Source of the DNA: a virus
Reading direction: 5' to 3' (one strand)
IMG/VR virus record: IMGVR_UViG_3300029604_000003
Length of the DNA: 60,693 nucleotides
Shown here: positions 1 to 60,693 of the stretch, piece by piece
Position numbering within the stretch: position 1 is the first letter of the stretch
How the letters are laid out: every line of letters starts with the position of its first letter
Made by a program: the position numbers and the translations under genes
The notes under the pieces: model-generated
Seen by the model: the letters and a program-made list of their open reading frames with translations, nothing else
What the model was told of the DNA's origin: nothing
The model's database searches: none

Positions 1-99
1 TATACCAACTGAAGCATCTCCTTTATACGTTACTACATTCTCATACATATGTACGATATCGCCGAAGTTTATGAGCTTTTCAGTTAACGAATTGTTTTC
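1..99. repeat. Terminal direct repeat copy 1 (= 60595-60693); circular-closure overlap
   Basis: Read directly: bases 1-99 are identical to 60595-60693. A tail-gene reading frame runs seamlessly across the implied junction. Confidence 0.95.
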
Positions 100-573
100 A
101 AATGGAAATTCGAATTTAGGATTGACGCCACTAAATAATGTAAGCGTCTTTCCATTAGTTGCATAGAAGTATGGGTCTGGACAAATTACGGAGATTTGAG
201 TAGTTTCATGAGCCTGGAATATTTCAGGTTCATTCGACTCGACGTAACCGAAAGCATCAAGAGATCTCTGATCCGTTACGAATGTCAACATGAGGTATCT
301 CTTGATAGGGAAATACTTATATGTAGTATGCCTAATAGTTTCGATATCTGTTCCGAATCTAAAATCCAGAGTCATAACGATATTTCTAGTTTCAAGTTTA
401 GCACTATTATATAATGCTCCATCTCCGGTCGCTATCTCACTAGTGTTGATAGTTGCCTTAACTGGCCCCAAACCTTCAATGTCTGTTATAGCTAGACCCG
501 AAACCTCAGGCCTAGCTAGTTCCATTTCTAGGGATTCCCCTAAATAATTAGTAACGATTACTTTCTTTATCAT
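1..573 (-). CDS. Distal tail protein (Dit / siphovirus tail family), N-terminal 191 codons; same gene as 60259-60594 across the circular junction
   Basis: ATG at 573 overlaps the TMP stop (ATGA). The frame stays open to base 1 and continues at 60594, giving one 302-aa ORF. The N-terminus MIKKVIVTNYLGESLEMELARPEVSGLAITDIEGLGP looks like Sipho_tail/Dit proteins. The gene lies directly after the tape measure gene. Confidence 0.7.
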   Translation of the reverse strand, partial: MIKKVIVTNYLGESLEMELARPEVSGLAITDIEGLGPVKATINTSEIATGDGALYNSAKLETRNIVMTLDFRFGTDIETIRHTTYKYFPIKRYLMLTFVTDQRSLDAFGYVESNEPEIFQAHETTQISVICPDPYFYATNGKTLTLFSGVNPKFEFPFENNSLTEKLINFGDIVHMYENVVTYKGDASVGI

Positions 574-3500
574 TTAAGAGCCCCCTTTAATTGACTAAAC
601 TGGTTCTTTGTCTGTCGATATATCTCTTTATTAGATAATGCTACAGGCGAATTATTAGTCTGGTTGAATGTATAGTTGTTAGTTACATTGGTACTAGATC
701 CTTTTAGAGCGCGACCAGTTTTACTACCCCTTCCGCCATTCTGCAATGCCGCCAAAGCTTTGCTAAGACCGTTACCTTTGCCGAACACACTTCCGGCTAT
801 TCCACTAGCTATAGAAGCTGCAAAACCAGCGCTAGCTCCTGCTACAGAAGATCCCGTAGCTGATGTCACTCCGCTACTAACCATTGACGACAGATTCGAA
901 GTGTTAACACTGGCACTTAAACTAGGCATCTGTATTTTAGATAGTACTGCGTTTACAGCGTCAACTAATTCCTGAGCAGCACTAACAGCTGATGGTATAG
1001 CTCCTCTAATGCCTCGAGCAAATGAATTACCAAGTGCACTTCCTTTAGAAGATGCTTTGTCGCTGCCTTTTGAAAACGAAGATAATGCTTTATCTACCAC
1101 TGATTTACAAGAAGATTCTACAGCTGTTAACACCGTTGTTGCAGCAAGACCTAAAGCAAAGCAATAACCAAGAGATGTTCCGGAAGATTTAAAAGCTTTC
1201 TTGAAATTTGTTTCTGCGTAATTCGTAAAAGCTGTGCAAGCCTTCTTGGCAGATTGCTTTGCAGATTTTGCAACCCCTTCGGAAGCCGAGTCAATTCCAG
1301 CTTTGAACTGGTTTCCAGCTTTCTTACCTGAAGACTTGAACGACGTATCTTTTTTAAGTACTTCGTCAAATGACTTAGCTACCGCGTGAACAGTTTTTGT
1401 CGCTGCAGATCCTTTGAGGTTCCTAGATGAGCCTTTCTTAGAAGATACATCCTTGCCTGTAGCAGCATCAATCATTCCCTGATACATGGAATTGACAGCT
1501 CCTAGACCTGCTTCTTTGTACGAATCAGATACTGTTTTTGCTACTTCTTCATTTATTGACAATTTTTCGACATACAGATCGTTCATTTCTTTTCTTTCAG
1601 CAGGCGTCATGCTGTAATATACATCAACAAGATCAGCTGCGCTCATTCCCTGATCGACTAGTTCTTTTAACAATCTAGGATCTAGCGATTTAGCAAGGTC
1701 AAGTATTTCAGCTTCCCATTTCTTAACAGCTTCGACATTATCTCTGGCTTGTTGCTTTACTGAATCTTTTGTCATTTGCATTTTTTCAGCAAATAGATTA
1801 TTTACTTCTGTAATTTGTTCACTAGTTGCAAGCTTGAATCCTTCGATATATGGTATTGCTTGCGTCCCTAGACTCTTAAGATAATCCAGCAATCCATCTG
1901 CAAATCTCATATTCTTTAGTTCTTCAAGACCTTCGATTACTCTCTTTTCAGCATTAACCTGTGACCACATACGATCAATAATAGTATCATTACCAAGATC
2001 GTTTACTACTTCTTCGTATCTCGTAAAGTAATCCGTAGAACTTGAAATGTCGAAATTAACAAACGATGTGAAACTATCAAGACTGCTCTTTACAGATTCT
2101 GTCATAGACTTTGCAGTATCTTCGATTTTCTTCTTTGCATCGTCCCAATCATTGTTTATCTTCTTGAGGTTTTTCTCCATTTCCTTAGCTGCTTCTGAAA
2201 CAGCATTAGGAATTTCTTTTACGTCTTTCTTAACCTCTTTTGCCGTTTTCTTAACAGCTTTCTTTGCTTTCTTCTTGGCCGCTTCTTTCTCTTTCTTCAA
2301 AGCAAATGACTTGATAATATCATTAGCTCCAGATTTCTGAAGTTTAAGATTCTTAACATACACATCGTTTATTTCTTTACGTTCTTCATCTGAAAAAGTA
2401 AGCATTTCCAATACTTTGCTAAGATTTCCAGGACCTTCATCGACCAATTCCTGAACAAGTCGAATATCCCAACCCTGATTGAGCATCTTCTTGATAGAGC
2501 TCTTCCACTTAACAGCATCTTGATAAGTCTGCTTATAAGAAGCGATAATATCTTCTTTAGTTTGCTTACTAGCTTCTGCATACGCTGTGTTTGCCCTATC
2601 GATTTCTTCTTTTGAAGCATTTGCAAATAATTTTATGTATGCATAACCAGATTCTCCCATACCTTTAAGAGTATCAATAAGTCCTTTACTAAGACCATTC
2701 TTGGATAATTTCGCAAGGTTATCCTTCATCTCCTGATAACCATCAACCTGACTTTCCATGTTCTTAAGAACTGTACTCATCTCATCGTCCATAGAATCAG
2801 AGAACTCGGAGAATATGTTCCTAGAGTTATCGAATGCAATATTCGTAAACTTAGTATATTCCTTTATCGAATTAATAATATTGTTCCTGTATTCTTTGAA
2901 CGTCGAGTTAATGTTGGACTGGATCGTCTTTTGATCATCTTTCAGCTGTTTCACAGCATTTTTAATAGCAGTGTTATTTTCCTTAATAGCCGAATTGAGA
3001 TTCTTTTTGCTAAGCTTTTTGCCTGAAGCACTAAGGCCCTTCTTTAAACGGTCTTGAGTTTTAAGGAGCTTCTTTAAAGCTGCCTCATGCTGCTTAACGG
3101 ACTTAGTGTCTTCCTTATACTGATCCGATTCCTTATACAGTGCAATAGCAAAATTCTTGATAGTTTTTTCGGCAGTTTTAGTAGCTTTGCTAAGTGTCTT
3201 AAGCTTAGGTGTTGTCTTGAGAAGCTCTTTTCCTAAACTCTTAGAGATTTTAGTAATCGTCTCATAAGGAGTTTTATTAAACGAGCTTACAGCTTTGTCG
3301 AAAGTCTTTCCAAACTGATAAGCGACCTTAATGATTTTGGTCATCTTGATCTTTGCTTTCTTGCTGTTCTTCTTAGACTTACTTGCGATTTTCTTAGAAG
3401 TGGCATCATATGAACTAGTTACACCATTTCCAGCTTTGTTAGCACTCTTGATAATGTCTTTTGTCGTCTTATCCATTTGGTCTGAAAACGTACTGTTGCC

Positions 3501-6500
3501 AGCATTAAGAATGCCATTTACGGTCTTCATGACGCCATCAACGTCTTTATTTCCAACCGATTTACTAATGGATTTCTTAATTCCCTTGACATATCCTGTA
3601 ACTGTTTTTTGAACTTTCTTAGCGCCGTCTTTTATTCCTTTTCCAGCGCCTAGCAAAGCTCCTCTTCCAGCGTCAATACCCGCAAGTTCAATGTCTCCAG
3701 CCGTTGATTTAACACCTTTAACAAGTCCTTCTCCGGCATAAGCGCCAATCTTATTGGTTTTCTTGGAAGGGGAATGCTCATCAAGAGATTTCTTGCTCTT
3801 CATGCCCTTAAGTAATTGATTACCTAATGAAACACCCGTCGAGTATACATCTGAGCTCTTGTTCTTTGCTCCGCTCATAAAACCTATAGCTGCATTAGTA
3901 CCAGCCGTGCTAAAATCCTTAGAATTAGATTTCATGCCGCTAGCAAGATTCTTAGCTAATGAAGAACCTGCATCTTTGAATTTTGAATTGTAATCCTTGA
4001 ATGTGCTATTAGCAGTACTAAGAGCGCTATTTACCACTGAATTAAATCCATCGGTAGTATCTGTATCCGATTTAAATGCATCAGTGACGTATTTCAAGAA
4101 CTTCTTAGCTACGCTTGATGACGGAGACTTCATATCTTCGCTGTTATTTTTCATTCCAGTGGAAATCCACCCAACAACCTTAGAGCCAACCTTTTCAAAG
4201 TCCCCCGATTTTGATTCAAATCCATTCTGTACGGATTTTAGAGAAGTCTTACCCAAAGCCTTAAATGCTTTGTTCATATCCTTGACTTTCTTGGCCAGTC
4301 CACCCTTAACACCGTTCAGAGAATTGATGAAATCGGACAATTGCTTAGCGATAGTTCCTGCGTTAGATGTATCAGCTCCTTTTATTGTAGTTGAGAAGCT
4401 GACAAAACTCTCACCAAATGATACAAGGTTCTTTCCGAACTTCTTTAAGCTCTCCTTGTTTCCACCAAAGAGTATGCTTTTAGCAGATGTCGCTTCTGGA
4501 AGGTCATCGTTTAACTTTGCAATGGATGTGGCAGCAGCCGATGTAGCCGTTATGGTTGAGGTATCAATTCCAGATACTGTTTTAGAGTATTTAGCAAATG
4601 ACTTACCAAACGAGACCATACTCTTGCCGAAAGTTCCTAAGTCCTGAGAACCTCCGACAAACCATTCTTTCATACCATCTAAACTCGGTATTGTTTTTGC
4701 CAATTTGGTAATTGTCATTGCTGCTGCAGACGTTGCATTTATCGATTCAGTATCAACTTTAGATACAGAATCAGAGTATTTGGCAAATGAATTACCGAAT
4801 GAGACCATACTTTTTCCGAAAGTTCCTAAATCTTCAGAACCTCCTACGAACCACTCTTTCATACCATCTAACTTAGGGATGGAATTTGCAAATTCGCTTA
4901 TCGTCATTGCTGCTGCAGATGTAGCCTTTATAGTTGATGTATTAACGCCAGCCACCAGACTAGAATAAGTAGCAAATGCTGCTCCAAATGGAATAAGAGA
5001 TAATCCAAATGAAGTTAAACTTTTAGACCCTGTCAGTAGCTGTTTTAATCCGCCTGCTTCAGGTATAGCGTTAGCTAAATCTGTTAATGTTTGAGCTGCG
5101 GAGGATGTTCCTTTAATTACCCCAGGATTTATGTTAGCGACTTCTGTAGCATATATTGCAAATGCTGCTCCGAATGGGATAAGAGATAATCCAAAATCAG
5201 CGAGATCCTTTGCCCCAGCTAACAGCTGAGCTAACCCTCCAGATCGTGGTATAGCTTTAGCTAATTCAACTAACGTTTTAGCTGCTATAGCAGTACCCTT
5301 AACTGTTTCCGGATTGACATTTGCTACTTGATCACCATATGATTTCATACCAGCGCCAAGGTACTGAAGTTGGTAAGCAAATTTCTGAATTGGATCTTTT
5401 CCAAGGTTTACAAAGGTAGAAATGGCATTCACAATCTCAGCTCCAGCTATTTTGACAATACACCCCGCCAGCACGGACATAGATGATCCTATCTCAGGTT
5501 TTACTTTGCCCATTGCAGATAAAAATGGCTGCAGTTTCTTTGCAAAGTCTGATAGATTTGTAGCTATTTGCGGCAATCCATCTGTAATTCCCTGACCAAC
5601 GCCGGATATGATTCCGCCGACTAATTTTCCTAAACCTTCGCCAAGGATTTCTAATACTTGAACTCCACCGTTCATGAAATCCTGGAATCCAGGTATCTTA
5701 TTGAGACCTCCGAGTACAGCTATAATTGCTGCGAGTCCAGCGACAAATATCGAGAAACTTCCTAACGAATTTATAGCCCCGGCAATAGGAACATTTTGAA
5801 GTATCAGCATAGAAGCTGATATAGATAACAGAACCATGCTTAATCCAGCTGATGCCGCTAACGATCGTTTCCAATCCAATTGAGCTACTAGCCCAATAAC
5901 ACCAGCTATTTCCAAAAGAACTGCACCAGCTAAAAGAACGCTAGCGCGCACCTTTCCAACACCAGCGAACCCTTTTAAGCATAATGTAAATACACCTAAA
6001 AGCAATGATATTGCTGCTGATCCTGCCATAACTCCAGTTGGATCTAGCTGAGCCAACAAAGCAATAACTCCAGCTATCTCGCCTACAACCAAAGCAGCAA
6101 CTATCACTGACTTCTTAGCATCAATTGATACATCGCCAGCTTTGATCATAGCTGACATGCATAAGATTATGGAATCAACAGCTGCGGTCGCTCCTGCCAT
6201 TTTTGACTGGTCAAGACCGGATAGTATAGCTATAGCCGCAGTTAAAATTACAATAGAACCAGCAACGGTCATCATCATAACACCAGCTCTAGCAGCATAT
6301 TGTCCAGCGCTAGCGCTAGCTTTAATTAGACCCCCAATAGGTATCATCAGTGCAATTAGATCCGTTATGCATTTAGCCATTGTCTTAAAATCGTACTTCT
6401 GTAATTTCTCAAATGCAGCAAGTAAAACATGTAGACTAACAGTAAATCCAAGTAGTAATACGGCTGCTTTAGAGGCATTCGGACCAGCTTTAGCAGATGC

Positions 6501-9368
6501 CTTAAATAACAGCATCATCGTTCCGAATACGGCTACAAATTGTTTCCATCCTTTCTTCATGGAACTAAAGTCCATCTTAGAAATTTTAGACATTACTTTA
6601 GCTAATCCGTATATTGCTACCACGGAACTTAACAATGTAAGCGCTCCTCTAGCTCCGCCTAAACCATTCGCTTTTCCAACAGCAATCATAAGAACCGATA
6701 ACGATCCAACAGCTAATACTAAAGCACCAATAGTGCTCCCAGCATCTTCAATATTGTAATTAGACAACCCTTTTATAGCTTTAACCATCAGTAGTAGAGA
6801 GGCTGCTAAAGATACAATTTGAAGAGCTCCAGCAGATGCTAATTTGGCGTTAGCGCCCATTGTATATTTAGTTAATGCCCCAGAGCATATAGTAATTACT
6901 CCAACTAGACCAGTTATTACTCCAATGTTAATAGCCATAGACTTATTGATGGTCACATTTTGAAGTTTTTCTAATGCTATCGTCATTAGTAAAATACTTC
7001 CAGCGATAGAAATTACCATGGCCGAAACTCCGGAGAATCCTTTTGCTAACTTTTCTGTTGAAATAGAACCGATCGCGTAAGCAAATGCTGTTAATGCTGC
7101 TCCCAATATTCCTATCAAGACAACGGCGCCTTCGATTCGATCCTGAGGTAACACGGTTAGCAAAGCTATAGATCCTACTAATATAGCTACGGCTTTTGCA
7201 ATTTTAATCACTATGTCAGCTTTGATAGAATCCTGCCAAGTTTTAAGGGTTAGTGCTCCTTGATTCATTAATTTAATAAAGCTGTTAGCCATTGCTGATG
7301 GTAATGCAAATAAACCGCCAAATCTGTCCGTAAGAACCTGTAATAATTTAGAGAGATTATAAAGGGCCTTTACAGAAACCCCTCCTAACAAGATAGTTAA
7401 GATATTAGCTGTATTAACCTTTCCGGATTTGTCTTCAATGAAAGAAAATACACCATCAAATGTATCAATCATCGTTTTCTTAAATCCGGCTGCCTGATCG
7501 GTCCAACCTTTTAAATATCCTGTTATCTTAGACCTAAGAGAATATAATTTCGAAGTAAAAGAATCTATCGAATCTCCTGCTCCACCAAAACTCTCTTTAG
7601 CAATTGCTCCTATTCCAAGAATAGTACTGAGTAAAGCTTTGAAATCTATATGGCCAACTTCTTTACAATGATCAATAAATTCATCAATCAGTTTCCCAGC
7701 ATTTTCACCAAAGTCTTTTATATCCGGCCACAGTGTTTTAACTATTAATTCATCTAACAGTTTTATTACTTCCTGTGTACCTTTCCAATTCCATATCGCT
7801 TTCGCAAAGTACTCGACATTTTTGATGGAGAACGCTATTGCCGATGATATCAGATTAACGCCTTTGGCCACTACATCAGATACCTTCGCAAACTTGTCAA
7901 ATTGAACGATTCCATCGCCGAGAACAGCAGTAAGATCGAGTACACTATTTACAGATACTCCCAATAATTTAGAAACTATCTGTAAAGCGATTTTAAGTCC
8001 TACGCCAAGAACATTTTTAACAATTTTTACAATTGTAAACAGGCCCTTTAAAGTTCGATATAATTTATCAACTTTATCTCTAGACATTATCAGTTTCTTG
8101 GTAAAGACTTCGAATGCATCAGTTATGTTTTTTATTTCTTTTGCATTCTTTTCTGGGAATATAGCCCTATAAGCAACTCTAAATGTATCCAATACTCCTA
8201 CTGCGGCTGCCATTACGTTAACAAATGAACGCATTAAAGAATTTCGCCCACCCATTTTTTTCCAAGCGTCAAGGGTGGCATTCTTAGCTGCAAATGTTTT
8301 TACGATGTAGTTACCGATTATATTGTCTAAGAAGCCCCAAAGTTTTTTAGATTCTTCGAAGTTACCAAATATCGTTTCCCAAGTATGTTCCCATCCCGAG
8401 CCAATAGCTTCTTTCCAAGCAGCAAACATCTGTCCGGCATCTTTAAATTCAGAAGCAGCAGCATATGCTTTTTGACCAAGTTCTGTGGTTTCATCAGTAT
8501 ACTTGCTAAGTGTCTGAACAAGAACATCAGTAGTCATCCACTGATACTGAAGGTTATCATTCCAGTTTTTTGTAGCATTGAATGCGTCAGATGTAGCCCC
8601 TTTAGCATTTGTAGTTGTGGTGTAGTAGTCTTCACCCTTTTTAACGACTGTTCCTAGAGCAACGGCAGTATCAAGCAAGTTCTGTTTGAAATCCATTGTT
8701 GCCATATTAGCAACTTCAATTGATTTCCAGTCGATAAGCTTTACGTATCCGGCTGATAATGCCTGAGCAAAGTTATACATTGCGTGAGACGCCTGTTCTG
8801 CATTTGCACCAGAAATTGCCGCTTCGTTTGATACACCTTTGATTGCCGCAACTGCGTCTTTTAACCCAACACCAGCATTCGTAAACTTTCCAATATTTGC
8901 GGTCATGTCTGAGAACGAATAAATAGTTCTATCCGAATACGTATTAAGTTCGTCAAGATACTTATTTACCGTAGACAAACTTTCTCCAGTGGACATAATA
9001 ATTGTCTGAATAGAGTTCATCTTTAATTTATATTCGTTCCAACCATCGGACATACCATCAAAAGCTAAAGCAGATACTATTTTTTTGCCTGCGTCAACAG
9101 CTGCATTCGTAAGTCGATTCAGCACACTCATAACTACGGTATCCATAGCTGAGAATTTGACTTGAACTGCTTCTACCGTTCTGCCCATTCCGTCCATGTT
9201 GAACTTTTTGGTCTCATTTTGAAATTTAGCAAGACTCTTTCCAGACTCACTAAAGTCGATGCTTTTCTTAAGAGCTTCTATAGATTTTTGACTTTGACGA
9301 ATTTTTTTCTCGAATTGTCCATTCTCAAATTGCATTCGAACAACGTCGTCTTCAACAACTTTACCCAT
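570..9368 (-). CDS. Tape measure protein (about 2,932 aa)
   Basis: Longest ORF, lying between the chaperone region and Dit. It has Lys/Ala/Ser-rich helical N- and C-terminal thirds, a long hydrophobic core and tandem 62-aa repeats. I prefer the ATG at 9368 (MGKVVEDD; AGGAGG upstream; TAATG overlap with the upstream stop) over the track start at 9389. Confidence 0.85.
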   Translation of the reverse strand: MGKVVEDDVVRMQFENGQFEKKIRQSQKSIEALKKSIDFSESGKSLAKFQNETKKFNMDGMGRTVEAVQVKFSAMDTVVMSVLNRLTNAAVDAGKKIVSALAFDGMSDGWNEYKLKMNSIQTIIMSTGESLSTVNKYLDELNTYSDRTIYSFSDMTANIGKFTNAGVGLKDAVAAIKGVSNEAAISGANAEQASHAMYNFAQALSAGYVKLIDWKSIEVANMATMDFKQNLLDTAVALGTVVKKGEDYYTTTTNAKGATSDAFNATKNWNDNLQYQWMTTDVLVQTLSKYTDETTELGQKAYAAASEFKDAGQMFAAWKEAIGSGWEHTWETIFGNFEESKKLWGFLDNIIGNYIVKTFAAKNATLDAWKKMGGRNSLMRSFVNVMAAAVGVLDTFRVAYRAIFPEKNAKEIKNITDAFEVFTKKLIMSRDKVDKLYRTLKGLFTIVKIVKNVLGVGLKIALQIVSKLLGVSVNSVLDLTAVLGDGIVQFDKFAKVSDVVAKGVNLISSAIAFSIKNVEYFAKAIWNWKGTQEVIKLLDELIVKTLWPDIKDFGENAGKLIDEFIDHCKEVGHIDFKALLSTILGIGAIAKESFGGAGDSIDSFTSKLYSLRSKITGYLKGWTDQAAGFKKTMIDTFDGVFSFIEDKSGKVNTANILTILLGGVSVKALYNLSKLLQVLTDRFGGLFALPSAMANSFIKLMNQGALTLKTWQDSIKADIVIKIAKAVAILVGSIALLTVLPQDRIEGAVVLIGILGAALTAFAYAIGSISTEKLAKGFSGVSAMVISIAGSILLMTIALEKLQNVTINKSMAINIGVITGLVGVITICSGALTKYTMGANAKLASAGALQIVSLAASLLLMVKAIKGLSNYNIEDAGSTIGALVLAVGSLSVLMIAVGKANGLGGARGALTLLSSVVAIYGLAKVMSKISKMDFSSMKKGWKQFVAVFGTMMLLFKASAKAGPNASKAAVLLLGFTVSLHVLLAAFEKLQKYDFKTMAKCITDLIALMIPIGGLIKASASAGQYAARAGVMMMTVAGSIVILTAAIAILSGLDQSKMAGATAAVDSIILCMSAMIKAGDVSIDAKKSVIVAALVVGEIAGVIALLAQLDPTGVMAGSAAISLLLGVFTLCLKGFAGVGKVRASVLLAGAVLLEIAGVIGLVAQLDWKRSLAASAGLSMVLLSISASMLILQNVPIAGAINSLGSFSIFVAGLAAIIAVLGGLNKIPGFQDFMNGGVQVLEILGEGLGKLVGGIISGVGQGITDGLPQIATNLSDFAKKLQPFLSAMGKVKPEIGSSMSVLAGCIVKIAGAEIVNAISTFVNLGKDPIQKFAYQLQYLGAGMKSYGDQVANVNPETVKGTAIAAKTLVELAKAIPRSGGLAQLLAGAKDLADFGLSLIPFGAAFAIYATEVANINPGVIKGTSSAAQTLTDLANAIPEAGGLKQLLTGSKSLTSFGLSLIPFGAAFATYSSLVAGVNTSTIKATSAAAMTISEFANSIPKLDGMKEWFVGGSEDLGTFGKSMVSFGNSFAKYSDSVSKVDTESINATSAAAMTITKLAKTIPSLDGMKEWFVGGSQDLGTFGKSMVSFGKSFAKYSKTVSGIDTSTITATSAAATSIAKLNDDLPEATSAKSILFGGNKESLKKFGKNLVSFGESFVSFSTTIKGADTSNAGTIAKQLSDFINSLNGVKGGLAKKVKDMNKAFKALGKTSLKSVQNGFESKSGDFEKVGSKVVGWISTGMKNNSEDMKSPSSSVAKKFLKYVTDAFKSDTDTTDGFNSVVNSALSTANSTFKDYNSKFKDAGSSLAKNLASGMKSNSKDFSTAGTNAAIGFMSGAKNKSSDVYSTGVSLGNQLLKGMKSKKSLDEHSPSKKTNKIGAYAGEGLVKGVKSTAGDIELAGIDAGRGALLGAGKGIKDGAKKVQKTVTGYVKGIKKSISKSVGNKDVDGVMKTVNGILNAGNSTFSDQMDKTTKDIIKSANKAGNGVTSSYDATSKKIASKSKKNSKKAKIKMTKIIKVAYQFGKTFDKAVSSFNKTPYETITKISKSLGKELLKTTPKLKTLSKATKTAEKTIKNFAIALYKESDQYKEDTKSVKQHEAALKKLLKTQDRLKKGLSASGKKLSKKNLNSAIKENNTAIKNAVKQLKDDQKTIQSNINSTFKEYRNNIINSIKEYTKFTNIAFDNSRNIFSEFSDSMDDEMSTVLKNMESQVDGYQEMKDNLAKLSKNGLSKGLIDTLKGMGESGYAYIKLFANASKEEIDRANTAYAEASKQTKEDIIASYKQTYQDAVKWKSSIKKMLNQGWDIRLVQELVDEGPGNLSKVLEMLTFSDEERKEINDVYVKNLKLQKSGANDIIKSFALKKEKEAAKKKAKKAVKKTAKEVKKDVKEIPNAVSEAAKEMEKNLKKINNDWDDAKKKIEDTAKSMTESVKSSLDSFTSFVNFDISSSTDYFTRYEEVVNDLGNDTIIDRMWSQVNAEKRVIEGLEELKNMRFADGLLDYLKSLGTQAIPYIEGFKLATSEQITEVNNLFAEKMQMTKDSVKQQARDNVEAVKKWEAEILDLAKSLDPRLLKELVDQGMSAADLVDVYYSMTPAERKEMNDLYVEKLSINEEVAKTVSDSYKEAGLGAVNSMYQGMIDAATGKDVSSKKGSSRNLKGSAATKTVHAVAKSFDEVLKKDTSFKSSGKKAGNQFKAGIDSASEGVAKSAKQSAKKACTAFTNYAETNFKKAFKSSGTSLGYCFALGLAATTVLTAVESSCKSVVDKALSSFSKGSDKASSKGSALGNSFARGIRGAIPSAVSAAQELVDAVNAVLSKIQMPSLSASVNTSNLSSMVSSGVTSATGSSVAGASAGFAASIASGIAGSVFGKGNGLSKALAALQNGGRGSKTGRALKGSSTNVTNNYTFNQTNNSPVALSNKEIYRQTKNQFSQLKGALK
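4400..5420 (-). repeat. About six tandem ~186-nt (62-aa) repeats inside the tape measure gene
   Basis: Protein units of the form GG(L/M)K(Q/E)..G(S/A)..L..FG.S(L/M).(P/S)FG..FA.Y...V..(V/I)(N/D)...I..T(S/A)(S/A)AA.T(L/I)..LA..IP recur six times. DNA blocks such as gagaccatact..ccgaaagttcctaa recur at about 186-nt spacing. Boundaries are approximate. Confidence 0.8.
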
Positions 9369-9742
9369 TATCCAGTGACCTCCTTCCAAGCATCTTTAGC
9401 TAGCCTATCAAATACCGGTTTTAAAGCCGGGTTAATATAGTCAACCCCCTGAACATATCCACCATTTCTAGTTCCATGTCCATATTGTAGAATAATAGCT
9501 ATATTCACATGGTTCACTACATTAGAATTTTTAAAAACCAAACTTACTGACCCATTGCCACGAACTATTTCATAATACCACGATGCTGCTGTTACTCCAG
9601 TGTCAACAGGAGTTGCAGCCTTGAGGGCAGCTACGCCTTCACGTCCGTACTTGTTTAATATACCAACGTTAACGCCTTCCAAAAGTTTTTCGAAATAATT
9701 ATCGAGCTTTTTAAAGTTACCCTCAAGTTTGCATCTGATCAT
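9368..9742 (-). CDS. HK97 gp10-like tail/neck component (124 aa)
   Basis: ALKAATPVDTGVTAASWYYE and LQYGHGTRNGGYV resemble the HK97 gp10 family (TG.TA.SW motif). The gene is translationally coupled to the TMP start. Confidence 0.5.
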   Translation of the reverse strand: MIRCKLEGNFKKLDNYFEKLLEGVNVGILNKYGREGVAALKAATPVDTGVTAASWYYEIVRGNGSVSLVFKNSNVVNHVNIAIILQYGHGTRNGGYVQGVDYINPALKPVFDRLAKDAWKEVTG

Positions 9743-9753
9743 GTCATTTCTCC

Positions 9754-10686
9754 TTATCTAATTAACGCAGAAGATTCTACAAATCCTGTATACTTCTTTC
9801 CTTTAATGGTTACAGCACAAAGTAACCATACAGATTTTTTATACTTGCTGAAGTATCCGTAGCATTCAACCTTTCTCCCAGCTGGAATTTCAACCATAAG
9901 CTTTTTGTTCCATCCAGCGTCAATACGCATAGGAGTTTTCTTAGAAGTTTTATATGAGCCCTTATAAAAACAGCTCAAATGTGCTGCATAACAAGTAGTA
10001 GTCGTTATTCCACATGGTGTGTTAATTACTGCATCTACTTCTTTCATAACGGCGTTGACATCATAATGCTTTTCTTTAAGATTCGATTTATAATCTTCTC
10101 CCCATTGACCAGCGATTACTTCTCTTGCTACTGTTTTAACTTCTTTACCGGCATGGCGGTGAGTGCTGGTACTGATCTTTGGCGGATCAGCATCGTATTT
10201 TGGCGTGATGAATCCTCTTATGAATTTGCCATTGATGCTTACCGTTCTCTTCTTAACAGAATCTTTATAATTACCTTCTGTTACGACAAAGTAGCCTTCA
10301 TTCCTATTAACATAGGTAACCATTCCAACATGCTTTGGTGTTCCTTTGTTGTCTCCAACTCCATTATCCTTCCAATCGTAAAGACAAGCATCTCCAATTT
10401 TAGGGATGTAACCATCATTCTCTTTCCAGCAACCAATTTTCTGAGCCTTTTTAATAAGATAATAACAGCTGCACTCAACTGGCATGATATCAGTATATCC
10501 AAGGGCAATTGCTACTGCAGACCAAGTTGTAGCGCACCACGCCATTCCAGGTTTCATAGTAACACCTCTTGGTTTCGTTTTCTGTTTGTTGTAAATATCA
10601 AGAATGGATTTATAAGATCCATCTTTTTCGTTTTTGCCAACCCAAGAATTAATAAGGTTAACAGCCGCTTTTCGTGTTCTGGCCAT
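9754..10686 (-). CDS. CHAP-domain peptidoglycan hydrolase with C-terminal SH3b-like domain (310 aa)
   Basis: Catalytic-type Cys (GMAWCATTWS) and His (PKHVGMVTY) have CHAP/NlpC-P60 spacing. The C-terminal ~65 aa (RIDAGWNKKLMVEIPAGRKVECYGY...KYTGFVESSALI) look SH3b-like. I moved the start to ATG 10686 (AAAGGGGTG RBS), which removes the overlap with the upstream gene. Confidence 0.7.
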   Translation of the reverse strand: MARTRKAAVNLINSWVGKNEKDGSYKSILDIYNKQKTKPRGVTMKPGMAWCATTWSAVAIALGYTDIMPVECSCYYLIKKAQKIGCWKENDGYIPKIGDACLYDWKDNGVGDNKGTPKHVGMVTYVNRNEGYFVVTEGNYKDSVKKRTVSINGKFIRGFITPKYDADPPKISTSTHRHAGKEVKTVAREVIAGQWGEDYKSNLKEKHYDVNAVMKEVDAVINTPCGITTTTCYAAHLSCFYKGSYKTSKKTPMRIDAGWNKKLMVEIPAGRKVECYGYFSKYKKSVWLLCAVTIKGKKYTGFVESSALIR

Positions 10687-10690
10687 ATTA

Positions 10691-11251
10691 TCACCCCTTT
10701 GTATGTAATTCTTTTTTTCTTCGTTCATTTTCTTTCTTTTGCCATCTACGGATTTCTTCATTGGTCATTTTCTTAGGAGGATTTGTTTTTACCGTGTACA
10801 ACTCTATGAGCATAAAAACGCGTCTAATATTCCATTTCTCACAGGGATCAAATGGTATTCTAGCCATAGCTAAGTAAGCATATATTAGCTCGCTTGTTAA
10901 TGTCTCCGGTTTCCCTTTATCGTCATCACCAATTGTAAAAACCCTAGATGCTGTAGCTGGGTCCTCGATATAGTCAATTATTTTTTTAAGTAAACTATCA
11001 TCAAGTCGCTTAAAAAACTCAACCTTATCGAAAGACCCAACTATCATACAGTACATATAATCAAGAAACTCTTCGTCGGTTAGAGTTCCCTCATCCATAG
11101 ATTTCAATAATGGTTTATGCCATACTTGCTCCCATTTTGAAATTGCTATTAGGGAATGCTCGAGCTTAATCTTAGTAGGTTTTACAACCTTCCCAAAAGT
11201 TTGAGTTTCTTGATCAAACGGCTCATATCCAGGAAGAATTAATTCGAGCAT
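10691..11251 (-). CDS. Putative tail assembly chaperone / Gp15-like protein (186 aa)
   Basis: Lies between the tail tube gene and the TMP, with an acidic body and a basic tail. The family assignment rests only on weak recollection. Confidence 0.35.
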   Translation of the reverse strand: MLELILPGYEPFDQETQTFGKVVKPTKIKLEHSLIAISKWEQVWHKPLLKSMDEGTLTDEEFLDYMYCMIVGSFDKVEFFKRLDDSLLKKIIDYIEDPATASRVFTIGDDDKGKPETLTSELIYAYLAMARIPFDPCEKWNIRRVFMLIELYTVKTNPPKKMTNEEIRRWQKKENERRKKELHTKG

Positions 11252-11261
11252 TATTATCTCC

Positions 11262-11768
11262 TTAGTTTGCTTCTTTCACAGCGTCATCTGTAGCTGCTAC
11301 AGATCCTGCTACTTCTGCCATTGCTGCTGAAATCGCCTTTCTCTGAGCATCGCTTAATGTAGCATCGTCATATACTCCGGATTCCGCCGCTTTCTTGATC
11401 TTGTCATTTACTTCGTCAGGCATGATATTAAGCAGAAACTCGGAAGCTTTTGCTTCGTCCATACAAATTTCCATAAAGAACTTGTCATATGCTGCAGTAG
11501 CCTTGAACTCTGCCAGTGCTTCAGGAGTCTTTGTAAATGTACGGCCGTCAAGAGATTTGATTCCGTAAGATGCATCAATAATCTTCTCAAAAAGATTCAT
11601 GATATCCGGCTGAGACTGTTTCTGCACCATAAGGCTCATGTATGATGTTAAGCCCCCGTTAAGGCTTGTTTCCAATTTTAAAATTTCACTCTGAGTAAGA
11701 TTGAAGTAGAAATCTTCAGATCTCTCATTTCCGTCAAAGTCCTTGTAATTGATAGTTTTGATAAGCAT
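11262..11768 (-). CDS. Putative tail assembly chaperone (168 aa, acidic)
   Basis: First gene downstream of the major tail protein unit, in the gpG-like position. Acidic helical protein. Confidence 0.4.
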   Translation of the reverse strand: MLIKTINYKDFDGNERSEDFYFNLTQSEILKLETSLNGGLTSYMSLMVQKQSQPDIMNLFEKIIDASYGIKSLDGRTFTKTPEALAEFKATAAYDKFFMEICMDEAKASEFLLNIMPDEVNDKIKKAAESGVYDDATLSDAQRKAISAAMAEVAGSVAATDDAVKEAN

Positions 11769-11796
11769 AATTTAGTCTCCTTTCATTCTTAAAAAT

Positions 11797-11824
11797 CCCA
11801 GTCTGCATATTTCAGCAGACTAGG
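11797..11824 (-). terminator. Intrinsic-terminator-like hairpin after the major tail gene
   Basis: The minus strand reads CCTAGTCTGC-TGAAATAT-GCAGACTGGG (10-bp stem with one G-U) followed by ATTTTTAA. It lies in the 63-nt gap after the 11832 stop. Confidence 0.55.
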
Positions 11825-11831
11825 AAAAACT

Positions 11832-12251
11832 TTATTCTGTTTTAAGTGTTACGCCTGTAAGTAAGTATTCTTTTGTTTCTGTCGCGCCTTTGTTAGTTGC
11901 TTTAATCAAGATAGACTGCTTATTAGTGTCCTTGATCTTAAGAACTGCCTGATGATCAGACTGGGGAAGTTTAGATGGGCCAGATGTTCCATTTTTAACT
12001 TCAACCGTTAATGATTCAGGGAAACCACTCTTTGGAGCAATGTCAAGAGCGATGTAATTACCACTCTGTTCGTCGACTTTACTGCTGAATCCAGTATAGC
12101 CCGTCACATAGTTAAGAGTACCAGAAATTACTCCAGTACTCTCATTCACCTTGATATTTGACTGAAGGTCAGCTGCCTTCTTGCCAAACAGGTCATCTTC
12201 TCCTGTAATAGGAGTTGCAGAGACGTCCAGTGACGGGTCAGTTATTTTAAA
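11832..12251 (-). CDS. -1 frameshift extension of the major tail protein carrying an Ig-like domain (about 137 aa added)
   Basis: The -1 frame is open from the slippery heptamer at 12245-12251 through to the stop at 11832. It reads ...FKITDPSLDVSATPITGEDDLFGKKAADLQSNIKVNESTGVISGTLNYVTGYTGF... There is no RBS or ATG of its own; the track start at 12149 is a GTG. Confidence 0.6.
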   Translation of the reverse strand, partial: FKITDPSLDVSATPITGEDDLFGKKAADLQSNIKVNESTGVISGTLNYVTGYTGFSSKVDEQSGNYIALDIAPKSGFPESLTVEVKNGTSGPSKLPQSDHQAVLKIKDTNKQSILIKATNKGATETKEYLLTGVTLKTE

Positions 12252-12889
12252 AGTTTAATGATCTCATCTGGAAGAAGCAATTTAGCTTCTGTATCTTCTG
12301 TTCCATACAAAGCATCCTCGATCTTCTTCATCTTGGTAGCTTCGACCTTTGTAGAATCGATCTCTAGGTGCGCTGTTGGCTTAAAGCCATCAACTGTAAC
12401 TGGTGTTGTTGAAAGCTCCCAGCTGAATGAAATTGCCTCTGGGGAATCATTTACTGTCTGGAAGCCTTTCTCGGATGGAGAAGCCTTAGCTCCGTAAATA
12501 ATGTGAATCTTGTAACCATAATCGTTACTCTTTACATCATTGCCGAGCAATGTGCGGTAAGAGAAACCAAATGTGTCTCTGTTCTGCTGACCAATAGTAA
12601 CTCCCTTGGTAATCTCAGCTGTTCCATTACATCTGTCGAATGCTTCCGGATAAGTATAAGCTTCGATTGTAGCTCCAAACTCCTCTGCTGACATAAGGCT
12701 TAGATACTTCATGTTATCAGCATATACAGCAGATGCTTCTGCTCCGGATGGAGATTCTGTAACTGCAGTGAGACCGTTCCATGCAGAACCAGCGCCATAT
12801 TCACCATCAATAACTGGATAAATAACGCCATGATCCACACCGGTCTCGTACTTACGTTCTCCGGTTTTGTCCCATGTTAATTTAGACAT
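12242..12889 (-). CDS. Major tail (tube) protein (215 aa)
   Basis: MSKLTWDKTGERKYETGVDHGVIYPV... resembles siphovirus major tail proteins. It lies between the neck genes and the chaperones and has a strong RBS (AGGAGGAAAAAC). Confidence 0.75.
   Translation of the reverse strand: MSKLTWDKTGERKYETGVDHGVIYPVIDGEYGAGSAWNGLTAVTESPSGAEASAVYADNMKYLSLMSAEEFGATIEAYTYPEAFDRCNGTAEITKGVTIGQQNRDTFGFSYRTLLGNDVKSNDYGYKIHIIYGAKASPSEKGFQTVNDSPEAISFSWELSTTPVTVDGFKPTAHLEIDSTKVEATKMKKIEDALYGTEDTEAKLLLPDEIIKLLK
12245..12251 (-). promoter_or_regulatory. Candidate -1 programmed ribosomal frameshift site T TTA AAA
   Basis: The minus strand reads CTT TTA AAA TAA. This is a canonical X XXY YYZ heptamer in the zero frame, ending immediately before the stop codon of the major tail gene. 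Confidence 0.6.
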
Positions 12890-12901
12890 GTTTTTCCTCC
12901 T

Positions 12902-13237
12902 TTAAAATATAATTACAAAGACCGAATGATACAGTCCATCTGATAAGTAAGATCTGTTAAATCTTGCCGTTGGTATTTCCACTATCTTATCGACTAATGT
13001 GTCATCCGGGTCTTTAGTTACCACTTCTACTGAGTATTCTTTATCAATACTATAGTTCTTGTTATCTGCCGATCGAATATTGTAATCATCGACAGAGTAT
13101 ATTACTGCCGGATATTTGATGTTCTTTATAACTTTTTGCCCAGCACCGGATACATTGGAAGGTGGCTGGAAATATACATTGGCACACTTACCAACAATAT
13201 CTTTTAAATATCTATCGAAGTCAAGTCTCGTCCTCAT
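12902..13237 (-). CDS. Head-tail joining / tail completion candidate (111 aa)
   Basis: Assigned by position only, between the capsid and tail tube genes. Confidence 0.3.
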   Translation of the reverse strand: MRTRLDFDRYLKDIVGKCANVYFQPPSNVSGAGQKVIKNIKYPAVIYSVDDYNIRSADNKNYSIDKEYSVEVVTKDPDDTLVDKIVEIPTARFNRSYLSDGLYHSVFVIIF

Positions 13238-13556
13238 TCCACAGCTCCCCCAATGTTATTATAAGTCTAGGGGCCTGTGAAGCATCAACTTCTGTTGCCT
13301 TCCACTTAGCCCCCATAAACTCAATCCATCTCATGTCAACGAAATGATCACGTATATAGGCATCGCCGATAACACTTATCTGATTAGAGATTGAAATGTT
13401 GTATGAAATCTTCTCTTGCGAATCCTGAAGACGTCTCGTATTACGAAGAATATCTCCTCGATAGATACGTTCCGTTATTTGCTCAGTCCAAACTGATTGA
13501 GCTGTTTCCACCTGTTCAGCAAAGCCGATCTTGCCGTACCATCTATTCACGATCAT
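13221..13556 (-). CDS. Head-tail joining candidate (111 aa)
   Basis: Assigned by position only, immediately downstream of the capsid gene. It overlaps the next gene by 17 nt. Confidence 0.3.
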   Translation of the reverse strand: MIVNRWYGKIGFAEQVETAQSVWTEQITERIYRGDILRNTRRLQDSQEKISYNISISNQISVIGDAYIRDHFVDMRWIEFMGAKWKATEVDASQAPRLIITLGELWNEDET

Positions 13557-13571
13557 TTCCTCCCATTTTGA

Positions 13572-15467
13572 TTAGTTACCGCTGACTCCAGTTCCTGATC
13601 CAGCAGATGCCTTGCTAAGGTCTGCTGTAGGAATTTTTGTCTCGATTGCAATGGCAGATAATGGTTTGATCAGAGCACCAGAGATACGTGTCTCGATAAG
13701 ATACTTCTGAGCGTTGTAGTCGATATCGAAATCATCGAACATGTTAATAGCTCCGCCCTTGTCAGCACCAATGTTGTAATCCTGCAGGTTTACAATAATA
13801 CCCTGAAGAGCTAATGTGTCAGTCTTGTCTACACGGCTAAGACCTTCCATAACTGGAACGGAAACAATCTTAGATACACGGCACGCTGTAGCCAGCTTCT
13901 CGATGTTGTCGTAGATGATACGTCCATTCTTATCCTTCAGCAGTAAGCACTCAGTAATGATTGACTCTGGAGCGAACAGCTTTGGATTACCAGAACCCTT
14001 GTATTCGATACGTGCTCTTACACAAGCCTCAATAAATGCTGTAGCCTTCTCAGCTGCGGTTGACTCTTTTGTGATCGGAATAGCATACTTGATTGTGTAG
14101 AGATCAGCATCTTTCCAAATTGGACGGATATTGTCCTCTTTGATGTGATCGTCGCTGGATGTAAGACGTCCATCACCAACCAGAACTGCTCTTGCGATTT
14201 CCTCGTTTAGCATCATTCTCATTTCTGTTTTCAGCCAAACGATTACGTCGAAATCTGTAATATCAATTACATCATCACGATCAATCTTCTGTTTCTTGTA
14301 GATTGTCTGCGGGGTGGTTGTTCTCTTAAGTAATGAGAACACTTCTTCCTTCTTCAGTTTGCCTTTAATGTAACCTCTTGCACGAGCTTCATCCTCACGC
14401 AGGTCTGCAAATGTAGACTTGATTCTTGAGAATGGCGTGTGATGTACACCGTTCATTACCTCGGTTACCCATCCCTGATCTCTTGCAATGAACTCAGGCG
14501 GTGTGTTTAAGTTTTTGGCATCCGGGAACAGGTACTCAATATTTGTAATACCATGAGCAAGGAATGATTCTTTCATAGAACCATATCTCTTACCGTCCTC
14601 GATAATCTCCTGCATTTCGCTGTGGGACAGAACGTCTCCGTTGTCTGCATTGTTACCTTCGAATAAGTTATGTGCAATTGCACCCATGTCGTCATCCTCC
14701 TCTTCATATTCTTCGGAATCGTCATCATCTTTGTCAGGATCTTCGTCGTCATCTTTGTCAGGATCTTCGTCGTCATCCTCCTCTTCATATTCTTCGGAAT
14801 CGTCGTGATCCTCCTCTTCATCCTCGTCCTCGTATTCATCTTCGTCTTCGAGAGCGTTAGGATCTTCTGCTAATGCACTTCCTACAGCCATGTAGAAAGC
14901 ATCCTTCTGTTCTGGCGTCATTGTATCAACGACATCCTGAATGCTCTTATTATCCACTTCGTCTTCTCCTTTCTCATCTGAGTGCATAATCTCAAGATAC
15001 TCTCCCGAATAAATATATGCCTCATAATCATCATTGTCAATTGTGTCGCCATGTGCTAAGGCAACATCTTCAATGTATGCTCCTGGATTTGCTCCTGCAA
15101 GAACAAGGCTAAGTTCTTTAATTTCACCATGCTGAACATATGGCCCACGCTGCTGAAGATGATTAGCCCAAATGCTAAGCGAATCCATATCTCCGTGCTG
15201 AACAGCATCTTTCGCGATTTGACCATTATCTGAACCGTTGAAATATCCGTACGCATAAATACCATCTTTTCGGCATTCCATATAAGCATGCCCAAGCACG
15301 CCATTAATGTTATCGTGATCATGGTTATACACTAATGGAACTTTAGCGCCATCGATATCATCAAAAGCACCATGCTGAATAATTCTTCCATCAGCGCAAA
15401 GAATACCAAACTTTGTAGCCCAGCCCTTAAAGTCGCAATCGGCATACTTTGAGCGTTTAGCTCCCAT
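13572..15467 (-). CDS. Prohead protease - acidic scaffold-like linker - HK97-type major capsid protein fusion (631 aa)
   Basis: The N-terminal ~140 aa (FKGWATKFGILCADGRIIQHGAFDD..VPLVYNHD) match the HK97-family (S78) prohead protease pattern. Residues 201-260 are almost pure Asp/Glu. The C-terminal ~360 aa sit in the capsid position, and no separate protease, scaffold or capsid gene is present. Confidence 0.7.
   Translation of the reverse strand: MGAKRSKYADCDFKGWATKFGILCADGRIIQHGAFDDIDGAKVPLVYNHDHDNINGVLGHAYMECRKDGIYAYGYFNGSDNGQIAKDAVQHGDMDSLSIWANHLQQRGPYVQHGEIKELSLVLAGANPGAYIEDVALAHGDTIDNDDYEAYIYSGEYLEIMHSDEKGEDEVDNKSIQDVVDTMTPEQKDAFYMAVGSALAEDPNALEDEDEYEDEDEEEDHDDSEEYEEEDDDEDPDKDDDEDPDKDDDDSEEYEEEDDDMGAIAHNLFEGNNADNGDVLSHSEMQEIIEDGKRYGSMKESFLAHGITNIEYLFPDAKNLNTPPEFIARDQGWVTEVMNGVHHTPFSRIKSTFADLREDEARARGYIKGKLKKEEVFSLLKRTTTPQTIYKKQKIDRDDVIDITDFDVIVWLKTEMRMMLNEEIARAVLVGDGRLTSSDDHIKEDNIRPIWKDADLYTIKYAIPITKESTAAEKATAFIEACVRARIEYKGSGNPKLFAPESIITECLLLKDKNGRIIYDNIEKLATACRVSKIVSVPVMEGLSRVDKTDTLALQGIIVNLQDYNIGADKGGAINMFDDFDIDYNAQKYLIETRISGALIKPLSAIAIETKIPTADLSKASAGSGTGVSGN
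14688..14867 (-). repeat. Poly-acidic low-complexity tract with internal direct repeats (capsid fusion linker)
   Basis: The protein reads EDPNALEDEDEYEDEDEEEDHDDSEEYEEEDDDEDPDKDDDEDPDKDDDDSEEYEEEDDD. DNA blocks (cctcctcttcatattcttcggaatcgtc; atctttgtcaggatcttcgtcgtc) each occur twice. Confidence 0.85.
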
Positions 15468-15481
15468 TTTGAATTCCTCCT

Positions 15482-16726
15482 TTATTGTTCTTCTGTTTCC
15501 TCGTCAGCAGAATTTGTATTATACATCTGATCCAATTCAGTGTTCGACGCCGAAATATTATTGTTCGTCAGCGTATCTGCCTTAGGATCATCTACTGGCC
15601 TTAGGCCAATTACTTGACGGAACTCATTGGACGTCATGATACAGTTTCTCGTGAACTTATCAGCAAGCTCTGCAAGATTTGTAGTAGACACCAGTTTGAA
15701 TGGGTCCCTGAAATATTTAATTGCATGCCCTTTGGTCCTAGCAGTCTTTGTTAAGAACTTCCGATTCATCTCATCTACGACTGCTGCAAGTATTGGCTCA
15801 ACTATACTATTGTAGTAGTTATTCATTGTATTCTCGTCTGCTGTGCCATTGAGAATCTCTACCGTCATTCCAAGCTGAGAGAATAACAAATTTGTGAAAT
15901 ACTCTACCTGCTTGAGTAAATTGTTTTCAATCGACCTATTGAGCTGCGTTACATGCTCAGTAGAATCGATGTAAGCAATGCCGTATTCCGAGCTTGCCAA
16001 TTGTTCAGTAAGTTCTTTACGACGTTCTTTAGCCTGAGCTCTCTTTGCTTCGGACTTAATCGTATATGGCAACTGAATAATCAAATCAAGCTTATCAGAT
16101 CCACTTCGATCATCTATGAAATCGAGAATTGCAAGCTTTCTTTTCAGTCGATGTGCCGTTGAATTCTGTGCATTCATAATTGCATAGAATGGATTTTCAA
16201 CGATCGCGACCATTTTCTTTGGAAGGTCCATTTCCTCGAATTCACCAGTGTGATCATTGTAGATTCGCACTCTAACATGGCGCGGATACCAATTGATTAT
16301 CTTTGCTGTACGCATCGTCTGAATATCGTAAACGTTGCCATGCACAGGGTCCATAGTCGTATCAATCGGAACTATAGCAACGCATCCTTCGTCAAGAAGT
16401 TTCAGGAAAATATCCTGTTTAAACGCTCGCGATGTCTGATCAATATTGGCTTCCATTGTTAAACAGTAGTTAAGCCCATCCTCAACGTCGTCAGTAAAGC
16501 GTTTGTCTGCGTCTAGCATGACGTGTTCTACGTCAATTGCTGCGGCATCTACGGATATCTTATTGTAGATCGTTGTAACGATTGACCGCTCATTTCCCAT
16601 CGTAAGTCTAGGACGAGATGGATTGTCATAACTCACTGCGCCAAGACCAGTTCCATTTTGATACGCTGTTGGATCTTTGTTCATAAATGCATTCCAACCA
16701 TGCTTTAATCTGTTCATAAAACCCAT
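15482..16726 (-). CDS. Portal protein candidate (414 aa)
   Basis: Lies between the terminase and capsid genes and has a size compatible with a small portal. The N-terminal pattern ERSIVTTIYNKISVDAAAIDVEHV recalls portal/connector families. Confidence 0.55.
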   Translation of the reverse strand: MGFMNRLKHGWNAFMNKDPTAYQNGTGLGAVSYDNPSRPRLTMGNERSIVTTIYNKISVDAAAIDVEHVMLDADKRFTDDVEDGLNYCLTMEANIDQTSRAFKQDIFLKLLDEGCVAIVPIDTTMDPVHGNVYDIQTMRTAKIINWYPRHVRVRIYNDHTGEFEEMDLPKKMVAIVENPFYAIMNAQNSTAHRLKRKLAILDFIDDRSGSDKLDLIIQLPYTIKSEAKRAQAKERRKELTEQLASSEYGIAYIDSTEHVTQLNRSIENNLLKQVEYFTNLLFSQLGMTVEILNGTADENTMNNYYNSIVEPILAAVVDEMNRKFLTKTARTKGHAIKYFRDPFKLVSTTNLAELADKFTRNCIMTSNEFRQVIGLRPVDDPKADTLTNNNISASNTELDQMYNTNSADEETEEQ

Positions 16727-16737
16727 AAGTAATCTCC

Positions 16738-17691
16738 TTATTTAGTAAGGTAATCCAGATAAGCTTTGCCTGCACGCTTAGCTTTATTGAAAGATCTGCT
16801 TACTTTCTTAGATTTCTTCTTAGCTGATTTGTAAGCTTTGCTGGCATCTCTAGAAACTCTATTGTATTCTTTCTTAGCTGACTTATATGCCTTGTTAACA
16901 TTCTTCTTTGCCGATGTTACATAAGGTTTAGCATCATTGGCAAGCTTCTGACCAGCTCGTTCAATTTTGTACTCTGCCTTTGATCTGACAGAATTTGCCT
17001 TATTGCGTGCTTCTGCAGAAGTCATTGCACGGTCTCTAGCAGTTGACGTAGCTTTTCTTACTTTCTTATATGCACCAGTCTTCTTAACATCACGAGCAAG
17101 TTTCTGTCCAGCTCTGGTAACTTTGTACTCACCCTTTGAAATTACAGACTTTGCTTTTGCCCTTGCAGCGTTTGCTGTTGGGGATTTTGAAGCTTTATCC
17201 AGAAGATATCTTGCTGCTACTGTCTTTGCAACTGCATCTCTGGTCGCTACCTTTTTAGCAAAGTTTGCTGCTTTCTTAACTTTTGTTGAAGGGGCATTCT
17301 GTTTCTTAACATTGGCTGCAATTTGTTTCATCTGTCGGTCCTGCTTCTTCTTTACCATATCAGCATTCTTCTTAGCTACAGTATGAGCATTCATTGCTCT
17401 GACACGTTTTTGGAAATCTTTTTCTTTTTGGACCTTCTGTGCTGCAATTGCATCTGTTGGACCTTTATAAGGTATATTCTTTTTTGCTTGATTAGCGGCA
17501 TTGTTCTTATAACGAAGCTTTTGCATTGCTTGCCGCCTCTGTATTAATACAGCATTTTTTTGTGCTGCTTCATCTTCAGGATAAATATATCTACCGTTCT
17601 CGATACGAATATATTTATGATTTTTCCAGCTATGTTTGAGAACGGTGTTTCCGTCCTCATCGGTGGCCTTGTAATATACAGAATTACTCAT
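16738..17691 (-). CDS. Highly basic Lys/Ala-rich repeat protein with degenerate HxY..R..GRY motif (317 aa)
   Basis: The N-terminus VYYKATDEDGNTVLKHSWKNHKYIRIENGRYIYPED aligns with the N-terminus of the adjacent 178-aa protein. The rest is K/A/R-rich with an internal duplication (KGEYKVTRAGQKLARD / KAEYKIERAGQKLAND). Confidence 0.6.
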   Translation of the reverse strand: MSNSVYYKATDEDGNTVLKHSWKNHKYIRIENGRYIYPEDEAAQKNAVLIQRRQAMQKLRYKNNAANQAKKNIPYKGPTDAIAAQKVQKEKDFQKRVRAMNAHTVAKKNADMVKKKQDRQMKQIAANVKKQNAPSTKVKKAANFAKKVATRDAVAKTVAARYLLDKASKSPTANAARAKAKSVISKGEYKVTRAGQKLARDVKKTGAYKKVRKATSTARDRAMTSAEARNKANSVRSKAEYKIERAGQKLANDAKPYVTSAKKNVNKAYKSAKKEYNRVSRDASKAYKSAKKKSKKVSRSFNKAKRAGKAYLDYLTK

Positions 17692-17714
17692 ATTACCATC
17701 CTTTCTGTTTCTTT

Positions 17715-18251
17715 TTAAGTTTTTTGAACGTATTTTGCACCACGGATAGAAGCTAACTCAGCATCTACCGCTTTCTTCTTTTCTGCAGTTCTGCTTGTAC
17801 GCCGTTTGATTGCTTCAGCCTTCCTGGTGTACTTAGCAGCTTTCTTTCCATAACGGTTCGCTTTCTTCCGAGCTCGTTCGGCTTTTTGAAGATTTCCGGT
17901 ATACCCAATATCTGTAATAGCGTGGTCACGCTTAACACGTTTTGCCTCTTCCTTTTCTTTGAACTTGACTCTTTTAGTCATAGCTTCTGAAGCTTTTCGT
18001 TCGTAATCAGATATACGTGACTTTGTCTTCTGAGAAGTTTGTTTCTTCATCTTAGATGCAAGTCGATCCGATTTTGACTCTAGATGCGATGCTCTTCTTC
18101 CAGAATGCTGATACGGATCTTTTCCCGATCCATACTTGTAACGGCCAGACCGCCTTGGCAGTCCATAATGTTCCAGATGGTCACCGCCTAAGCCCGAATG
18201 AACTAACGAAAACGTGCCATCGTCATTCTTTATTTTTACATACATAACCAT
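17715..18251 (-). CDS. Basic protein with HYGLPRRSGRYKYGSGKDPYQ motif (178 aa)
   Basis: The motif is read at aa 28-47, and the remainder is Lys/Arg-rich. The gene lies immediately downstream of TerL. Confidence 0.6.
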   Translation of the reverse strand: MVMYVKIKNDDGTFSLVHSGLGGDHLEHYGLPRRSGRYKYGSGKDPYQHSGRRASHLESKSDRLASKMKKQTSQKTKSRISDYERKASEAMTKRVKFKEKEEAKRVKRDHAITDIGYTGNLQKAERARKKANRYGKKAAKYTRKAEAIKRRTSRTAEKKKAVDAELASIRGAKYVQKT

Positions 18252-18256
18252 TACTC

Positions 18257-19999
18257 CTATTCGAATGCGTCTTTATTAACTTTGTAAGCAACAAGTGCAT
18301 CCATCAATGCTGAGACGTTATCGATTTTGTCTTCGTAACGTTTCTTGTACAGTTTCCTGTTTCCGTTTGTATCTTCCAATGTTATGCAATGGCCCATACA
18401 GAAACTCATTAAAGATTCATCGAATATCAGCATCCTCTTTTCCGATAATTTCTTAATTTCTCCAAGAGGAACCGTTTCAGTTCTAACGCCCTGCGGAACT
18501 TTCTCAATTCCGAATGACCCATTCTCCTGAGCCCATCTTTCAATAAACTCTTTTGCATTATATGGGTCATAGCCCAAAGCGCAAACATCATACTGAGCGT
18601 CTATTATGAACTTGTCGAGATCCTCATATACATCTTGCACATCGATGATGCTTCCCTCCATAACAATAAGAGTGCCTTCGTCGATAAACTCTTGATACTT
18701 TTGTCTCATTGCTAAGTTCAACTTACTCAAAGTAAGTGTGGTTATATAACTTCTAACTTTTACTCCAAACATTCCGTTTCTCAGTGGGAACAAGAATGTG
18801 AAAGCACAGAAGTCATCACCTTGAGAAAGGTCCGCTCCCATTGCGCATGACATTTTCCAAAAGCTTCTAGGTCTGTGCGGAAGTGTTTCTTCGTAAGAGA
18901 AATAATATGTATATCCCTCCATAGGAATTCCGAAACGTTTTGCCAGAATATCATTTCTTGTAGCTGGTGCTTTCTCAGCTCGTTCAACATCTTGCTGAAT
19001 CGTCTCATAGCTGACTGTGATCGGTAGGTTCGGATTAGCCTTAGGCCACATGTCTGGGTCTCCGACTTCATCCACGCTATCAAGCCTGTAATACCAAATA
19101 CTAGTATGCCAGTTCTGGTATTCGCCTTTGAGAATGTCCATTAATTCCATTTTAATGGCATCTCCACATCCATTACGGACGGTACCTTCCGAACTTACTG
19201 CTAAGATTACATATCCATCTATTTTGGCTGCACCCTGCTCGATCGCACCAATTGGATCTTCTCTCAATTCACCAGAGAGCCATTCGTCAACCGTTGCTAC
19301 TTTTACTCGTAATCCCTGAAGTTTGTTAATGCTCAGGGGTCTTATCTCGAGTAGTGAATCCGTAAGAAAGTTCTGTATACCTTTTTTGGTTGATGCAAGC
19401 TTTACACGGTTCGCTTTTGAACCTGTGGTGTTCTGTATAGAACCTTCGGTTAAAAACTGGAACACCGGCCCTCTCGCTCTGGCTATGGCAGTGCTAATCG
19501 CACTTGTAACCTCTTCAGCCTGTTTCATTGTTGGGGCTGTTGTAATCTGATGTGTCGTTGTTGTATCGACTGTCAGAAAATAAGCTTGCACTAAACTCTC
19601 GTATAACGATTTTGCATTACTTCGAGAAATGATAAGATACTGTTTGTTGACAAGACGCTTTTTGACGGATTTCCTTACGAAATGTCCGCCTCGTCCAGAA
19701 GCATTTGGTTCATACACCGTTTTCTCAACGTAATAGAACCAACCAAATAATTGCTCTCCCCAAAGTTTAAATGTATCCAACAGTTCCAAGTCGGACCCAT
19801 CGGTCAAGACCATTTCAGATTCACAGAAAGCAATCCATCCTTCTACAGCATTGTCGTCATAGTATACACCGGGGTTAGCTATAAGCCAATCAATACGGTT
19901 CATCTCCATGGAAATCTCCCTATTAACAGGAATCTCTCCATCCAGGACTTTATCTCGGAACTCCCCGTAGTACCTAGGCGTTGCCGTATTGCTTAGCAT
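18257..19999 (-). CDS. terL: Terminase large subunit (580 aa)
   Basis: Size and N-terminal layout are typical of Terminase_1-type TerL. It has a Walker A-like IISRSNAKS, a Walker B-like VKVATVDEW, and a C-terminal nuclease-region pattern ALGYDPYNAKEF. An HNH gene lies nearby. Confidence 0.8.
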   Translation of the reverse strand: MLSNTATPRYYGEFRDKVLDGEIPVNREISMEMNRIDWLIANPGVYYDDNAVEGWIAFCESEMVLTDGSDLELLDTFKLWGEQLFGWFYYVEKTVYEPNASGRGGHFVRKSVKKRLVNKQYLIISRSNAKSLYESLVQAYFLTVDTTTTHQITTAPTMKQAEEVTSAISTAIARARGPVFQFLTEGSIQNTTGSKANRVKLASTKKGIQNFLTDSLLEIRPLSINKLQGLRVKVATVDEWLSGELREDPIGAIEQGAAKIDGYVILAVSSEGTVRNGCGDAIKMELMDILKGEYQNWHTSIWYYRLDSVDEVGDPDMWPKANPNLPITVSYETIQQDVERAEKAPATRNDILAKRFGIPMEGYTYYFSYEETLPHRPRSFWKMSCAMGADLSQGDDFCAFTFLFPLRNGMFGVKVRSYITTLTLSKLNLAMRQKYQEFIDEGTLIVMEGSIIDVQDVYEDLDKFIIDAQYDVCALGYDPYNAKEFIERWAQENGSFGIEKVPQGVRTETVPLGEIKKLSEKRMLIFDESLMSFCMGHCITLEDTNGNRKLYKKRYEDKIDNVSALMDALVAYKVNKDAFE

Positions 20000-20009
20000 T
20001 TTGCATCAC

Positions 20010-20585
20010 CTACTTCTTTTTCTTTTTCGTACTATTTGTTTCAGCTTTAACTGCTTCATTAATCATCTTCTGAGCGGCAGCATTGAGTTTACCCTTGATA
20101 TAAACTTTTCCTTGTTCTTTCACAACTTCTGTAACTGCAGGAACAATAATATCTTTCATAGCTTTATCAACTAACATCTTTGGTAATGGCTGCTTCTGCG
20201 GATGGTTTTTAAGGTATGTGGCTTCCATCTGATCTCGAGTATTTATTCGTTTAAGCTCTTCATCAGATAAAGTTTTTACATATGCCTTTTCGTTTCTGTA
20301 TTTAGATTTTTTTTGTTTCTTTTTATCAAGTTGGACTGCTTTGGTTCTTTCTCTTCTTTTGTTATTTTGTTTTTCAACTCCACTCTTTTTAGAAAAACTT
20401 TTTATAAACTTTTCACCAGCTTTAGCCGATGATCTAAGACTTTGATATGGTTCCTTCCCAGATCCCCATTTGTATCTTCCGGATCGTCTTGGTAATCCGT
20501 AATGTGCTAGATAATAGTCAGAGAATTCCTGATTGTTGACTAAGAAGTCTTTTACATCATCTGCTGAGTAATTAGTCATCGTCAT
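20010..20585 (-). CDS. Basic protein with HYGLPRRSGRYKWGSGKEPYQ motif (about 191 aa)
   Basis: The motif is read at track aa 34-54, with a Lys-rich C-terminal half. I chose the ATG at 20585, which follows AAAGGAGAG. The gene lies immediately upstream of TerL. Confidence 0.6.
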   Translation of the reverse strand: MTMTNYSADDVKDFLVNNQEFSDYYLAHYGLPRRSGRYKWGSGKEPYQSLRSSAKAGEKFIKSFSKKSGVEKQNNKRRERTKAVQLDKKKQKKSKYRNEKAYVKTLSDEELKRINTRDQMEATYLKNHPQKQPLPKMLVDKAMKDIIVPAVTEVVKEQGKVYIKGKLNAAAQKMINEAVKAETNSTKKKKK

Positions 20586-20946
20586 TCTCTCCTTTCTTAT
20601 CATCTTCGGAAACAGGATAGTACATTATGTACAATCTCCATTCCATTTCCTTAAGTTGCTCTTTCAAACTGTCCATTAATGAACCACTTGTTGGCGGATC
20701 GAATAACAGACGAGTTTTGATGTACACATAATCTTTTATCAAACTTGACTTCTGAGTGTCCTCTTCGAATTCACTCCAGACATTATCCGGACCAGTGATT
20801 CGGTATCCTTCTTTCGGACCAACTCCTAATTGAGTGAGAGCTGCAAATGCAGAATTGATATGAATGGTTAAATCCAAGTCAAACTGCTCAAAGTCGTCAG
20901 GACATCCAATAAGCTGCTTGATAGTCTTAAGAATGCTCTCTTCCAT
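20572..20946 (-). CDS. Head-tail connector / DNA-packaging-type small protein (124 aa)
   Basis: MEESILKTIKQLIGCPDDFEQFDLDLTIHINSAFAALTQLGVGP...FDPP resembles gp6/gp15-like connector families. The start at 20946 follows GAGGAGG. Confidence 0.4.
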   Translation of the reverse strand: MEESILKTIKQLIGCPDDFEQFDLDLTIHINSAFAALTQLGVGPKEGYRITGPDNVWSEFEEDTQKSSLIKDYVYIKTRLLFDPPTSGSLMDSLKEQLKEMEWRLYIMYYPVSEDDKKGENDDD

Positions 20947-20957
20947 TGAATTCCTCC

Positions 20958-21389
20958 TCAATGTTTCCAAGGGCATGTATCATTTGGTCTCCTTATTACA
21001 GGGCCGCTACGAACATTTGTATCGTGTCCATAGTGTATGGCATTATGTGTTTGATGGGTTGTTGTCACAACGTTATTCATGTCGAATACCATTGGGTCTC
21101 GGTTAAGTATCATCTCTTTGGTAACTGGATTTATGTGATGTATCAACGGTCGTGTTTGTATCTCGTATCCTTCAACACCTAAATCGCAACCGCCATCTCT
21201 GACAATTACTTTATGACGAAACTCTCTCCATTCGCCTGATGAATATAATGCCTGATTAACCCATCGGTCATAGCCGAATGTCTCGTATCCAACAGAACCA
21301 AACAGCATTAAATATTGCAGTCGTTCTTCAAACGAAGAATACTGGATCATTTCCAAATATGATCGTGACATTGGACTTGATCTACTCAT
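20958..21389 (-). CDS. HNH endonuclease (143 aa)
   Basis: HHINPVTKEM...NNVVTTTHQTHNAIHYG is an HNH (H-N-H) core. It lies next to the terminase genes, as in cos-type HNH/TerL systems. The start ATG at 21389 overlaps the upstream stop. Confidence 0.75.
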   Translation of the reverse strand: MSRSSPMSRSYLEMIQYSSFEERLQYLMLFGSVGYETFGYDRWVNQALYSSGEWREFRHKVIVRDGGCDLGVEGYEIQTRPLIHHINPVTKEMILNRDPMVFDMNNVVTTTHQTHNAIHYGHDTNVRSGPVIRRPNDTCPWKH

Positions 21390-21708
21390 CTTCGATACCC
21401 TGGTATCTACGCATTGCTTCAATTGCTGCGGCGTATCTCTCTTCACTCTTAGCAGAAGCTTCCAACGAATCGATTTTGGCTTTAGTCTGCTTTGTTTCTT
21501 CTCTGAGCTTGTCCTGTTCCAGCTGTTCTCTTGAAGAACCGAGTTTTAAGAAATGTGTAATGACCTGCGATGAGGCTGTGCCTTCACGTAACTGCTTTTC
21601 AGCAGCATCGAGTGAGAGATTAATCAAGTACTGTTCCCTGTCTTCAGGAGTCATAGGAACCCTTGAACGCTTCTTTGCGGAAGTAGCTGTCGCTGCTCTT
21701 CTTCCCAT
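21382..21708 (-). CDS. Small terminase-like / DNA-packaging protein candidate (108 aa)
   Basis: First gene of the late block. It has a basic N-terminus followed by a helical, coiled-coil-like body. Assigned mostly by position upstream of HNH and TerL. Confidence 0.35.
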   Translation of the reverse strand: MGRRAATATSAKKRSRVPMTPEDREQYLINLSLDAAEKQLREGTASSQVITHFLKLGSSREQLEQDKLREETKQTKAKIDSLEASAKSEERYAAAIEAMRRYQGIEDE

Positions 21709-21753
21709 ATACTTTTGTCTCCTTTCTAATATCTTTTGCCAAGGTTTCGAATA

Positions 21754-21879
21754 CTTTACGCCCTCTCTATAAGAGATCTTGGTATGTTTTAATGACCCTG
21801 AAAGGAGTCTTTAACTGAAAGAGGGTCCTTCTATGTGCGACAAAAGAAGACCAAGATCTCTTATAGAGAGGGCGTAAAG
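21754..21879. repeat. Perfect 30-bp inverted repeat (21754-21783 / 21850-21879) with 66-nt spacer
   Basis: ctttacgccctctctataagagatcttggt is the exact reverse complement of accaagatctcttatagagagggcgtaaag. The spacer contains a nested gaccct...agggtc repeat. Confidence 0.9.
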
Positions 21880-22062
21880 TCGCTAACCTAAAATCCATTT
21901 TGACAGGATTTTAACCCCCGGAGAATTTTCAAGGAGGCCGGCGATGACAGAGGGGGTGCTATTTTTACGACCCCCCTCCGGGTGCTAGCTGAGACACTCG
22001 AACGCTATTTAGAGTCTTCGTGTTTGTGAAAGCTCTAAAAACATTCAAATCTCAACTTTTGT

Positions 22063-22401
22063 TTACTTGTTTCTATGGATTTTTGGTTTTGTTTCTCCGT
22101 TTACACGAGTTACTCTAAAGTATTGGCCCATGAAATCGTTATTGAGAATCTTGTTGATAGCAATAGCCAAACGCTCTTCATACTCAGCATCACTCATATC
22201 TGATGTGTCAGTATCAAAGTATCTAGCTAAGTATCCTGAAGTGCAATAGCCTTTTGACTCGTCAAACCTGTACCAATTGTCGAAATCAACAAAAGGATCA
22301 AAAGGGTTATCCACTGTTGTGATCCATATATGTAATGTATCATTGCGATCAGCAGGACTTTGCGTTGCTAACTTAAGTGATTCATCTTCTGCATTGCTCA
22401 T
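22063..22401 (-). CDS. Hypothetical acidic protein (112 aa)
   Basis: Minus-strand ORF coupled to the upstream gene. No motif recognised. Confidence 0.55.
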   Translation of the reverse strand: MSNAEDESLKLATQSPADRNDTLHIWITTVDNPFDPFVDFDNWYRFDESKGYCTSGYLARYFDTDTSDMSDAEYEERLAIAINKILNNDFMGQYFRVTRVNGETKPKIHRNK

Positions 22402-22419
22402 TCCCCCAATTCTCCTTTC

Positions 22420-25119
22420 CTATAAATATTTATTGATAGTTGATACAGAAAGTCCAGTTGCTTCAGCGACTTCAGCTTGTGTATAACCGAAGTTAAGCAT
22501 AGACTTGATTCGTGAAACTTGTGAAGCATTAACTGTAACAGCTTTTCTAGGTGAAGCGAGTTGCTTAACCTTGTCTGAATCAGCATTGTTAAGTATTTGC
22601 TCAAGCTTTGATGTACTGATTGCACCAGCTTGAATTGCTTGCCATTCTCTTTCAGATATGTCGATCTGAACATTAGACTTAGATGCGCCAACTTTTGCTC
22701 TAGCTGCTGTTAAAGACTGCTGACCAGCTCGTTTGATTTCATCCGGTGTCCAATCAGGATTAGCTGCTTGCTTCTTCTTTAATGTCTTGTTAGCTATGAT
22801 TTGGGCCTGTCGCTCCTTTGGTGCGTTCTGTAATGCCCTGTTTAACTTAGCATTAAGACTTGCAACTTCTGCTGAATACACTGTTTTAGCTTGAGCATTC
22901 ATCTCAATATTCTTAGTTGCAACCTGATTCTTTCTTGCTAAATTAGCCATATGCTTAAGGGCATTGGCATAGTCGGCATATGCGACCTCTTTTGGATTCG
23001 GGTCCTTAGATAATAAGGTACCTGCATCCTTAGTGGCCGCCATCTTGGTTGTTTTTACAGTAGCCAGTTTTTCACCATTTGATTCCCAACTACCGTCTTT
23101 GTTTCTTTTCCAGTCCGTATAGGTACGCCCCGTAGCCTCTGGATGTACTTCACCAGTCTTAGGATCGATATCCTTTAAACGAATCTGTTTTGTTTCTGGA
23201 ACATACGCCACTGACTTAGCCCGGGATAGGAGTGTGGATGCACCAGCATCACTGGCACCCTGGTACTTCTTCTTTAACTCGGCTATACGGTTCTCTTCAA
23301 AGGACCTCTTATAGTCCAGTCCATGCTTAGGGGCATCGATTACAACCATTGAGTGACGTACCGCTCTTGCAATTTCTTCAGGCTTTGCACCTTTCAGTGT
23401 CATATCATTAATCAGGTTGGAGATCTTACCCATTTCCAATCCTTTACGTTTCTCAGGAAGTTTTGCTGTAACTCCTTCAATGCCACGGTAGGCAATCTTA
23501 GGATCGAAATCTTTTAAACCAACATAAGCACTAATATCAGAAGTAGTTATCTTAACTTTGGATTTTGGTGAATTAGACGGAATTACTACTGCAGTGTCAC
23601 CATCAAAGTCAGCTCCTGACAATCTTTCAGCAACCTTGGAGTTGATACCGACAGCATCAATTGCATTACCAAGCATTGCTCTTCCTTGTGGATTCTTATT
23701 GTTTACTTTGAGTTCCGGAATCTCGAATGTACCACCATGCGGATAACGAACAAGACATACTGTTTCTCCATTCTTATATGATGGTGCATATATCTCGTTA
23801 TCTTTCAGAGAAGAAACGGGTAATATTACCTTAGAGCTTTGTCTTGGAAGTGCTGCTGCTTTAAGATCCACTGCCTGGCTGTCGCAACCTTCAGCAAAGT
23901 CTGCTAACAACTTCCGTTTAACAACTGGGTTTGTCATTTTGAGGATCTTATCAAGCTCATCCTGACGATTGTCAATCGATTGCTTAAGCTGCTTCTTGAT
24001 CAATGGAAGCTGCTGCTTTGACAGGAACTGAGAAGCAAGGTTCTTAGAATAGTGATCCCAATCGCCTTCCTCTTTCAGCTTATTGATAGCTCCGAGCTTT
24101 TCATTTCCATCTTTATCTTTGTAATGGTACTGACCGTTTGCCTTAATTGTTGCTCCAAATGGGTTGTCCGGATCATCTTTCATCTTCTTGAAGACATCCA
24201 TCTTTGGTACATCACTTGTCTTGTTGGTATTGAATATAACATCAACGCCTTTTGGCATGTCATCTGAATAGATTGCCATACCTTTCAGATAATGAGTGCC
24301 ATCAACAGCGATTCGCACCTGTGCATAATGTGAGTCTCCAAGATCCAGATCTGCAACTCCTCTTCGAAGCTCAATAACACCATCTTTCTCTAATCCGCCT
24401 TTATCACCATATCTTACAGCTACTCGGCTTGACGAGATACTTGATGGATACTCTGGTGCCCAGAATGTTGTTCCACCATCATGAGAATACTCATTTACTG
24501 GCTGAATCTTGTCAGTGTGCTGCTGAACATCTTTCCATTCAGTTCCTGGAGGGCAAAGAACTTTTGTGGTCGTGTACTGGCCTTTCTGATTGATCTGTGG
24601 AACTCTGACTGAATGTACTTCATAACCAGCTTCTTTTAAGATCTGAAGAGATACATCCAATCTTGTTTTGGTAATTCCCATTTCTCTTTCGACTCCAGTA
24701 CCAACATCGACAAAATTCTTAGTGCCGACTCTCTTGGCTAAAGTCTCTGCTGCATTGATACATGCATCTTTCTTAAGCTTTTCACCCTGGTTCAATAACG
24801 ATCGAACTGTCGACTCTTTTGTTGCAGAGTCAAACATCATTTCAGCTATTTTGACATTGGAATAGCCATGCTCTTTCAACTTCATAGCTCTATTGATTCG
24901 ATCTACTTTCTCAGCATTAACATAAATTGACTGCTTATTTCGAAACTCAGTCGTTTTCATACCCATGAATGCAGCAATCTCTTTTTCACTTTTTCCTCGA
25001 GCTTTCATCTCTTGGACAGTCCTTAAGAATTCTGCATTATGCTGGTATGGATTATCCCCAGAACCCCAAGGATAACGACCGGAATGGCGTTTAGTGCCAT
25101 AATGTGCTAAGTGGCTCAT
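22420..25119 (-). CDS. Single-chain two-barrel RNA polymerase (YonO / QDE-1-like), 899 aa, with N-terminal HYG..GRY.WGSG motif and HTH-like ends
   Basis: RLSGADFDGDTAVV occupies aa 499-512, with DFDGD encoded at 23596-23610. It is preceded by CLVRYPHGGTFEIPELKV, and an upstream barrel-like segment reads HYLKGMAIYSDDMPKGVDVIFNTNKTSDVPK. The C-terminal GYTQAEVAEATGLSVSTINKYL looks like a helix-turn-helix. Confidence 0.7.
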   Translation of the reverse strand: MSHLAHYGTKRHSGRYPWGSGDNPYQHNAEFLRTVQEMKARGKSEKEIAAFMGMKTTEFRNKQSIYVNAEKVDRINRAMKLKEHGYSNVKIAEMMFDSATKESTVRSLLNQGEKLKKDACINAAETLAKRVGTKNFVDVGTGVEREMGITKTRLDVSLQILKEAGYEVHSVRVPQINQKGQYTTTKVLCPPGTEWKDVQQHTDKIQPVNEYSHDGGTTFWAPEYPSSISSSRVAVRYGDKGGLEKDGVIELRRGVADLDLGDSHYAQVRIAVDGTHYLKGMAIYSDDMPKGVDVIFNTNKTSDVPKMDVFKKMKDDPDNPFGATIKANGQYHYKDKDGNEKLGAINKLKEEGDWDHYSKNLASQFLSKQQLPLIKKQLKQSIDNRQDELDKILKMTNPVVKRKLLADFAEGCDSQAVDLKAAALPRQSSKVILPVSSLKDNEIYAPSYKNGETVCLVRYPHGGTFEIPELKVNNKNPQGRAMLGNAIDAVGINSKVAERLSGADFDGDTAVVIPSNSPKSKVKITTSDISAYVGLKDFDPKIAYRGIEGVTAKLPEKRKGLEMGKISNLINDMTLKGAKPEEIARAVRHSMVVIDAPKHGLDYKRSFEENRIAELKKKYQGASDAGASTLLSRAKSVAYVPETKQIRLKDIDPKTGEVHPEATGRTYTDWKRNKDGSWESNGEKLATVKTTKMAATKDAGTLLSKDPNPKEVAYADYANALKHMANLARKNQVATKNIEMNAQAKTVYSAEVASLNAKLNRALQNAPKERQAQIIANKTLKKKQAANPDWTPDEIKRAGQQSLTAARAKVGASKSNVQIDISEREWQAIQAGAISTSKLEQILNNADSDKVKQLASPRKAVTVNASQVSRIKSMLNFGYTQAEVAEATGLSVSTINKYL

Positions 25120-25682
25120 ACAATGCCCTCCTCTTTCTTAACAGTCACAATGATCTTGTCAAACGACTTGATCTTATCCATAATTGGCAATATCATTTCC
25201 GGTGTAGGAACCTCTTTGAGAATCTCATTATTTTGATAGATCCTCAGTTCGATTCCAATATCTCCAGGCTTGATTCCATACTCCAAACAAAACAGTGCAG
25301 TATAAATTTCCAACTGCTGCATGTGTGCAGGAATGTCGCCTGTTTTCAAATCGTGAATTCTAAGAAAATCTTTTGAAAACTTAATAGCATCTGCTGTTCC
25401 AAAACAATTTTCAGAATAGTATAACACCTGCTCTGGTGTCATTCTGTACCCAATTGCATCGTTTACATGCATGTTGAGTGTTAATGGTGTTCTCGGCAAC
25501 TTCTGTCGAAGCTTGATACATTTTGCTGCAAACTCATGCAACTCTGTTCCTTGCTGTGCTTTTAAGAATCGCCGATACGTACTCTCAAGCTTTGCAGCAT
25601 CATAGTTTATCCAGTGATACTTACTAGCTCCGAGATATGCGTGATCTCCTTCTTTTACTTGTAAATGTTTCCTGAATTCCAT
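25116..25682 (-). CDS. PD-(D/E)XK-type nuclease (Cas4/RecB-like exonuclease fold), 188 aa
   Basis: GTADAIKF...LRIHDLKTG fits a D...(D/E)xK arrangement. It lies in the replication/recombination block. The start ATG at 25682 follows GGAGG. Confidence 0.5.
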   Translation of the reverse strand: MEFRKHLQVKEGDHAYLGASKYHWINYDAAKLESTYRRFLKAQQGTELHEFAAKCIKLRQKLPRTPLTLNMHVNDAIGYRMTPEQVLYYSENCFGTADAIKFSKDFLRIHDLKTGDIPAHMQQLEIYTALFCLEYGIKPGDIGIELRIYQNNEILKEVPTPEMILPIMDKIKSFDKIIVTVKKEEGIV

Positions 25683-25950
25683 TATAAACCTCCGTCTTAT
25701 TTTGAGGGTAAATGAAACTTCCGTATTGACCGAGTTCATTTGCCTTGTTTACATAATAGTCCTGATTAGGTCTGTGACTAGCATTAGCGTCTCTTTTAAC
25801 TTCGAGTAATGCCCAACCTTCTCTGTCCAATAAAACTAAATCCGGAATGCCCTGTTTGTAATTAGGGTCGTTCTTTAAAATAATAGAATCTGGGAATAAC
25901 TCTTTTAACTCCGAAATTATATCGGATTGAATTTTGTTTTCTTTCTTCAT
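25624..25950 (-). CDS. VRR-NUC domain nuclease (108 aa)
   Basis: KQGIPDLVLLDREGWALLEVKR matches the VRR-NUC G.PD...(E)VK core. The start ATG at 25950 is preferred; the longer track ORF begins in the intergenic promoter region. Confidence 0.6.
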   Translation of the reverse strand: MKKENKIQSDIISELKELFPDSIILKNDPNYKQGIPDLVLLDREGWALLEVKRDANASHRPNQDYYVNKANELGQYGSFIYPQNKTEVYNGIQETFTSKRRRSRISRS

Positions 25951-26085
25951 TGTTATCCTTTCGTGAGGCCGGAGGTAAACGTAATGGCAGATTGTAGTAA
26001 ACAGACGTAAGAACTTTAATACATAAATGAGCCCCACGAAAAGACAAACAAAAAGAGAAAGAGGCAGATTCTGCTCTCCTCCCCT

Positions 26086-26110
26086 ATAATAATCCATGTT
26101 TTTTTCGCGA
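26086..26110 (-). promoter_or_regulatory. Promoter-like motif, variant copy (TCGCG-N14-TATTAT)
   Basis: The minus strand reads TCGCG AAAAAAACATGGAT TATTAT, between the helicase stop and the VRR-NUC gene. Confidence 0.4.
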
Positions 26111-26113
26111 GGC

Positions 26114-27319
26114 CTATTTTATGAAAGCAGACTCGTTGAAGTTCTTTTTCTGAGCTAGAGCTCTTGTAATTCTAAGCTCAATTGGACTTCTACATTTTAA
26201 GTGAAAGTACTTAAGTTCTTTGTATGGTGTAGTAAGTCTGTCGATTCTTCCACTTGCCTGTTTCATCATTTTATACGAATAGTTTTGTGAATAGAAAACC
26301 ATCGTGTCTGTTTTTATACAATTCCATGCTTCCGACCCAGCGTTATACTGAACCAAGTAAAGCCATTTTAAATTGCCGAACGGTTCCGGATCATGCCGAT
26401 GTCCATTTAACTCAGCAATTATAACATCTTCTCCAAAGTCTATATTTTTGATTATCTCCAACTCGTAATCGAAATTGTAGAAAACTATCAGCTTGTTATG
26501 TTCTTCGAAAATATTTCGTAATGCTTCGGCTCTGCTTTCATCAGCGTAGCAGATCTTTCTTAGCTTATAGCACAACTCGCTAACGTTTTCTATTGGTTCA
26601 CCTTTTTCATAATCGAAACGATTTTTCATAAGGTCCTTATAAGCTTCCTTATTGAACGAACACCAAACGTCTTCATGATGTTGAACCGCTGGATTCTGGT
26701 ATGGCATGTCTACTAAAACTCTTCTTCTTAATCTATTCAGTCTTTCAGTTCCAATGAATCTTTCGATTTGAGGGAACTTACTAAATCTAGAATACACACA
26801 ATGTTCTGCAGTGAACTCACTTTTATTTTTGTAGAAACCATTTGCAATGAAGACTGGCATGTAGTCCATATAGTTATCACCAGGCGTTGCAGATAATAAT
26901 ATCCAGTCATTGGCCTTTGCAATCTTTAGGAATGACTTAGTCCAAGCGCCATAACCAACTACTCGCTGTTCGTCAAAAATAAAGAAGCTGTTTTTAACGT
27001 CAGCATATTTCTTAATATTGTTCCATGAGTCTATGACTATTTTATGATCATAGATCTTAGAATTATCGTCTGGTGTTAAATGAAACCAACTCATGTCTCC
27101 AAGCCATTCGCCGCTATCTCTTTTCTTAGCAGTTGTTATGATGTAGAGATCTTTTGGATTTTTCATCTTTGTCATTGGCTCTAGCTCTCCACCATTTCGG
27201 ATGAAGTAGTACGCGAGTCCGGTAATAGATTTACCAGACCCTGTACCGCCACAAAGTATACAGCCGTTATGCATTTTCCTTATCGCACTCTTTTGGTGCG
27301 GCTTCAACTTTAATTCCAT
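26114..27319 (-). CDS. SF2 (DEAD/SNF2-like) helicase (401 aa)
   Basis: Motif I is CGGTGSGKS, motif II is FIFDEQ, and the C-terminal helicase motifs include QASGRIDR. Confidence 0.75.
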   Translation of the reverse strand: MELKLKPHQKSAIRKMHNGCILCGGTGSGKSITGLAYYFIRNGGELEPMTKMKNPKDLYIITTAKKRDSGEWLGDMSWFHLTPDDNSKIYDHKIVIDSWNNIKKYADVKNSFFIFDEQRVVGYGAWTKSFLKIAKANDWILLSATPGDNYMDYMPVFIANGFYKNKSEFTAEHCVYSRFSKFPQIERFIGTERLNRLRRRVLVDMPYQNPAVQHHEDVWCSFNKEAYKDLMKNRFDYEKGEPIENVSELCYKLRKICYADESRAEALRNIFEEHNKLIVFYNFDYELEIIKNIDFGEDVIIAELNGHRHDPEPFGNLKWLYLVQYNAGSEAWNCIKTDTMVFYSQNYSYKMMKQASGRIDRLTTPYKELKYFHLKCRSPIELRITRALAQKKNFNESAFIK

Positions 27320-27320
27320 A

Positions 27321-27776
27321 TTAATCTAAGTCAGCGTATTTCTCGGCGAACTTGTTTTCACGAATTGTTACATACATCGAATCAACATATGCGGTGATTC
27401 CAGTACGACCATTCATCTCCCATTCGTAAGGACGAATTGAAATATCACAGTTTACAATGTCAACAACATCAAGCTGGGATACTGTGTCTTCATCCAGGAG
27501 CGTCTTGTGATTACCGACAATAAGCCATACCTGTGTATAACGGTTCATATTGAGTTTTACAGGAAGAGTCCATTCCTGTTCAGAGTCATCTGCTCCTTCT
27601 TGAAGAGGACGATCTTTTACATTCCATCCTTCCTGTCTCAGTTCATCAGCCATTACTGTATCATCAATTACAACACTGAATCCTCTTTTACCAGGATTGA
27701 ATTTATCTCTTTCTCCTGAAAAGTTCTTCCAAATAATCATTGCGCCTTCAATGTTAATATTGTTTACGTTTGCCAT
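27321..27776 (-). CDS. Putative ssDNA-binding protein (151 aa)
   Basis: Lies between the polymerase and helicase genes and has an OB-fold-like beta-rich pattern with an acidic C-terminus (EKYADLD). The assignment is tentative. Confidence 0.35.
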   Translation of the reverse strand: MANVNNINIEGAMIIWKNFSGERDKFNPGKRGFSVVIDDTVMADELRQEGWNVKDRPLQEGADDSEQEWTLPVKLNMNRYTQVWLIVGNHKTLLDEDTVSQLDVVDIVNCDISIRPYEWEMNGRTGITAYVDSMYVTIRENKFAEKYADLD

Positions 27777-27791
27777 AATAGACCTTCCTTT

Positions 27792-30700
27792 CTATGCTGC
27801 CATATCGGTATGTTCATCAATTGCAAATTTCTCAAAGTCACCAAACTCTGAGATAGTTTCTATTGCTTTATTAGCAAGTTCCTCATAATAAGACATGTCA
27901 ATCTTATCCTGAATATTGTTTGTTATTACATCTTCAGATTCGAGCCAACGGTACCCCTTTGTTCCAGATGGTGCAAAGTACTTATCGTCTTTTACTCTGA
28001 ATAACTGAGCTCCACCGCAGCCTTCTTGGATTGGGCAGAACTGACCAACTTTACCAACGAACTTATAGTCGTGTTCGTCTTCTGCCAGATTCTCGTTAAA
28101 GTCGAGGTCAAGCTCTCCACCATTGCTGACGGCGATTGTCTGACATAAGTCATTGAATTCAATCTTTTCATGAGTGAAGAGTTTCTTGAATACATATGGT
28201 ACTGCGAACTGAGTTCCAGTTGCCGTCCACCCTTCGCTTTTCTCATATGCAATGTAGACTGCATTGTTTACTAAGCAGATTTTCTCATACTCAGCTTCGA
28301 TCTCGAATGTATATCCATACTTCTTTCCGAAGTCATAGATGAACTGCTCAACTTCCGGTGTCGGATTATCGATTTTGATTGAATCAGTCTTGATGTGAAC
28401 GACGTGTGCTCCAAGTTTCTCAACTTCGCCTTTAAGTGTTGCCATGAAGAGTGCTCCACGTTTAGCAACGATGTTGTCGATGTTTCTTTCATCCTTGAAT
28501 AGATTACTGAAGTGAGCTGATGTCAGTCCATATACAGAGTTAATTACAATCTTCAGAGCATTAGCAAGTTTGTCGAGTTCTTCCTCAGCAAGATTAGCAA
28601 ACCGAGCAAATGCTCCGCCGAACAGAGTCTTTAATGCTTCAACGTCACGATGCTTAATAGCAATGCGAGCATCAACAAGATCTTTAAATCTCGCGGTATA
28701 CTTCTTACCAAACAGATTAAGCGCGATTACAGAATGTGGATGCATAGATGCTACATCAAATGTTTTGACATTGCGATACATTCCAGGATCAGCAATTACT
28801 AATCCACCTTCATTAAGTTTGATATCACGATATGTTGATACTCCGTGATCGAAGACATAGCCTTCAAACTTATTGAATTCATTGTAGGTTTCATTACCAT
28901 CCATATCAACAGAGATTCCTGTAGACAGATCAGTATATACAAACTCTCGCTGTGGATTCTTGTCTTTTCCAAAGATCAGTTTACCAGACAACATGTTGTT
29001 TGTATCGTTTGGACATCCGCCAGCAATTTCAGCTAAGACACATCTTGCTTCAAAGTCTTCAATGTTAGCTTCAAATGTAGCTTCTGTTGCAATGACATCA
29101 TTATCACAATACTCAGCAACCTTAGGCCACAGTTCTTCTGGTACTGGCTGATCCCAAGGCAATGCCCATTCCTGATGATGAATACCTAACTTGATTTCCC
29201 ACTTCTTCAGACTCTGCTTCTTGGCGCAGAAGTCATAAACATCCGTATAACTTAAGTTATATGCTGATCCGAAGAAAGCATTCGGACTTTTGTTGATAAT
29301 ATCTTGTGAGAGCTGGAATAAAGCTTCCAATGAATATCCCATCATTCGAGCATATAGAATGTGGTTATCATATCTTCGACAGTTGAATCCAACAAGTTTC
29401 ATTTTGAGGAATTCTTCAACTTCTGCCGGTGACGGATTGATCATCCTGTGACAAGGTCCAGGTTCTCCTCTGTATTTCCAGTTAACCAATAACAGGTTCG
29501 GAAACACCTCAATATCATAGAATACAATTCTGTCGTCTTTTGGAGAGTTTACTCCAGCAACATCATCTGAGCAGTAATGAATCTTTCCAACCTGCTCGAG
29601 ACAATAGTCTGCATGGTTTGTACTTGATGCAGCAAACGCTACGATATCATTACGCATATCTGTTACATCATAGTGTTCTCCTGACTCGTATGCATCGTCC
29701 AGAATCTTTTTAATGAAGTCAACACTTGGTTTAGTTCCAGGATGACTTTCTTTCCGAAGATTCTTTTTGATCAATGCTCGAATCATCTTTTCGCTGGCGA
29801 CTACTTTAAAGTCGACCATATTATCACTCCTTTTCTTTAATGGTAATCCTGAAGATATAGTAGCAATTGGAGTTGAGTTACATGCTGTTACAACTCTTCG
29901 CAATGCTCCTTTACCACTATAAACCTTGATCTCTATATTGTCGCTATATACATTATCAAGTTGTTTAGGGTCACCAGCATAATAGTAATGAAGATGCACA
30001 CCTGCACCACTCTTTGAGAACTCAGCATATGTTGGCGGCCATTGAGATGCCGCGTCTAAGTTCATTTCCTTAGACTTATTCCCTTCAGCATCTTTCAGAT
30101 CAAAGTCAATGACTATTAAATTCTCTGGAACTCTAACATAGTGAAGTTTAGTAGTATCCAGATCCTTCAATGTTGTACCAACTCGATCCCACGCTTTTGA
30201 TGGCGCATCGCCGCGTGCATATTGTGCTGGGCAATCTTTACACACTTCATCTAAGATAGATTTAGTGCTATCCATTTTGAGCCATGATTCTTTGGCTTCG
30301 TCTGGCTTAAGCTCTTTGTCTACGAACTTATCTTTCTTGAAGCCTTTGTAATAGCTTCTAGCTCTTGTTCCATCTTCCAAAGTAATTCTGTCGAGAAACT
30401 CATCGAAGTAATCTTTCAAGTCTTCCCTGAATTTGTACATTGGCATTTTGTTTGGGAGCCCAGTGTTGTCGCAATACTCTTTATACAGACTATATGCTGC
30501 TTTTAATGTTGTTCCATCATCCTTCTCAAAGAACGGATAACAGCTTTCTACGAAGTTGAAGAAGACGTCTGTTTTGAACATCATATCCAATGGCTTATAT
30601 CCATCGTAGTAATGCTTTCCGTATTTCTGGTATACTTTGAGACAATGATTAGCTATAGCTCCAAGCTCATATGGAATCTGACTCATGCATTCCTGGTAAG

Positions 30701-31622
30701 TATCTGGCTCGAGTAATTCGCCAGTTGGCTTAACATCAATCAGTCGTCTTATAATACCTGACTTTGCATCAGTGATTTTGACTGGTCGGTTTGTACCCAT
30801 GAATAGCATACTGTTAACTCGCATTGGATACTCAGCTTTATACTTTTCAGAAATGCCGATTTCCTCGTGTGCGATTATAGAGTTGAGAAGGGTGTTATCT
30901 TCAATTCTACTTAAGTCACCGTCATGTTGAATCATTACCAGAGGGTTATCTTTGAATGCGGCAGTCGCGAATGATTTTGACGGAGTAGCTAAGTCTTTAG
31001 CATTGAATGTTCCGCAATATCCTTCGAACAGCTTTTGGATGATGTTAAGGATTGTCGATTTACCTGTTCCAGCTTCACCATAGAAGACTAAGAACTTCTG
31101 AATCTTTTTAGAGTCACCAGATATAACTGATCCAATGGCCCACTCGATCTTTCGTCGTTCTTCTGCATCATACAGAGTTGAGATGATTTTGTCATAGCCC
31201 GGTGTCTTGCCTGCTTTGATGTCGTATGGTAAGGTCTTGGAACGATAGTCCTCTTTGGTTGTCTTCTGGTTTAGGAATGTAATATCAGAATCTAACTGTA
31301 TTGAAGACGACGGACTAAGCTGGCAATACTTCTTGTACTTTTCCCAGCGTCCATTGTCGAAGTCCCTTAAGTAGTCTTTTTCGATTTTGCTGGTTGTAGT
31401 CTTGCTAACTGTTTCATATGCTTCATCGATCAAACGATCTACATAATCAACAACATCGTATTCATCAGTAGACCATCTGTTATTCTTCTCATCCCAGAGA
31501 GCATAGAACGCCTTACCTTTACATAACAGGTTATCAACTTTCTTAGAAACAGCAAATGTTGGGTGAATGACCGTGGCATCCCTAGACTTGACATATGAAC
31601 TCTTAATTGTTACAAAATTCAT
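27792..31622 (-). CDS. Replicase fusion: P-loop (D5/SF3-like) NTPase + AEP prim-pol + family B DNA polymerase (1,276 aa)
   Basis: Walker A GEAGTGKST lies at 31053-31079. The AEP motifs are VIDFDLKD and SGAGVHLHYYY (about 29979-30107). The PolB exonuclease motifs are FYDIEVF, FNCRRYDNHILY and YCDNDV. The polymerase motifs are DVASMHPHS (28731-28757), KIVINSVYG (28527-28553) and IKTDS (28380-28394). The start ATG at 31622 follows GGAAAGGAAAAAG. Confidence 0.8.
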   Translation of the reverse strand: MNFVTIKSSYVKSRDATVIHPTFAVSKKVDNLLCKGKAFYALWDEKNNRWSTDEYDVVDYVDRLIDEAYETVSKTTTSKIEKDYLRDFDNGRWEKYKKYCQLSPSSSIQLDSDITFLNQKTTKEDYRSKTLPYDIKAGKTPGYDKIISTLYDAEERRKIEWAIGSVISGDSKKIQKFLVFYGEAGTGKSTILNIIQKLFEGYCGTFNAKDLATPSKSFATAAFKDNPLVMIQHDGDLSRIEDNTLLNSIIAHEEIGISEKYKAEYPMRVNSMLFMGTNRPVKITDAKSGIIRRLIDVKPTGELLEPDTYQECMSQIPYELGAIANHCLKVYQKYGKHYYDGYKPLDMMFKTDVFFNFVESCYPFFEKDDGTTLKAAYSLYKEYCDNTGLPNKMPMYKFREDLKDYFDEFLDRITLEDGTRARSYYKGFKKDKFVDKELKPDEAKESWLKMDSTKSILDEVCKDCPAQYARGDAPSKAWDRVGTTLKDLDTTKLHYVRVPENLIVIDFDLKDAEGNKSKEMNLDAASQWPPTYAEFSKSGAGVHLHYYYAGDPKQLDNVYSDNIEIKVYSGKGALRRVVTACNSTPIATISSGLPLKKRSDNMVDFKVVASEKMIRALIKKNLRKESHPGTKPSVDFIKKILDDAYESGEHYDVTDMRNDIVAFAASSTNHADYCLEQVGKIHYCSDDVAGVNSPKDDRIVFYDIEVFPNLLLVNWKYRGEPGPCHRMINPSPAEVEEFLKMKLVGFNCRRYDNHILYARMMGYSLEALFQLSQDIINKSPNAFFGSAYNLSYTDVYDFCAKKQSLKKWEIKLGIHHQEWALPWDQPVPEELWPKVAEYCDNDVIATEATFEANIEDFEARCVLAEIAGGCPNDTNNMLSGKLIFGKDKNPQREFVYTDLSTGISVDMDGNETYNEFNKFEGYVFDHGVSTYRDIKLNEGGLVIADPGMYRNVKTFDVASMHPHSVIALNLFGKKYTARFKDLVDARIAIKHRDVEALKTLFGGAFARFANLAEEELDKLANALKIVINSVYGLTSAHFSNLFKDERNIDNIVAKRGALFMATLKGEVEKLGAHVVHIKTDSIKIDNPTPEVEQFIYDFGKKYGYTFEIEAEYEKICLVNNAVYIAYEKSEGWTATGTQFAVPYVFKKLFTHEKIEFNDLCQTIAVSNGGELDLDFNENLAEDEHDYKFVGKVGQFCPIQEGCGGAQLFRVKDDKYFAPSGTKGYRWLESEDVITNNIQDKIDMSYYEELANKAIETISEFGDFEKFAIDEHTDMAA

Positions 31623-31801
31623 ACTTTTTCCTTTCCTGACCGTTTGGACACAAAAATGTGCTCTCAAAAACTTTTATATATTTTCATACTTTCCTAAAAA
31701 GTTTTTAAACTATATAAAAAAATGGGCTTTTGGCCAATAATAGGGTAAAATAGCACTAAAAAGCCACTTTTTCATCAATTTTTGCAACTTGCTGGCCATT
31801 T

Positions 31802-32038
31802 TTATTTTGCGCTTTTTCCTGTCAAAACGCTGTAAATATAGTCTGCATCGTCCCCTTTTACTACCGAAATCAGTTGTAATTTCCCTTTCTGGCCATTTTT
31901 TTCACTTTCTCCAGCGACCGATAACCAGCTTTCATGCTTCCCATCAGACGGATTATACTGCAAAATAAGCAGTTTTCCACACTCGGAATTTGGCACAAGC
32001 TTGCCAACATAATCCTCATTTTTTCCTGTATTTCCCAT
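31802..32038 (-). CDS. Hypothetical protein, QYNPSDG paralog A (78 aa)
   Basis: Shares (L/F)I(L/C)QYNPSDG, overall layout and a near-identical upstream sequence (aaagaaagttgaggta) with 32072-32281. Confidence 0.55.
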   Translation of the reverse strand: MGNTGKNEDYVGKLVPNSECGKLLILQYNPSDGKHESWLSVAGESEKNGQKGKLQLISVVKGDDADYIYSVLTGKSAK

Positions 32039-32071
32039 AATTACTACCTCAACTTTCTTTATTATTTTTAT

Positions 32072-32281
32072 CTAAATCATCTTGTTATTTACGATGATGT
32101 CATGCATTTTATCAGCCTGATTGCCTTTCCAACATGCTACGGCTCGCAATCCAGCACTTTTACCATTCTCAATTTTTTCTTTAGCAACAGTAAAGTAGCT
32201 AGGACTAGCACCATCGGACGGATTATATTGGCATATAAACATCTCAGATTTATCCATATTAGGAATAAATTTCTTTGCCAT
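32072..32281 (-). CDS. Hypothetical protein, QYNPSDG paralog B (69 aa)
   Basis: Tandem paralog of 31802-32038. Confidence 0.55.
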   Translation of the reverse strand: MAKKFIPNMDKSEMFICQYNPSDGASPSYFTVAKEKIENGKSAGLRAVACWKGNQADKMHDIIVNNKMI

Positions 32282-32317
32282 AATATTTACCTCAACTTTC
32301 TTTAATATTTTCGCCTA

Positions 32318-32833
32318 TTAACTTCTTTTAACCAACTCGTCAGGATACGACGTAGTATCAGTACTAGATTTACAGCTCATAAAATTCCCGGAACTCTGCT
32401 GAGCACTCTCAATCTTTTCTTTGGCATTCGTCATTTCACTAAATGTATTCCTAGACCCTTTACGATTATCATTGGTTGCATCTATCATAGGTGCCGTGTC
32501 CCAAGGTGCGGGCTTAGACTTTTCCATATATACGTTCTGCCCAATGCCAGTATACAAGGCAAAGCACGATAAGACCTCGTCCCTAGGCATCATCTTACCC
32601 GCATCCATAGTTACTCTCGGCTTCTGTGCCCACGCAAGCTCATTCTTACCGAATGCTTCCGCCAGAATAGTAAGCAGCTTGATATCATTCCTACGCTGTT
32701 TGACAGTGCCTACGAACGGTCTTTCTGATTCTTTTTCCATCGTCTCAAGGTTCTTTGTAACTCGTACCAAGGCCTCTAAAACCATGTCATGTTGGGCAGC
32801 CGAACTGAATCCCTTAAACTCTTCCTTCGTCAT
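32318..32833 (-). CDS. Hypothetical early protein (171 aa)
   Basis: Minus-strand ORF in an operon-like array. No motif recognised. Confidence 0.55.
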   Translation of the reverse strand: MTKEEFKGFSSAAQHDMVLEALVRVTKNLETMEKESERPFVGTVKQRRNDIKLLTILAEAFGKNELAWAQKPRVTMDAGKMMPRDEVLSCFALYTGIGQNVYMEKSKPAPWDTAPMIDATNDNRKGSRNTFSEMTNAKEKIESAQQSSGNFMSCKSSTDTTSYPDELVKRS

Positions 32834-33089
32834 TGTCTTCTTCCCTCCCTAAATCTTTAACCCAGTCTAATTCTCCTGAAGCGAATGCAAAAGCAATAGC
32901 GTCAACAACATCAATAGCGGAATCGGAGAATACACCAGAAGGTCCATTCTTCTCTAAGTATCTAGCGGCATTCAGTACTGCACTATGAGATTCGTCACGG
33001 CTGAACATGCCTTCTACGCATCTTTCTACTTTAACTTTTTCAAGCTCCTTATATGTCATACGATTGTTAATACTTCTTTTAAATGTCAT
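32814..33089 (-). CDS. Hypothetical early protein (91 aa)
   Basis: Minus-strand ORF with ATGA-type coupling to its neighbours. Confidence 0.5.
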   Translation of the reverse strand: MTFKRSINNRMTYKELEKVKVERCVEGMFSRDESHSAVLNAARYLEKNGPSGVFSDSAIDVVDAIAFAFASGELDWVKDLGREEDNDEGRV

Positions 33090-33640
33090 AGATGAATTTC
33101 CTCCTTATAATTCGTATTGAGATACTCACACATCTGGTCCCAAATCTGCATGCGTCTCAAGTTCTTTTTAGTTCCTTTGACCCACCATAGGCCGCCTTCT
33201 CCATCCTGCTTATACTGACGTGAAGCACACTTCTTAAGGATTACTTCATCGTCTTCGGAGCAGTCAAGGTAAAGCCCAAGTGAGTCAACCATTACATTAA
33301 ACCAGTGAGGTGTACGGTCTCCAAATTCGTCATTTCCCATAATGGAATCTTCGCATCGCATGGCTAACCCAACCATCATTTCAAGCCAGGAGCACTGCTT
33401 ATCAAGTAATGCTTTTCTGACTTCTGGATAGCTATAGCCATACTCATATGCGAACGTTGAACGAAGATCGACACCGTCTGCAGCTCGGTTAGCGTCAAGC
33501 TTATGTGACCATTCGAAGTCTGTTGAGAACAGCCATTTGAACCCCTGAATGTGCTCATTTTTCGCTGGATCAACGGCGATTTTGCTTAAAAGCCACTCGA
33601 AATAGTCCATTTTGACCCTATTTTTGTCGATTTTTGTCAT
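33086..33640 (-). CDS. Hypothetical early protein (about 184 aa)
   Basis: Minus-strand ORF. I prefer the ATG at 33640 (CTAGAAAGGAAAAAA upstream); the ATG at 33610 is an alternative. Confidence 0.5.
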   Translation of the reverse strand: MTKIDKNRVKMDYFEWLLSKIAVDPAKNEHIQGFKWLFSTDFEWSHKLDANRAADGVDLRSTFAYEYGYSYPEVRKALLDKQCSWLEMMVGLAMRCEDSIMGNDEFGDRTPHWFNVMVDSLGLYLDCSEDDEVILKKCASRQYKQDGEGGLWWVKGTKKNLRRMQIWDQMCEYLNTNYKEEIHL

Positions 33641-33730
33641 TTTTTTCCTTTCTAGACCGTTTTTCGGCCTCTTTTTTAGCTTCTTTATACCTGTTGGCAC
33701 TGTGTAATGTGTCTGGATAATAGAATACTA

Positions 33731-34381
33731 TCATAACGTGACCTCCTCTAAGAATTCATCATAAGTCATGTCCTCGTACTGGATACAGTCGATCTTGACA
33801 CCTTCGCGAGCGTTCTTCACGTATAATGTATCAACCTCGAACTCACCAAATGAGTCTAAGTTCTCTTCACCAAGAAGCTCAATACCGTCCATAATTTCTT
33901 CAGTACCATCCTCTGAGTATACCTTGTTCTCCTTAGGTAAGTAGTTCCATACAACTCTCTTAAGACCATCATCTTCCATATACTCACTAGGATCAATCAC
34001 AACTGGACCCATTGCGCTGTCTACATTCTTCTCAACATCAATTTCGTCGATGTCTGGAGTCCTGATTTTGGCATAATTTACTCTTTCGAGCTTAGCATCA
34101 GCCTCTTTTCTGCCTGTATCTACACTAGAAATGCTCTTTTCAGTAACCGAAGCGTACTTTTTTAGGGCTTTTTCAGCGTCTTTTTCCAGATTTTCTTCCA
34201 TTTTCTTGACGTCTTCGCTCTTTTTTTCCTCTTTTTTCTTGTGAGCAGCCTCATAATCAGCCTTAAACTGCTCAATTTCCTTGTCGATGTACTTTTCACA
34301 GGCCTGTTTCATGCCAAAATACATACCTACTGCACCTGCAGTAGCTCCTAATACAAAACTTAATACTGCTTTTCCGCTCAT
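33731..34381 (-). CDS. Membrane-anchored acidic protein (216 aa)
   Basis: The N-terminal hydrophobic helix AVLSFVLGATAGAVGMYFG is followed by a Lys/Glu-rich helical segment and an acidic C-terminal domain. Confidence 0.55.
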   Translation of the reverse strand: MSGKAVLSFVLGATAGAVGMYFGMKQACEKYIDKEIEQFKADYEAAHKKKEEKKSEDVKKMEENLEKDAEKALKKYASVTEKSISSVDTGRKEADAKLERVNYAKIRTPDIDEIDVEKNVDSAMGPVVIDPSEYMEDDGLKRVVWNYLPKENKVYSEDGTEEIMDGIELLGEENLDSFGEFEVDTLYVKNAREGVKIDCIQYEDMTYDEFLEEVTL

Positions 34382-34549
34382 TTATTTGCCCTCCTTATTC
34401 TCATGTCTACTGATAAAAGCATTAACTGAGCATTCGTTATCTTTTCTAAACAAACACTCATCACATCTGAATTCTGGATCTTTATTACTTTTCGGATCTT
34501 TCTCACAATAAGCTTTTTTAAACTCCACTAAACATTCTTTTGCTGTCAT
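34382..34549 (-). CDS. Small Cys-containing protein (55 aa), not in ORF track
   Basis: MTAKECLVEFKKAYCEKDPKSNKDPEFRCDECLFRKDNECSVN... It fills the gap between neighbouring genes, and its stop overlaps the next ATG (TAAATG). Confidence 0.35.
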   Translation of the reverse strand: MTAKECLVEFKKAYCEKDPKSNKDPEFRCDECLFRKDNECSVNAFISRHENKEGK

Positions 34550-34552
34550 TTT

Positions 34553-34924
34553 TTAATCCTCCTTAAGATACTTAGCATTAGACAAATCAATTGTCAATGA
34601 TGCACGACGATCTCCACTACTGATAGATACATTGTATCCTGCATTGCCTAAGTAATCTGCAATATCGTTTGCAATTTTCTTTCCGTCCCTAGTAGCTGTG
34701 TCAACACCAAAAGAAACTAAATCAATTGAGATCTCATAGTCACATGTTTTAGGACTCATATCTGCACCTAAAATCCTAACGTCACTAGAATCTTCAATAG
34801 ATCCATCGAGAGATTTCCAGAAACTACTATGGCATTTATTACAAAAGTAGCAATATCCTTTAACGCCATCGATGTTTTTCATCGGGATTGATCCTACTTT
34901 GCCACCACACTTAGAGCATATCAT
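34553..34924 (-). CDS. Zinc-ribbon protein (123 aa)
   Basis: MICSKCGGKV...CYFCNKC carries CxxC...CxxC. The start ATG at 34924 (GGAGGTGTCAAAATG) overlaps the upstream stop (ATGA). Confidence 0.55.
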   Translation of the reverse strand: MICSKCGGKVGSIPMKNIDGVKGYCYFCNKCHSSFWKSLDGSIEDSSDVRILGADMSPKTCDYEISIDLVSFGVDTATRDGKKIANDIADYLGNAGYNVSISSGDRRASLTIDLSNAKYLKED

Positions 34925-35214
34925 TTTGACACCTCCTCTTCTGGCTGAACCCAAGATATCAGCAATGCCGCGTACCGCTCGTCTCCAGAAATTACAGAAT
35001 GATATCCTAAGCTTCTTAAATATCCAATAATTGCCATAGTGATTTTACGGCTTTCGTCTTCAGAAATATCCAGTCCACGGGCTGCAAGTTTAATAGAAAC
35101 ATTGTAATTACCTGCTTTAGCTTCTTCTAAAATCTTCCGTTCAATCTCGTCGAGATATTCTTGGCACTCATCATTTACAAAACTTATACTATAAGCTTCT
35201 TTTGCACTAATCAT
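34921..35214 (-). CDS. Hypothetical early protein (97 aa)
   Basis: Minus-strand ORF translationally coupled on both sides. Confidence 0.5.
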   Translation of the reverse strand: MISAKEAYSISFVNDECQEYLDEIERKILEEAKAGNYNVSIKLAARGLDISEDESRKITMAIIGYLRSLGYHSVISGDERYAALLISWVQPEEEVSK

Positions 35215-35387
35215 CTCCTCTTACCTCTCTTTCTGTTTACCATAGCCATACCGAAGTCACTGATTGGCACATACTCCTTATTAGGATCGCTGATCGGCCA
35301 CTCGTCGCCGCCCCAAGCCTCATATACCGCACGGTTAGATCTGTTTTTATCTACTCTGATGTTATGAGTTACATTTGTCTGTTTCAT
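35211..35387 (-). CDS. Small hypothetical protein (58 aa), not in ORF track
   Basis: MKQTNVTHNIRVDKNRSNRAVYEAWGGDEWPISDP... It has a GGAGGGGTCAAAATG start context and ATGA coupling at both ends. Confidence 0.35.
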   Translation of the reverse strand: MKQTNVTHNIRVDKNRSNRAVYEAWGGDEWPISDPNKEYVPISDFGMAMVNRKRGKRR

Positions 35388-35545
35388 TTTGACCCCTCCT
35401 TATTATATGCTGGGTTATCTTTGCACATGTATCTACATGCTCCCTGATTTCTTACCTGAATATAACACTCATCGAAATAAGGGCACGACATCTCTTGTTC
35501 AGTATATGTATAATCTTCTCTAGATGTATGATCAAATTCCTGCAT
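35384..35545 (-). CDS. Small Cys-containing protein (53 aa), not in ORF track
   Basis: MQEFDHTSREDYTYTEQEMSCPYFDECYIQVRNQGACRYMCKD... It has a GGAGG RBS, and its stop overlaps the next ATG. Confidence 0.35.
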   Translation of the reverse strand: MQEFDHTSREDYTYTEQEMSCPYFDECYIQVRNQGACRYMCKDNPAYNKEGSK

Positions 35546-35555
35546 AATAACCTCC

Positions 35556-35741
35556 TTAATGCAAATCTACTGACCATGATACAGCTATGCACATTCCGAT
35601 GATAATAATCACAAATTCTGAAATCAAGTCAATATCATGTTTCTTGAAAATACATTTTACGGTATGTACCACACCAGCAAACATAAGACCGCCTAAAATG
35701 AATAAGCTCAAAGTTCTGAAAAATATAAACACGCTATTCAA
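35556..35741 (-). CDS. Small two-pass membrane protein (about 58-61 aa)
   Basis: Two hydrophobic segments (LSLFILGGLMFAGVV; ISEFVIIIIGMCIAV). The start is ambiguous (TTG or GTG). Confidence 0.4.
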   Translation of the reverse strand: MNSVFIFFRTLSLFILGGLMFAGVVHTVKCIFKKHDIDLISEFVIIIIGMCIAVSWSVDLH

Positions 35742-35883
35742 TTCTCATCACCACCCCTGTCTGGATGTTCACATAATACCTGTGATGCTTGTATACTACC
35801 AAGTCTCCATCCCAATCTCCACCTGTGAGATAAAGTTTCTTCATAATTGCCGGTTTTCTAAACCAATCGATAATTCTGTTCAT
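35734..35883 (-). CDS. Small hypothetical protein (49 aa)
   Basis: MNRIIDWFRKPAIMKKLYLTGGDWDGDLVVYKHHRYYVNIQ... The start ATG at 35883 follows AGGAGGAATCAAA. Confidence 0.4.
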   Translation of the reverse strand: MNRIIDWFRKPAIMKKLYLTGGDWDGDLVVYKHHRYYVNIQTGVVMRIE

Positions 35884-35997
35884 TTTGATTCCTCCTATTT
35901 TTCGAAAAATGAAAGGAGATGCAAATGGGATATGGACCCACATCTCTGGTATGGGGATACCAGTGCACTGCTATTGTGCTATTACGCATCTCTTCTC

Positions 35998-36022
35998 ATT
36001 ATAAGCTTTGTTTTTTATGCGA
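35998..36022 (-). promoter_or_regulatory. Promoter-like motif TCGCA-N14-TATAAT
   Basis: The minus strand reads TCGCA TAAAAAACAAAGCT TATAAT, followed by GAGAAG, immediately after the 36024 stop. Confidence 0.5.
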
Positions 36023-36023
36023 G

Positions 36024-36290
36024 TTATTCAGGTTTATTCATTGGGAAGTTCTCATCCCTAGACATTTTTATCCAGTTGTAGAATCGCTCAAAACAATTAG
36101 GGCAAAGATCCATAACTGCTGGCATGTCAGTAAGCTTATCGCCACTCTGTGTGCTTAACTGAGAAGCTGACTCCGGAAACTTGTTTTCTCCAGCATTATT
36201 TTTCCACCATACAGTAATGCCATCATATACCGGGTTCTCTTTTTCACAGTATACATTGCCACATAAATCGCATTTACAAATTCCTCTCAT
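36024..36290 (-). CDS. Zinc-ribbon protein, paralog pair member (88 aa)
   Basis: CKCDLCGNVY...YDGI.VWW...MDLCPNCFERFYNWIK is a paralog of 36290-36541. Confidence 0.55.
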   Translation of the reverse strand: MRGICKCDLCGNVYCEKENPVYDGITVWWKNNAGENKFPESASQLSTQSGDKLTDMPAVMDLCPNCFERFYNWIKMSRDENFPMNKPE

Positions 36291-36541
36291 TATTTGTTCT
36301 CCTCCTTAAATGATTTAATCCAGTCACAGAACCGTCCAAAGCAGGCAGGACATACATCCATCATCTCTGGAGATCCTTTCATTGTTTCTCCATTCGGTTC
36401 AATAATATCATACTTTCGGTTTCCATGCATAGTAGTGCCAGTCTCTTGATCAGTATACCAAATCATGATTCCATCATAGTTCTTGTTCTCATCTTGGTGA
36501 TACACTTTTCCACAAATATCACATTTACAAAATCCAATCAT
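36290..36541 (-). CDS. Zinc-ribbon protein, paralog pair member (83 aa)
   Basis: MIGFCKCDICGKVY...YDGIMIWY...MDVCPACFGRFCDWIK. The start is trimmed to the ATG at 36541, because the longer track ORF overlaps the upstream gene. Confidence 0.55.
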   Translation of the reverse strand: MIGFCKCDICGKVYHQDENKNYDGIMIWYTDQETGTTMHGNRKYDIIEPNGETMKGSPEMMDVCPACFGRFCDWIKSFKEENK

Positions 36542-36554
36542 ACCTAGACCCCCC

Positions 36555-37025
36555 TTAAAATTCCTTATAGTATTTTGACGTAAGCTTCTTGATTTTCTTA
36601 ACAAATGACTTACTCTTGCTGCTTTTAGCATAGCTAGTTTTGTCAGTATAATCTTCAAAATCAATATCGTATTCACTGCAATAATTCCATGTAGAAGTAA
36701 CATATACACTTTCCCTAACGTTTCCGCCATAAGCATTGGACGCTGTATAATCCACCTTCCAAGTGATCGTCCTATAGCTATCAAGAATACCGCACGCCGC
36801 ATACACTTCAAAATTATCCTTATTTAGCACATATTTAACCTTACTAATTTTCTTTATTTTAAATGAATCTGGGTTTAACAGTTCACTATCCTGGAAGACA
36901 GCTAATGTGTAAGCTAAATTCTTTTCGGCCTTGGTGTATTTAGTTTTTGCATTTACCGGTTGAACTATAGTCAAACATACAATGACTGCAAGTAATAAGT
37001 ATAACCCTTTACTAATTTTCTTCAT
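36555..37025 (-). CDS. Secreted protein with N-terminal signal peptide (156 aa)
   Basis: MKKISKGLYLLLAVIVCLTIVQPVNA|KTKY has a basic n-region, a hydrophobic core and an AxA-like cleavage site. The start ATG at 37025 follows GGAGGAATTTAAA. Confidence 0.55.
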   Translation of the reverse strand: MKKISKGLYLLLAVIVCLTIVQPVNAKTKYTKAEKNLAYTLAVFQDSELLNPDSFKIKKISKVKYVLNKDNFEVYAACGILDSYRTITWKVDYTASNAYGGNVRESVYVTSTWNYCSEYDIDFEDYTDKTSYAKSSKSKSFVKKIKKLTSKYYKEF

Positions 37026-37026
37026 T

Positions 37027-37434
37027 TTAAATTCCTCCATTTTTATTCTGCTCTTCTTCACGTCTTTGGCGCATAAAGTCATTGAGCTGAATAAGTATTT
37101 TCTTTTCAATCGTATCGCCGATACCAGGTATGGTTGTAAGTCTGTTATACTTAACCCATTCAATCAGCTCTTTAATGTCTTTAGCTCCTCTTTTAACTAA
37201 GAATTTTCTAGTTCTAGGTGTAATTGACTGTAGATATCTGAGATCGTATGGATCTTTATAGACTTCTTCACCACGGAATAGCCGTACCTTAGTAATTATC
37301 TCATATATTCGCTGTGTAGAGACATATTCGTCCATCGCTATCATGCGAACGCTGTCTCCACTCTGCCAACGATTGAAGATTTCCAGATCGCGTTCCGTTA
37401 CAGTCCAGTTACTCATTTTTCTTTTGTCGCACAT
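37027..37434 (-). CDS. Putative transcription factor: sigma region-4-like HTH plus helix-hairpin-helix (135 aa)
   Basis: VTERDLEIFNRWQSGDSVRMIAMDEYVSTQRIYEI resembles sigma-70 region 4 / LuxR-type HTH. TIPGIGDTIEKKI is an HhH (GIG) motif. Confidence 0.45.
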   Translation of the reverse strand: MCDKRKMSNWTVTERDLEIFNRWQSGDSVRMIAMDEYVSTQRIYEIITKVRLFRGEEVYKDPYDLRYLQSITPRTRKFLVKRGAKDIKELIEWVKYNRLTTIPGIGDTIEKKILIQLNDFMRQRREEEQNKNGGI

Positions 37435-37445
37435 AGAAGAACCCC

Positions 37446-38129
37446 CTATTCTGTTACTTTCTTTATAGCAATATCAATTGTGTTCTTAATAGGCATACGC
37501 ATATCTGCCGCATTGTCGAGTTCTTTCTTCTCCACAGAGATGCTGAATCCTAATTTATCCTTAACAGAATCGAAATGAACTCCTAATCCTGTTATAGCTA
37601 CACCTGTTTTGACACCGGTTTCAGACTTAATATTGTTGAGCCCTTTATAAACCGCCCTTACTGAGTCAAAGGCATTGTTCACAATATCATGCTCTACTGG
37701 ATCGTCTTTAGGGAAGCTAACACTTGCACCGTCAGTTGTAACCTCGATGTTTGCTTTCAGCTGAGAATTTGTCTCAATTTTATTGATGTATGTATAGATG
37801 TCGGATATATCTTTAGCCACACACTCAGTCCCGCATTTCACTGAATCATCTATTTTGAACATCAGGTATACGCACATACTTTCGATATCTTGGTATAAAC
37901 CAATATCAGTAATATTATAGATATTAGACTTTAAATCGTTAATGCCAAAAGCGTCCAGGATTTCTTTTTCTGATTCCACCCCTAAACGATCTAAAAGTTC
38001 GAACCATATAACATTGCCTGATAAGACTCCATAATTACTTTGAGTAATCGTGTAAAGTCTATCGATCAGCGCATTGACAGAACTCTTTTTATATGGAATC
38101 ATGTCACATTTCAAATAAACTTCTTTCAT
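37446..38129 (-). CDS. Hypothetical protein, paralog pair A (227 aa)
   Basis: Shares N-terminal ~95-aa similarity with 38146-38691 (V..L..R...I.....GVL(S/T)G..IW...L..L....E.EI(L/I)DAFG). The start ATG at 38129 has the GGGGGTCAAAATG context. Confidence 0.55.
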   Translation of the reverse strand: MKEVYLKCDMIPYKKSSVNALIDRLYTITQSNYGVLSGNVIWFELLDRLGVESEKEILDAFGINDLKSNIYNITDIGLYQDIESMCVYLMFKIDDSVKCGTECVAKDISDIYTYINKIETNSQLKANIEVTTDGASVSFPKDDPVEHDIVNNAFDSVRAVYKGLNNIKSETGVKTGVAITGLGVHFDSVKDKLGFSISVEKKELDNAADMRMPIKNTIDIAIKKVTE

Positions 38130-38145
38130 TTTGACCCCCACTTTT

Positions 38146-38691
38146 TTAATCAATCATTTTTCTCATAACATCATCCAGTGCGTTCTCAATTGGAATCGTT
38201 ATATCTACAGCTTCGTCGAGTGTAAACTTCTGAATAATGATCCGGTATACAAGGTTGTCCTTAGAAGCTTCAATTTCTATACCGTCGGTTGTAATTTTAG
38301 CAGCTATTTTGACATCTGTCTTCTCCTGAAGTTCATTAAGCCTTGCGTAGACTTTTGCAAATGCCTCAGCAGCTTTACTATTGTCGATATTTTCTTCATT
38401 GGCATTACGTACATTGAACAGTAAGTATGTGTCATATGTCTTAGCATCTTTGTACAATACAACCGACTTGATATCATATATTTTGTCATCTAAACTGAAA
38501 AGACCAAAAGCATCAATGATCTCCTGTTCAGTGTTAATGTCTAAAGCGTGTAAGATATTTCTCCATATCATTTGCCCTGTGAGGACACCATCAGTGCTAT
38601 TGATAAGCGTCTCAAATCGTCTGAGCAACACGTTAACGGAATCCATCTTCTCCCGTACAAAGTCACTGTCTAAGTATATTGCGTTCTTCAT
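38146..38691 (-). CDS. Hypothetical protein, paralog pair B (181 aa)
   Basis: Paralog of 37446-38129. The start ATG at 38691 follows AAGGAG. Confidence 0.55.
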   Translation of the reverse strand: MKNAIYLDSDFVREKMDSVNVLLRRFETLINSTDGVLTGQMIWRNILHALDINTEQEIIDAFGLFSLDDKIYDIKSVVLYKDAKTYDTYLLFNVRNANEENIDNSKAAEAFAKVYARLNELQEKTDVKIAAKITTDGIEIEASKDNLVYRIIIQKFTLDEAVDITIPIENALDDVMRKMID

Positions 38692-38828
38692 TTCTTTTTC
38701 TCCTTCTTTACAAATATATTTGCCAGACATTTACCGCATAAGTTTTGCGTTGGTACGCCTTGAAAGAACTCTAACTCTGTAAGTTCGTTTTCCTCACATA
38801 CCTCACCGCATCCATCACATCTATACAC
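38688..38828 (-). CDS. Small zinc-ribbon protein (46 aa), not in ORF track
   Basis: The GTG-start ORF YRCDGCGEVCEENELTELEFFQGVPTQNLCGKCLANIF... has CxxC...CxxC. Its stop overlaps the next ATG (ATGA). Confidence 0.3.
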   Translation of the reverse strand: MYRCDGCGEVCEENELTELEFFQGVPTQNLCGKCLANIFVKKEKKK

Positions 38829-39171
38829 TGTAACCTCCCTGGTTATACTTCGTAGCACCATAAACTTTGTTAAGCATCCTTTTCATTTCCTCGGCTGTCA
38901 TAGATCCTATGTCACTTTTATTGCTTCCTATAGGCTGTCCAATATATTCTATAACTGGCTTACCCTTGAACTTAAGCTGGCCATCCATAGTTAAATCGGT
39001 ATTGTACTTGTAAAACGCGTGATCCTTGAAATACTCCACAAGGGCATCCATATGTTCATGTTCAATAGCAATGAAGTCTGCATCTGGGTTTTTGTTATAT
39101 TCTGTCGCTACAGCGATTGAAGCGGTTGCTATATAGCATGTATAATGGCTATTGTAATTTGTAGTACTCAT
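38821..39171 (-). CDS. Hypothetical early protein (116 aa)
   Basis: Minus-strand ORF with the GGAAGGAGTCAAAATG start context. Confidence 0.55.
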   Translation of the reverse strand: MSTTNYNSHYTCYIATASIAVATEYNKNPDADFIAIEHEHMDALVEYFKDHAFYKYNTDLTMDGQLKFKGKPVIEYIGQPIGSNKSDIGSMTAEEMKRMLNKVYGATKYNQGGYSV

Positions 39172-39268
39172 TTTGACTCCTTCCTACGGTCCTAGACCGC
39201 CCTTAGTAGCACCACTGCTGCCAAGGGTAATCTAATACACCGTCACTAAACATTATTTGTTCATCGAT

Positions 39269-40237
39269 TCATCTCTGTGATACTTCGCCGTAAATGCAAC
39301 CATCACAGTTGAAGTCGATCAGTAATGTTCTTTCATTTTCACCAGTTTCTTCATTCGGAACCATAACCCACTTGGTCAGGAATGTTACATTGTTGTCGAA
39401 CTTGCCATAGTCCGGATCTTTCTGGCTTCTGTATCTCCAACCATGTGTAAGACCAATGTCAGTAGGCTTCAGACCAATCATACGGTATACGTCATTAAGT
39501 GTCAGGATTCCTTCGCATTTTAACCGTGTATCTGCTTCCTTCTCACGCTGTGCAAGCATGAATTCATTTTGAGGGTTGTCATTGAACCACTCAGTAGAGT
39601 TCTCTCTGTTAAAGAGTCTTGCATACGGTGAGCCACCAAAGTTTCTGATAATCTCCTGCTCCTCAGTTACCTTCTTTTTCTCACCTGTCTCCGGATCTGT
39701 CTCAGTCTTCTTAACTGTCTTCTTTTCAGATCCATACAGCATTTCCTTGTCAACTTCTTCGCCGTACTTGTTGATTACATTTTGACGGTATGTCTGATAA
39801 GCCTTAACAATTGCTGCACAAGATGCTGCTAATGCCGCCTGACGCTGTTTCATAATATGATGAGATCCAAGAATGAGCCCGATAGATGCTACCTCAAGAA
39901 TTGCAGGTCCAACATAAAGCTTAACATACTCTAATGCTGTTTTACGCTTTAAGAGAACCATATCGTTTGCTGCATCTTCTCTTGTGTAAGGCTTATCGAG
40001 AGAATCCGGATCTTCTTCATACTTTGCTACTGTCTCTACGATCTTCTGTTTTGTAGCTTCTTCGTTTCTCTGTACTGCTGCAACTTTGAGTGTTGCTCTC
40101 TGTGTCATAATCAGAGCTCCAATACCTGCTCCAATACCTGCAATTAGCATGATCTCTGGAGAGTTCATTTTGGTCCAGGCCTTAGTATGGCCTACTACTG
40201 TTGATAAACTTGTTACTGCTGTGTCTAATGCTTTCAT
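39269..40237 (-). CDS. Two-TM membrane protein, paralog family member 1 (322 aa)
   Basis: Shares an architecture with 43165-43995 and 44010-44840: a short N-terminal segment, TM1 (IMLIAGIGAGIGALIM), TM2 (VGPAILEVASIGLILGS), a helix, then a C-terminal domain containing GW. From unverified memory this may be Pfam DUF6353. Confidence 0.6.
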   Translation of the reverse strand: MKALDTAVTSLSTVVGHTKAWTKMNSPEIMLIAGIGAGIGALIMTQRATLKVAAVQRNEEATKQKIVETVAKYEEDPDSLDKPYTREDAANDMVLLKRKTALEYVKLYVGPAILEVASIGLILGSHHIMKQRQAALAASCAAIVKAYQTYRQNVINKYGEEVDKEMLYGSEKKTVKKTETDPETGEKKKVTEEQEIIRNFGGSPYARLFNRENSTEWFNDNPQNEFMLAQREKEADTRLKCEGILTLNDVYRMIGLKPTDIGLTHGWRYRSQKDPDYGKFDNNVTFLTKWVMVPNEETGENERTLLIDFNCDGCIYGEVSQR

Positions 40238-40456
40238 TTATTTTTCCTCCTTATTTACAATTTCTAAGTACTGCTCTCTCCAATTGAATACGTTGGTTAA
40301 GCAATATGATCCAAAACCGATTCTATCGTCATCCTCGCCAAGCAGATGGTAAAGAATTTCGAAATACGGTTCTTCTTTTGTTCCGGAAACGATGATAATC
40401 GCCTTATCAACTTTTGCTTTATCGGCTTTTACAGTTGCCGAATTTTTAGTTCCCAT
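40238..40456 (-). CDS. Hypothetical early protein (72 aa)
   Basis: Minus-strand ORF with the GGAGGAATTCAAAATG start context. Confidence 0.5.
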   Translation of the reverse strand: MGTKNSATVKADKAKVDKAIIIVSGTKEEPYFEILYHLLGEDDDRIGFGSYCLTNVFNWREQYLEIVNKEEK

Positions 40457-40474
40457 TTTGAATTCCTCCTTCTG

Positions 40475-41440
40475 TTAGAAATAAGCATACCATTCTTCGC
40501 CATTTAAACGATCCACATAATCAATGGCATTGTTGTCCTTATAAACGAAAATTAAACCATATTCATCCCCATCCTTAGAAAATACAAAGTTCTTGAAACA
40601 TTTTTTCCATGCAATGGTTCTTGTGAATTCACCGACTACACCTTTGAAGTTAGGATATGATTTAAGCATAACATATATAATTGAAAACGCTTTAATCTCT
40701 TCTTTATTAAGTGCATTAAAGAAATTTCCGACAAACAGATCTCTAGCTAATCGGCTTTCGAATCGAATCAATGTACATGCCCCAGGACACATCTTTGCAG
40801 AATAGTATACTTTCATTTTACCAAAATCTTTCGTTTCGAATACAACACACATGTCTTTTGGTTTTGTTTCTTCGGCTTTCTGTTCCTTGTAGACAAATAT
40901 CAATTCATATTTGCCATCCGCTTCCTTGATAGCGAATCTGTCATGAACCTTTTCCCATGGTACAAGTTCATCCCAATTGTTCAATTTGTTTCCTTTTGTG
41001 AACTTGAACTTCATCTCTAAGCATGCGTCTGCGATTGAGAATTCGTCGTATCCTTCACTGATCATATTGTAAAATACGCTCTTGAATTCTTCTGCAGCAT
41101 CCTTTGTTTCGAAGATTAACTTCATTGGCATTCCTTTAGGATTCGTTCCTGCGAATATCCATATACGTCCGTACTCTTTTGAATACCATGTATCCCACAG
41201 TTTCTCTGCTGCATCGCATGTTGCATCCATATCTGCAATCAGATAGTCCAGATAATTCCGAGCTTTCTTCAGATCCTCAACACCATTTTTCTTCTGGAAC
41301 CGAAGCAGATACTTCATAGAATTCCATAACATTGCGGCCTGCTTGCCTGGCAGGTCCTTAACCACATCATTCAGAATATCAATAGCCTCAACGCCAGCAA
41401 TATTCTGATAATGATCTGGATGATTTACTTTGTTTCCCAT
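40475..41440 (-). CDS. DUF3310-like N-terminal domain protein with duplicated C-terminal domain (321 aa)
   Basis: NHPDHYQ...IEAIDI......MLWNSMKYLLRFQKKNGVEDLKKARNYLDYL matches the DUF3310 pattern as I recall it. Two C-terminal segments each end in (Y)(E/G)LIFVYK(E/D). Confidence 0.5.
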   Translation of the reverse strand: MGNKVNHPDHYQNIAGVEAIDILNDVVKDLPGKQAAMLWNSMKYLLRFQKKNGVEDLKKARNYLDYLIADMDATCDAAEKLWDTWYSKEYGRIWIFAGTNPKGMPMKLIFETKDAAEEFKSVFYNMISEGYDEFSIADACLEMKFKFTKGNKLNNWDELVPWEKVHDRFAIKEADGKYELIFVYKEQKAEETKPKDMCVVFETKDFGKMKVYYSAKMCPGACTLIRFESRLARDLFVGNFFNALNKEEIKAFSIIYVMLKSYPNFKGVVGEFTRTIAWKKCFKNFVFSKDGDEYGLIFVYKDNNAIDYVDRLNGEEWYAYF

Positions 41441-41452
41441 TTCTATACCTCT

Positions 41453-41650
41453 TTATTTTGTTGTTTCCAATGTGATACTCCTGTTGCACTGCGGACACTC
41501 CACGTAAGAATCCAAAAATACTGGTGAGTGTTTAATGTCTGGCAACTTATAATGACAGTGCTTAATATCTTCTTTCTCATAAGAGAATCTGCAGCCACAG
41601 TACTCACATTTAGTTACTGTTTTAGTTCCTGGTTCAATAATTTTGATCAT
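41453..41650 (-). CDS. Small zinc-ribbon protein, tandem triplet copy 3 (65 aa)
   Basis: MIKIIEPGTKTVTKCEYCGCRFSYEKEDI...CPQC. Confidence 0.6.
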   Translation of the reverse strand: MIKIIEPGTKTVTKCEYCGCRFSYEKEDIKHCHYKLPDIKHSPVFLDSYVECPQCNRSITLETTK

Positions 41651-41662
41651 TTCTATACCTCC

Positions 41663-41887
41663 TTATGCTCTCTGCATTTTAATTGAAATAACCGTAAGAT
41701 CCTTTCCGCACTGTGGGCACAATACATAATACTCAAATAATTTTGGAAGTTTTATAATACTTGGCGCACATCTATCAGGTGTCTTGTGTGGACGACTCTG
41801 AATATCTTCTTTCTCATAAGAGAACTTACAACCGCAGCTATTGCATTCGGCCACGGTTTTAGTTCCTGGTTCAATAATTTTAATCAT
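41663..41887 (-). CDS. Small zinc-ribbon protein, tandem triplet copy 2 (74 aa)
   Basis: MIKIIEPGTKTVAECNSCGCKFSYEKEDI...CPQC. The first ~90 nt are near-identical to copy 3. Confidence 0.6.
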   Translation of the reverse strand: MIKIIEPGTKTVAECNSCGCKFSYEKEDIQSRPHKTPDRCAPSIIKLPKLFEYYVLCPQCGKDLTVISIKMQRA

Positions 41888-41898
41888 TTTTGTCCTCC

Positions 41899-42081
41899 TT
41901 ATTTTGTTGTTATTATATATCTCTTACCACAATGTTGGCATTCAATATAAGATATAACTGCTTTTAATTCGCCTCTAGAATAAAGCTTATCTTCTTTGAT
42001 GTTTTCTCTATCCGAGAATCTACAACCGCAATTTTCACAATCATAAATAGTCCTGCTTCCAAACTCAATGATTTTGCTCAT
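41899..42081 (-). CDS. Small zinc-ribbon protein, tandem triplet copy 1 (60 aa, diverged)
   Basis: MSKIIEFGSRTIYDCENCGCRFSDRENI...CQHC. Confidence 0.55.
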   Translation of the reverse strand: MSKIIEFGSRTIYDCENCGCRFSDRENIKEDKLYSRGELKAVISYIECQHCGKRYIITTK

Positions 42082-42716
42082 TAGTCAAGTTCCTCCAATC
42101 TCGGCATCTCTAATACATATCCGCCGTCTCTAGACTTTCTAATATGAGCTCCACCAAGTTCATACCAACCATAATGGAAGTCATTTGCCTGTGTCGGAAT
42201 ACCAAGTGACTCGTATACATCTCCGACTGATACAGAATCATACTTGTCAAGATACTCAGTTAAGGTATCAAGAGTTAAATCTGCATCTGCTCGAGTCTTA
42301 AATCGGATGTTGTCCATATCGTATCTAGCCCGTCCTCGAGGAGCCGATCTACGTCTACGGTCATCAAACCTGTCATCGTACGATACTCGCTCTACGCTAC
42401 CACGACTGAAGCTACTACGTCCACGTGATCTACGTCTTGTATCGCCATAGAATGCCATGTTGATAGCACCTTCAACCATATCAACGAATGTGTCCTTTAA
42501 CGCTGGAATCAGAACATCATTAAAGATATACGATCCAACACCTTCGGATTCATCGCTTAAGAATGTTTCTCCGAATTTCTGACCCAGGGATTTTTTCTGA
42601 GTCGTTACTCTATTCTTTACCACTTTTTCAATCTTCTGACGCTCTTCAGATTTTGTAGATTTCTTATTTGTTGCCTTTGCGCCAGTAGCGATTGAGTTGC
42701 TCTCCAATCTTTCCAT
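42081..42716 (-). CDS. Hypothetical protein with Arg/Ser-rich central tract (211 aa)
   Basis: Minus-strand ORF. Its central tract reads RRRSRGRSSFSRGSVERVSYDDRFDDRRRRSAPRGRARYD. Confidence 0.55.
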   Translation of the reverse strand: MERLESNSIATGAKATNKKSTKSEERQKIEKVVKNRVTTQKKSLGQKFGETFLSDESEGVGSYIFNDVLIPALKDTFVDMVEGAINMAFYGDTRRRSRGRSSFSRGSVERVSYDDRFDDRRRRSAPRGRARYDMDNIRFKTRADADLTLDTLTEYLDKYDSVSVGDVYESLGIPTQANDFHYGWYELGGAHIRKSRDGGYVLEMPRLEELD

Positions 42717-42739
42717 TTTAGCTCCTTTCTAAGAAAAAA

Positions 42740-42770
42740 GTCTAAGACCATGTTTCCATGATCCCAGACC
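42740..42770 (-). terminator. Intrinsic terminator, GAAA-loop hairpin family
   Basis: The minus strand reads GTCTGGGATCATG-GAAA-CATGGTCTTAGAC (13 pairs including G-U) followed by TTTTTTC. Confidence 0.7.
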
Positions 42771-42795
42771 TTAAGATTTCCAATCTTGTTAAGTA

Positions 42796-43101
42796 CTACT
42801 TTTCGTTTTCAGTTTCATCCTGATCCTCATCAGTCTCTTCAGGTTCCGCTTCACGATAGTCTGCATCTTTAGAGTCTTTAAACCTCTTCAAGTCGGCTCT
42901 CTTTTCTTTTACCTTCTCGACTAACTTCATGCCTCCCTTAACTGCTGCTTTTCCAAGCGTATAAGTTCCGACAGCCGCTAATCCGATCAGTGCAATCCCA
43001 AGTTTGCCTAATGAATCGTCGTCCTTAGATTCCTCAGTTGCAGGCGTTGTGTTAACGTCCTCTGATACCATAACCTCTGTGTTCTCATGTAATTCTGACA
43101 T
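42796..43101 (-). CDS. Small acidic single-TM protein (101 aa)
   Basis: A central hydrophobic helix (LGIALIGLAAVGTYTLG) is flanked by acidic termini. Confidence 0.5.
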   Translation of the reverse strand: MSELHENTEVMVSEDVNTTPATEESKDDDSLGKLGIALIGLAAVGTYTLGKAAVKGGMKLVEKVKEKRADLKRFKDSKDADYREAEPEETDEDQDETENEK

Positions 43102-43137
43102 ACTTTTGTCCTCCTTAAATTTTTTGGTATATCTCTC

Positions 43138-43162
43138 ATTATAATATATGATTTTTTTGCGA
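43138..43162 (-). promoter_or_regulatory. Promoter-like motif TCGCA-N14-TATAAT
   Basis: The minus strand reads TCGCA AAAAAATCATATAT TATAAT, followed by GAGAG. Confidence 0.55.
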
Positions 43163-43164
43163 CC

Positions 43165-43995
43165 CTACATTAACTCGCGGTAATCAAACCTCGGATTTGC
43201 GAAATATCCAATTGTCAGGCACGGCTTTCCATTCCTTAACGTTGAGTCGAACTGCACATCCACATAAGTGTCTGGTGACCATCCTACGTCATCTCCTACT
43301 TCTACGTGACTTGCATTTACTTCATCGTAGAATTCATTCAGAGATATAAACATCTCACCGCCAAGGAATCGATCCTTTATCTTTCCAACGGCCTGCAGTA
43401 TTTCTTCTCTTGTCGAATAGAACACATTGCCTGTATAGAGGTCAATACAAACCTCTTTTCCTTCTGGCATGCCATCAAACTTAGACTCTGAGATCTCTTT
43501 TACCTGTTCGTCCCTAGCAGCTTTGGTAGCTTTGACATCTGTCTTTGGTGATACCTTAGCTACATTTCTACGGTATCTGTCATATGCATTAGCCGTGAAC
43601 TCGTACATTGCTGTCATAGCTGTAAGTCTGGCTGTGCTGATTTTGTATGATCCGACGAATGCTGAGATGCTTAAAGCCCCTAAAATCACTGTAGGGACAT
43701 AGCACTTCCAGCAAGACTTTACTATCTGCTTTGGTCCAAGTTCCTCAAATCTATAAGCCATATCAGACTTTGCTACAGACATTGGAAGATCCTCATATTC
43801 GATCTCTCCATTTTCATATCTGTTTGCAATCTCATCATCCATTTTGTCAATTGCCATTGGCGTAGCTTTAACCGCACTGATTACAGTAGCAGCTAATCCT
43901 CCGATCCCAGCAATCATAAGAAGCATTGGTGCATTCTTATCGGCAATGACTGGAACCTTATTTGCCTCCTTAATTAAACTGTTTAATAAACTCAT
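43165..43995 (-). CDS. Two-TM membrane protein, paralog family member 2 (276 aa)
   Basis: Same architecture as 39269-40237 and 44010-44840 (TM1 MLLMIAGIGGLAATVISAV; TM2 VPTVILGALSISAFVGS). Confidence 0.6.
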   Translation of the reverse strand: MSLLNSLIKEANKVPVIADKNAPMLLMIAGIGGLAATVISAVKATPMAIDKMDDEIANRYENGEIEYEDLPMSVAKSDMAYRFEELGPKQIVKSCWKCYVPTVILGALSISAFVGSYKISTARLTAMTAMYEFTANAYDRYRRNVAKVSPKTDVKATKAARDEQVKEISESKFDGMPEGKEVCIDLYTGNVFYSTREEILQAVGKIKDRFLGGEMFISLNEFYDEVNASHVEVGDDVGWSPDTYVDVQFDSTLRNGKPCLTIGYFANPRFDYRELM

Positions 43996-44009
43996 TTTGT
44001 TCTCCTTTC

Positions 44010-44840
44010 TTATATCAGCATGCTTGAACTGTATTCCATGTCTTTGAACCAGCCTTTAACTTCTCGTTTTTCCTGTTTAGTTTCCATGAATAACCCATGC
44101 GGTAAATCAAGATACCGTATATAGTAACCATCAGTGTTTTCAAACGGCACAAGTTGAATATCAACCCATTCGTTTGTCTTGTCATTCTCGTCCATATCGA
44201 TCTTAGACCAACCTACAACGCTTCCGAAACTTGTTGGATGCAAATCGAGATCGTATCTAAACTGATCGTAAGTTACCGTGTGAGCAGGGCTTAATGCCAA
44301 TTTCCTATTCAGCTTTAATATAGCTGATTCTACTGTCGCTTTGTCAGCATAGAAACCCTCATCGGTAAGACTGTCAATAAAGAACGTCAATCCCGTTGTA
44401 TCTACGAATTTTGATTCCTGCTCAGATACTGTTTTCGTAATTGGAGCTCTGCTAGCTTTCCAAATATTTTCTTCTTTTTCTTTGCCTACCTCGTGTACTA
44501 CTTCCTCTCTATATCGCTTAAAGTTAGCCTGTAAGAGACTCATAGCTCCTGCTAATGCTGCCAGCTGTTTCTTGTTTAAGAAGTTTGATCCAAAGATGCA
44601 CCCTATTGTAGCAGCGCCAACTACAATAGACGGAGCGTAAATCGGAGCTACAACCTTTACCTCTTCAATAAACGTAAGCTCTCTATGCTTCTTTTTCTCA
44701 ATCTCGTCAACTTTAAGTGTTGCTTTGATGGATGCTTTATTTGTAAGGATGTTTGATACTACCACACCTATAGCCGCACCTATAGATAAAATAGTAGGCA
44801 TGTTTCTTTTAATAAAATATCCTACCTGTTCAGTGTTCAT
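44010..44840 (-). CDS. Two-TM membrane protein, paralog family member 3 (276 aa)
   Basis: Same architecture (TM1 ILSIGAAIGVVVSNIL; TM2 PSIVVGAATIGCIFGS), adjacent to member 2. Confidence 0.6.
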   Translation of the reverse strand: MNTEQVGYFIKRNMPTILSIGAAIGVVVSNILTNKASIKATLKVDEIEKKKHRELTFIEEVKVVAPIYAPSIVVGAATIGCIFGSNFLNKKQLAALAGAMSLLQANFKRYREEVVHEVGKEKEENIWKASRAPITKTVSEQESKFVDTTGLTFFIDSLTDEGFYADKATVESAILKLNRKLALSPAHTVTYDQFRYDLDLHPTSFGSVVGWSKIDMDENDKTNEWVDIQLVPFENTDGYYIRYLDLPHGLFMETKQEKREVKGWFKDMEYSSSMLI

Positions 44841-44864
44841 TTTGACTCCTTTCTAGAAAAGGTA

Positions 44865-44884
44865 GAGGACCTGAATTAGTCCTC
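44865..44884 (-). terminator. Hairpin GAGGAC-N8-GTCCTC overlapping a stop codon (copy 1 of 2)
   Basis: gaggacctgaattagtcctc is identical to 48722-48741. In both copies the hairpin spans the ...EDED-stop end of a small gene. Confidence 0.5.
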
Positions 44885-45031
44885 ATCCTCTTTTTTGTCG
44901 GTTGATTCTAAAGCCTTTACTTTGTTATCGACTGCCTTATCGATACTTAACTGTGTCAAACAGATTCCTAAGAATCCTGCTATAGCAGTACATCCGATCT
45001 GGCCAATCTTTAATAAAGTTTCTTTGCCCAT
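44876..45031 (-). CDS. Small single-TM protein (51 aa), not in ORF track
   Basis: MGKETLLKIGQIGCTAIAGFLGICLTQLSIDKAV...KKEDED, with a GGAGGTGATAAAATG start context. Confidence 0.4.
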   Translation of the reverse strand: MGKETLLKIGQIGCTAIAGFLGICLTQLSIDKAVDNKVKALESTDKKEDED

Positions 45032-45322
45032 TTTATCACCTCCTATTATATGAAATGAATTATCTGCGATGTCGTCTTTCTGAAATCATCAGTACTATAA
45101 ACGCCGTTAAAAATGCTAATAAGAATGTATCCATAATAACTAACTCCTAATAAATATCTCTCTGAATTTCTTTTACGATCCTGTTAGTTTCTTCCTGCTG
45201 CTTGTCGTATTCATATCGTGTATATGCTCTAAACGATCCAAGTATAACGATCATTACAAGACAAAATATAAAGAATTTATCTTCCCTTTTCAATTTCCTC
45301 TCTCCTTCCTAGAAAAGCTTAA

Positions 45323-45342
45323 AGGCCATGTTTCCATAGCCT
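45323..45342 (-). terminator. GAAA-loop hairpin family terminator
   Basis: The minus strand reads AGGCTATG-GAAA-CATGGCCT followed by TTAAGCTTTTC. It is identical to the copy at 45716-45735. Confidence 0.6.
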
Positions 45343-45359
45343 ATAAACTTCGTTCTTTA

Positions 45360-45644
45360 TTATTTTGTGTTTCGATCCTGAAATTCTACTAAAGCCTTAA
45401 CAACTTCGGTATTTTCAATGTTGTCTCTCAGCATACGATCGTGAAAATCACTCATGCCTTTCTGCCATCCGTTTCTGTATGCTTCTGCATTTGTCATGCC
45501 AATGTACTTTCCAATCATAGCACCACAAGCACGACCAGTTGCAACAGCAATTACAGTCGTAGCGCAGAAAGCGATGATATCACTCTTATGCTCAACAACA
45601 TACTCTTTTGCCTCGTTAAGTTTCTGTTTAGTTTTTTCTTTCAT
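45360..45644 (-). CDS. Small single-TM protein (94 aa)
   Basis: Hydrophobic helix IIAFCATTVIAVATGRACGAMIG. The gene has its own promoter and terminator. Confidence 0.55.
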   Translation of the reverse strand: MKEKTKQKLNEAKEYVVEHKSDIIAFCATTVIAVATGRACGAMIGKYIGMTNAEAYRNGWQKGMSDFHDRMLRDNIENTEVVKALVEFQDRNTK

Positions 45645-45681
45645 TTTAATTCTCCTTTCAACTTAAAACAATAAAGTTCTC

Positions 45682-45706
45682 ATTATAGACTAAGAATTAT
45701 TTGCGA
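45682..45706 (-). promoter_or_regulatory. Promoter-like motif TCGCA-N14-TATAAT
   Basis: The minus strand reads TCGCA AATAATTCTTAGTC TATAAT, followed by GAGAACTTTATTGTT. Confidence 0.6.
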
Positions 45707-45715
45707 AAAGCTTAA

Positions 45716-45735
45716 AGGCCATGTTTCCATAGCCT
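45716..45735 (-). terminator. GAAA-loop hairpin family terminator
   Basis: The minus strand reads AGGCTATG-GAAA-CATGGCCT followed by TTAAGCTTTTC, directly upstream of the promoter-like motif. Confidence 0.6.
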
Positions 45736-45757
45736 ATAAACTTAACTTTCTTGTTTC

Positions 45758-46153
45758 TCAGATCTTCGTCTTTGGAAAGATCCCCGGAAATGCCTTACTA
45801 AGTATTGCTCCTCCATTACCTTCGAAGACCATCACTCCGATGCTAAGACCGGCCCAAGCGGCCAGCGTTACTCCGGATTTGATCAACTCTAATTTTGAAT
45901 TAGTTTTAGACTGCTCCAGTTCGCGTTCTCTAATGTCGAGTTCTCTTTCTTTGTGATCAAACTCTTTCATTTTGATATCGCGCTCCTGTGTGAGCTTATC
46001 TTCTTCTAATTTCAATTTGTAGAAGCTAACCAAATTGTCGGCAATAGCGTTTCGCTCGTCTCCAATCTTTTCATCGAAGAGTTTATTGTCCTCTTCAATA
46101 ATAGTTTGCTCTAATACCTCTCTTAAGTTTTCAGTTCCTTCTTCTCTTGCCAT
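45758..46153 (-). CDS. Coiled-coil protein with C-terminal TM helix (131 aa)
   Basis: A Glu/Lys-rich helical body is followed by GVTLAAWAGLSIGVMVF. Confidence 0.55.
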   Translation of the reverse strand: MAREEGTENLREVLEQTIIEEDNKLFDEKIGDERNAIADNLVSFYKLKLEEDKLTQERDIKMKEFDHKERELDIRERELEQSKTNSKLELIKSGVTLAAWAGLSIGVMVFEGNGGAILSKAFPGIFPKTKI

Positions 46154-46190
46154 ATTTGACTCCTTTCAATATTATAACAATAAAGTTCTC

Positions 46191-46215
46191 ATTATAAGCC
46201 CTGTTTTATTTGCGT
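46191..46215 (-). promoter_or_regulatory. Promoter-like motif, variant (ACGCA-N14-TATAAT)
   Basis: The minus strand reads ACGCA AATAAAACAGGGCT TATAAT, followed by GAGAACTTTATTGTT. It overlaps the 3' end of the upstream gene. Confidence 0.5.
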
Positions 46216-46437
46216 GCCTGACATACGCCTAACTTCGAACGTTACTGTATCGGAATTGTACATCTCTTTAAGAGAGTCTTTTCCCTTAACCTCAAGAGCA
46301 CAGTAGTACCCTTCGCTATCCTCGTCCCTAGCCATTTTGATGATGCCTGGGCAAGACATTTTCGTTACGTTTTTGCCAACATGCATACCGACAATATACC
46401 CAAGAGTTACACATATAATGCATACTAATACGTTCAT
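46192..46437 (-). CDS. Small N-terminal-TM protein (81 aa)
   Basis: MNVLVCIICVTLGYIVGMHVG hydrophobic N-terminus. Confidence 0.5.
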   Translation of the reverse strand: MNVLVCIICVTLGYIVGMHVGKNVTKMSCPGIIKMARDEDSEGYYCALEVKGKDSLKEMYNSDTVTFEVRRMSGTQIKQGL

Positions 46438-46438
46438 T

Positions 46439-46822
46439 TTAATTCCTCCTTATCTTTTTATATCCTATTACTATAGCTTCGATATCTCCGCATCTAATAC
46501 CTCCTTGAACTGCGGATGTGTAGGAAAACTCTGCGAGCGCTTTTTGGAGTTTGTCTGAAGATGATATTGTCTCTTGTGCAAATAAATATCTAGGGATAGA
46601 TGTGTGATCATAATATGTGACTCTTTTTGCATAGTTTTTCACCGCCTTTTTGAATGCTTGAACCTTGCCGTACTGGAACCATTTATAAGAGAAGTAGATC
46701 CTTATATGATCTGGTCTAGTGACAGTGGTTATTACGTCCCAGCCATTACGCATTGTAATAATATCGTGAACCATATAGTAAATATAATTCCGTCTAGAAA
46801 TATCAATATGAGTTTTAAACAT
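46439..46822 (-). CDS. Hypothetical early protein (127 aa)
   Basis: Minus-strand ORF with ATGA-type coupling to the upstream gene. Confidence 0.5.
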   Translation of the reverse strand: MFKTHIDISRRNYIYYMVHDIITMRNGWDVITTVTRPDHIRIYFSYKWFQYGKVQAFKKAVKNYAKRVTYYDHTSIPRYLFAQETISSSDKLQKALAEFSYTSAVQGGIRCGDIEAIVIGYKKIRRN

Positions 46823-47277
46823 TATAATCCCTCCTTCATAGTTTTAAACAGGTGCTCGAAGCTGTCATCATTGAATTCAATTGCATGACAGATATCTTTT
46901 GATATATCCCTAGTATCAACTGGAGTTCCTTTTGGCGATTTACCAGCGATTAACGGGCTCTTGCCTATTGTCTTCATAACTGAATTCAGCTCGATATATT
47001 TTGACAGCTTTACAGCCTTGAATCCAGACAAGTCTACAATGCCAGATGCAACATGAATATCAAAGATATTGTTGTCCAGGTACACCATCTTCTTATCAAG
47101 ATCTCTTGCTGAGAACGGAATAATCATACTCTGATCATTGTCCCGGTATAAGAAGACAGCAGACAACATGCCTCCACAATTCGGAACTAACCGAATAGAA
47201 TTGCAATCTGATGCTACCTTACTCTCGTAGAAATGGCCATCCAATCCAACGAAATCCTCAACATACTTTACTACCAT
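46822..47277 (-). CDS. Hypothetical early protein (151 aa)
   Basis: Minus-strand ORF with an AAGGAGGATACAAAAATG start context. Confidence 0.55.
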   Translation of the reverse strand: MVVKYVEDFVGLDGHFYESKVASDCNSIRLVPNCGGMLSAVFLYRDNDQSMIIPFSARDLDKKMVYLDNNIFDIHVASGIVDLSGFKAVKLSKYIELNSVMKTIGKSPLIAGKSPKGTPVDTRDISKDICHAIEFNDDSFEHLFKTMKEGL

Positions 47278-47334
47278 TTTTGTATCCTCCTTTAATTTAA
47301 AAAATATAAAAGGAGAAGCCTATGTAGGCCCCTC

Positions 47335-47508
47335 CTAGTTTTTGTGATGTTTTTTCCAGATATGTTTGATGATAGCATAGATTATCAATCCTGCCACTAT
47401 CACATCTCCGAAAGTGAACAGTATTGAAATACCTCCTGCTAAGAGCAGTGCTATTCCAACTACTATCACTCCTAATAAAATAGCTCCTAAAATTATCAAT
47501 GTAATCAT
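47335..47508 (-). CDS. Small two-TM protein (57 aa), not in ORF track
   Basis: MITLIILGAILLGVIVVGIALLLAGGISILFTFGDVIVAGLIIYAIIKHIWKKHHKN, with an AAGGAGGAATGTAAGATG start context. Confidence 0.45.
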   Translation of the reverse strand: MITLIILGAILLGVIVVGIALLLAGGISILFTFGDVIVAGLIIYAIIKHIWKKHHKN

Positions 47509-47530
47509 CTTACATTCCTCCTTTCATCTC

Positions 47531-47555
47531 ATTATACACTATGAGATTTTTGCGA
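47531..47555 (-). promoter_or_regulatory. Promoter-like motif TCGCA-N14-TATAAT
   Basis: The minus strand reads TCGCA AAAATCTCATAGTG TATAAT, followed by GAGAT. It overlaps the 3' end of 47539-47778. Confidence 0.55.
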
Positions 47556-47778
47556 GGCGTTCAAGCTCATCCATTACGAGGCTAATTCCCTCAAGTTTAC
47601 CTTTTAAGCGTTCCGTTTCCATAAGAATATGTAACCCTTCTACTGAATCTTCATCCGGTAACGCTTTTGCTTTCTGGTTCAATTCTTTTGCTCGTGTTAA
47701 GATTTTCTCTGCTTCTTTATTTGAGAAATCAATCATAGCTATTAACTTACTGTGTGTTAAAATTTCGTTTAATGTCAT
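47539..47778 (-). CDS. Small coiled-coil protein (79 aa)
   Basis: Helical Glu/Lys/Leu-rich ORF with an AAAGGAGTCAAAATG start context. Confidence 0.5.
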   Translation of the reverse strand: MTLNEILTHSKLIAMIDFSNKEAEKILTRAKELNQKAKALPDEDSVEGLHILMETERLKGKLEGISLVMDELERLAKIS

Positions 47779-47802
47779 TTTGACTCCTTTCTAGAAAAGC
47801 TT

Positions 47803-47828
47803 ATAGACCATGTTTCCATAGTCTATAA
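47803..47828 (-). terminator. GAAA-loop hairpin family terminator
   Basis: The minus strand reads TATAGACTATG-GAAA-CATGGTCTATA (11 pairs) followed by AGCTTTTC. Confidence 0.6.
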
Positions 47829-47923
47829 ACCTTATTACTACTCATTATTTTCTTGGTTTTCTTACTCCATAATTGTATGGTTTTTTCATACTAATCACCT
47901 CCTTATAATAATGTTTAGTTCTC

Positions 47924-47948
47924 ATTATAATGAATGAAATATTTGCGA
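47924..47948 (-). promoter_or_regulatory. Promoter-like motif TCGCA-N14-TATAAT
   Basis: The minus strand reads TCGCA AATATTTCATTCAT TATAAT, followed by GAGAAC. Confidence 0.6.
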
Positions 47949-47960
47949 GATAAAAGAAAG

Positions 47961-47980
47961 AGCCAATGTTTCCACTGACT
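47961..47980 (-). terminator. GAAA-loop hairpin family terminator (diverged)
   Basis: The minus strand reads AGTCAGTG-GAAA-CATTGGCT (8 pairs including two G-U) followed by CTTTCTTTT. Confidence 0.5.
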
Positions 47981-47988
47981 CATCCTAG

Positions 47989-48099
47989 TTAGAATAGTAA
48001 AGCTCCTATTCCAAGACCGATTCCTACCAGTGCAATTACCGGTCCTAAAATCGCTAATGTAATAAATACCTTTACTATGTTTGCTAAGAATTCTTTCAT
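47989..48099 (-). CDS. Tiny single-TM peptide (36 aa), not in ORF track
   Basis: MKEFLANIVKVFITLAILGPVIALVGIGLGIGALLF, with an AAAGGAGGAGCTAAAAGATG start context between a promoter and a terminator. Confidence 0.4.
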   Translation of the reverse strand: MKEFLANIVKVFITLAILGPVIALVGIGLGIGALLF

Positions 48100-48122
48100 C
48101 TTTTAGCTCCTCCTTTCTTCCT

Positions 48123-48147
48123 ATTATAGGAACAGAATATCTTGCGA
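48123..48147 (-). promoter_or_regulatory. Promoter-like motif TCGCA-N14-TATAAT
   Basis: The minus strand reads TCGCA AGATATTCTGTTCC TATAAT, followed by AGGAAG. Confidence 0.55.
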
Positions 48148-48155
48148 AAAAGGAA

Positions 48156-48173
48156 CGGGCTTTGAATCGCCCG
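48156..48173 (-). terminator. Intrinsic terminator hairpin
   Basis: The minus strand reads CGGGC-GATTCAAA-GCCCG followed by TTCCTTTTTC. Confidence 0.55.
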
Positions 48174-48186
48174 CGTCCCTAGACCT

Positions 48187-48411
48187 CTATTTAGTTGTGT
48201 TTTGATTTTTCTTCTTTCTCTTATCGAAATATGTCTGCAATTGGAAATACTCCCAAACTGATGCAAAATATCCAACAGCACTAAATGTTATTCCGATCCA
48301 GAGACCTACATTGTAGATCATCCAGAATCCAATGAACATTAGTAATGTTGGTGCGCATACAAAGCTTAAAGCTGACGCCAATGCAAATAATTTTTCTAAT
48401 CTTTTCTTCAT
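48187..48411 (-). CDS. Small two-TM protein (74 aa)
   Basis: Two hydrophobic helices (LFALASALSFVCAPTLLMFIGFWMI; LWIGITFSAVGYFASVW) and a basic C-terminus. Confidence 0.55.
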   Translation of the reverse strand: MKKRLEKLFALASALSFVCAPTLLMFIGFWMIYNVGLWIGITFSAVGYFASVWEYFQLQTYFDKRKKKNQNTTK

Positions 48412-48441
48412 ATCAAATTACCTCCTAAATGTTTAATCTTC

Positions 48442-48466
48442 ATTATAGTACATGAATATGCTGCGA
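48442..48466 (-). promoter_or_regulatory. Promoter-like motif TCGCA-N14-TATAAT
   Basis: The minus strand reads TCGCA GCATATTCATGTAC TATAAT, followed by GAAGAT. Confidence 0.55.
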
Positions 48467-48473
48467 AAAGAAA

Positions 48474-48492
48474 GAGGCCTTGTTTAAGCCTC
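48474..48492 (-). terminator. Intrinsic terminator hairpin overlapping stop codon
   Basis: The minus strand reads GAGGC-TTAAACAAG-GCCTC followed by TTTCTTTTC. Confidence 0.5.
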
Positions 48493-48669
48493 AATCTCAG
48501 ATTCGTTCATTTCGTTTACAATTCGGTTATACGCCCTTACACCTGTGTCTTTGTCGCATGTCCTTTTTAATACTTCATCAGTTCTTCTATCAACTACTAA
48601 GTATCCATTACTAGACACCTCCTGAACAAGTGCTATAGTTCCATTGCTTTTTACTAAATCGTAATACAT
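48484..48669 (-). CDS. Small soluble protein (61 aa)
   Basis: MYYDLVKSNGTIALVQEVSSNGYLVVDRRTDEVLKR... The start ATG at 48669 follows AAAGGAGTG. Confidence 0.5.
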   Translation of the reverse strand: MYYDLVKSNGTIALVQEVSSNGYLVVDRRTDEVLKRTCDKDTGVRAYNRIVNEMNESEIEA

Positions 48670-48685
48670 ATAAATCACTCCTTTC

Positions 48686-48710
48686 ATTATATGAAAAGAA
48701 AAATATGCGA
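48686..48710 (-). promoter_or_regulatory. Promoter-like motif TCGCA-N14-TATAAT
   Basis: The minus strand reads TCGCA TATTTTTCTTTTCA TATAAT, followed by GAAAGGAG, so the RBS follows almost at once. Confidence 0.55.
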
Positions 48711-48721
48711 AGAAAAGAAGA

Positions 48722-48741
48722 GAGGACCTGAATTAGTCCTC
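48722..48741 (-). terminator. Hairpin GAGGAC-N8-GTCCTC overlapping a stop codon (copy 2 of 2)
   Basis: Identical 20-mer to 44865-44884, followed on the minus strand by TCTCTTCTTTTCTTC. Confidence 0.55.
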
Positions 48742-48918
48742 ATCCTCTTCGTCATAACTAAACGCCATTGCTACAAAATATGCAATAATTCCACATCCAA
48801 ATGCTACAATTGGGTTCATGATTCCTACCATAGTCAATACCGCAATTACAAGTATTGCTACTGGGAATATAGTGATTAACCAACGTCCATCTTTGAATAT
48901 CTTTAATAATTCTTTCAT
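48733..48918 (-). CDS. Small two-TM protein (61 aa)
   Basis: WLITIFPVAILVIAVLTMVGIM and IVAFGCGIIAYFVAMAF helices, with an acidic C-terminus DEEDED. Confidence 0.55.
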   Translation of the reverse strand: MKELLKIFKDGRWLITIFPVAILVIAVLTMVGIMNPIVAFGCGIIAYFVAMAFSYDEEDED

Positions 48919-48954
48919 ATTTATGTACCTCCTTTAAATACGTCTCTAGTTCCT

Positions 48955-48979
48955 ATTATAGGAAAGGAATTAAATGCGA
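48955..48979 (-). promoter_or_regulatory. Promoter-like motif TCGCA-N14-TATAAT
   Basis: The minus strand reads TCGCA TTTAATTCCTTTCC TATAAT, followed by AGGAAC. Confidence 0.55.
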
Positions 48980-48993
48980 GGTAAAAATATAAA

Positions 48994-49011
48994 GCCCATG
49001 TTTCCATGAGC
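48994..49011 (-). terminator. GAAA-loop hairpin family terminator
   Basis: The minus strand reads GCTCATG-GAAA-CATGGGC followed by TTTATATTTTT. Confidence 0.55.
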
Positions 49012-49032
49012 AATATATTTTGATTTGTTGGT

Positions 49033-49248
49033 TTATTTGGTTTTCTTTTTGATAAGTTTCTCTTCAATGATACTCCAAATTACTAAACCTGCGCCTATAC
49101 CGATCATAGTAAGTGAGGCACCTTTGATAAGTCCGTCACGGTACATTTGACCGCCGAAGTTTATCAAAGCGTTACACTCATCACTACTCATCTTATTAGC
49201 GAGATTTTCAATAATGTTCTTCTGTTCATCTGTGATAACACTACTCAT
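49033..49248 (-). CDS. Small protein with C-terminal TM helix (71 aa)
   Basis: MSSVITDEQKNIIENL...GASLTMIGIGAGLVIWSII. The start ATG at 49248 follows AGGAGGTGATTTAT. Confidence 0.55.
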   Translation of the reverse strand: MSSVITDEQKNIIENLANKMSSDECNALINFGGQMYRDGLIKGASLTMIGIGAGLVIWSIIEEKLIKKKTK

Positions 49249-49262
49249 ATAAATCACCTCCT

Positions 49263-49287
49263 ATTATAATAACAGATTTATTTGCGA
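49263..49287 (-). promoter_or_regulatory. Promoter-like motif TCGCA-N14-TATAAT (first of the early array)
   Basis: The minus strand reads TCGCA AATAAATCTGTTAT TATAAT, followed by AGGAGG. Confidence 0.6.
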
Positions 49288-49327
49288 AAAAGAAACACAC
49301 CCTGAATTCTTGGCGATACTCTGACGT

Positions 49328-49356
49328 CCCTAGACCCTCGTATAGAAAGTCTAGAG
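49328..49356 (-). terminator. Hairpin CTCTAGAC-N13-GTCTAGGG at the end of the late operon
   Basis: An 8-bp stem (one G-U) lies 15 nt after the holin stop. There is no clear U-tract. A homologous hairpin occurs at 52940-52969. Confidence 0.4.
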
Positions 49357-49370
49357 ACATCGTATGTACG

Positions 49371-49595
49371 TTACTGCTTTCTAGCTGCGGCAGCTTTGCG
49401 CTTGTTATGCTGACTTGTGCTAATACCGAGCAGAGCACCCAGAAAAGTGTCAACTGCAGTAATAGTTCCTACGACCTGGTCTCCATATGGAAGCCCCCAG
49501 ATGGTAGCAAGTGTGAAATAAAGAGTACCAATCGCTGGTAAGGCAATTAATGCAATCCATTTAAGAATATCATACTGTTTATTTGTTAACTTCAT
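49371..49595 (-). CDS. Holin (74 aa, two TM helices, basic C-terminus)
   Basis: MKLTNKQYDILKWIALIALPAIGTLYFTLATIWGLPYGDQVVGTITAVDTFLGALLGISTSQHNKRKAAAARKQ has holin architecture (Dp-1/phiLC3-like pattern from memory). It is the last gene of the late operon. The start ATG at 49595 follows AAGGAGAAAGTCAAA. Confidence 0.6.
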   Translation of the reverse strand: MKLTNKQYDILKWIALIALPAIGTLYFTLATIWGLPYGDQVVGTITAVDTFLGALLGISTSQHNKRKAAAARKQ

Positions 49596-49923
49596 TTTGA
49601 CTTTCTCCTTCCGATATTGGTGGTACGGTAAATATTTTGAGTCGGTTGACTCCCTCCATAACCCTCTTTGCTGAGCCATTTCCGCCTAGGGCTTTGTACG
49701 GTTCATAAAGGTAGTCGCTCAAATTCTCATATTCATCTTTTGTGATCCATCCACGTTCAATGTACGTCATTCCTAATGCTACAATGCGGTCGTGGGCCAG
49801 TCCAATGAGCATCTGACTTTGTAATGATTTTTTGTCATCTTTTTTCTGGAGCCAAGCCCAGAATCCCGAGGATGCAATAACCGAACACAACACAGTGACG
49901 ATAATTGATACGATACTTTCCAT
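49579..49923 (-). CDS. N-terminal-TM protein in lysis cassette (114 aa)
   Basis: MESIVSIIVTVLCSVIASSGFWAWL helix followed by a soluble domain. It is adjacent to and overlaps the holin gene. Confidence 0.4.
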   Translation of the reverse strand: MESIVSIIVTVLCSVIASSGFWAWLQKKDDKKSLQSQMLIGLAHDRIVALGMTYIERGWITKDEYENLSDYLYEPYKALGGNGSAKRVMEGVNRLKIFTVPPISEGESQNEVNK

Positions 49924-49934
49924 AATCTTCCTCC

Positions 49935-50318
49935 TTATGCGATTACTTTATCAAGCTCATAAGGAATAAACATCCATGCGTCATTACCTAATACAGAATA
50001 AGCTATTGAAAATATCTTAGCTCCATAATCGGCTATAAAGTTGCAGACCCATTCTTCCGCTAATATCCAATATTCTGGTTTTACAACCTTATGAATATCG
50101 TCTAGCAGACCGTAACTAACAAGAGCACAATGACCTAGCTCATGGATAAGAACTTTCATGAGGAGTGCACCATATAAGCTCCTCGACATGAAAATAGTTG
50201 CAAGGTTTGGGTCTGTGGTGGCTAATGTCATTTTTCCAGTCCTATCCATAAGCATTTTGTCATTTGGGTTTACGAACTTTATCCTCCATAAATATCCATT
50301 CATTGAGAATCTGTCCAT
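49935..50318 (-). CDS. Small HExxH zinc metallopeptidase-like protein (127 aa)
   Basis: The motif VLIHELGHCAL is read directly. It lies next to the holin genes. The subfamily (ImmA/IrrE-like versus another) is not resolved. Confidence 0.45.
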   Translation of the reverse strand: MDRFSMNGYLWRIKFVNPNDKMLMDRTGKMTLATTDPNLATIFMSRSLYGALLMKVLIHELGHCALVSYGLLDDIHKVVKPEYWILAEEWVCNFIADYGAKIFSIAYSVLGNDAWMFIPYELDKVIA

Positions 50319-50332
50319 AATCGCAGTTCTCT

Positions 50333-50965
50333 TTAGATAGTCATGTTGTCTACTAATGTAGAAAGTTCGGTTTTCATTGCACGCTTCAATTCAGGGCTTG
50401 CTTTGCTCCAAATATCACGCATAGAGATAATGGCCTTCTCGACATGTTCTTTTCCACGCTCTTCCATTCTCTCTTTGTCTTCTGATGAGCCAGTTTTCGT
50501 GTAATGTTTTCTTGCATCAGACCAAGAATCATACGCAGCTCCATAAGTGCTAACTGGCTTGTTCATCATTTTTGGTTCATTTTGATCCATATAGCCAAAG
50601 CGGAGTTTCATTTGATCTGCAAACTCTGTTGGATCACCGGTGAGATATTGCTGCATGTTGTAGTCCTCACCTTCTAAATACGGCATATATCCGTATCTAG
50701 ATCCGTGCCCAGCTGAAGCGTATCTACCACTAGAGGCATAGCGATTTGGATTGTACCCGTAAGACCCATCTCCCATAGCCTCTACAATCGATTTGTAGTA
50801 CTTTGACTGCATGCAGTAGTTCTCGGCTTCATAAATATCTTTGATCATATCAACGACTTCGCCCATTTCATGAGCATCTACACACTCGATTCCATGAGAA
50901 AGCTGTTCCTTGACTGAATCTACAAGAGTTGCCTTAATAGAACAGAGATCTTTCATCTTTTCCAT
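50333..50965 (-). CDS. Hypothetical late protein with Tyr/Gly/Ser/Arg-rich centre (210 aa)
   Basis: Minus-strand ORF with a GGAGGTGTCGTCAAAATG start context. Its central tract reads GYNPNRYASSGRYASAGHGSRYGYMPY. Confidence 0.55.
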   Translation of the reverse strand: MEKMKDLCSIKATLVDSVKEQLSHGIECVDAHEMGEVVDMIKDIYEAENYCMQSKYYKSIVEAMGDGSYGYNPNRYASSGRYASAGHGSRYGYMPYLEGEDYNMQQYLTGDPTEFADQMKLRFGYMDQNEPKMMNKPVSTYGAAYDSWSDARKHYTKTGSSEDKERMEERGKEHVEKAIISMRDIWSKASPELKRAMKTELSTLVDNMTI

Positions 50966-50980
50966 TTTGACGACACCTCC

Positions 50981-51385
50981 TTAGGCAAGTCTACGGACAA
51001 TAAAAGCACTATTAGCAGCGACAGTTACGTCCGTAGTACCAGTATTAGTCACGGTTATACGATCGTAGTCCCCGCAACAATTCTTGACTAATGTCGAGGT
51101 AGCTACGTTATTAGAAGCATTGGCAGCTCCTGGAGTAGCAACCATAGTTGTCTCTGGCATCGTTGCCCCTCCTAATTGGAAAGCAAGCTGTACAGGAGTG
51201 CCTGCGACAGCGCCAGAGATGTTACCAGCAAAAGAAGCTTCATAAATGCCATTAGCTCTCATTTTGACAGATCCAGTGTTTGCTCTATGACACTCAGCGC
51301 AACCTGTCTTAAGAAGAACTTTGTCAAAGGTAATGGACTGACCAGCAGTTAATACCTGATCAGCAGTATTTGATAATTCAATCAT
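50981..51385 (-). CDS. C1q/TNF-like jelly-roll protein resembling the BclA C-terminal / BxpB exosporium domain (134 aa)
   Basis: The pattern ..GQSITFDKV....G....MRANGIYEASFAGNISG...GTPVQLAFQLGGATMPETTMV....ITVTNTGTTDVTVAANSAFIVRRLA parallels BclA-CTD/BxpB-type sequences as I recall them. Confidence 0.45.
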   Translation of the reverse strand: MIELSNTADQVLTAGQSITFDKVLLKTGCAECHRANTGSVKMRANGIYEASFAGNISGAVAGTPVQLAFQLGGATMPETTMVATPGAANASNNVATSTLVKNCCGDYDRITVTNTGTTDVTVAANSAFIVRRLA

Positions 51386-51449
51386 TTTATAATACCTCCA
51401 TACAAGGGAGAGCCCGTTTCTAGACCCTCCCTAATCATTTTGACGTTAA

Positions 51450-52199
51450 TTAGCAGCAACCGTTATTAGTTGATCCACAGTAGCATCCAAACCCGTAGTT
51501 TGCGTATGGATTTGGAACTGTAAATGCCGGAACAGCAGCTGGACGTAACTGATTAACAAGATACTGGTTCTGAGCACACTGAGATGCTGTAAGCTCCAAC
51601 TTGTTAATAGCAGCCTGCTGGCTAGCAATTGTCTGATCTTTTGCATCCATCTGCATTTTGACCATTTCATCATGCAGAGCACGATAGTTGGCATTATCAT
51701 TGTCGATAATGTCTCTTGTCTGATTGTTAATTGCATTTGTGATGGCACAAGTATTTGTAGCCATATCATACTGAATCTGAGCCTGTCCCTGGCGGTTCTG
51801 ACAGCAGCAATCAGCTAACTGTGTCTGAATAGCATTTGTTGACTGTAAATTTGCGATATTAGAAGCGTTAGCACTGTCACTGATAGCACTCTGAAGAGCG
51901 TTAGTAGACTGCAGCATGCTAGTATTCATAGCATAGAAGCCATCGCAAATTCCACTGTTGATGCCATTAAGCTTATTAAGAATTGACTGGGTATCAAATC
52001 CTCTCTGAAGATCGCCATTAGTTGCACAGCTATCTCCATTTCGTCCCTGGCCACCCCAGCCATTTCCCCATCCGCCGAAGATAGCAAACAGGATGATTAA
52101 CACCCACCATCCGTTTCCATTGCCCCAGCCATCACCATTTCCATCTTTTGTAACAGCAGCGATATCTGAAAGACTTGGCGCACTACCCATATTAAACAT
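51450..52199 (-). CDS. Gly/Trp-rich TM protein with Gln/Asn-rich coiled region and Cys-rich C-terminus (249 aa)
   Basis: GNGDGWGNGNGWWVLIILFAIFGGWGNGWGGQGRNGD is a YjcZ-like Gly-rich tiny-TM pattern. The protein also carries an internal CCCQNRQ and the C-terminal GFGCYCGSTNNGCC. Confidence 0.55.
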   Translation of the reverse strand: MFNMGSAPSLSDIAAVTKDGNGDGWGNGNGWWVLIILFAIFGGWGNGWGGQGRNGDSCATNGDLQRGFDTQSILNKLNGINSGICDGFYAMNTSMLQSTNALQSAISDSANASNIANLQSTNAIQTQLADCCCQNRQGQAQIQYDMATNTCAITNAINNQTRDIIDNDNANYRALHDEMVKMQMDAKDQTIASQQAAINKLELTASQCAQNQYLVNQLRPAAVPAFTVPNPYANYGFGCYCGSTNNGCC

Positions 52200-52212
52200 A
52201 ATTACTTCCTCC

Positions 52213-52425
52213 TTATTTTACATGGAAAAACTGTTCTGCCTGTCGGATAGCATCTTCTTTACTTACCCCCATAGACTTACAAATGTTCTCCGCAATCTCT
52301 TGCCCTTTTTTCTCATCGCCAGATTGAATAACGTTAATCATGCTTTGAGCATTAGGGTTATTAGCAATATTAGGATTCTCCTTTAGAATCTTCATTGCCA
52401 TTTGCTGAATACATTGACTTATCAT
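52213..52425 (-). CDS. Hypothetical small late protein (70 aa)
   Basis: Minus-strand ORF. The ATG at 52425 follows AAGGAGG, and the gene overlaps the upstream gene by 56 nt. Confidence 0.45.
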   Translation of the reverse strand: MISQCIQQMAMKILKENPNIANNPNAQSMINVIQSGDEKKGQEIAENICKSMGVSKEDAIRQAEQFFHVK

Positions 52426-52897
52426 TCTTCTTGTCCTCCTTGAATCGCGACTTATTTTGATGCCCTTGCCGTTTGAGCATATTCTCTATTCTGTCAAGCT
52501 GAGCTTTTAATTCTCCGGTGTTATCACCATTTTGGCACTCTGATTGAGCCTGCTCATTCGAACTTATAGAATAGATAATACTTTGCAGAACGCCATTGCT
52601 ATTCCACTGCTTAGCAATAACCTTCTTGCAATCCTCTGTCATAAACAGACAAATACTGCCATCCATTGGTATTTCTGCAGGCACAATATCCTGTTCTGAA
52701 GTTACAATCCTTCCTCTGATTGGAATAATTGGCCGTTGATTTGCCATTGCGTTTGCCAGATTAGGCTGCCCTACAGTCTGGTTATTCATAACTTGGGGAT
52801 TATGAATAAGTTTTGGTCCTCCATTCCAATTTGGTTGGTCTACAGGACCCATAGGCCGTCGCATTCCTTGGGCGTCGATGTTTGGTGTATAATCCAT
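52370..52897 (-). CDS. Hypothetical late protein (175 aa)
   Basis: Minus-strand ORF with a Pro/Asn/Gln-rich N-terminus followed by IPIRGRIVTSEQDIVPAEIPMDGSICLF. Confidence 0.55.
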   Translation of the reverse strand: MDYTPNIDAQGMRRPMGPVDQPNWNGGPKLIHNPQVMNNQTVGQPNLANAMANQRPIIPIRGRIVTSEQDIVPAEIPMDGSICLFMTEDCKKVIAKQWNSNGVLQSIIYSISSNEQAQSECQNGDNTGELKAQLDRIENMLKRQGHQNKSRFKEDKKNDKSMYSANGNEDSKGES

Positions 52898-52939
52898 AGC
52901 AAAACAGCTCCTTTCCTATTTTGATTTAAAAGTTCTTAT

Positions 52940-52969
52940 CCCTAGACACAAACGAGTAAAAGTCTAGAG
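52940..52969 (-). repeat. Hairpin CTCTAGAC-N14-GTCTAGGG (second copy)
   Basis: Same stem sequence as 49328-49356, in the 152-nt gap between 53050 and 52897. Confidence 0.6.
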
Positions 52970-53049
52970 ATATTATTTAATTTTCTTTTAACGTCACTTG
53001 GACGGTTGAGAATTACTGCAATGACATCACCTCCCAAAACCATTTTGAT

Positions 53050-53403
53050 TTATGTCAAAGACTCGCTAGTAGCCTCCGATTCCGAACTGTCGCCGTCTGT
53101 TGTACTAACTGGGTCATTCTTGTAAGCTCTGATAGTAACGTCATTAGATAATCCGTCATGAATCTCAATGACGTTGTCCAGCTTGAACCCGTCGAATGTA
53201 GTGACATTTCCATTGTCGTCTGTAATCTCCATATGAGAAATATTGTCTGCATTACGAGCAGTAGAAGCGATTCTGTCAAACACTGCTGGGGATTCGTATG
53301 TTGAAGTAATGTTCAGATAAGTTCTACCGGACTGATTCTGAGCATACTCTCTTGTAAATTTTCGAATATCAACTGTCGTTCCATTTCCAAATTTAAGTTT
53401 CAT
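53050..53403 (-). CDS. Hypothetical late protein (117 aa)
   Basis: Minus-strand ORF whose start overlaps the end of the radical SAM gene by 11 nt. It has an acidic Ser-rich tail. Confidence 0.55.
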   Translation of the reverse strand: MKLKFGNGTTVDIRKFTREYAQNQSGRTYLNITSTYESPAVFDRIASTARNADNISHMEITDDNGNVTTFDGFKLDNVIEIHDGLSNDVTIRAYKNDPVSTTDGDSSESEATSESLT

Positions 53404-54730
53404 TTTGATCCTCCTTACTTAATTCTTTAAGCATATCAAGTTCTTCCTCTCCGATAATAGGAATAGCCCATTCATCCGGACAGTATATTTTGAATCTTTG
53501 TTTCCAATGTTTCTTACGATACCACTTATTCCAGAAATATGCATTTGCAAGAGATCTGGTCTTGTGCATATCGCAAATATAAGTACAACGAGAATCCGGT
53601 GTTCCATTTTCCTGATAGTTGTATGCAGAGCACCAACTGCAGCCTTCAGCAATAGGACAATAGAAGCATTCGTCACTAGACTCTGTTCTTCTGTCAATTT
53701 TATTGAGGCACTCAACGCACTGCTTATCGCATTTTCTTTGAGCAATTCCGAAATTGACATGGCCAATTCTAAGAGGCTCTCGGGATGTACCTAGACTGCT
53801 TTCCATATATCTGATGCATGGGTAAAGCCATCCATCGGGGTCCATTGCTAACATGAAGCCAGTTCCTCCGCACCAGTTTTCAAGATCTGTTTCTTCCTTT
53901 GGTTTGAAGAAGTCATTCTCGAATAATGCCATGAAATGGTCATCAGCTAAGTCATTTTCAAGCCAATAATCGGCTAACATTTTGAGCTGCTCATAATAGA
54001 TTTTCGCGTGCTCCAATGTCCATCCTTTTTCATAAACGACATTCGCATTGATATCTTTGTATCCAAGTTCTACCATATGCTTAATCGCCGAGAATAGATG
54101 CTGCACATTACCTGGCGCTATGGTGATCTTAGAGCCCATATAGTATCCCCTTGATATCCAATCACGAGCTCCAGCTACTGCCACATCATAAGACCCAGTA
54201 CCATCTGGAAAGACTCTACAAGCATCATGCAGAGCCTTATTTCCATCGATGGTAATTGAGAAAGAGAGATTATGCCGCCATTTGTTCAGGAACTTCTGAA
54301 CCTTAGGCTCAAAATATAATACACCATTTGAGCAAATCGAAATACAGAATTTTGTTGCCCATGGATGCATCAACTCGATAGCTTTATCATAGAAATACGT
54401 GCAAATCTGATCAATAAGATCCACGCATAAGAAAGGCTCTCCGCCAATAAACTCAATGATAATACCAGGTGATGTAGAGGCGTCGATGTAGTTACCGAGG
54501 CGTTCATCACCGGTAAGAAGCATATCAATAAGTTTCTTTGCATCTTCGAACTTCATTTTTCTCTTGCCTTTGTTTATCTGGTAACAGTAGGTACAGCACA
54601 AGTTACACTCGTCTGTTACTTGAAAAGTCACGGTACGAGATAAAGTTCTTCTGTCAGACGCATTATTTGTAATAATTGTCTCAGGATACAACCTTCCAAT
54701 CATATCCTGAAACTGTTCAAACTTCTTCAT
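53393..54730 (-). CDS. Radical SAM / SPASM-domain maturase (445 aa), anSME/peptide-maturase-like
   Basis: FQVTDECNLCCTYCY carries CxxxCxxC (nt 54584-54607), and GGEP follows. The C-terminal region has auxiliary-cluster cysteines (WCGGTG...YPC...CDKQCVECL...CFYCP..EGCSWC...RCTYICDMHK). Confidence 0.85.
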   Translation of the reverse strand: MKKFEQFQDMIGRLYPETIITNNASDRRTLSRTVTFQVTDECNLCCTYCYQINKGKRKMKFEDAKKLIDMLLTGDERLGNYIDASTSPGIIIEFIGGEPFLCVDLIDQICTYFYDKAIELMHPWATKFCISICSNGVLYFEPKVQKFLNKWRHNLSFSITIDGNKALHDACRVFPDGTGSYDVAVAGARDWISRGYYMGSKITIAPGNVQHLFSAIKHMVELGYKDINANVVYEKGWTLEHAKIYYEQLKMLADYWLENDLADDHFMALFENDFFKPKEETDLENWCGGTGFMLAMDPDGWLYPCIRYMESSLGTSREPLRIGHVNFGIAQRKCDKQCVECLNKIDRRTESSDECFYCPIAEGCSWCSAYNYQENGTPDSRCTYICDMHKTRSLANAYFWNKWYRKKHWKQRFKIYCPDEWAIPIIGEEELDMLKELSKEDQNET

Positions 54731-54734
54731 AGGC

Positions 54735-55064
54735 TTAGCCCTCTAATACGGTAATGTGTACGAGGTGCTCTGAAAAGTCTGTTACTGCCCATCTGAATTT
54801 AACATCTTTTCCTTCATGCTCCAGAACACGAGGCTGTAAAGACTTTTCTAACTCAGCTTTAGCAATGTCGTAGGAACACTCAGCCTCTTCAAGCAGTTTG
54901 TGATAATGCTTGAATGGTACTGAGTCCAGCACTGAAGCATCCGTATCATCTTTCGCCGACTCAAGCATATGAGCTACAACGTCTTTTCTAGTCATAACCT
55001 CGTATGCAAGTCTCTGTAAATAGTCAGCTGTTTCCTTGTTAAGTTCTAATGTAAAGTTTTTCAT
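54735..55064 (-). CDS. Small acidic helical partner protein of the radical SAM system (109 aa)
   Basis: Lies between the Cys-ladder gene and the maturase, with a 4-nt gap to the maturase start. Size and position fit the accessory protein of CXXX-repeat systems (from memory, unverified). Confidence 0.5.
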   Translation of the reverse strand: MKNFTLELNKETADYLQRLAYEVMTRKDVVAHMLESAKDDTDASVLDSVPFKHYHKLLEEAECSYDIAKAELEKSLQPRVLEHEGKDVKFRWAVTDFSEHLVHITVLEG

Positions 55065-55094
55065 ATTAGTTAACTCCTTTTCTTTTAATAGTTT

Positions 55095-56540
55095 TTATGC
55101 TTTGATATTAAAATGTAATTCGCTATAATATGTATTAGCGAATGTCGCTAATGGCTTTCCCTTGTTAATCTTTAGCTTATATGTTGGATAACCTGGAACA
55201 AGATACCAATCATTTTTGCTATCTAATTTTATAGTCGGTTCGTTGGCACTCATTTTGGAAGGGTTAAGCAATGAATCATGTTCATTAATAAATGTTATTG
55301 CTGTGTCGCCCAGATTTGTTTTCTGATTTAAAATTGTTAAACCATCAATATTAAAATTATACTCTGTTCCTTTTCTAGTTACGCTTACAGATTTAGCAGT
55401 TACTAAATCGGTGTCAACTGCATAAGTCCATTCGCCATTAGCAATCAGATCTACTGTTAGGTCCTCACCCCCCCCCGATACTACGGCACCAAATGCTTGA
55501 GCTTGGCAGGTACCTGTACACGTTGCTGAGCAGGTAGTAGCACATGCGTTTTTACATTGTCCACTACAGCCATTACTACATCCGTCGCAATTTCCAGTAC
55601 ATGAGCCGTAACATCCAGAACCACATCCTCCTGAACATCCGGAGCATCCTCCAGAACAATCAGAACAGCCTTGGCATCCAGTTGTGCATGCCGATTCACA
55701 AGATCCTTCGCAGCCTTGGCATCCAGTTGTGCATGCCGATTCACAAGATCCGTCGCAGCCAGCATAGCATCCAGTACAATCTCCTCCGCATCCACTTGAT
55801 CCAGAACATCCTCCACAAGATGAACATGAAGAACACGAACTAGCACAGCCAGTACAACTATAGCATGTGGCACAAGCCGAACCCTTTCCTTTCGATGAAC
55901 ATGAACTAGAACAAGATCCTCCGCATCCAGCGCATCCTGAGCACCCTTCACAAGATCCGTCGCACCCACTGCACCCATTGCAAGATCTCCCACACCCGTC
56001 ACAAGATCCAGAACATCCTCCTTGGCATCCACTGCTACACCCTATGCAACCAGAGCAAGCATTGCATCCTCCACAATTGCCAGAGCATCCTCCGCAGCCA
56101 CTCGAGCCGCTGCCACCAGATCCACCAGATCCGCTACATCCACCAGAACAGCTGCTACATCCGCTGCATGTACTACCGCACGTCCCTACGCATAGTCCAG
56201 AGCATGCACCACGACATGAAGAGCTAGCCCCATCGATTGGCTCTTTAGACAACGAGTCAGTGTAAGATAGTAATTCATTATTGAACGATGATGGGATCTT
56301 AGAGCCCGTCTTAAGATCGGCAGTATTCAAATTACCATGGTCTTTAATGTTCAACAAAGGCTCGACTACTTTTTTACCTTGATCCGCTGTGACTTTAGTT
56401 CCGGATGTAGGAGTTGTGGAGAAGTCGTACGATGCAGATGCAAACCCAGTCATAGAACCATTATATGCTCTACGTTGCATTTCAGTTTTTACCTTGGCTT
56501 TAAGAGTGTTCATTTCTGCCGCGGTAAGAAAATTAGGCAT
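55095..56540 (-). CDS. Fibre-like protein with a ~237-aa Cys-X2-3 ladder between globular N- and C-terminal domains (481-484 aa)
   Basis: Residues 112-348 are almost only C/G/S/T/A with Cys every 3rd-4th residue (62 Cys by my count). The flanking 111-aa and 135-aa domains have ordinary composition. It is the next gene after the 795-aa fibre. The start is ATG 56540 (9 nt after GGAGG) or ATG 56549. Confidence 0.8.
   Translation of the reverse strand: MPNFLTAAEMNTLKAKVKTEMQRRAYNGSMTGFASASYDFSTTPTSGTKVTADQGKKVVEPLLNIKDHGNLNTADLKTGSKIPSSFNNELLSYTDSLSKEPIDGASSSCRGACSGLCVGTCGSTCSGCSSCSGGCSGSGGSGGSGSSGCGGCSGNCGGCNACSGCIGCSSGCQGGCSGSCDGCGRSCNGCSGCDGSCEGCSGCAGCGGSCSSSCSSKGKGSACATCYSCTGCASSCSSCSSCGGCSGSSGCGGDCTGCYAGCDGSCESACTTGCQGCEGSCESACTTGCQGCSDCSGGCSGCSGGCGSGCYGSCTGNCDGCSNGCSGQCKNACATTCSATCTGTCQAQAFGAVVSGGGEDLTVDLIANGEWTYAVDTDLVTAKSVSVTRKGTEYNFNIDGLTILNQKTNLGDTAITFINEHDSLLNPSKMSANEPTIKLDSKNDWYLVPGYPTYKLKINKGKPLATFANTYYSELHFNIKA
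55666..55755 (-). repeat. Tandem 45-bp duplication (44/45 identical) within the Cys-ladder coding region
   Basis: cagccttggcatccagttgtgcatgccgattcacaagatcc(t/g)tcg occurs twice back to back, encoding the duplicated (D/E)GSCESACTTGCQGC unit. Confidence 0.9.
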
Positions 56541-56672
56541 TATCTTCATCCTCCTTTTTAAAAACTTTATTTGATTTTTCCTCCCGGGGATTTTTTATAT
56601 CTCGTTTTTCGTTATCTTTTACAAAATGATCAAATCCCGATAAATACATTATATAATACCCCCCATTTTGAA

Positions 56673-59060
56673 TTATCCCCACGTCGCTGCTAATGGCGTC
56701 CAGGCAGAACCATTGTAGAATCTAGCTACACCTGAAGTATCGATCCACAGGAGCTTAGTATTGGCCGGGGCAGAAGCACCGTAATGATATCCTCCAGGGT
56801 CTTCCGATCCTACAGCAAGCCAGCCAGGATCTCCCCATGATCCTCCGTATGAAATATAAACATACATCATTTTATTACGAGGGTTATATACTAACTGGCC
56901 GGGATATGGAGAAGATGGAAAACCGCCGCCTTCTCCAATATAAAGGCCGTTGACTCCTCCCCAATATTTCCCATTATAAACCTGTAAAACATCTGATTGG
57001 TCCGGATTAACCCATAGATCACCAACTTTAGGATTTGTTGGTTTGGATGCTCCATAGCTAACTCCGCCAGACTCGGCAGATTTCTTGATTGACTCTAACA
57101 GGTATTTACCATTTGGCGCATCAGCATGGAATGACTGAACATTACCTGGAGAGATAATATGAGTAGCCCCATCGAATGCTTTTAGATCGAAATTAGGAAA
57201 CTCTGTAGCCTGAGTGAACTTCGTGGTTGAGGATCGATATGGGGCTATATCTGTAGCCGTTTCTCCTTCTTCTAATTGAACTTGAATTTGGCAGTCGGTT
57301 ACGGTCGTTCCTTTAAAAACGGACACGCCCATACTATCAAGTGCGCCTTCGACCCTTGTAAAAGTGAATGTTTTCGATTTTGTATTATCGTTTGCAATGA
57401 TGTCAACAATATCAGTAACAGCATTATCAGTTACGTTTATTAAGAATACTCTTGCTGTTCCATTTTTTACACTCGCCGTAATTGTATATTTATTGCCAAC
57501 CGTTAGACGAGGAACAAGAATTGTTCTAAATAGTGCGAAAGTCGCATCGGCAGAAGCATCTGCTGTTCCTGAAGCGTGTATTACTCCATTTGAATCTACA
57601 GTAAATGTTACTCCATTCATAGTATACGATGAACCATGAAAATATGGATACGGAATCAGATTCTTTCCAATCGTCTTAATATCATAACCAGAATATGGAA
57701 CGAATGGATCATCGGTGTCAGTTACCATCCTAATATTAGAAACGGTCCCGTGAACATCACCAGTGGTTTTATGATATTGAATTACATAGTTGCAACTATG
57801 GTTTGTCCAGTCGTAATCATTTTTTGATAAAGTCTCAATATTAGTTACCCAAAGACCATTTTTAAAAATCTGAAAAAATGTATGTAAGGTTCCTTTAATT
57901 GTCGTATCATACTTAGCATACAGTGTATTTATAGTATTATTAAATAACTTCTCGACGTGCTCATATAATACAAAACCAGGTTGCACAGTACCGTCGGATA
58001 TAGTACCGTCTAATGAAATTATTCCTTCTTTAGTGTATGTCATAGTTACACCATGCGAAACGCTTCCGCTAGCTTTGACGTATGGATAAGGTAATAAATT
58101 CCTGGTAGCCTTGCCAATCATCAACGGCGCTTCTACAGTACCTGTTAGATCCGTTTTCGTTGACTCGATAAGCGATACTTTCTCTTTACCTAGCTTCTCT
58201 GCTTCCAGAGTAAGTTTAGCTCCAAGGTCACCTTCGAGTTTGTTTTTTATATTTTCAAACCACTTATCAAACTCGGTCTGGGACGCCTTTTCCCACTGCT
58301 GGAACGTAGACCAGTTAGCATCGTAAGCGGCTTTAATTGTAGCGAACCACTGATCATAGCCATTCTTAATACTGTCGTACCATTTCTGATAGTCCGATTT
58401 TGAAGTTGCTTGCCAATCCGTAATCTCTTTTTTAGCTGCCGTGAGCCAAGCCTGGTAATTCTGCTTCTCTCCATTCATCCATGTATTGAAGTTTGCAGTA
58501 TTCTCTTCTACAAACCGATTCAAGATATCTTTCCATTGAGGAATAAGCTGTTCGATGCTGATTACCTCGAGAATGCCTGTAACAAATGGACATGCGCTCG
58601 TCCCTACACAGTTTTCAATATCCGCCTGTCTGATTGACGTAACCTCTTTACCGACTGTGACATATGCCAATGGATACTGATGAACTTCTTTAGTATTTGT
58701 CAATGCCGGTTTGGCTGGTGTAGACGATGGCGTTCCTTTAATTAATTTAATGCTGTTTGCTCTTACAGATTCAACTGAATTGATCTCCAGAACAACTGCA
58801 TCAATACGATCCATAAGAATCTCTGATGGTGGAATAGTCACTGGATAAAGAGCATCGTTGTAACTCCAAGTATGATTAAACCATGCTCGTCCAGTTCCAA
58901 CCGTTACATTCATCTGATTGCTCTGCTTTACGACAAGGCAGTCTCCGATGGATGCAAAAATTCCATCTCGAATCAAGCCATCAAATAATCTTGAAATGTC
59001 GGTAGCGTCATATAATCTATCATGATCTACGGAATTAAAAAATCCAGATGCAAAACTCAT
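56673..59060 (-). CDS. Tail fibre / receptor-binding protein (795 aa)
   Basis: The N-terminus MSFASGFFNSVDHDRLYDATDISRLFDGLIRDGIF is typical of Firmicutes phage fibre/structural proteins. A Trp-periodic helical segment (..W..) follows. The C-terminus carries repeated GDLWV / LLWID...YNG..W motifs. It lies downstream of the hub protein. Confidence 0.65.
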   Translation of the reverse strand: MSFASGFFNSVDHDRLYDATDISRLFDGLIRDGIFASIGDCLVVKQSNQMNVTVGTGRAWFNHTWSYNDALYPVTIPPSEILMDRIDAVVLEINSVESVRANSIKLIKGTPSSTPAKPALTNTKEVHQYPLAYVTVGKEVTSIRQADIENCVGTSACPFVTGILEVISIEQLIPQWKDILNRFVEENTANFNTWMNGEKQNYQAWLTAAKKEITDWQATSKSDYQKWYDSIKNGYDQWFATIKAAYDANWSTFQQWEKASQTEFDKWFENIKNKLEGDLGAKLTLEAEKLGKEKVSLIESTKTDLTGTVEAPLMIGKATRNLLPYPYVKASGSVSHGVTMTYTKEGIISLDGTISDGTVQPGFVLYEHVEKLFNNTINTLYAKYDTTIKGTLHTFFQIFKNGLWVTNIETLSKNDYDWTNHSCNYVIQYHKTTGDVHGTVSNIRMVTDTDDPFVPYSGYDIKTIGKNLIPYPYFHGSSYTMNGVTFTVDSNGVIHASGTADASADATFALFRTILVPRLTVGNKYTITASVKNGTARVFLINVTDNAVTDIVDIIANDNTKSKTFTFTRVEGALDSMGVSVFKGTTVTDCQIQVQLEEGETATDIAPYRSSTTKFTQATEFPNFDLKAFDGATHIISPGNVQSFHADAPNGKYLLESIKKSAESGGVSYGASKPTNPKVGDLWVNPDQSDVLQVYNGKYWGGVNGLYIGEGGGFPSSPYPGQLVYNPRNKMMYVYISYGGSWGDPGWLAVGSEDPGGYHYGASAPANTKLLWIDTSGVARFYNGSAWTPLAATWG

Positions 59061-59084
59061 ATTTTTCCTCCTTTATCTTATTCT

Positions 59085-60224
59085 TTAAGAGCCTACTGGT
59101 ATTCTATTATCATCGGCACTTACAAAGTCTGTAAAAGTAGGGTATGAAGTTTCCCCACTAGAATCTTGGGACATAATAAATTCCGACACGGTTGATGTCC
59201 CTTTAATACCATAGTCGTTTTCTATCTGTACTACATCCCCCATTTTGAAATCTCGTCCGTATACAAACATAGTATGAGGATCAACATCTCCATCCATAGA
59301 TATGGTATGTGGTTTCTCAGCTAAAGCTTCTTTGCCCTTCTGAGCAACTACTTTCAGTCGCTCGGCGTCGCTCATTTTATGGTCCTCATCCTCAGAAGTA
59401 ATCGATCCAGCATCAATATATATCTCGCATCGATGCATACCGCTCAACTGTTCCTGAGTTTCTCCGTCCCTAGTCACTTCTTTAGTAATCTTCAACGGAT
59501 TCCCGGATAATGTTTGTGTATCCCCATCTTCTCCAACAGTTAACGCAACGTTTGCGTAATCTTCTTTACTGTCCAAATAAGATGTGTTATTTAAGTTTTC
59601 AAATGAAGGACTGAATACAACATACGGAGTTAATTGCTGTGCATAAGATCTATCAATGCCTTTGTACAGCTCAAACTCAAATTGTTTATTTTCATTTAAC
59701 GTAACTTTAAACCCAATTTGCTTTTCTATGCAAAGAGAGTTTATTGCCTCATATAAGTTTTCATGCTGCTCATACTTGGCGTCGATTGTAAGGGCAGTTA
59801 TTCTACTGTCCGTACTTTTCTTGAATACAAAGTTAGGAATCTTTCTTTCCGATTTTGACGGTGCTATAATAGCGTCATTTATAAGCTTCTCTATTCCATC
59901 TTGGAAATTTCCGCCAAGTGTAGTATTGTCCCATATTATCCTACGCTTCAGCAAGCTCTCAAGAGAGTAGCCTATAACTTTAATTGTTGGTCCTTCTGTA
60001 GCATTCGTTTCAAGAAGCATTCCCTGAATAATCATCATGTGAACTGAATCATCATTTTGAAGATAGTAGTCATTGACTAGATAAGGAAACACTCCATCCA
60101 TGTCCAAAGTGAGGTAGAGTTCAAAGTCCCCATTCTCTTGATATCTATCAGTCCAAATGAAGGACTTGAACCTGTCAATAATGGCTACTTTTTCAAACCT
60201 TGAGTTTAATATTGTAGCTTCCAT
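59085..60224 (-). CDS. Gp37-like tail hub / Tal-position protein (379 aa)
   Basis: MEATILNSRFEKVAIIDRFKSFIWTDRYQENGDFELYL resembles the Siphovirus ReqiPepy6 Gp37-like family. It lies immediately after Dit. Confidence 0.6.
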   Translation of the reverse strand: MEATILNSRFEKVAIIDRFKSFIWTDRYQENGDFELYLTLDMDGVFPYLVNDYYLQNDDSVHMMIIQGMLLETNATEGPTIKVIGYSLESLLKRRIIWDNTTLGGNFQDGIEKLINDAIIAPSKSERKIPNFVFKKSTDSRITALTIDAKYEQHENLYEAINSLCIEKQIGFKVTLNENKQFEFELYKGIDRSYAQQLTPYVVFSPSFENLNNTSYLDSKEDYANVALTVGEDGDTQTLSGNPLKITKEVTRDGETQEQLSGMHRCEIYIDAGSITSEDEDHKMSDAERLKVVAQKGKEALAEKPHTISMDGDVDPHTMFVYGRDFKMGDVVQIENDYGIKGTSTVSEFIMSQDSSGETSYPTFTDFVSADDNRIPVGS

Positions 60225-60258
60225 TGCTTACCTCCTCAAATTAATCACATTCCATAAG

Positions 60259-60693
60259 TTATACTCCTTCGTATATCGTATCGTTTTCGATCTTGAACTG
60301 AATACTCATTGCTCCTTCTGTAGCATTGTAAATGAAGATATTATCTCCTTTCGACAGCTGGAACCAGCTCGATCCTTTACCTAAGCAGTTGAGAATGTTG
60401 GTCGTTAATCCGGCTCTCAGTAATGTAACTGACTTTTCTCCTCGCTTAGTATTTATAATGATATCATCACCAGCACCATATGCTTGACCGGTTAAGGTCT
60501 GTATAAAGTCAGTATTTATTCTCATAACTTCACGAGTTCTAGCGTTATAGATAACAATATCTTTTACTGTATCTAACGCATGAATTGTTATCGCTATACC
60601 AACTGAAGCATCTCCTTTATACGTTACTACATTCTCATACATATGTACGATATCGCCGAAGTTTATGAGCTTTTCAGTTAACGAATTGTTTTC
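60259..60693 (-). CDS. Distal tail protein (Dit), C-terminal part; continues from 573-1 across the junction
   Basis: The frame is open to the window end. 60595-60693 duplicates 1-99. The track's Met at 60642 is an internal residue of the 302-aa protein. Confidence 0.7.
   Translation of the reverse strand, partial: ENNSLTEKLINFGDIVHMYENVVTYKGDASVGIAITIHALDTVKDIVIYNARTREVMRINTDFIQTLTGQAYGAGDDIIINTKRGEKSVTLLRAGLTTNILNCLGKGSSWFQLSKGDNIFIYNATEGAMSIQFKIENDTIYEGV
60595..60693. repeat. Terminal direct repeat copy 2 (= 1-99)
   Basis: Identical to bases 1-99 by direct comparison. Confidence 0.95.

Follow-up and report, generated by a model that had tools for sequence, protein, structure and literature searches.

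The window analysed here, a 60,693-nt stretch of viral DNA (IMG/VR record IMGVR_UViG_3300029604_000003), carries a packaging and head module on its minus strand. In ascending coordinates, its open reading frames encode a prohead protease–major capsid protein fusion (13572..15467), which contains a 60-aa linker that is poly-acidic in composition (14688-14867), a portal protein (15482..16726; Pfam Phage_portal, 1.8e-13; phrog_12), the proteins p317 (16738..17691) and p178 (17715..18251), the terminase large subunit TerL (18257..19999; Pfam TerL_nuclease, 1.3e-37, and TerL_ATPase; phrog_9), p197 (20010..20603) and a connector protein (20572..20976; Pfam PF24829 Phage_connect_2, 3.9e-30; phrog_4247). 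The same protease–capsid fusion is annotated in relatives, namely as 1706 orf10, Circum gp12 and Trustiboi gp14. Further upstream lie a small conserved protein of phrog_4259 (21382-21708), together with an HNH endonuclease, and the gene for an RNA polymerase (RNAP) of 899 aa (22420..25119, minus strand).

Three of these proteins share a peptide. A six-frame scan with the regex patterns HYG..R.SGRY, SGRY.[WYF]GSG and GSG..PYQ revealed exactly three copies of HYG..R.SGRY.[WY]GSG..PYQ in the window, each on the minus strand: at residues 6-26 of the RNAP (25042..25104; HYGTKRHSGRYPWGSGDNPYQ), at residues 34-54 of p197, directly upstream of TerL (20442..20504; HYGLPRRSGRYKWGSGKEPYQ), and at residues 28-48 of p178, directly downstream of TerL (18108..18170; HYGLPRRSGRYKYGSGKDPYQ). 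The first two copies lie where a preliminary description of this DNA had placed them; the third is also present, but its start had been put one codon off, at 18111. In 200 residue shuffles, read in six frames, the strict motif never occurred and the loose pattern was matched 0.035 times on average, compared to three matches observed for each. Fourteen of the 21 tag residues are invariant across the three copies, while 13 of these 14 are encoded by different codons and third-position identity is 0.29-0.33, i.e. randomised, indicating that the copies are old and that selection has preserved the peptide. Neither a duplication of recent date nor gene conversion accounts for these figures. Between p197 and p178, similarity is confined to the motif (BLASTP E 2e-14).

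The RNAP is a single-subunit two-barrel enzyme of the YonO/QDE-1-like type with HTH domains at both its N- and C-terminus, as assigned from phrog_4291 (E=0 over the full length), an AlphaFold2 model (pLDDT 80.8) and Foldseek, in which Neurospora QDE-1 (2j7n/7y7s, E 2e-8) gave the top matches, followed by beta' subunits. Homologues fall into at least 8000 clusters. The catalytic loop GADFDGD (aa 502-508; 23596..23616, minus strand) was located by alignment of homologues, in which D504, D506, G507 and D508 are invariant; this DxDGD loop and the QDE-1-like fold are shared with YonO of the Bacillus prophage SPbeta and the ‘1706 family’. The 1706 homologue has already been placed among the YonO-like proteins (PMC2919709), and the enzyme has been described as a signature of this supercluster of Actinobacteria and Firmicutes phages (bioRxiv 10.1101/842583); these papers deal neither with the N-terminal motif and its other carriers nor with packaging of the enzyme into virions. 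Across 52 homologues of ~55% identity, 10 of the 21 tag positions are invariant (H6, G8, S13, G14, R15, Y16, G19, S20, G21 and Q26) versus ~21% of positions in the whole RNAP, and the first 27 residues are the best-conserved part of the family. These same residues are predicted to be disordered, being modelled by AlphaFold2 with a pLDDT of 32-37 and without secondary structure. A tag that is conserved and yet predicted to be disordered has the profile of a partner-binding linear motif. The long form of the tag described above is present in 249 of 250 phage records with the RNAP, usually as a single copy at the start of the polymerase.

No other real ORF in the window is as basic as those of the other two carriers and p317 (pI 10.05, 10.35 and 10.48 for p197, p178 and p317, K+R 25-27%). 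Read from its first ATG, p197 has 197 aa; the preliminary description counted 191 aa, starting at Met7, and a start at Met9, where homologues begin, gives 189 aa. This protein belongs to the phage 1706 ORF7 family and matches phrog_7021 and phrog_24711, which are also matched by the protein from the same slot of a relative (L002) carrying the Pfam family DUF7211. Once its tag is removed, the p197 tail still matches proteins encoded upstream of TerL in relatives that bear a shorter form of the tag (phmmer E ~1e-5). It also contains a helix common to the ORF7 family (LSDEELKRINTRDQMEATYL; 20211..20270, minus strand), whose pattern LS..EL.....R..LE..Y recurs in Circum gp7, Trustiboi gp6, ReqiPoco6 gp15, 1706 ORF7, the 186-aa protein of L002 and P0241-P0248. 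Orthologues of p178 (178 aa) are restricted to the clade of the window. Compared to clade orthologues, dN/dS is 0.08-0.13 for p197 and 0.05-0.13 for p178, and the overall range of 0.05-0.13 indicates real genes.

Two forms of the tag can be told apart. The long form (form A), L.HYG..R.SGRYPWGSG..PYQ, marks the RNAP, and the short form (form B), L.H[HY]G[IV].G[MQ]KWGVRR, is carried in most relatives by the proteins whose genes surround TerL and the portal and corresponds to DUF7211 (PF23847), a 25-residue Pfam family of unknown function that was mentioned in no paper we found. Common to both are the N-terminal position, a head of the pattern acidic-x-L-x-H-[YH]-G and a tail of the pattern G-x-x-(x)-W-G, and the gene slot between connector, TerL and portal is also the same. 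The copies in the window differ from DUF7211 by a four-residue insertion (R.SG) and a GSG..PYQ extension, and none of the three matches the Pfam model at E <= 0.1; in relatives, the orthologues by position of p197 and p178 do so with E down to 1e-15. Intermediates such as the long-form protein P0243 (LEHFGVKRRSGRYPYGSG) match the first half of DUF7211, with 30.4 bits for P0243, and hhalign aligned the shared head of the two forms with a probability of 92%, its P-value being inflated by the regex-selected input. Synteny, these intermediates and the hhalign result point to a swap of the tag between forms A and B within an orthologous gene slot. The long form is found on small proteins only in the clade of the window and a few others, and the identity of their tag with that of the RNAP is a peculiarity of this clade. 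That the tag of the small proteins is normally the short DUF7211 form could not be seen by the preliminary description.

The two forms also bear on the suggestion that the peptide is an AT-hook-like hook for nucleic acid (PRRSGR), all carriers then binding DNA or RNA. The R/K-rich positions of the long form and the very basic carriers in the window would suit such a role, but the RGRP core is absent, the invariant residues being H, Y, G, S, G, R, Y, G, S, G and Q, and in relatives the same gene slot is filled by the short form, which has no basic stretch at all. Pfam reported no AT-hook and carriers elsewhere include GNAT proteins, a toxin and membrane proteins, making this alternative very improbable.

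The distribution of the tag was followed in ~80 related metagenomic phages from IMG/VR and ~250 isolated phages. In nearly all of the 80 IMG/VR loci around relatives of TerL, at least one tagged basic ORF is present (median pI 10.0, first tag at median residue 11); these ORFs end just before TerL or begin just after it, and 105 of 129 carriers match DUF7211. An RNAP was found in 38 of the 39 loci with enough upstream DNA, and its tag stays in form A. A search of 50,697 phage records with two flavours of DUF7211 query gave matches solely in genera that carry the RNAP, and the tag and the polymerase keep to one and the same phage supercluster.

What the tag is attached to varies widely: besides membrane proteins and numerous basic proteins, the carriers include GNAT acetyltransferases, 2H phosphoesterases and a glutamine-deamidase toxin. 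In Trustiboi, gp8-gp12 all begin with ..FL.HYGVKGMKWG, gp10 being a GNAT; ReqiPoco6 bears the tag on gp18-gp23 and on gp15, a 2H phosphoesterase; the carrier P0325 is a further GNAT; and the gene of the carrier P0248, a glutamine-deamidase toxin with a papain fold, stands exactly between those of the connector and TerL. Transmembrane helices are present in several carriers. The genes nevertheless keep to the slot between connector, TerL and portal in nearly all relatives. Another reading is that the peptide binds the terminase or packaging motor, with p197 as the missing small subunit or with the basic proteins riding in on the DNA. In accord with this, p197-family genes lie exactly at the usual TerS position, directly upstream of TerL, their products are basic with a conserved helix, and many annotations of these phages give just ‘terminase’ or the large subunit. 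However, up to 6-9 proteins per genome are tagged, enzymes included, as is the RNAP, and the virion annotation of 1706 ORF7 does not suit a TerS, which is no virion protein. The phrog_4259 protein with its neighbouring HNH endonuclease, an arrangement typical of cos/HNH packaging modules, is a separate protein, and we consider the terminase explanation quite unlikely.

Evidence on the virion comes from Lactococcus phage 1706, a distant relative, in which the tag occurs three times genome-wide, twice in ORF7 (the p197 orthologue) and once in ORF75 (the RNAP homologue). These are the only tagged proteins of the phage and in GenBank both are annotated as ‘structural protein’, a label carried by three of the 55 ORFs outside its morphogenesis module. 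ReqiPoco6 gp106 is annotated likewise, by similarity. The earlier proposal that the RNAP is packaged in the virion thus gains independent support from annotation. Virion mass spectrometry can pick up contaminants. The paper underlying the 1706 annotation is reportedly Garneau et al. 2008.

Considering what the peptide does, one possibility is that it docks during infection to a partner outside the capsid, either a host protein or a phage transcription or replication complex, bringing its carriers to one site in the cell. Its conservation despite predicted disorder would fit such a partner, and the RNAP and the presumably DNA-binding basic proteins could plausibly cooperate on DNA. Set against this, the carrier genes belong to the packaging/head module in nearly every relative, the toxin, GNAT, 2H and membrane cargo is typical of injected effectors, and both tagged 1706 proteins are annotated virion components; we therefore hold it to be rather unlikely. 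The reading that we favour, and consider moderately probable, is that the peptide is a modular tag which loads cargo into the capsid for ejection into the host. In this proposal, the motif is the central part of a modular docking peptide, ~20-25 residues long, at the N-terminus. That one short module on unrelated proteins serves as a docking or targeting signal, as suggested in the preliminary description, fits the comparative evidence and is indirectly supported by it, because the tag is N-terminal, predicted to be disordered and the best-conserved stretch of the RNAP, and because the cargo is unrelated, the slot fixed and the distribution that of one supercluster.

By such a mechanism, the peptide would be unstructured alone and would fold on contact with a partner in the procapsid during assembly, the candidate receptors being the portal and the protease–capsid fusion, the latter through its inner face or its acidic linker. 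Tagged proteins would be taken into the capsid in this way and, at a later stage, be ejected into the host together with the DNA. In the phage of the window, the cargo would comprise the two-barrel RNAP, whose task would be to transcribe the genome as it enters, and no fewer than two highly basic proteins, p197 and p178, whose probable role is to bind DNA or neutralise it; in relatives, the tag would serve to carry the acetyltransferases, 2H phosphoesterases, glutamine-deamidase toxin and membrane-spanning proteins. What we infer is that the peptide binds a component of the head, that the tag is the cause of encapsidation, that the cargo is ejected, and what the basic proteins are for. Two points speak against a capsid tag: in most relatives, the RNAP has form A and the small proteins have form B, which may mean different receptors or jobs, and a 100-kDa RNAP would have to pass a siphovirus tail unfolded.

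Phage RNAPs that are made late, carried in the capsid, injected and used to transcribe early genes are exemplified by N4 vRNAP and crAss-like gp66, the crAss enzyme likewise being a two-barrel polymerase. We know of no shared loading tag in N4 or crAss. The enzyme in the window differs in being YonO/QDE-1-like, with HTH domains at both ends, and in belonging to a siphovirus, and its putative packaging is supported solely by the annotation of the 1706 and ReqiPoco6 homologues. Packaging of the N4 RNAP has been described (PMC5512222), and head-packaged phage effectors in general are precedented (PMC5512222; PMC5576092). MuF polymorphic toxins and polyvalent proteins similarly join variable effectors (toxin, GNAT, phosphoesterase) to a head-placing module, with genes that adjoin portal and terminase (PMC5576092; PMC5512222); here, there is no MuF domain and the common module is a peptide of ~20 residues rather than a folded domain.

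A precedent for the conjectured function is given by the N-terminal capsid-targeting sequences of T4 IPIII and P1 DarB, also short peptides on unrelated proteins that mediate procapsid loading and host delivery, and which can be transferred to other cargo (PMC9024508). These and the tag in the window are not evidently similar in sequence, and the setting is different, with Gram-positive hosts, siphoviruses and a protease–capsid fusion without a separate scaffold core. In addition, conservation of the present tag between phyla is strong, and a protein often holds it in duplicate, whereas the P1 Dar proteins have no consensus. The T4 sequence both targets and is cleaved (PMC9024508), and the peptide could likewise serve chiefly for recognition or cleavage by the prohead protease, as a propeptide lost during maturation and not as the binding determinant itself. 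It is N-terminal, acidic residues precede it in both forms, and the protease–capsid fusion implies a protease inside the procapsid; against this, the tag is internal and occurs twice per protein in the ORF7 family (Circum gp7, 1706 ORF7, P0241-P0248 and ReqiPoco6 gp15), and no conserved cleavage-like site follows it. As the main function this appears unlikely, and it is compatible with capsid loading rather than exclusive of it. [quoted passage not shown]

The remaining basic protein, p317 (317 aa), is Lys/Ala-rich with a net charge of +61, lies between p178 and the portal and has no match in Pfam or PHROG. It had been counted as a fourth, degenerate carrier, and the strings quoted for it are indeed present at 17572-17619; p317 compared to p178 reaches just E = 3 by BLASTP and matches none of the motif patterns, leaving this assignment without statistical support. 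Its N-terminus instead bears a module distinct from the tag, here termed ‘motif C’ (HKYIRIENGRYIYPED; 17572..17619, minus strand), for which a relationship to the tag is possible and which may be a third tag type. This module recurs in syntenic proteins of other phages, namely the p317 orthologues of L010, L011 and L013 and both proteins encoded between TerL and portal in L088, and can be loosely seen in the third module of 1706 ORF7.

A six-frame scan of the window with the pattern HYG..R.SGRY.[WYF]GSG..PYQ returned exactly three matches, against none in residue shuffles, bearing out, for two of the three basic proteins that the preliminary description had named, its claim that one motif is shared by the RNA polymerase (RNAP) and basic proteins flanking TerL (18257–19999, minus strand; Pfam and PHROGs). 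All three copies lie on the minus strand, as does every gene in this region, and they occupy residues 6–26 of the 899-aa RNAP (motif nt 25042–25104, ORF 22420–25119), residues 34–54 of the 197-aa p197 (motif nt 20442–20504, ORF 20010–20603) and residues 28–48 of the 178-aa p178 (motif nt 18108–18170, ORF 17715–18251). The p197 gene stops 10 nt short of TerL and that of p178 begins 5 nt beyond it, with the portal gene at 15482–16726 (minus strand; Pfam and PHROGs). That the tag binds the terminase, or that p197 itself has the TerS role, we judge very unlikely. Among the three copies 14 of 21 residues are invariant, 13 of these 14 are encoded by different codons, and third-position identity between copies is 0.29–0.33; randomised third positions alongside invariant residues indicate that the copies are ancient and that the peptide, not the DNA, has been conserved, which rules out recent duplication or gene conversion of the tag.

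Similarity between p197 and p178 is confined to the motif (BLASTP E = 2e-14). Homology of either protein to the RNAP past the tag was considered, as PHROG alignments reach profile positions ~105–136, yet BLASTP and inspection support the tag only. Both proteins are under strong purifying selection (dN/dS 0.05–0.13) and, together with p317, a 317-aa protein encoded between p178 and the portal, they are the most basic real proteins in the window (pI 10.05–10.48). Promoter and terminator scans around the tagged genes gave counts at chance level and were uninformative on expression timing.

The 899-aa ORF matches phrog_4291 along its entire length (E = 0) and has the DxDGD metal-binding loop as GADFDGD at residues 502–508, where D504, D506, G507 and D508 are invariant in 52 homologues. 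An AlphaFold2 model built from these homologues (pLDDT 80.8, pTM 0.69) matched Neurospora QDE-1 (2j7n/7y7s; Foldseek E 2e-8, probability 1.00; global TM just ~0.3) and then cellular RNAP beta' subunits. From the phrog_4291 match, the loop and the QDE-1-like modelled fold, the protein is predicted to be a YonO-like two-barrel (double-psi beta-barrel) polymerase, with DNA-dependent RNA synthesis as its putative activity. YonO-like polymerases have previously been noted in Lactococcus phage 1706 (PMC2919709) and in an Actinobacteria/Firmicutes phage supercluster (bioRxiv 10.1101/842583). Clustered at 90% identity, the family amounts to at least 8000 clusters, most of them from gut metagenomes, and goes under public names such as ‘phage tail protein’, ‘HTH protein’ and ‘response regulator’ (NarL/FixJ), and Pfam finds only terminal HTH domains in it (window 22420–25119, minus strand; homologues P0121–P0240). 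The sole PDB sequence match, 8h2m/8h2n (‘Tape tail measure protein’), is weak (E 0.0035) and covers RNAP residues 481–525 (nt ~23545–23679), the active-site region; judged by this alignment, it may be a relative of the RNAP family under a wrong name.

Within the RNAP tag, H6, G8, S13, G14, R15, Y16, G19, S20, G21 and Q26 are invariant across the 52 homologues (~55% identity), and AlphaFold2 gave residues 1–27 a pLDDT of 32–37 without predicted secondary structure. A partner-binding peptide would be expected to look like this, being the best-conserved segment of the protein and yet lacking a predicted fold. The motif was present in 249 of 250 phage records with the RNAP, nearly always as a single copy at the RNAP start, and the RNAP was found in 38 of the 39 related loci with enough upstream DNA, in every case with the long form of the tag. 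A divergent RNAP tag, L.HEGRS.LDGAPVGSGRYP[LR]GSG.NP.Q, in which HYG has become HEG and the Trp is lost, was seen in L068 (~1700–1800) and L084 (~2000–2100), and a form resembling it, HGGPGSGRYPLGSG, is the second copy in the tagged proteins P0268 and P0325.

On the small proteins of relatives, a shorter tag, L.H[HY]G[IV].G[MQ]KWGVRR (form B, as opposed to the long form A), corresponds to Pfam DUF7211 (PF23847). The gut phage L002 (MT835495) has the same gene order as the window, namely RNAP, phrog_4259, HNH, PF24829 connector, two small proteins and TerL, and its small proteins begin LYHHG[VI][RK]GQKWGVRRYQ and match DUF7211. The slots of p197 and p178 beside TerL and the portal are held by DUF7211 proteins with N-terminal tags in L002, Circum, Trustiboi, ReqiPoco6 and ~70 IMG/VR loci, and in almost all of 80 IMG/VR loci surrounding TerL relatives, TerL is bordered on one side or both by tagged basic ORFs (pI 10.0 and first tag at residue 11, both medians; DUF7211 match in 105 of 129 carriers). 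Among isolates, tags of this type are carried by Circum gp7 (two copies) and gp9, 1706 ORF7 (two copies), Trustiboi gp8–gp12, and ReqiPoco6 gp15 and gp18–gp23. That the tag is a protease-recognition propeptide of the T4 type, which the prohead protease removes after loading, we consider quite improbable; internal and duplicated tags argue against a simple leader.

The window RNAP, p197, p178 and p317 had no DUF7211 match at E ≤ 0.1, nor did window members at E ≤ 0.001, and same-slot proteins in relatives score 28–57 bits (gathering score 27 bits). On small proteins the long form occurs only in the clade of the window (L006–L015, 96–100% TerL identity) and in some metagenomic phages, the latter from an exhaustive representative search (1754 representatives at E ≤ 1e-3). 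A search of a 5.8-billion-protein index with the motif profile returned fragments of ≤85 aa only, mostly truncated RNAP N-termini, and did not reveal carrier classes.

Several features connect the two forms. Both share H-[YH]-G and a W-G tail, and an acidic residue at −4 with Leu at −2 from the His is found in 96% of form A and 92% of form B, these two columns lying outside the search patterns. The heads of A and B align in hhalign with a probability of 92%, with a P-value inflated by the regex selection of both sets, and a long-form intermediate, P0243 (LEHFGVKRRSGRYPYGSG), scores 30.4 bits to the first half of DUF7211 (profile positions 3–14). Behind the tag, the tail of p197 matches form-B proteins of the same slot, phrog_7021 and phrog_24711 are common to p197 and the L002 protein, and p197 has, close to its C-terminus, a conserved helix, LS..EL.....R..LE..Y, in common with all proteins encoded directly upstream of TerL (the 1706 ORF7 family), whatever their tag form or central domain (window 20211–20270, minus strand; also L004 2819–3826, L086 3242–3721, L087 14111–15727 and L003 2501–3889). 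On these sequence comparisons, forms A and B are taken to be variants of one module, and the shared slot, PHROGs, tail and helix indicate that in the window clade form A has naturally taken the place of form B on an orthologous protein.

The degenerate fourth copy earlier proposed in p317 found no statistical support (BLASTP E = 3), and the p317 N-terminus (..LKHSWKNHKYIRIENGRYIYPED) is a module separate from the tag, set apart here as motif C (window 17572–17619, minus strand). Motif C, L.HS..WK.HKYIR.ENG.Y.Y.ED, is found on Lys/Ala-rich proteins encoded between TerL and portal in long-tag phages, including the p317 orthologues of the window clade in L010, L011 and L013 (near 4170–4340) and both such proteins of L088 (5379–5963 and 5979–7133), where it reads ..HSAKGS.WKDHKYIRKENG.Y.YAED; it is loosely present in the third module of 1706 ORF7, and no Pfam or PHROG family covers it. 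Because motif C stands in the N-terminal place of the tag on syntenic basic proteins of form-A phages, it may be a third tag type.

The proteins behind the tag are varied. GNAT acetyltransferases (Trustiboi gp10, P0325), a 2H/LigT phosphoesterase (ReqiPoco6 gp15, by Pfam) and a papain-fold glutamine-deamidase toxin (PF15644; P0248, between connector and TerL) all carry it, and a further tagged 2H/LigT protein may be gp13 of Gordonia phage Fazel, which bears the annotation ‘RNA ligase’; the toxin, GNAT and 2H/LigT domains were located at L088 1884–3599 (P0248), L086 6894–7427 and L087 14111–15727. Among the other carriers are some with transmembrane helices and numerous basic proteins that have no domain assigned, and the number of carriers per genome, two in the window, reaches 6–9 elsewhere. 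Such a repertoire is known from head-packaged, injected effectors (PMC5512222, PMC5576092, PMC3482391), and the domains suggest that a changing assortment of anti-host or anti-defence enzymes is injected. MuF polymorphic toxins and polyvalent proteins have a folded head-anchoring domain (MuF or other) N-terminal to the effector; no MuF domain was matched in any window or related carrier. That the tag is a nucleic-acid hook, which the preliminary description had raised in the form of an AT-hook, is contradicted by this cargo and by the residue pattern, as the tags read PRRSGRY and TKRHSGRY with no R-G-R-P core and no Pfam AT-hook match; we regard it as extremely improbable.

A link to the virion is provided by phage 1706, whose whole genome contains three tag instances only, ORF7 holding two of them and the RNAP, ORF75, the third. 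Both proteins carry the GenBank annotation ‘structural protein’, and ORF75 is one of just three such entries among the 55 ORFs of 1706 outside the morphogenesis module; the RNAP homologue ReqiPoco6 gp106 has been given that label too, on account of its similarity to 1706 gp75. Searched with two DUF7211 queries that differ in flavour, a set of 50,697 phage records gave 217 and 75 matching records, and all positive records belong to RNAP-bearing genera: phages of Arthrobacter, Gordonia, Streptomyces, Rhodococcus, Curtobacterium and Microbacterium, 1706-like phages of Lactococcus, phages of Faecalibacterium and gut metagenomic phages. Together with the RNAP, the protease–capsid fusion and the connector (PF24829) encoded upstream of TerL, the tag makes up one package.

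The best-supported reading, which we hold to be somewhat probable, is that the tag serves as a cargo-loading peptide at the N-terminus of its carriers. By binding a procapsid component, for which the portal and the protease–capsid fusion are candidate receptors, it would bring the tagged proteins into the capsid, to be ejected later; the binding partner, the dependence of packaging on the tag, the ejection and what the basic proteins do are inferred. The capsid-targeting sequences of T4 IPIII and P1 DarB are analogous N-terminal peptides (PMC9024508), and the tag is N-terminal too; for virion presence of that type, the evidence here is the GenBank annotation of 1706 ORF7 and ORF75. In N4 and crAss-like phages the polymerase is found in virions and injected; for the RNAP here this may hold too, going by the ‘structural protein’ annotations of the homologues 1706 ORF75 and ReqiPoco6 gp106. 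Docking of the tag on a partner outside the capsid appears unlikely. The protease–capsid fusion (13572–15467, minus strand) has a 60-residue linker of 77% Asp/Glu (EDEDEYEDEDEEEDHDDSEEYEEEDDDEDPDKDDD..., nt 14688–14867) between its protease and capsid domains and a net charge of −72, versus +26, +29 and +61 for the basic proteins; a milder acidic linker is found at the same place in 1706 orf10, Circum gp12 and Trustiboi gp14. That this linker might be the electrostatic partner of the very basic tagged proteins is only an idea.

More broadly, DUF7211 and the long RNAP form could together be a universal portable tag for cargo loading, by which a YonO-type RNAP would be co-injected with changeable effectors (DNA-coating basic proteins, acetyltransferases, 2H phosphoesterases, toxins and membrane proteins) across a very large siphovirus clade infecting Gram-positives, from gut Clostridia and lactococci to many Actinobacteria, spanning at least 8000 RNAP clusters; on this wider claim our judgement is evenly balanced. 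The RNAP family and its presence in the supercluster, the 1706 virion annotation, DUF7211 as an uncharacterised Pfam entry, and capsid-targeting sequences and virion RNAPs in other phages are already known. Literature searches on DUF7211, the motif strings and siphovirus virion RNAPs found nothing relevant, and no earlier account came to light of how the RNAP N-terminus and DUF7211 are linked, of a modular tag used for varied cargo at one fixed gene position, of strict co-occurrence of tag and RNAP, or of the resulting cargo-loading reading.

The opening minutes of an infection turn on injected proteins, through early transcription, anti-defence activity and host takeover, and to our knowledge those of most phages are unpredictable from sequence. 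Given a conserved 20-residue label, injected proteomes could be read off the genomes of phages from gut, dairy and soil in their thousands; such a label would offer a sequence-defined handle to predict and engineer injected proteins, as well as a small tag for protein delivery into Gram-positive bacteria. It would also give DUF7211 a function, explain why the YonO-like RNAP gene adjoins the packaging genes in the supercluster, and imply early transcription independent of the host polymerase in siphoviruses; if the wider claim is true, these phages would be the first siphoviruses with a virion RNAP. Cultivable members (1706, P092, Mudcat/Circum, ReqiPepy6 and FP_oengus) make the idea directly testable.

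Two further genes of the window may be mentioned. A 2939-aa ORF (570–9389, minus strand), unusually large for a 60-kb siphovirus-like genome, has long hydrophobic and repeat-rich stretches and is probably the tape measure protein. Upstream of the connector, the gene for a small, conserved phrog_4259 protein (21382–21708, minus strand; motif GTASSQVITHFLKLGS) overlaps that of an HNH endonuclease (20958–21446, minus strand), and its product is a candidate small terminase subunit of a cos/HNH-type packaging module.

Follow-up and report, generated by a model that had tools for sequence, protein, structure and literature searches.

Single-chain relatives of cellular RNA polymerase are rare experimental systems, and those characterised from phages are YonO, gp66 of a crAss-like phage, and two enzymes of P23-45. 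These proteins inform both the evolution of the universal transcription enzyme and the reading of promoters without sigma. YonO of SPbeta has been shown experimentally to be a DNA-dependent RNA polymerase, and it transcribes the SPbeta late genes (PMC5467207). The P23-45-type non-virion enzyme gp64 is a small single-chain two-barrel polymerase that needs no sigma to recognise a promoter motif of its own (PMC10770324). Meanwhile, gp66 of phi14:2 (6vr4) and gp96 of P23-45 (8h2m) are two-barrel virion enzymes. The superfamily is defined by an invariant Arg and Pro, equivalent to Rpb1 R446 and P448, located approximately 35–45 residues before the catalytic loop (PMC2919709). The family described here is not new: Ruprich-Robert and Thuriaux (2010; PMC2919709) and Koert et al. 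(2021; bioRxiv 10.1101/842583) predicted an RNA polymerase bounded by helix-turn-helix (HTH) domains at either end, and the gene is the signature of its phage supercluster. A literature search for biochemistry, virion proteomics, promoters, or transcript mapping of the family found nothing beyond this in silico work.

The window analysed here is the whole 60,693-nt stretch of the viral DNA IMGVR_UViG_3300029604_000003. The ORF listing and translation placed the polymerase gene at positions 22420–25119 of the minus strand, where it encodes 899 aa, starts with ATG, and ends with a stop codon at 22420–22422; the preliminary description had given the same coordinates and left the strand unstated. 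The peptides quoted in it were found by translation at the residues assigned to them, namely RLSGADFDGDTAVV at aa 499–512 with DFDGD at aa 504–508 (nt 23596–23610), CLVRYPHGGTFEIPELKV at aa 455–472, HYLKGMAIYSDDMPKGVDVIFNTNKTSDVPK at aa 276–306, the HTH-like segments EKEIAAFMGMKTTEF (aa 45–59) and GYSNVKIAEMM (aa 85–95), and the C-terminal GYTQAEVAEATGLSVSTINKYL (aa 878–899).

An hmmscan search matched aa 3–899 of the protein to positions 11–905 of the 909 in the PHROG 4291 profile (E=0, 1184 bits), a full-length match including the N- and C-terminal HTH regions. This family is conserved at full length in approximately 4,000 clusters at 50% identity and is far larger than the families of YonO, gp66, or the P23-45 enzymes. 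About 250 sequenced phages carry it, 249 phage records align with 80% or more of the polymerase, and some members sit in very long contigs of up to 366 kb. The relatives belong to the actinophage supercluster (clusters BI, AM, AU, DJ, and others), the Lactococcus 1706-like phages, and the Faecalibacterium phage Oengus, the polymerases of which are homologous to that of the window over the full length at 40–49% identity and agree with it in domain order, N-terminal tag, and C-terminal HTH. The synteny is also shared: genes for a helicase, a VRR-Nuc endonuclease, and a Cas4-like exonuclease precede the polymerase gene, which closes this replication/recombination block and is followed by a small ORF and cos. 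Unlike these relatives, the window phage probably has a Lachnospiraceae gut bacterium as its host, as judged from the name of P0003, and its lineage has two additional small tag-bearing proteins.

To describe the catalytic core, the protein was aligned with 54 homologues of 54–84% identity. The residues K279, G280, K300, R458, P460, D504, D506, and D508 were invariant, as were the motifs KG (aa 279–280), RYPH (aa 458–461), and DFDGD, and this invariance indicates that the barrel motifs are not due to chance. The second, beta-prime-like barrel ("DPBB-A", aa 428–514, nt 23578–23838, minus strand) was delimited by six strands of the AlphaFold2 (AF2) model and by the invariant columns. It contains R458-Y-P460-H461 (nt 23737–23748), with the invariant Arg and Pro 46 residues ahead of D504, and the Mg-binding catalytic loop DFDGD, which is of the DbDGD type of the two-barrel (double-psi beta-barrel) superfamily. 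The first, beta-like barrel ("DPBB-B") was placed at aa ~233–350 (nt 24070–24423, minus strand) by the AF2 strand pattern and the invariant columns, and its label follows from the domain order of QDE-1-type enzymes; it holds K279-G280 (nt 24280–24285) and K300. Two invariant Lys and one Asp, equivalent to Rpb2 K979, K987, and D837, are expected in a barrel of this kind, and the alignment showed K279, K300, K311, K326, D246, D257, and D293 as invariant candidates for them. The two long helices predicted by AF2 on the 3' side of the second barrel (aa 556–599, nt 23323–23454, minus strand), with an invariant HSMVVID, are a candidate bridge-helix region.

The sequence searches against the PDB were nearly empty, so structure prediction was needed. 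A phmmer search matched a local GxDFDGDT segment to gp96 (8h2m), and beyond this, the single-protein and profile searches of the PDB returned HTH matches only. The full-length AF2 model had a pLDDT of 81.6. In a Foldseek comparison with the PDB, its best match was QDE-1 (E=3e-8), below which came weaker matches, mainly to the largest subunits of multisubunit RNA polymerases and to gp66 of the crAss-like phage. The core-only model gave seven PDB matches at E≤1e-3, every one of them a single-chain two-barrel RNA polymerase, with QDE-1 (2e-9), P23-45-type gp64, and plant RDR2 as the best, although the TM-scores were low (0.29–0.34). The structural comparison that the preliminary description had proposed thus found similarity to double-psi beta-barrel polymerases and, together with the PHROG 4291 match and the invariant R.P, DFDGD, and KG motifs, bore out the identity of the protein as a single-chain two-barrel RNA polymerase.

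Closest in structure are the eukaryotic RNAi polymerases QDE-1 of Neurospora crassa and RDR2 of plants (2j7n, 7y7s, 7eu1, 7rqs; E from 2e-9 to 2.5e-5, probability 1.00). Like the phage polymerase, they are single chains with the beta-like barrel ahead of the beta-prime-like one and a DbDGD loop. However, their identity to it is 11–13% with TM-scores of only ~0.3, and they carry no HTH fusions and need no promoter to copy RNA or single-stranded DNA, whereas the phage enzyme is encoded by a double-stranded DNA phage with a promoter-like array. The second-best match was gp64 (8f72, 8f5m; E 4e-7), which differs in having ~590 aa, no HTH extensions in the match, and a GC-rich promoter, while the promoter-like motif of the window is AT-rich and tripartite. 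YonO, at 839 aa, is comparable in size and likewise a two-barrel phage enzyme in one chain, and both proteins have R-x-P-H followed after ~43–46 aa by D-x-D-G-D; YonO, in contrast, has DNDGD, a Cys-rich C-terminus instead of an HTH, and no N-terminal tag. The likeness to YonO noted earlier therefore holds at the level of motifs and not at that of profiles, as hhalign of the family profile with YonO, a limited test because YonO was a single sequence, found nothing but a spurious match of 18 columns (probability 0.3%).

HTH modules had been noticed earlier at both ends of the polymerase, and profile searches supported them, more weakly at the N-terminus. The C-terminal HTH (aa 865–899, nt 22423–22527, minus strand), which is similar to sigma-70 region 4, was detected by Pfam and by PHROG HTH families. 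It scored above the Pfam cut-offs for Sigma70_r4_2 (PF08281; 27.6 bits versus 25.7, aa 877–899, a match of only ~23 residues at profile positions 25–47 of 54) and HTH_3 (25.4 bits versus 23). The N-terminal region (aa 28–131, nt 24727–25038, minus strand) consists of AF2 helices with two HTH-like repeats at aa 45–59 and 85–96. It gave a weak Pfam match to MerR_1, a profile match to the designed HTH-like repeat protein 8vd6 (E=3.5e-4), and a BFVD match to a 95-aa phage HTH protein (TMt 0.75).

Ahead of these helices lies a conserved tag, HLAHYGTKRHSGRYPWGSGDNPYQ (aa 3–26, nt 25042–25113, minus strand), which is predicted to be disordered (pLDDT <50 for aa 1–27) and in which H6, G8, S13–Y16, G19–G21, and Q26 are invariant in the 54 homologues. 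The tag was present at the N-terminus of the polymerase in 76 of the 80 IMG/VR loci. A motif shared with virion-module proteins had been described earlier; here, HYG..R.SGRY.WGSG..PYQ is common to the polymerase and to two ORFs of the head-morphogenesis region, both on the minus strand: one encodes a basic protein of 197 aa (20010–20603; 25% K+R, tag at aa 31–54) directly upstream of TerL, and the other a basic protein of 178 aa (17715–18251; 28% K+R, tag at aa 25–48) directly downstream of it. BLASTP was significant over the ~24-aa tag only, and the idea of a whole N-terminal domain common to the three proteins was rejected. The two small proteins were also considered as small terminase subunits; this was rejected, as none of the 484 homologues of the 197-aa protein has a domain annotation. 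When the tag was sought in other proteins of the relatives, it was found at the polymerase N-terminus only, and the additional tag-bearing proteins are confined to the window's own lineage, so the idea of a packaging tag rests on little.

The preliminary description had placed the gene at an early–late boundary, separated from the late operon by a 112-aa ORF (22063–22401) and a 354-nt gap (21709–22062). Both elements were found in the ORF listing as described. However, the gap contains a cos cleavage site at 21935–21943 (minus strand), recognised by end-sequence matches, with a predicted 9-nt 3' overhang CGCCGGCCT. This sequence is identical to the deposited right ends of 1706, RosaAsantewaa, Tribby, and Schwartz33, and ~20 IMG/VR contigs stop at the matching point of the conserved end sequence, most of them in ...CAT. 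Overhangs of nine bases at the 3' end have been reported for cluster AM (PMC5513430) and are annotated in ReqiPoco6. The physical right end of the genome is thus at 21935–21943 and the left end begins at 21934. The polymerase gene is consequently the penultimate gene at the right end, 485 nt from it in virion DNA, and the late operon lies at the opposite end. Since the two become adjacent only after the ends are joined, the apparent early–late junction is, as judged from these end sequences, an artefact of circular assembly across cos.

The 112-aa ORF (PHROG 4303, minus strand), a candidate accessory factor, has a homologue directly downstream of the polymerase gene in 85 of 87 loci and is kept as a neighbour in phages 1706, ReqiPoco6, RosaAsantewaa, Tribby, and Schwartz33. 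Scans for sigma-70 promoters and terminators around the polymerase gene detected nothing above chance.

A promoter-like motif, TCGCA-N5-(T)ACA-N5-TATAAT-GAGA, is new in the present analysis. In the window, the form (T)CGCA-N14-TATAAT-rrGA occurs in 12 copies of 28 nt between 35398 and 49286 (starts at 35398, 35994, 43134, 45041, 45678, 46187, 47527, 47920, 48119, 48682, 48951, and 49259), against 0.88 expected, and none of 100 shuffles reached 12. All the copies, which are proposed to be the cognate promoters, are on the coding (minus) strand within the early/middle region at 35.4–49.3 kb, and the motif scan of the window showed no clear copy upstream of the late operon. The distance of 14 nt between CGCA and TATAAT is, from the sequence, not sigma-70 geometry. 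Sigma-70-like sites were at the level of chance in the window (67 versus 61.9 expected), terminator-like sites numbered 17 against 9.1 expected, and terminator hairpins directly adjoin several copies of the motif. A scan of 40 window ORFs detected no sigma factor.

The motif was compared across phages by aligning the consensus of each genome, because each phage has its own variant and a single strict regular expression under-counts 1706 and RosaAsantewaa. It was found in register in Lactococcus phage 1706 (10 sites), Streptomyces phage RosaAsantewaa (6), Arthrobacter phage Tribby (6–7), and Gordonia phage Schwartz33 (8), so that the array is conserved across phyla in polymerase-bearing phages of 34–59% GC; among the consensus sites listed for these four phages, no clear copy precedes the late operon. 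In the 80 IMG/VR loci, the strict form gave 11 matches on the strand of the polymerase gene and none on the opposite strand, and several of them were ~1 kb upstream of this gene. The SPbeta control had no matches.

Two further strings near cos were considered. TCGCAAAA, which the G-run/C-run hairpin near cos carries in its loop, would, if equated with the TCGCA of the promoter, imply a polymerase-binding site at the DNA end; this was rejected because the loop varies among ~30 contig ends (TCTCCAAAA, TCTCAAAAA, TCGTCAAAA, and others). The promoter-like TATAAGAGA in the inverted repeat of the gap, which has 38-nt arms, does not fit the register of the consensus and was treated as a chance occurrence.

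The likeliest role of the protein is that of a self-sufficient early/middle transcriptase, possibly delivered by the virion, rather than that of a late enzyme in the style of YonO. We consider it somewhat probable that this single-chain two-barrel polymerase is DNA-dependent, reads its own early/middle promoters by means of the fused HTHs, and may be packaged. From the N-terminus, the polypeptide comprises the disordered tag, the two HTH-like repeats, the beta-like barrel with K279-G280, the beta-prime-like barrel with R458-x-P and D504-F-D-G-D, the bridge-helix-like helices, a helical C-terminal arm, and the HTH resembling sigma region 4. We infer that it copies DNA and reads the motif promoters: it would recognise these double-stranded sites alone through the HTH modules, start near GAGA, and drive the right-arm genes of the early and middle phases, which in some relatives would include its own nuclease–polymerase operon. 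The late genes, which have no clear promoter copy, would probably be served by read-through across the joined cos or by another factor.

The preliminary description had suggested late transcription. A non-virion enzyme that is made while the host transcribes the early/middle genes and that afterwards takes over the late (structural) operon, as YonO does in SPbeta (PMC5467207), is in our estimate unlikely. It would suit the circularised genome, where the polymerase gene is directly upstream of the late operon and co-oriented with it, with no terminator-like site between them on the minus strand, and also the temperate relatives, which need a host-driven start-up; degenerate promoter-like strings do stand before this operon in RosaAsantewaa (CGCG-N5-TACA-N5-TAAGGT) and in 1706. 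But the adjacency requires end-joining at cos, the sole repeated promoter-like motif has every strong copy before early/middle genes and no clear copy before the late operon in the window or among the listed sites elsewhere, the family has no profile-level similarity to YonO, and the database record of the 1706 homologue labels it a virion structural protein. This last label, together with the many records that say only "helix-turn-helix DNA-binding domain protein", would also agree with an inactive relic that kept the fold, lost polymerisation, and now binds DNA or plays a structural part. We regard such a relic as very improbable, as every residue of the catalytic signature is invariant in the 54 homologues and the family is kept at full length, which points to strong purifying selection on the active site.

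The perfect TATAAT of the promoters speaks against the early/middle transcriptase, since the host sigma-A polymerase with a putative phage factor could use them. It is quite unlikely, in our view, that the array is read by this host enzyme, possibly with a phage activator binding TCGCA/TACA, while the two-barrel protein is employed otherwise, as a true RNA-dependent RNA polymerase or as an enzyme with which the replication module forms primers or R-loops. The -10 hexamer is indeed perfect in the low-GC phages, yet in RosaAsantewaa it is mostly TTAAAT, with T for A at position 2. The -35 position has no TTGACA, the conserved upstream elements stand at a non-sigma-70 spacing, and TCGCA, TACA, and GAGA lie outside the sigma-70 hexamers and are nevertheless kept from phages of Firmicutes to those of Actinobacteria. 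A role in replication would fit the position of the gene at the end of the replication/recombination block, but the phage already has a primase-polymerase. As for RNA templates, the nearest structural neighbours, QDE-1 and RDR2, are RNA-dependent enzymes, which also counts against the favoured reading, and PHROG and RefSeq label the family "RNA-dependent RNA polymerase". This label is probably misleading, as it comes from homology to eukaryotic RNA-dependent polymerases and not from any assay, and QDE-1 also copies DNA (PMC9508822).

For the early/middle transcriptase, packaging in the virion and injection, with the N-terminal tag as a candidate packaging/ejection signal, would be the least certain step. 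The 1706 homologue orf75 was deposited as a "structural protein" (EU081845), and ReqiPoco6 gp106 received this label by similarity to it; the two basic proteins that share the tag, which flank TerL, also favour this step. In 1706, the label is also carried by the small replication-region ORFs orf62 and orf71, so the set may include contaminants. Against the favoured reading also stand the very long contigs of some family members and Oengus, a prophage with an integrase, as prophage induction cannot rely on an enzyme brought by the virion. The known virion polymerases gp66, a weak Foldseek match (E=0.13), and gp96, which aligns at the DFDGDT segment, are parts of much larger proteins (a chain of 2,166 aa and a tape-measure fusion, respectively); a possible further likeness to them is the virion-protein label of the 1706 homologue. 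The virion RNA polymerase of N4 is a T7-like enzyme, not a two-barrel one, and offers an analogy only.

Many phages of the family are held in the SEA-PHAGES collections, with Arthrobacter, Gordonia, Streptomyces, and Lactococcus as tractable hosts, and the promoter-like motif offers a testable enzyme–promoter pair. If confirmed, this pair would be a compact orthogonal transcription system across Gram-positive phyla, would exemplify the fusion of HTH/sigma-4-like modules with a two-barrel core, and might represent a new class of polymerases that siphophages deliver by the virion. In its fullest form, which we put forward tentatively, one polypeptide would combine the two-barrel core with sigma-like HTHs, be carried in the virion by means of its tag, and initiate at a tripartite promoter that has co-travelled with it across the phages of Firmicutes and Actinobacteria. 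If this is true, siphophages of thousands of lineages would need no host polymerase for their early transcription.

The gene of the single-chain RNA polymerase (RNAP) occupies 22420–25119 of the minus strand and encodes a protein of 899 aa. All peptides quoted for it in the preliminary description were found at the residues assigned to them there, including DFDGD at aa 504–508 (nt 23596–23610). The alignment of 54 homologues sharing 54–84% identity showed that K279, G280, K300, R458, P460, H461, D504, D506 and D508 are invariant, indicating that the catalytic signature is under selection and is no chance string. Pfam recognized the C-terminal helix-turn-helix (HTH) of RNAP alone (aa 876–899; Sigma70_r4_2, 27.6 bits at a cut-off of 25.7; HTH_3, 25.4 bits at a cut-off of 23). 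Meanwhile, aa 3–899 matched phrog_4291, "RNA-dependent RNA polymerase", in PHROGs with E=0. The sequence searches of the PDB returned a local GxDFDGDT match to 8h2m, the virion RNAP that phage P23-45 carries fused to its tape measure, together with HTH-type matches and nothing more.

The same 54-sequence alignment served as the input for AlphaFold2, which yielded a confident full-length model (mean pLDDT 81.6, pTM 0.70) with residues 1–27 disordered. Its best PDB match in Foldseek was QDE-1 (2j7n, E=3.3e-8; 7y7s, E=8e-8), followed by weaker matches, mostly to the largest subunits of multisubunit RNAPs and also to the crAss-like gp66. The core-only model (aa 131–710, pLDDT 81.8) gave seven PDB matches at E≤1e-3, all seven of them single-chain two-barrel RNAPs, including QDE-1 (2.2e-9), the P23-45-type non-virion RNAP gp64 (8f72, 4.3e-7; 8f5m, 4.6e-6) and plant RDR2 (~1e-5). 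As the TM-scores of the models against the PDB matches were low (0.29–0.34), the domain arrangement differs or is uncertain. In spite of this, the models clearly place RNAP in the single-chain two-barrel fold class, and the likeness to double-psi beta-barrel polymerases bears out the identity proposed for it earlier.

Full-length RNAP homologues with 40–49% identity were found by tblastn in 250 sequenced phages of Arthrobacter, Gordonia, Streptomyces, Lactococcus, Curtobacterium, Microbacterium, Rhodococcus and Faecalibacterium, annotated as "helix-turn-helix DNA-binding domain protein" or "RNA-dependent RNA polymerase". When 1.84 billion representative proteins were searched with the profile, 4,007 clusters matched at E≤1e-3, of which 1,232 reached E≤1e-30; the best 150 of the 4,007 clusters were full-length matches of 870–1,070 aa. 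The identical RNAP protein is encoded by the IMG/VR contig UViG_3300045988_023759 (59,498 bp). The family is not new and has already been predicted in silico as a large phage family. Namely, the phage 1706 protein was listed as one of five distant "YonO-like" families (Ruprich-Robert & Thuriaux 2010, PMC2919709), and the same family is the signature gene of the actinophage–Firmicutes phage supercluster, with an HHpred match to the Pfam RdRP, a DxDGD loop and HTH domains at either end (Koert et al. 2021, bioRxiv 10.1101/842583). The RNAP studied here is therefore a further member of a known family, for which no biochemical study was found in the literature searched. Its proposed likeness to YonO of SPbeta holds for the motif logic, R-x-P-H followed by DxDGD (R-Y-P-H, 46 residues and DFDGD here; R-S-P-H, 43 residues and DNDGD in YonO), but the direct comparison of the two revealed no profile-level similarity.

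The first 99 nt of the window are identical to nt 60595–60693, and therefore the window represents a cos phage of ~60.6 kb, assembled into a closed circle. Nearly all genes lie on the minus strand. In the direction of transcription, they encode the primase-polymerase, annealing protein, helicase, VRR-Nuc-type endonuclease, Cas4-like exonuclease, RNAP and a 112-aa ORF, then, after a 354-nt gap, PHROG 4259, HNH, connector, a 197-aa protein, TerL, a 178-aa protein, portal, the protease–capsid fusion and the tail proteins (across the window ends). The 112-aa ORF (22063–22401, minus strand) and the gap (21709–22062) lie as described previously. The ORF product is acidic, belongs to PHROG 4303 and has no Pfam domain; its homologue is located directly 3' of the RNAP gene in 85 of 87 related loci, in phages of both Firmicutes and Actinobacteria. 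Judged by gene order, this ORF is a partner gene strictly linked to RNAP. The 631-aa head maturation protease (13572–15467, minus strand; PHROG 3270) corresponds in the relatives to the fused protease–major capsid gene of the group. The tape measure gene (570–9389, minus strand) is very long (2,939 aa, PHROG 4372), and an endolysin-like gene (9754–10761) lies upstream of it in the tail module. One of the genes downstream of the module encodes a radical SAM domain protein (53393–54730, minus strand; PHROG 1802, E=2e-64), an unusual cargo of a siphophage.

The linear cos genomes of all sequenced relatives begin on the left with the block from PHROG 4259 to TerL and close on the right with the RNAP gene followed by the small ORF. 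In 1706, RosaAsantewaa, Tribby and Schwartz33, the deposited right end consists of a G-run, TC.CGCAAA.., a C-run and ..GCATCGCC..CCT. The window carries the same right-end string, followed by the left-end-like CCTTGAAAATTCTCCGGGGG: its cos region (21930–21990, minus strand) reads G-run, TCGTAAAAATAGCA, C-run, TCTGTCAT/CGCCGGCCT/CCTTGAAAA and is near-identical to the deposited ends of these four relatives. About 20 independent IMG/VR contigs end at the corresponding position of the conserved end sequence, mostly in ...CAT. Because of the shared terminal string and these contig ends, the cos cut is predicted at 21935–21943 (minus strand), with a 9-nt 3' overhang CGCCGGCCT. Cluster AM phages are likewise reported to have 9-base 3' ends (PMC5513430), and such an end is annotated in ReqiPoco6. 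The gap, previously viewed as a structured spacer at the early–late boundary, is instead the cos region shared with the genome ends of the relatives; in the virion DNA, 485 nt separate the RNAP gene from the right end, and the late operon occupies the opposite, left end. The stretch from cos to the start of the first late gene (21708) contains an inverted repeat with 38-nt arms (21753–21790 and 21843–21880; 92% complementary, 52-nt spacer) and no T-run after it. The repeat might serve as a site for the terminase or a regulator, or fold into an RNA structure where the late message begins.

The search of the intergenic regions of the window revealed the pattern YRCA-N14-TATART-RRGA, present in 12 copies (0.88 expected; 0 of 100 shuffles reached 12). 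All 12 lie on the minus strand at 35.4–49.3 kb (35398–49286) and have the consensus TCGCAaAtAa.tCat..c.TATAATgaGAa, with the upstream element 14 nt from TATAAT. Both TTGACA at 16–18 nt and the TG extension were absent from these copies. Several of them come straight after a covarying GAAA-tetraloop hairpin (e.g., 42737–42772, 47960–47981 and 48994–49011) with a T-run, which adjoins TCGCA and makes terminator–promoter cassettes. Terminator-like sites were enriched in the motif region (17 vs 9.1±2.8 expected); sigma-70-type sites were at chance (67 vs 61.9±7.5 expected). Three paralogous DUF6353 proteins are also encoded in the early/middle region (39269–40237, 43165–43995 and 44010–44840, minus strand; Pfam E 1e-43 to 1e-52).

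Four other phages that encode RNAP carry the motif architecture in register: 1706 of Lactococcus (10 sites, caCAtgTTTTACAta.aCTATAGTAGAAAG), RosaAsantewaa of Streptomyces (59% GC; 6 sites, TCGCAAGaTcTACAaGGccTtAaATGAGACCCC), Tribby of Arthrobacter (6–7 sites, tCGCGTAAATTACAaGGGCTATAATgaaA) and Schwartz33 of Gordonia (54% GC; 8 sites, TTCGCA..a..TTACACGTCCTATAATGAGACCCC). In each genome, the sites begin directly after the tail and lysis genes, ahead of the small early genes. In 80 IMG/VR loci (RNAP ±10 kb, 1.17 Mb), the strict motif had 11 matches on the RNAP strand and 0 on the opposite strand, five of them 0.9–1.0 kb upstream of the RNAP start; the 50-kb SPbeta control gave 0 matches. An extra relaxed match (3 mismatches) at record position 55137 of Tribby lies just upstream of the endonuclease–exonuclease–RNAP operon, and a copy immediately upstream of this operon was also seen in the records L031, L042, L045, L061 and L066 of other relatives (~9000–9090), which suggests that these relatives express the polymerase gene from the promoter type proposed for the polymerase itself. 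The window has no copy at this place. The motif strings were found in no paper of the literature searched, and two genomic papers on RNAP-encoding phages make no mention of promoters.

The conserved TCGCA, TACA and GAGA lie outside the sigma-70 hexamers and are kept across hosts of two phyla, and none of the 40 window ORFs scanned was recognized as a sigma factor. The simplest reading is that the sites are read by the signature polymerase of the supercluster, plausibly via its fused HTH modules, and we cautiously favour RNAP as a promoter-specific DNA-dependent RNAP for early/middle genes. The late-gene transcriptase role suggested for it in the preliminary description seems unlikely to us. 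The positional argument for that role is artefactual, arising from a reading of the sequence through cos. No clear motif copy precedes the late operon in the window, and RosaAsantewaa and 1706 have degenerate look-alikes and nothing better at their left ends. Meanwhile, there is no terminator-like site on the minus strand between the RNAP gene and the late genes, so that the latter might be reached by read-through once the cos ends are joined. The 135-aa protein encoded at 37027–37434 (minus strand) matches helix-hairpin-helix (26.7 bits, cut-off 27) and Mor-activator (23.4 bits, cut-off 24.9), both below threshold, and might help the host polymerase to transcribe late genes as an activator.

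RNAP starting its work on early/middle genes after injection with the virion DNA would be a stronger version of the favoured model, and we regard this full virion-injected version as possible, though rather doubtful. In favour of virion delivery, the 24-aa N-terminal tag of RNAP (aa 3–26) is invariant and predicted to be disordered, and 76 of 80 loci have it at the start of RNAP. As already noticed earlier, it is common to RNAP and virion-module proteins: it heads two very basic proteins flanking TerL, one of 197 aa (20010–20603, minus strand; 25% K+R) and one of 178 aa (17715–18251, minus strand; 28% K+R), with the pattern HYGLPRRSGRYK[WY]GSGK.PYQ in them and in RNAP. The two are confined to the phage lineage of the window; among the 484 homologues of the 197-aa protein, some bear the wrong name "RNA dependent RNA polymerase". 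The RNAP homologue of 1706, orf75 (40% identical in the 119 N-terminal aa that aligned), is labelled "structural protein" in the original GenBank record, where this label occurs 11 times in addition to the portal, capsid and two tail proteins; the abstract of the 1706 paper reportedly gives 15 structural proteins by LC-MS/MS. ReqiPoco6 gp106 bears the same label, inherited by similarity. Against obligate virion delivery are the relatives located in very long contigs, the prophage state of Oengus, which has an integrase, and the "structural protein" label of 1706 being given also to two small replication-region ORFs.

This analysis contributes to the knowledge of the family the assignment of cos, the small partner gene that is universal in it and the cross-phylum promoter-like motif, which makes the function of the RNAP family directly testable.

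Follow-up and report, generated by a model that had tools for sequence, protein, structure and literature searches.

Promoter-like elements and terminator hairpins

The window analysed here, the whole 60,693-nucleotide stretch of the virus record IMGVR_UViG_3300029604_000003, carries a repeated promoter-like element, TCGCA-N14-TATAAT, with 11 exact matches, all 11 on the minus strand. This is far above chance: in 100 dinucleotide-preserving shuffles, exact matches averaged 0.06 and never exceeded 1. Two one-off variants and one weak copy, the latter being the only extra site found by a PWM scan, bring the window to 14 sites. On the plus strand the same scan gave 0 comparable sites. A previous sequence-only reading had listed ten exact copies, all at the right coordinates, and overlooked an eleventh (45045-45069); the variants that it placed at 46191 (ACGCA) and 26086 (TCGCG/TATTAT) are both present. 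The motif it described was borne out, but too sparsely, since the full consensus is TCGCA-N6-(T/A)C-N6-TATAAT-RRRA, with 100% purine at positions +1 to +4 after the hexamer in 13 of 13 window sites. The copies do lie just upstream of gene starts, with an SD and a start codon 14-50 nt downstream of every copy. The GAGAAC(T)-type continuation, said to follow several copies, takes the form of GAGAACTTTATTGTT directly 3′ of two, and a third runs into a related sequence.

All sites that follow are on the minus strand. Copy 1 (49259..49287; 18.6 bits by PWM) reads TCGCAAATAAATCTGTTATTATAAT followed by AGGA, and its TATAAT abuts the SD AGGAGG. Copies 2 to 6 are exact and each stands immediately after a hairpin: 48951..48979 after 48994-49011, 48682..48710 after the GAGGAC hairpin at 48722-48741, 48438..48466 after 48474-48492, 48119..48147 after 48155-48174, and 47920..47948 after 47960-47981. 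Copy 7 (47527..47555, exact), which is without an upstream terminator, and copy 8 (46187..46215, the ACGCA variant, 33.5 bits) lie within the 3′ ends of a 79-aa and an 81-aa ORF, respectively. Copy 9 (45678..45706, exact) is the first element of a 393-nt cassette. Copy 10 (45041..45069, exact), the one overlooked earlier, again has TATAAT abutting the SD AGGAGG, and copy 11 (43134..43162) is exact. Copy 12 (35994..36022), at the head of a series of small ORFs, scores higher by PWM than any other site in the window (36.7 bits). The weak candidate (35398..35426) reads GTGCA...TATAAT-AAGG at 12.5 bits. The remaining variant (26082..26110), TCGCG...TATTAT-AGGG, heads an endonuclease-exonuclease-RNAP operon, and relatives carry an equivalent motif variant at the same position.

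Most copies are preceded by a stable hairpin and U-tract terminator, and terminator-like sites in the region number 12 against 4.3 expected. Eight hairpins, each with a U-run behind it, have folding energies of -14 to -21 kcal/mol (z -3.4 to -8.3). Six had been described as sharing a CATG-GAAA-CATG core; the GAAA-loop family is real and comprises five close copies and one variant (families D3-D5 and D9), but the literal core occurs in only two hairpins, the others having TATGGAAACATG or AGTGGAAACATT. The close copies are found at 42735..42779 (-21.4 kcal/mol, with its U-tract), 45313..45357 (a cassette boundary, in direct repeat with 45706-45750), 45706..45750 (whose U-tract continues into the CGCA of copy 9), 47795..47839 (-21.2 kcal/mol) and 48983..49020, and the variant at 47952..47981. 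The two GAGGAC hairpins (44858..44892 and 48721..48749; D10) are identical at 29 of 29 positions, as had been reported.

These promoter-like units and terminators bracket one- or two-gene cassettes. In a relative 88-91% identical to the window, the differences are whole promoter-gene-terminator units, and the insertions and deletions end exactly on the repeats. The 393-nt cassette of copy 9, a 94-aa ORF and a hairpin is missing from the same slot in relative L014, which carries one additional whole cassette right after the T-tract of the hairpin at 44858..44892. This pattern agrees with the PeSL-like recombination handles suggested from the sequence: the repeated terminator-promoter junctions would offer sites for homologous recombination, through which whole units could be gained, lost and moved.

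Spread of the motif among related phages

The window phage is a gut member of the 1706 / FP_oengus / actinophage AM-AU-AW-BI-DJ-CC-EL supercluster, and its host is probably one of the Lachnospiraceae. Compared across genomes, the motif appears as a lineage-wide signature of phages of two bacterial phyla, a feature absent from the sequence-only reading. Phages of Gordonia, Rhodococcus, Streptomyces, Arthrobacter and Lactococcus and an oral contig have 6-16 copies per genome, on the coding strand only. PWM matches of at least 12 bits (forward/reverse) number 16/0 in ReqiPepy6, 13/0 in Rima, 12/0 in Gravy, 10/0 in Gordon, 9/0 in Circum, 7/0 in RosaAsantewaa, 6/0 in oral contig89 and 6/0 in Lactococcus 1706, and 0/0 in the unrelated Faecalibacterium phage Epona. 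These genomes range from 33 to 59% GC, with hosts among the Actinobacteria and Firmicutes. Searched against 50,697 phage records, a 43-nt promoter-plus-leader consensus matches 118 (Gordonia 55, Rhodococcus 4, Streptomyces 42, Arthrobacter 16, Caudovirus 1), and in IMG/VR supercluster hallmark proteins occur on 99 of 119 motif-bearing stretches. FP_oengus has at least 12 copies of a homologous variant, (A/G)CGCG-N6-WC-N6-yTTTAT-GRRR.

Between clusters, spacers and leaders are wholly unlike (A+T-rich in the window, G+C-rich in the actinophages), while TCGCA, WC, TATAAT and RRRA keep their exact spacing even though shared proteins are only about 45-50% identical. Such fixity amid diverged spacers is the signature of selection at specific positions. 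It speaks against the idea of a plain strong host promoter whose box and WC were kept only through recombination spread, homogenisation and shared descent, as does the lack of a -35 or extended -10 to give strength. We regard that idea as improbable, although the units do travel as cassettes and leaders are similar between copies inside one genome. It is very improbable that the motif is no promoter at all and acts in some other way, on DNA as an operator or recombination site or on RNA as, for instance, a signal for processing or translation. The motif does overlap the 5′ leaders of genes, but it is strictly strand-specific, sits between terminator and SD, and has an A+T-rich hexamer followed by purines. 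It is not palindromic, unlike most operators, and Rfam gave no family match anywhere in the window. One ReqiPepy6 site is followed, 8 nt downstream, by a tRNA gene, and the element is therefore not translational.

Candidate readers of the motif

Three readers had been proposed from the sequence: host holoenzyme with an unusual upstream contact, a modified holoenzyme, and the phage RNA polymerase. The comparative evidence favours the last. Because the motif is common to phages of two bacterial phyla, the phages' own polymerase is a likelier reader than the host enzyme, and the TCGCA-N6-WC-N6-TATAAT-RRRA elements are, on sequence grounds, probably lineage-specific promoters read directly by the 899-aa RNAP. 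This putative single-chain two-barrel (YonO-like) enzyme (22420..25119, minus strand) is the signature protein of the lineage. Among non-structural proteins conserved in 10 of 10 relatives, it is the sole one with recognisable DNA-binding transcription domains, namely three HTHs, two N-terminal and one C-terminal. The DFDGD sequence of its catalytic loop does not vary. The top 50 PDB matches of an AF2 model (pLDDT 81) are all RNAP large subunits or the crAss virion RNAP, a fold match that is statistically weak (best E 0.012, TM <0.2), and PDB sequence searches recover the DFDGD stretch only. A preprint (10.1101/842583) gives an HHpred match of 95.7% to the RdRP family, with HTHs at both ends. 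The RNAP is found in 250 records (Gordonia 55, Rhodococcus 4, Streptomyces 54, Arthrobacter 95, Caudovirus 2, and others). The covariation of HTH residues with box variants comes from 11 sequences and is anecdotal.

In the proposed mechanism, the fused HTH domain or domains of the RNAP would contact the TCGCA box and central WC, the A+T-rich TATAAT would serve as the melting region, and RNA would start at the invariant purines right after the hexamer, a layout like that of T7-class promoters with an unrelated enzyme. Each promoter would drive one or two small, mostly membrane-protein genes, until a strong hairpin and U-tract stops transcription and the T-tract runs directly into the next promoter. 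Intrinsic terminators are known to act on bacterial RNAP, an observation that counts against reading by the phage enzyme. The 1706 homologue (orf75) was labelled 'structural protein' by its depositors (GenBank EU081845), a label echoed in the ReqiPepy6 note. If the RNAP is packaged in the virion, as this label suggests, the promoters could be read from the first minute of infection. The RNAP operon itself carries a weaker copy. Early timing of the array is only suggested, by that label and by the FP_oengus array adjoining the integrase.

A second hypothesis, which we consider possible but unlikely, is that host sigma-A holoenzyme reads TATAAT as a true -10 and a conserved phage activator at TCGCA (about -29) replaces the -35 contact; the 899-aa protein would be that activator, or would transcribe other genes, for example late ones, as YonO does in SPbeta. 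TATAAT is a perfect sigma-A -10 consensus, and the natural variants (TATAGT, TATGAT, TAAGAT, TATTAT) all keep T1, A2 and T6, the sigma-70 rule. The box-to-hexamer geometry resembles that of the MotA box, which in T4 middle promoters lies at -30 and works with sigma appropriation. A purine stands at +7 or +8 in 11 of 13 window sites, the purines that follow the hexamer could serve as a discriminator contacted by sigma region 1.2, and the cassettes have classical intrinsic terminators. The RNAP gene lies far downstream of the array, its own operon preceded by a weaker motif variant, and for YonO, the sole relative characterised, transcription of late genes starts at just one promoter (PMC5467207).

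Against host sigma-A stand the sites themselves. As the sequence-only reading held, the box, separated from the hexamer by 14 nt, does not qualify as a canonical -35: the sites have none, the region shows no excess of sigma-70-type sites (24 against 27.6 expected), and TTGACA-N16-18-TATAAT occurs 0 times in the whole window. Extended -10 TG is found in 0 of 13 window sites and 1 of 66 actinophage sites, and about 100% of sites have purines at +1 to +4. Recognition of a sigma-70-type -10 depends on A at position 2, and the FP_oengus hexamer CTTTAT is without it and gives no sigma-70 -10 in any neighbouring register either. The 66 actinophage sites are C-rich at the canonical start window, with +5 to +9 pyrimidine-rich and +7 only 15% purine. 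At the window copies 49263 and 45045, where TATAAT abuts AGGAGG, transcripts starting 7 nt downstream would lack the SD. An activator for the first-expressed genes would itself need injection. Scans of 30 window proteins against Pfam, 20 of them also against PHROGs, brought up no sigma, anti-sigma, MotA-like or AsiA-like protein. The 'sigma-like factor' proposed at 37027-37434 finds no support, with sub-threshold Mor and HhH matches only. This 135-aa protein, the sole small DNA-binding candidate, is not conserved in relatives that share the promoter.

Comparison with known systems

The closest comparison for direct reading by the 899-aa RNAP is with two-barrel phage RNAPs: the Thermus phage P23-45 gp96 virion RNAP and gp64 non-virion RNAP, SPbeta YonO and crAss-like phi14:2 gp66. 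They likewise have a sigma-independent, phage-specific motif upstream of phage genes (the reader here being putative), a DxDGD catalytic loop, distant beta/beta-prime kinship and possible virion delivery. As in P23-45, whose enzymes have their own co-occurring promoter motifs (PMC10770324), the motif co-occurs with the polymerase gene in relatives. Unlike them, the 899-aa family forms a branch of its own with HTHs at both ends (two N-terminal, one C-terminal), and its putative promoter is bi- or tripartite, has a perfect sigma-70-like TATAAT and is conserved across phages of two phyla. For YonO the promoter sequence is still undefined, and there is one late promoter, not an array (PMC5467207). 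T7-class promoters share a contiguous span of about 25-29 bp, an upstream part for specificity, an A+T-rich part for melting and a conserved, purine-rich initial transcript, many copies per genome on one strand, and variant forms where related phages have diverged polymerases (as among T7, T3 and SP6); the T7 enzyme has the right-hand fold of the Pol A family rather than two barrels, and the start site here is inferred.

T4 PeSL units are also small terminator/promoter repeats that flank small ORFs in a hyperplastic region (PMC2839356, PMC4122927), with indels and replacements between close relatives ending at the repeats. T4 uses ordinary sigma-70 early promoters, whereas the sites here lack a -35, have the terminator first and the promoter second, the T-tract merging into the box, and belong to an unrelated lineage of siphoviruses of Gram-positive hosts. 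T4 middle promoters (MotA box, AsiA) similarly pair a sigma-70-type -10 with a conserved box that lies about 12-14 bp upstream and stands in for the -35, but here the box sequence differs, no MotA/AsiA homologue was found, the element is conserved across host phyla, and in FP_oengus the variant's hexamer is no longer sigma-70-like.

Finally, the '50-bp motif' of Gordonia phage Vardy (cluster DJ), found as five intergenic TATAAT-containing copies in a transmembrane-gene array and interpreted, for that phage alone, as a possible -10 promoter of the sigma-70 type (PMC9671010), is the same element as the window motif. The supercluster is already known. New relative to PMC9671010 are the link to the RNAP, the TCGCA box, the other clusters and the Firmicutes phages, and we propose here that the motif is, with somewhat better than even probability, read by the RNAP.

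A bipartite element shared across a phage lineage

Eleven exact matches to TCGCA-N14-TATAAT are present in the 60.7-kb window, on the minus strand every time, compared with a mean of 0.06 and a maximum of 1 in 100 dinucleotide-preserving shuffles, a count above chance as the sequence-only reading had supposed. That reading had placed ten of the exact copies, all correctly, and overlooked the one at 45045-45069; its two variants, at 46191 (ACGCA) and 26086 (TCGCG/TATTAT), were confirmed in the window. Aligning the window copies revealed a conserved (T/A)C located 6 nt after the TCGCA box and 6 nt before the TATAAT hexamer, as well as an all-purine tetranucleotide (GAGA or AGGA) after the hexamer, giving the consensus TCGCA-N6-WC-N6-TATAAT-RRRA. 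A position weight matrix (PWM) scan added one weak site (35398-35426) and found no site of comparable score on the plus strand of the window. All copies lie 14-50 nt upstream of a Shine-Dalgarno (SD) sequence and start codon of minus-strand genes, and the genes of the window occupy a single coding strand throughout. No Rfam family at gathering threshold and, with ARAGORN, no tRNA was found in the window.

The window also encodes an 899-aa ORF (22420-25119, minus strand; hereafter RNAP), whose match to PHROG 4291 spans its full length (E = 0). By tblastn it is found at 39-49% identity over its full length in 250 phage records, with Arthrobacter, Gordonia, Streptomyces, Lactococcus, Curtobacterium, Microbacterium, Rhodococcus and Faecalibacterium as hosts, and also in human-associated viromes; the 1291-aa primase-polymerase has the same distribution. 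The window belongs to the supercluster that unites actinophage clusters AM, AU, AW, BI, DJ, CC and EL with Lactococcus 1706-like phages and Faecalibacterium phage FP_oengus, and whose signature is a putative RNAP with helix-turn-helix (HTH) domains at both ends (bioRxiv 10.1101/842583). Further hallmarks of the lineage, a protease-capsid fusion and a central array of small membrane-protein genes (PMC5513430, PMC13313380), are matched as well. Among named homologues the nearest, at 84% identity, belongs to a Lachnospiraceae MAG, and metagenomic matches comprise at least 8000 protein clusters at E < 1e-10.

The same element, with identical spacings and trailing GAGA, is shared by relatives with hosts in two phyla and with genome GC contents between 33 and 59%. 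Counting PWM matches of at least 12 bits (forward/reverse), we obtained 16/0 for ReqiPepy6 (CC), 13/0 for Rima (Streptomyces), 12/0 for Gravy (DJ), 10/0 for Gordon (AU), 9/0 for Circum (AM; box TCGCG), 7/0 for RosaAsantewaa (BI), 6/0 for oral contig89, 6/0 for Lactococcus phage 1706 (box YCACA, hexamer TATAGT-AGAA) and 5/0 for P092, where one match is probably due to chance, the box is lost and ACATACCCTATAATGAGA is kept. The unrelated Faecalibacterium phage FP_Epona, our negative control, gave 0/0. In FP_oengus, at least 12 copies of (A/G)CGCG-N6-WC-N6-yTTTAT-GRRR (ACGCG/CTTTAT) form an element that is clearly homologous. From one cluster to another the spacers and leaders are unrelated, being A+T-rich in the window and G+C-rich in actinophages, and only TCGCA, WC, TATAAT and RRRA are fixed, a pattern that points to selection at the positions used in recognition and not to common descent of the repeats. 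We consider passive conservation of the repeats, or a role other than that of a promoter, quite improbable. The motif is a property of the lineage and not of the host.

Distribution in larger collections follows that of the polymerase. A 43-nt DJ promoter-plus-leader consensus, searched against 50,697 phage records, matched 118 records in 705 places (Gordonia 55, Rhodococcus 4, Streptomyces 42, Arthrobacter 16, Caudovirus 1), with no match in host groups outside the RNAP-positive ones. The RNAP-positive set holds 55, 4, 54, 95 and 2 records for the same groups, the overlap by count being 55/55 for Gordonia and 4/4 for Rhodococcus. In IMG/VR, the strict pattern TCGCA-N6-WC-N6-TATAATGAGA is found in at least 119 stretches, often 2-9 times per stretch and on one strand, in contigs typically of 40-62 kb. 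A supercluster hallmark protein was found in 99 of these 119, from partial DNA; 16 of the 20 others are fragments of at most 6.2 kb and four are of 6-14 kb. Co-occurrence with the polymerase gene, together with absence from the unrelated FP_Epona, is the pattern of a phage-RNAP promoter.

Two placements of the element are of separate interest. In relatives, the same promoter lies directly before a tRNA gene or tRNA-like sequences that ARAGORN does not call (loci L012:14376-14483, L005:23224-23466, and L011:20067 and 20455). A weaker, distinct variant heads the endonuclease-exonuclease-RNAP operon at a conserved position in the window (26082-26110) and four relatives (L004:42768, L005:45973, L012:45799, L010:45837), with box (A/C)CGCA or TCGCG, hexamer TATAGT, TATGAT or TATTAT, and AGAA or AGGG following; this suggests autoregulated or differently timed expression of the polymerase.

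Candidate readers of the element

Conservation of the box across phyla implies that its reader is conserved too. Among non-structural proteins, those conserved in 10/10 relatives are a primase-polymerase, an ssDNA-binding or annealing protein, a helicase, two nucleases, DUF6353 proteins, a 211-aa protein and the RNAP, which is the only one among them with recognisable DNA-binding transcription domains. We lean towards the phage RNAP as the reader of the motif; our view of reader, start site and timing is drawn from sequence throughout. The sequence-only reading had also pointed to a 'sigma-like factor' at 37027-37434 (135 aa). This product was rejected as motif reader, since its Mor/HhH matches are all sub-threshold and relatives that share the promoter do not conserve it.

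The 899-aa protein is a putative RNA polymerase on the strength of its motif, a published HHpred match (95.7% to PF05183; 10.1101/842583) and weak fold matches. The metal-binding loop typical of two-barrel RNA polymerases is present as GADFDGDT and is invariant in 35 metagenomic and 11 phage homologues, and over this loop the protein aligns with the P23-45 RNAP-TMP (8h2m); single-sequence and profile searches of the PDB returned only this DFDGD stretch and generic HTH matches. The AF2 model (pLDDT 81, pTM 0.69) gave Foldseek hits in the PDB of which the top 50 are all beta-prime, Rpb1, viral RNAP or crAss virion RNAP, though weak and not significant (best E 0.012, TM < 0.2). Its C-terminal end is an HTH above the Pfam Sigma70_r4_2 threshold, and the recognition helix of this HTH differs among the phages with variant promoters, as judged by eye over few independent lineages.

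Promoters of sigma-70/sigma-A carry a -35 element like TTGACA, 16-18 nt upstream of a -10 hexamer TATAAT, in which T1, A2 and T6 are most conserved and A2 is indispensable for recognition. An extended -10 TGn compensates for an absent -35, and transcription starts at a purine about 7 nt downstream of the -10. The hexamer of our element is the exact -10 consensus in 59 of 72 strict sites, with T1, A2 and T6 kept in all variants of that set, and this agreement favours host sigma-A acting with a conserved phage activator by a mechanism like that of T4 middle promoters. The same explanation draws on the classical intrinsic type of the cassette terminators, on the late genes transcribed by YonO, and on a purine at +7 or +8 (counted from the hexamer end) in 11 of 13 window sites. 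Against sigma-A alone, the box sits exactly 14 nt from the hexamer and is not a canonical -35, as the sequence-only reading had held; TTGACA-N16-18-TATAAT does not occur in the window; sigma-70-type sites are not in excess in the region (24 observed versus 27.6 expected), in a scan that detects no motif copy; and the extended -10 TG is found in 0/13 window and 1/66 actinophage sites. Lacking both a -35 and an extended -10, the element lies outside the sigma-70 promoter class, and a canonical sigma-A promoter was rejected.

Positions downstream of the hexamer also bear on sigma-A. Nearly 100% of bases at +1 to +4 are purines, and the 66 actinophage sites are C-rich from +5 to +9, with 15% purine at +7 and a purine at +7 or +8 in 18. 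In two window copies TATAAT abuts the SD sequence AGGAGG, which means that initiation 7 nt further downstream would leave the SD out of the transcript. The FP_oengus hexamer, CTTTAT, is without A at position 2. In favour of sigma-A, tRNA-Ala of ReqiPepy6 begins at the 9th nt after the hexamer, which only bounds the start to +9 or earlier. As to a phage partner, no homologue of sigma, anti-sigma, MotA or AsiA was found among 30 window proteins compared with Pfam (20 also with PHROGs), which are part of its ORF complement; distant analogues may be encoded. The main candidate for an alternative motif-binding factor is the 211-aa protein (42081-42716, minus strand; phrog_4079), whose Arg-rich low-complexity centre RRRRSRGRSSFSRG...RRRRSAPRGRAR could bind nucleic acid. 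Taken together, we regard sigma-A with an activator as unlikely.

For the phage RNAP, timing poses an objection, the polymerase being encoded at the far end relative to the first promoters to be read. In the temperate FP_oengus, the small-gene array adjoins the integrase at the head of a long rightward transcription unit, a position typical of early genes. The objection is softened by the annotation of the 1706 homologue (orf75) as 'structural protein' in GenBank EU081845, a label echoed in the ReqiPepy6 record. This annotation is a clue to possible virion packaging; if the label reflects virion proteomics, the RNAP would be injected, as are those of N4, crAss-like phages and P23-45 (PMC10770324). 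More tentatively, we propose as a possible fuller model that a virion-packaged single-chain two-barrel RNAP, with its own HTHs (one sigma-region-4-like), would read a double-stranded bipartite promoter without sigma. The TCGCA box would be contacted 14 bp upstream, TATAAT would serve as the melting element, and transcription would start at the adjacent purines. Together with the phage primase-polymerase, such an RNAP would make the lineage independent of host transcription, and this independence could explain one lineage in Actinobacteria and Firmicutes with the same promoter.

A 24-residue motif, LAHYGxxRxSGRYxWGSGxxPYQ, is common to a 197-aa ORF just upstream of the terminase (20010-20603, minus strand) and to the extreme N-terminus of the RNAP (71% identity, E 3e-10), a segment that the AF2 model leaves disordered. 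In 10/10 relatives the RNAP N-terminus has a match to this motif, and weaker copies occur in the 1706 virion protein orf7; it may be a virion-incorporation or interaction tag. Apparent conservation of the 197-aa ORF itself in 10/10 relatives was rejected, as all matches are to the RNAP N-terminal motif, an artefact of comparing loci without the genomes' left ends.

Terminator-promoter cassettes and their exchange

The hairpin families described in the sequence-only reading are real. Their folding energies lie between -14 and -21 kcal/mol and their z-scores between -3.4 and -8.3, a U-run follows each, and terminator-like sites are enriched (12 observed versus 4.3 expected). In most units the terminator T-tract continues straight into the CGCA of the following promoter. 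FP_oengus has its own repeated terminator family at 2300-8400 and 22560-27700, with loop GAGAAATC/GAAAT, paired with the diverged promoter; terminators and promoters have both changed yet stay paired, and the cassette architecture is therefore conserved despite sequence change.

Whole units differ between the window and the MT838480 fragment, which is 88-91% identical and the only close relative in the annotated collection. A 393-nt window unit (45705-45313) consists of CGCA...TATAAT, leader, 94-aa ORF, GAAA hairpin and TTTT. MT838480 is without it at that slot, where one hairpin is followed directly by the next SD, and carries a homologous unit elsewhere, with a 94-aa-like gene and the same hairpin. 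The promoter of that unit is 89% identical to window copy 48442 and its leader ~83% identical to copy 45682. Its insertion point is precisely the junction at which the GAGGAC-hairpin T-tract (window 44865) meets the SD belonging to the 276-aa gene. The proposal that the repeats are recombination handles is thereby upheld in this single comparison, with break-points at the T-tract/CGCA and T-tract/SD junctions. Whoever reads the promoters, the terminator-promoter junctions are break-points of cassette exchange.

Other features of the window were noted alongside. Three paralogous DUF6353 proteins (322, 276 and 276 aa; 39269-40237, 43165-43995 and 44010-44840, minus strand), of a family present in 9-10/10 relatives, lie in or beside the cassette array. 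A search for a second promoter class ahead of the structural genes turned up nothing but a long inverted repeat, 21753-21790/21843-21880 (38 nt, 92% complementary, 52-nt loop), inside the 354 non-coding nucleotides that separate the RNAP operon from the first structural-module genes. Its position corresponds to the genome ends of linear relatives; a cos/pac site, a large terminator and an origin are all possible identities. A tape-measure-like ORF of 2939 aa occupies 570-9389 (minus strand); in Thermus phage P23-45, the virion RNAP is fused to the tape-measure protein. Among the tail/lysis-side genes, a 445-aa radical-SAM-domain protein (53393-54730, minus strand; phrog_1802, E 2e-64) is an unusual phage cargo.

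Significance and comparison with known systems

For Gordonia phage Vardy, a genome announcement noted a 50-bp intergenic motif, with a 'TATAAT -10 sigma-70', that is present five times in the transmembrane-gene array (PMC9671010). In a literature search covering mostly journals outside subscription, this announcement was the only report found; none linked the motif to the RNAP, or described the upstream box, the non-sigma-70 features, the cross-phylum conservation or the FP_oengus variant. The work that characterised YonO (PMC5467207) expressly did not settle how YonO-type single-chain RNAPs locate their promoters. To this question our finding brings a well-delimited consensus of ~29 bp, represented by hundreds of natural copies, together with naturally occurring specificity variants (Circum, 1706, P092, FP_oengus) and phage-host pairs that are easy to culture (in Gordonia, Arthrobacter, Streptomyces and Lactococcus), and so makes it directly testable. 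If the RNAP reads these sites, they would constitute a compact, sigma-free, orthogonal transcription system for high-GC and low-GC Gram-positive bacteria, would account for the unusual inter-phylum distribution of the lineage, and would give those who annotate gut and soil viromes a simple way to recognise the lineage and how its operons are built.

The element would then function as a phage-polymerase promoter, like those of the T7 class or the P23-45 class. The terminator-promoter units resemble the promoter-early stem-loops (PeSLs) of T4, being composite repeats around small ORFs in a variable region. In the one comparison with MT838480, the end-points of indels and replacements coincide with the repeats, the same break-point behaviour as in T4 PeSLs (PMC2839356, PMC4122927), which carries the PeSL concept beyond T4-like myoviruses into a siphovirus lineage unrelated to them.
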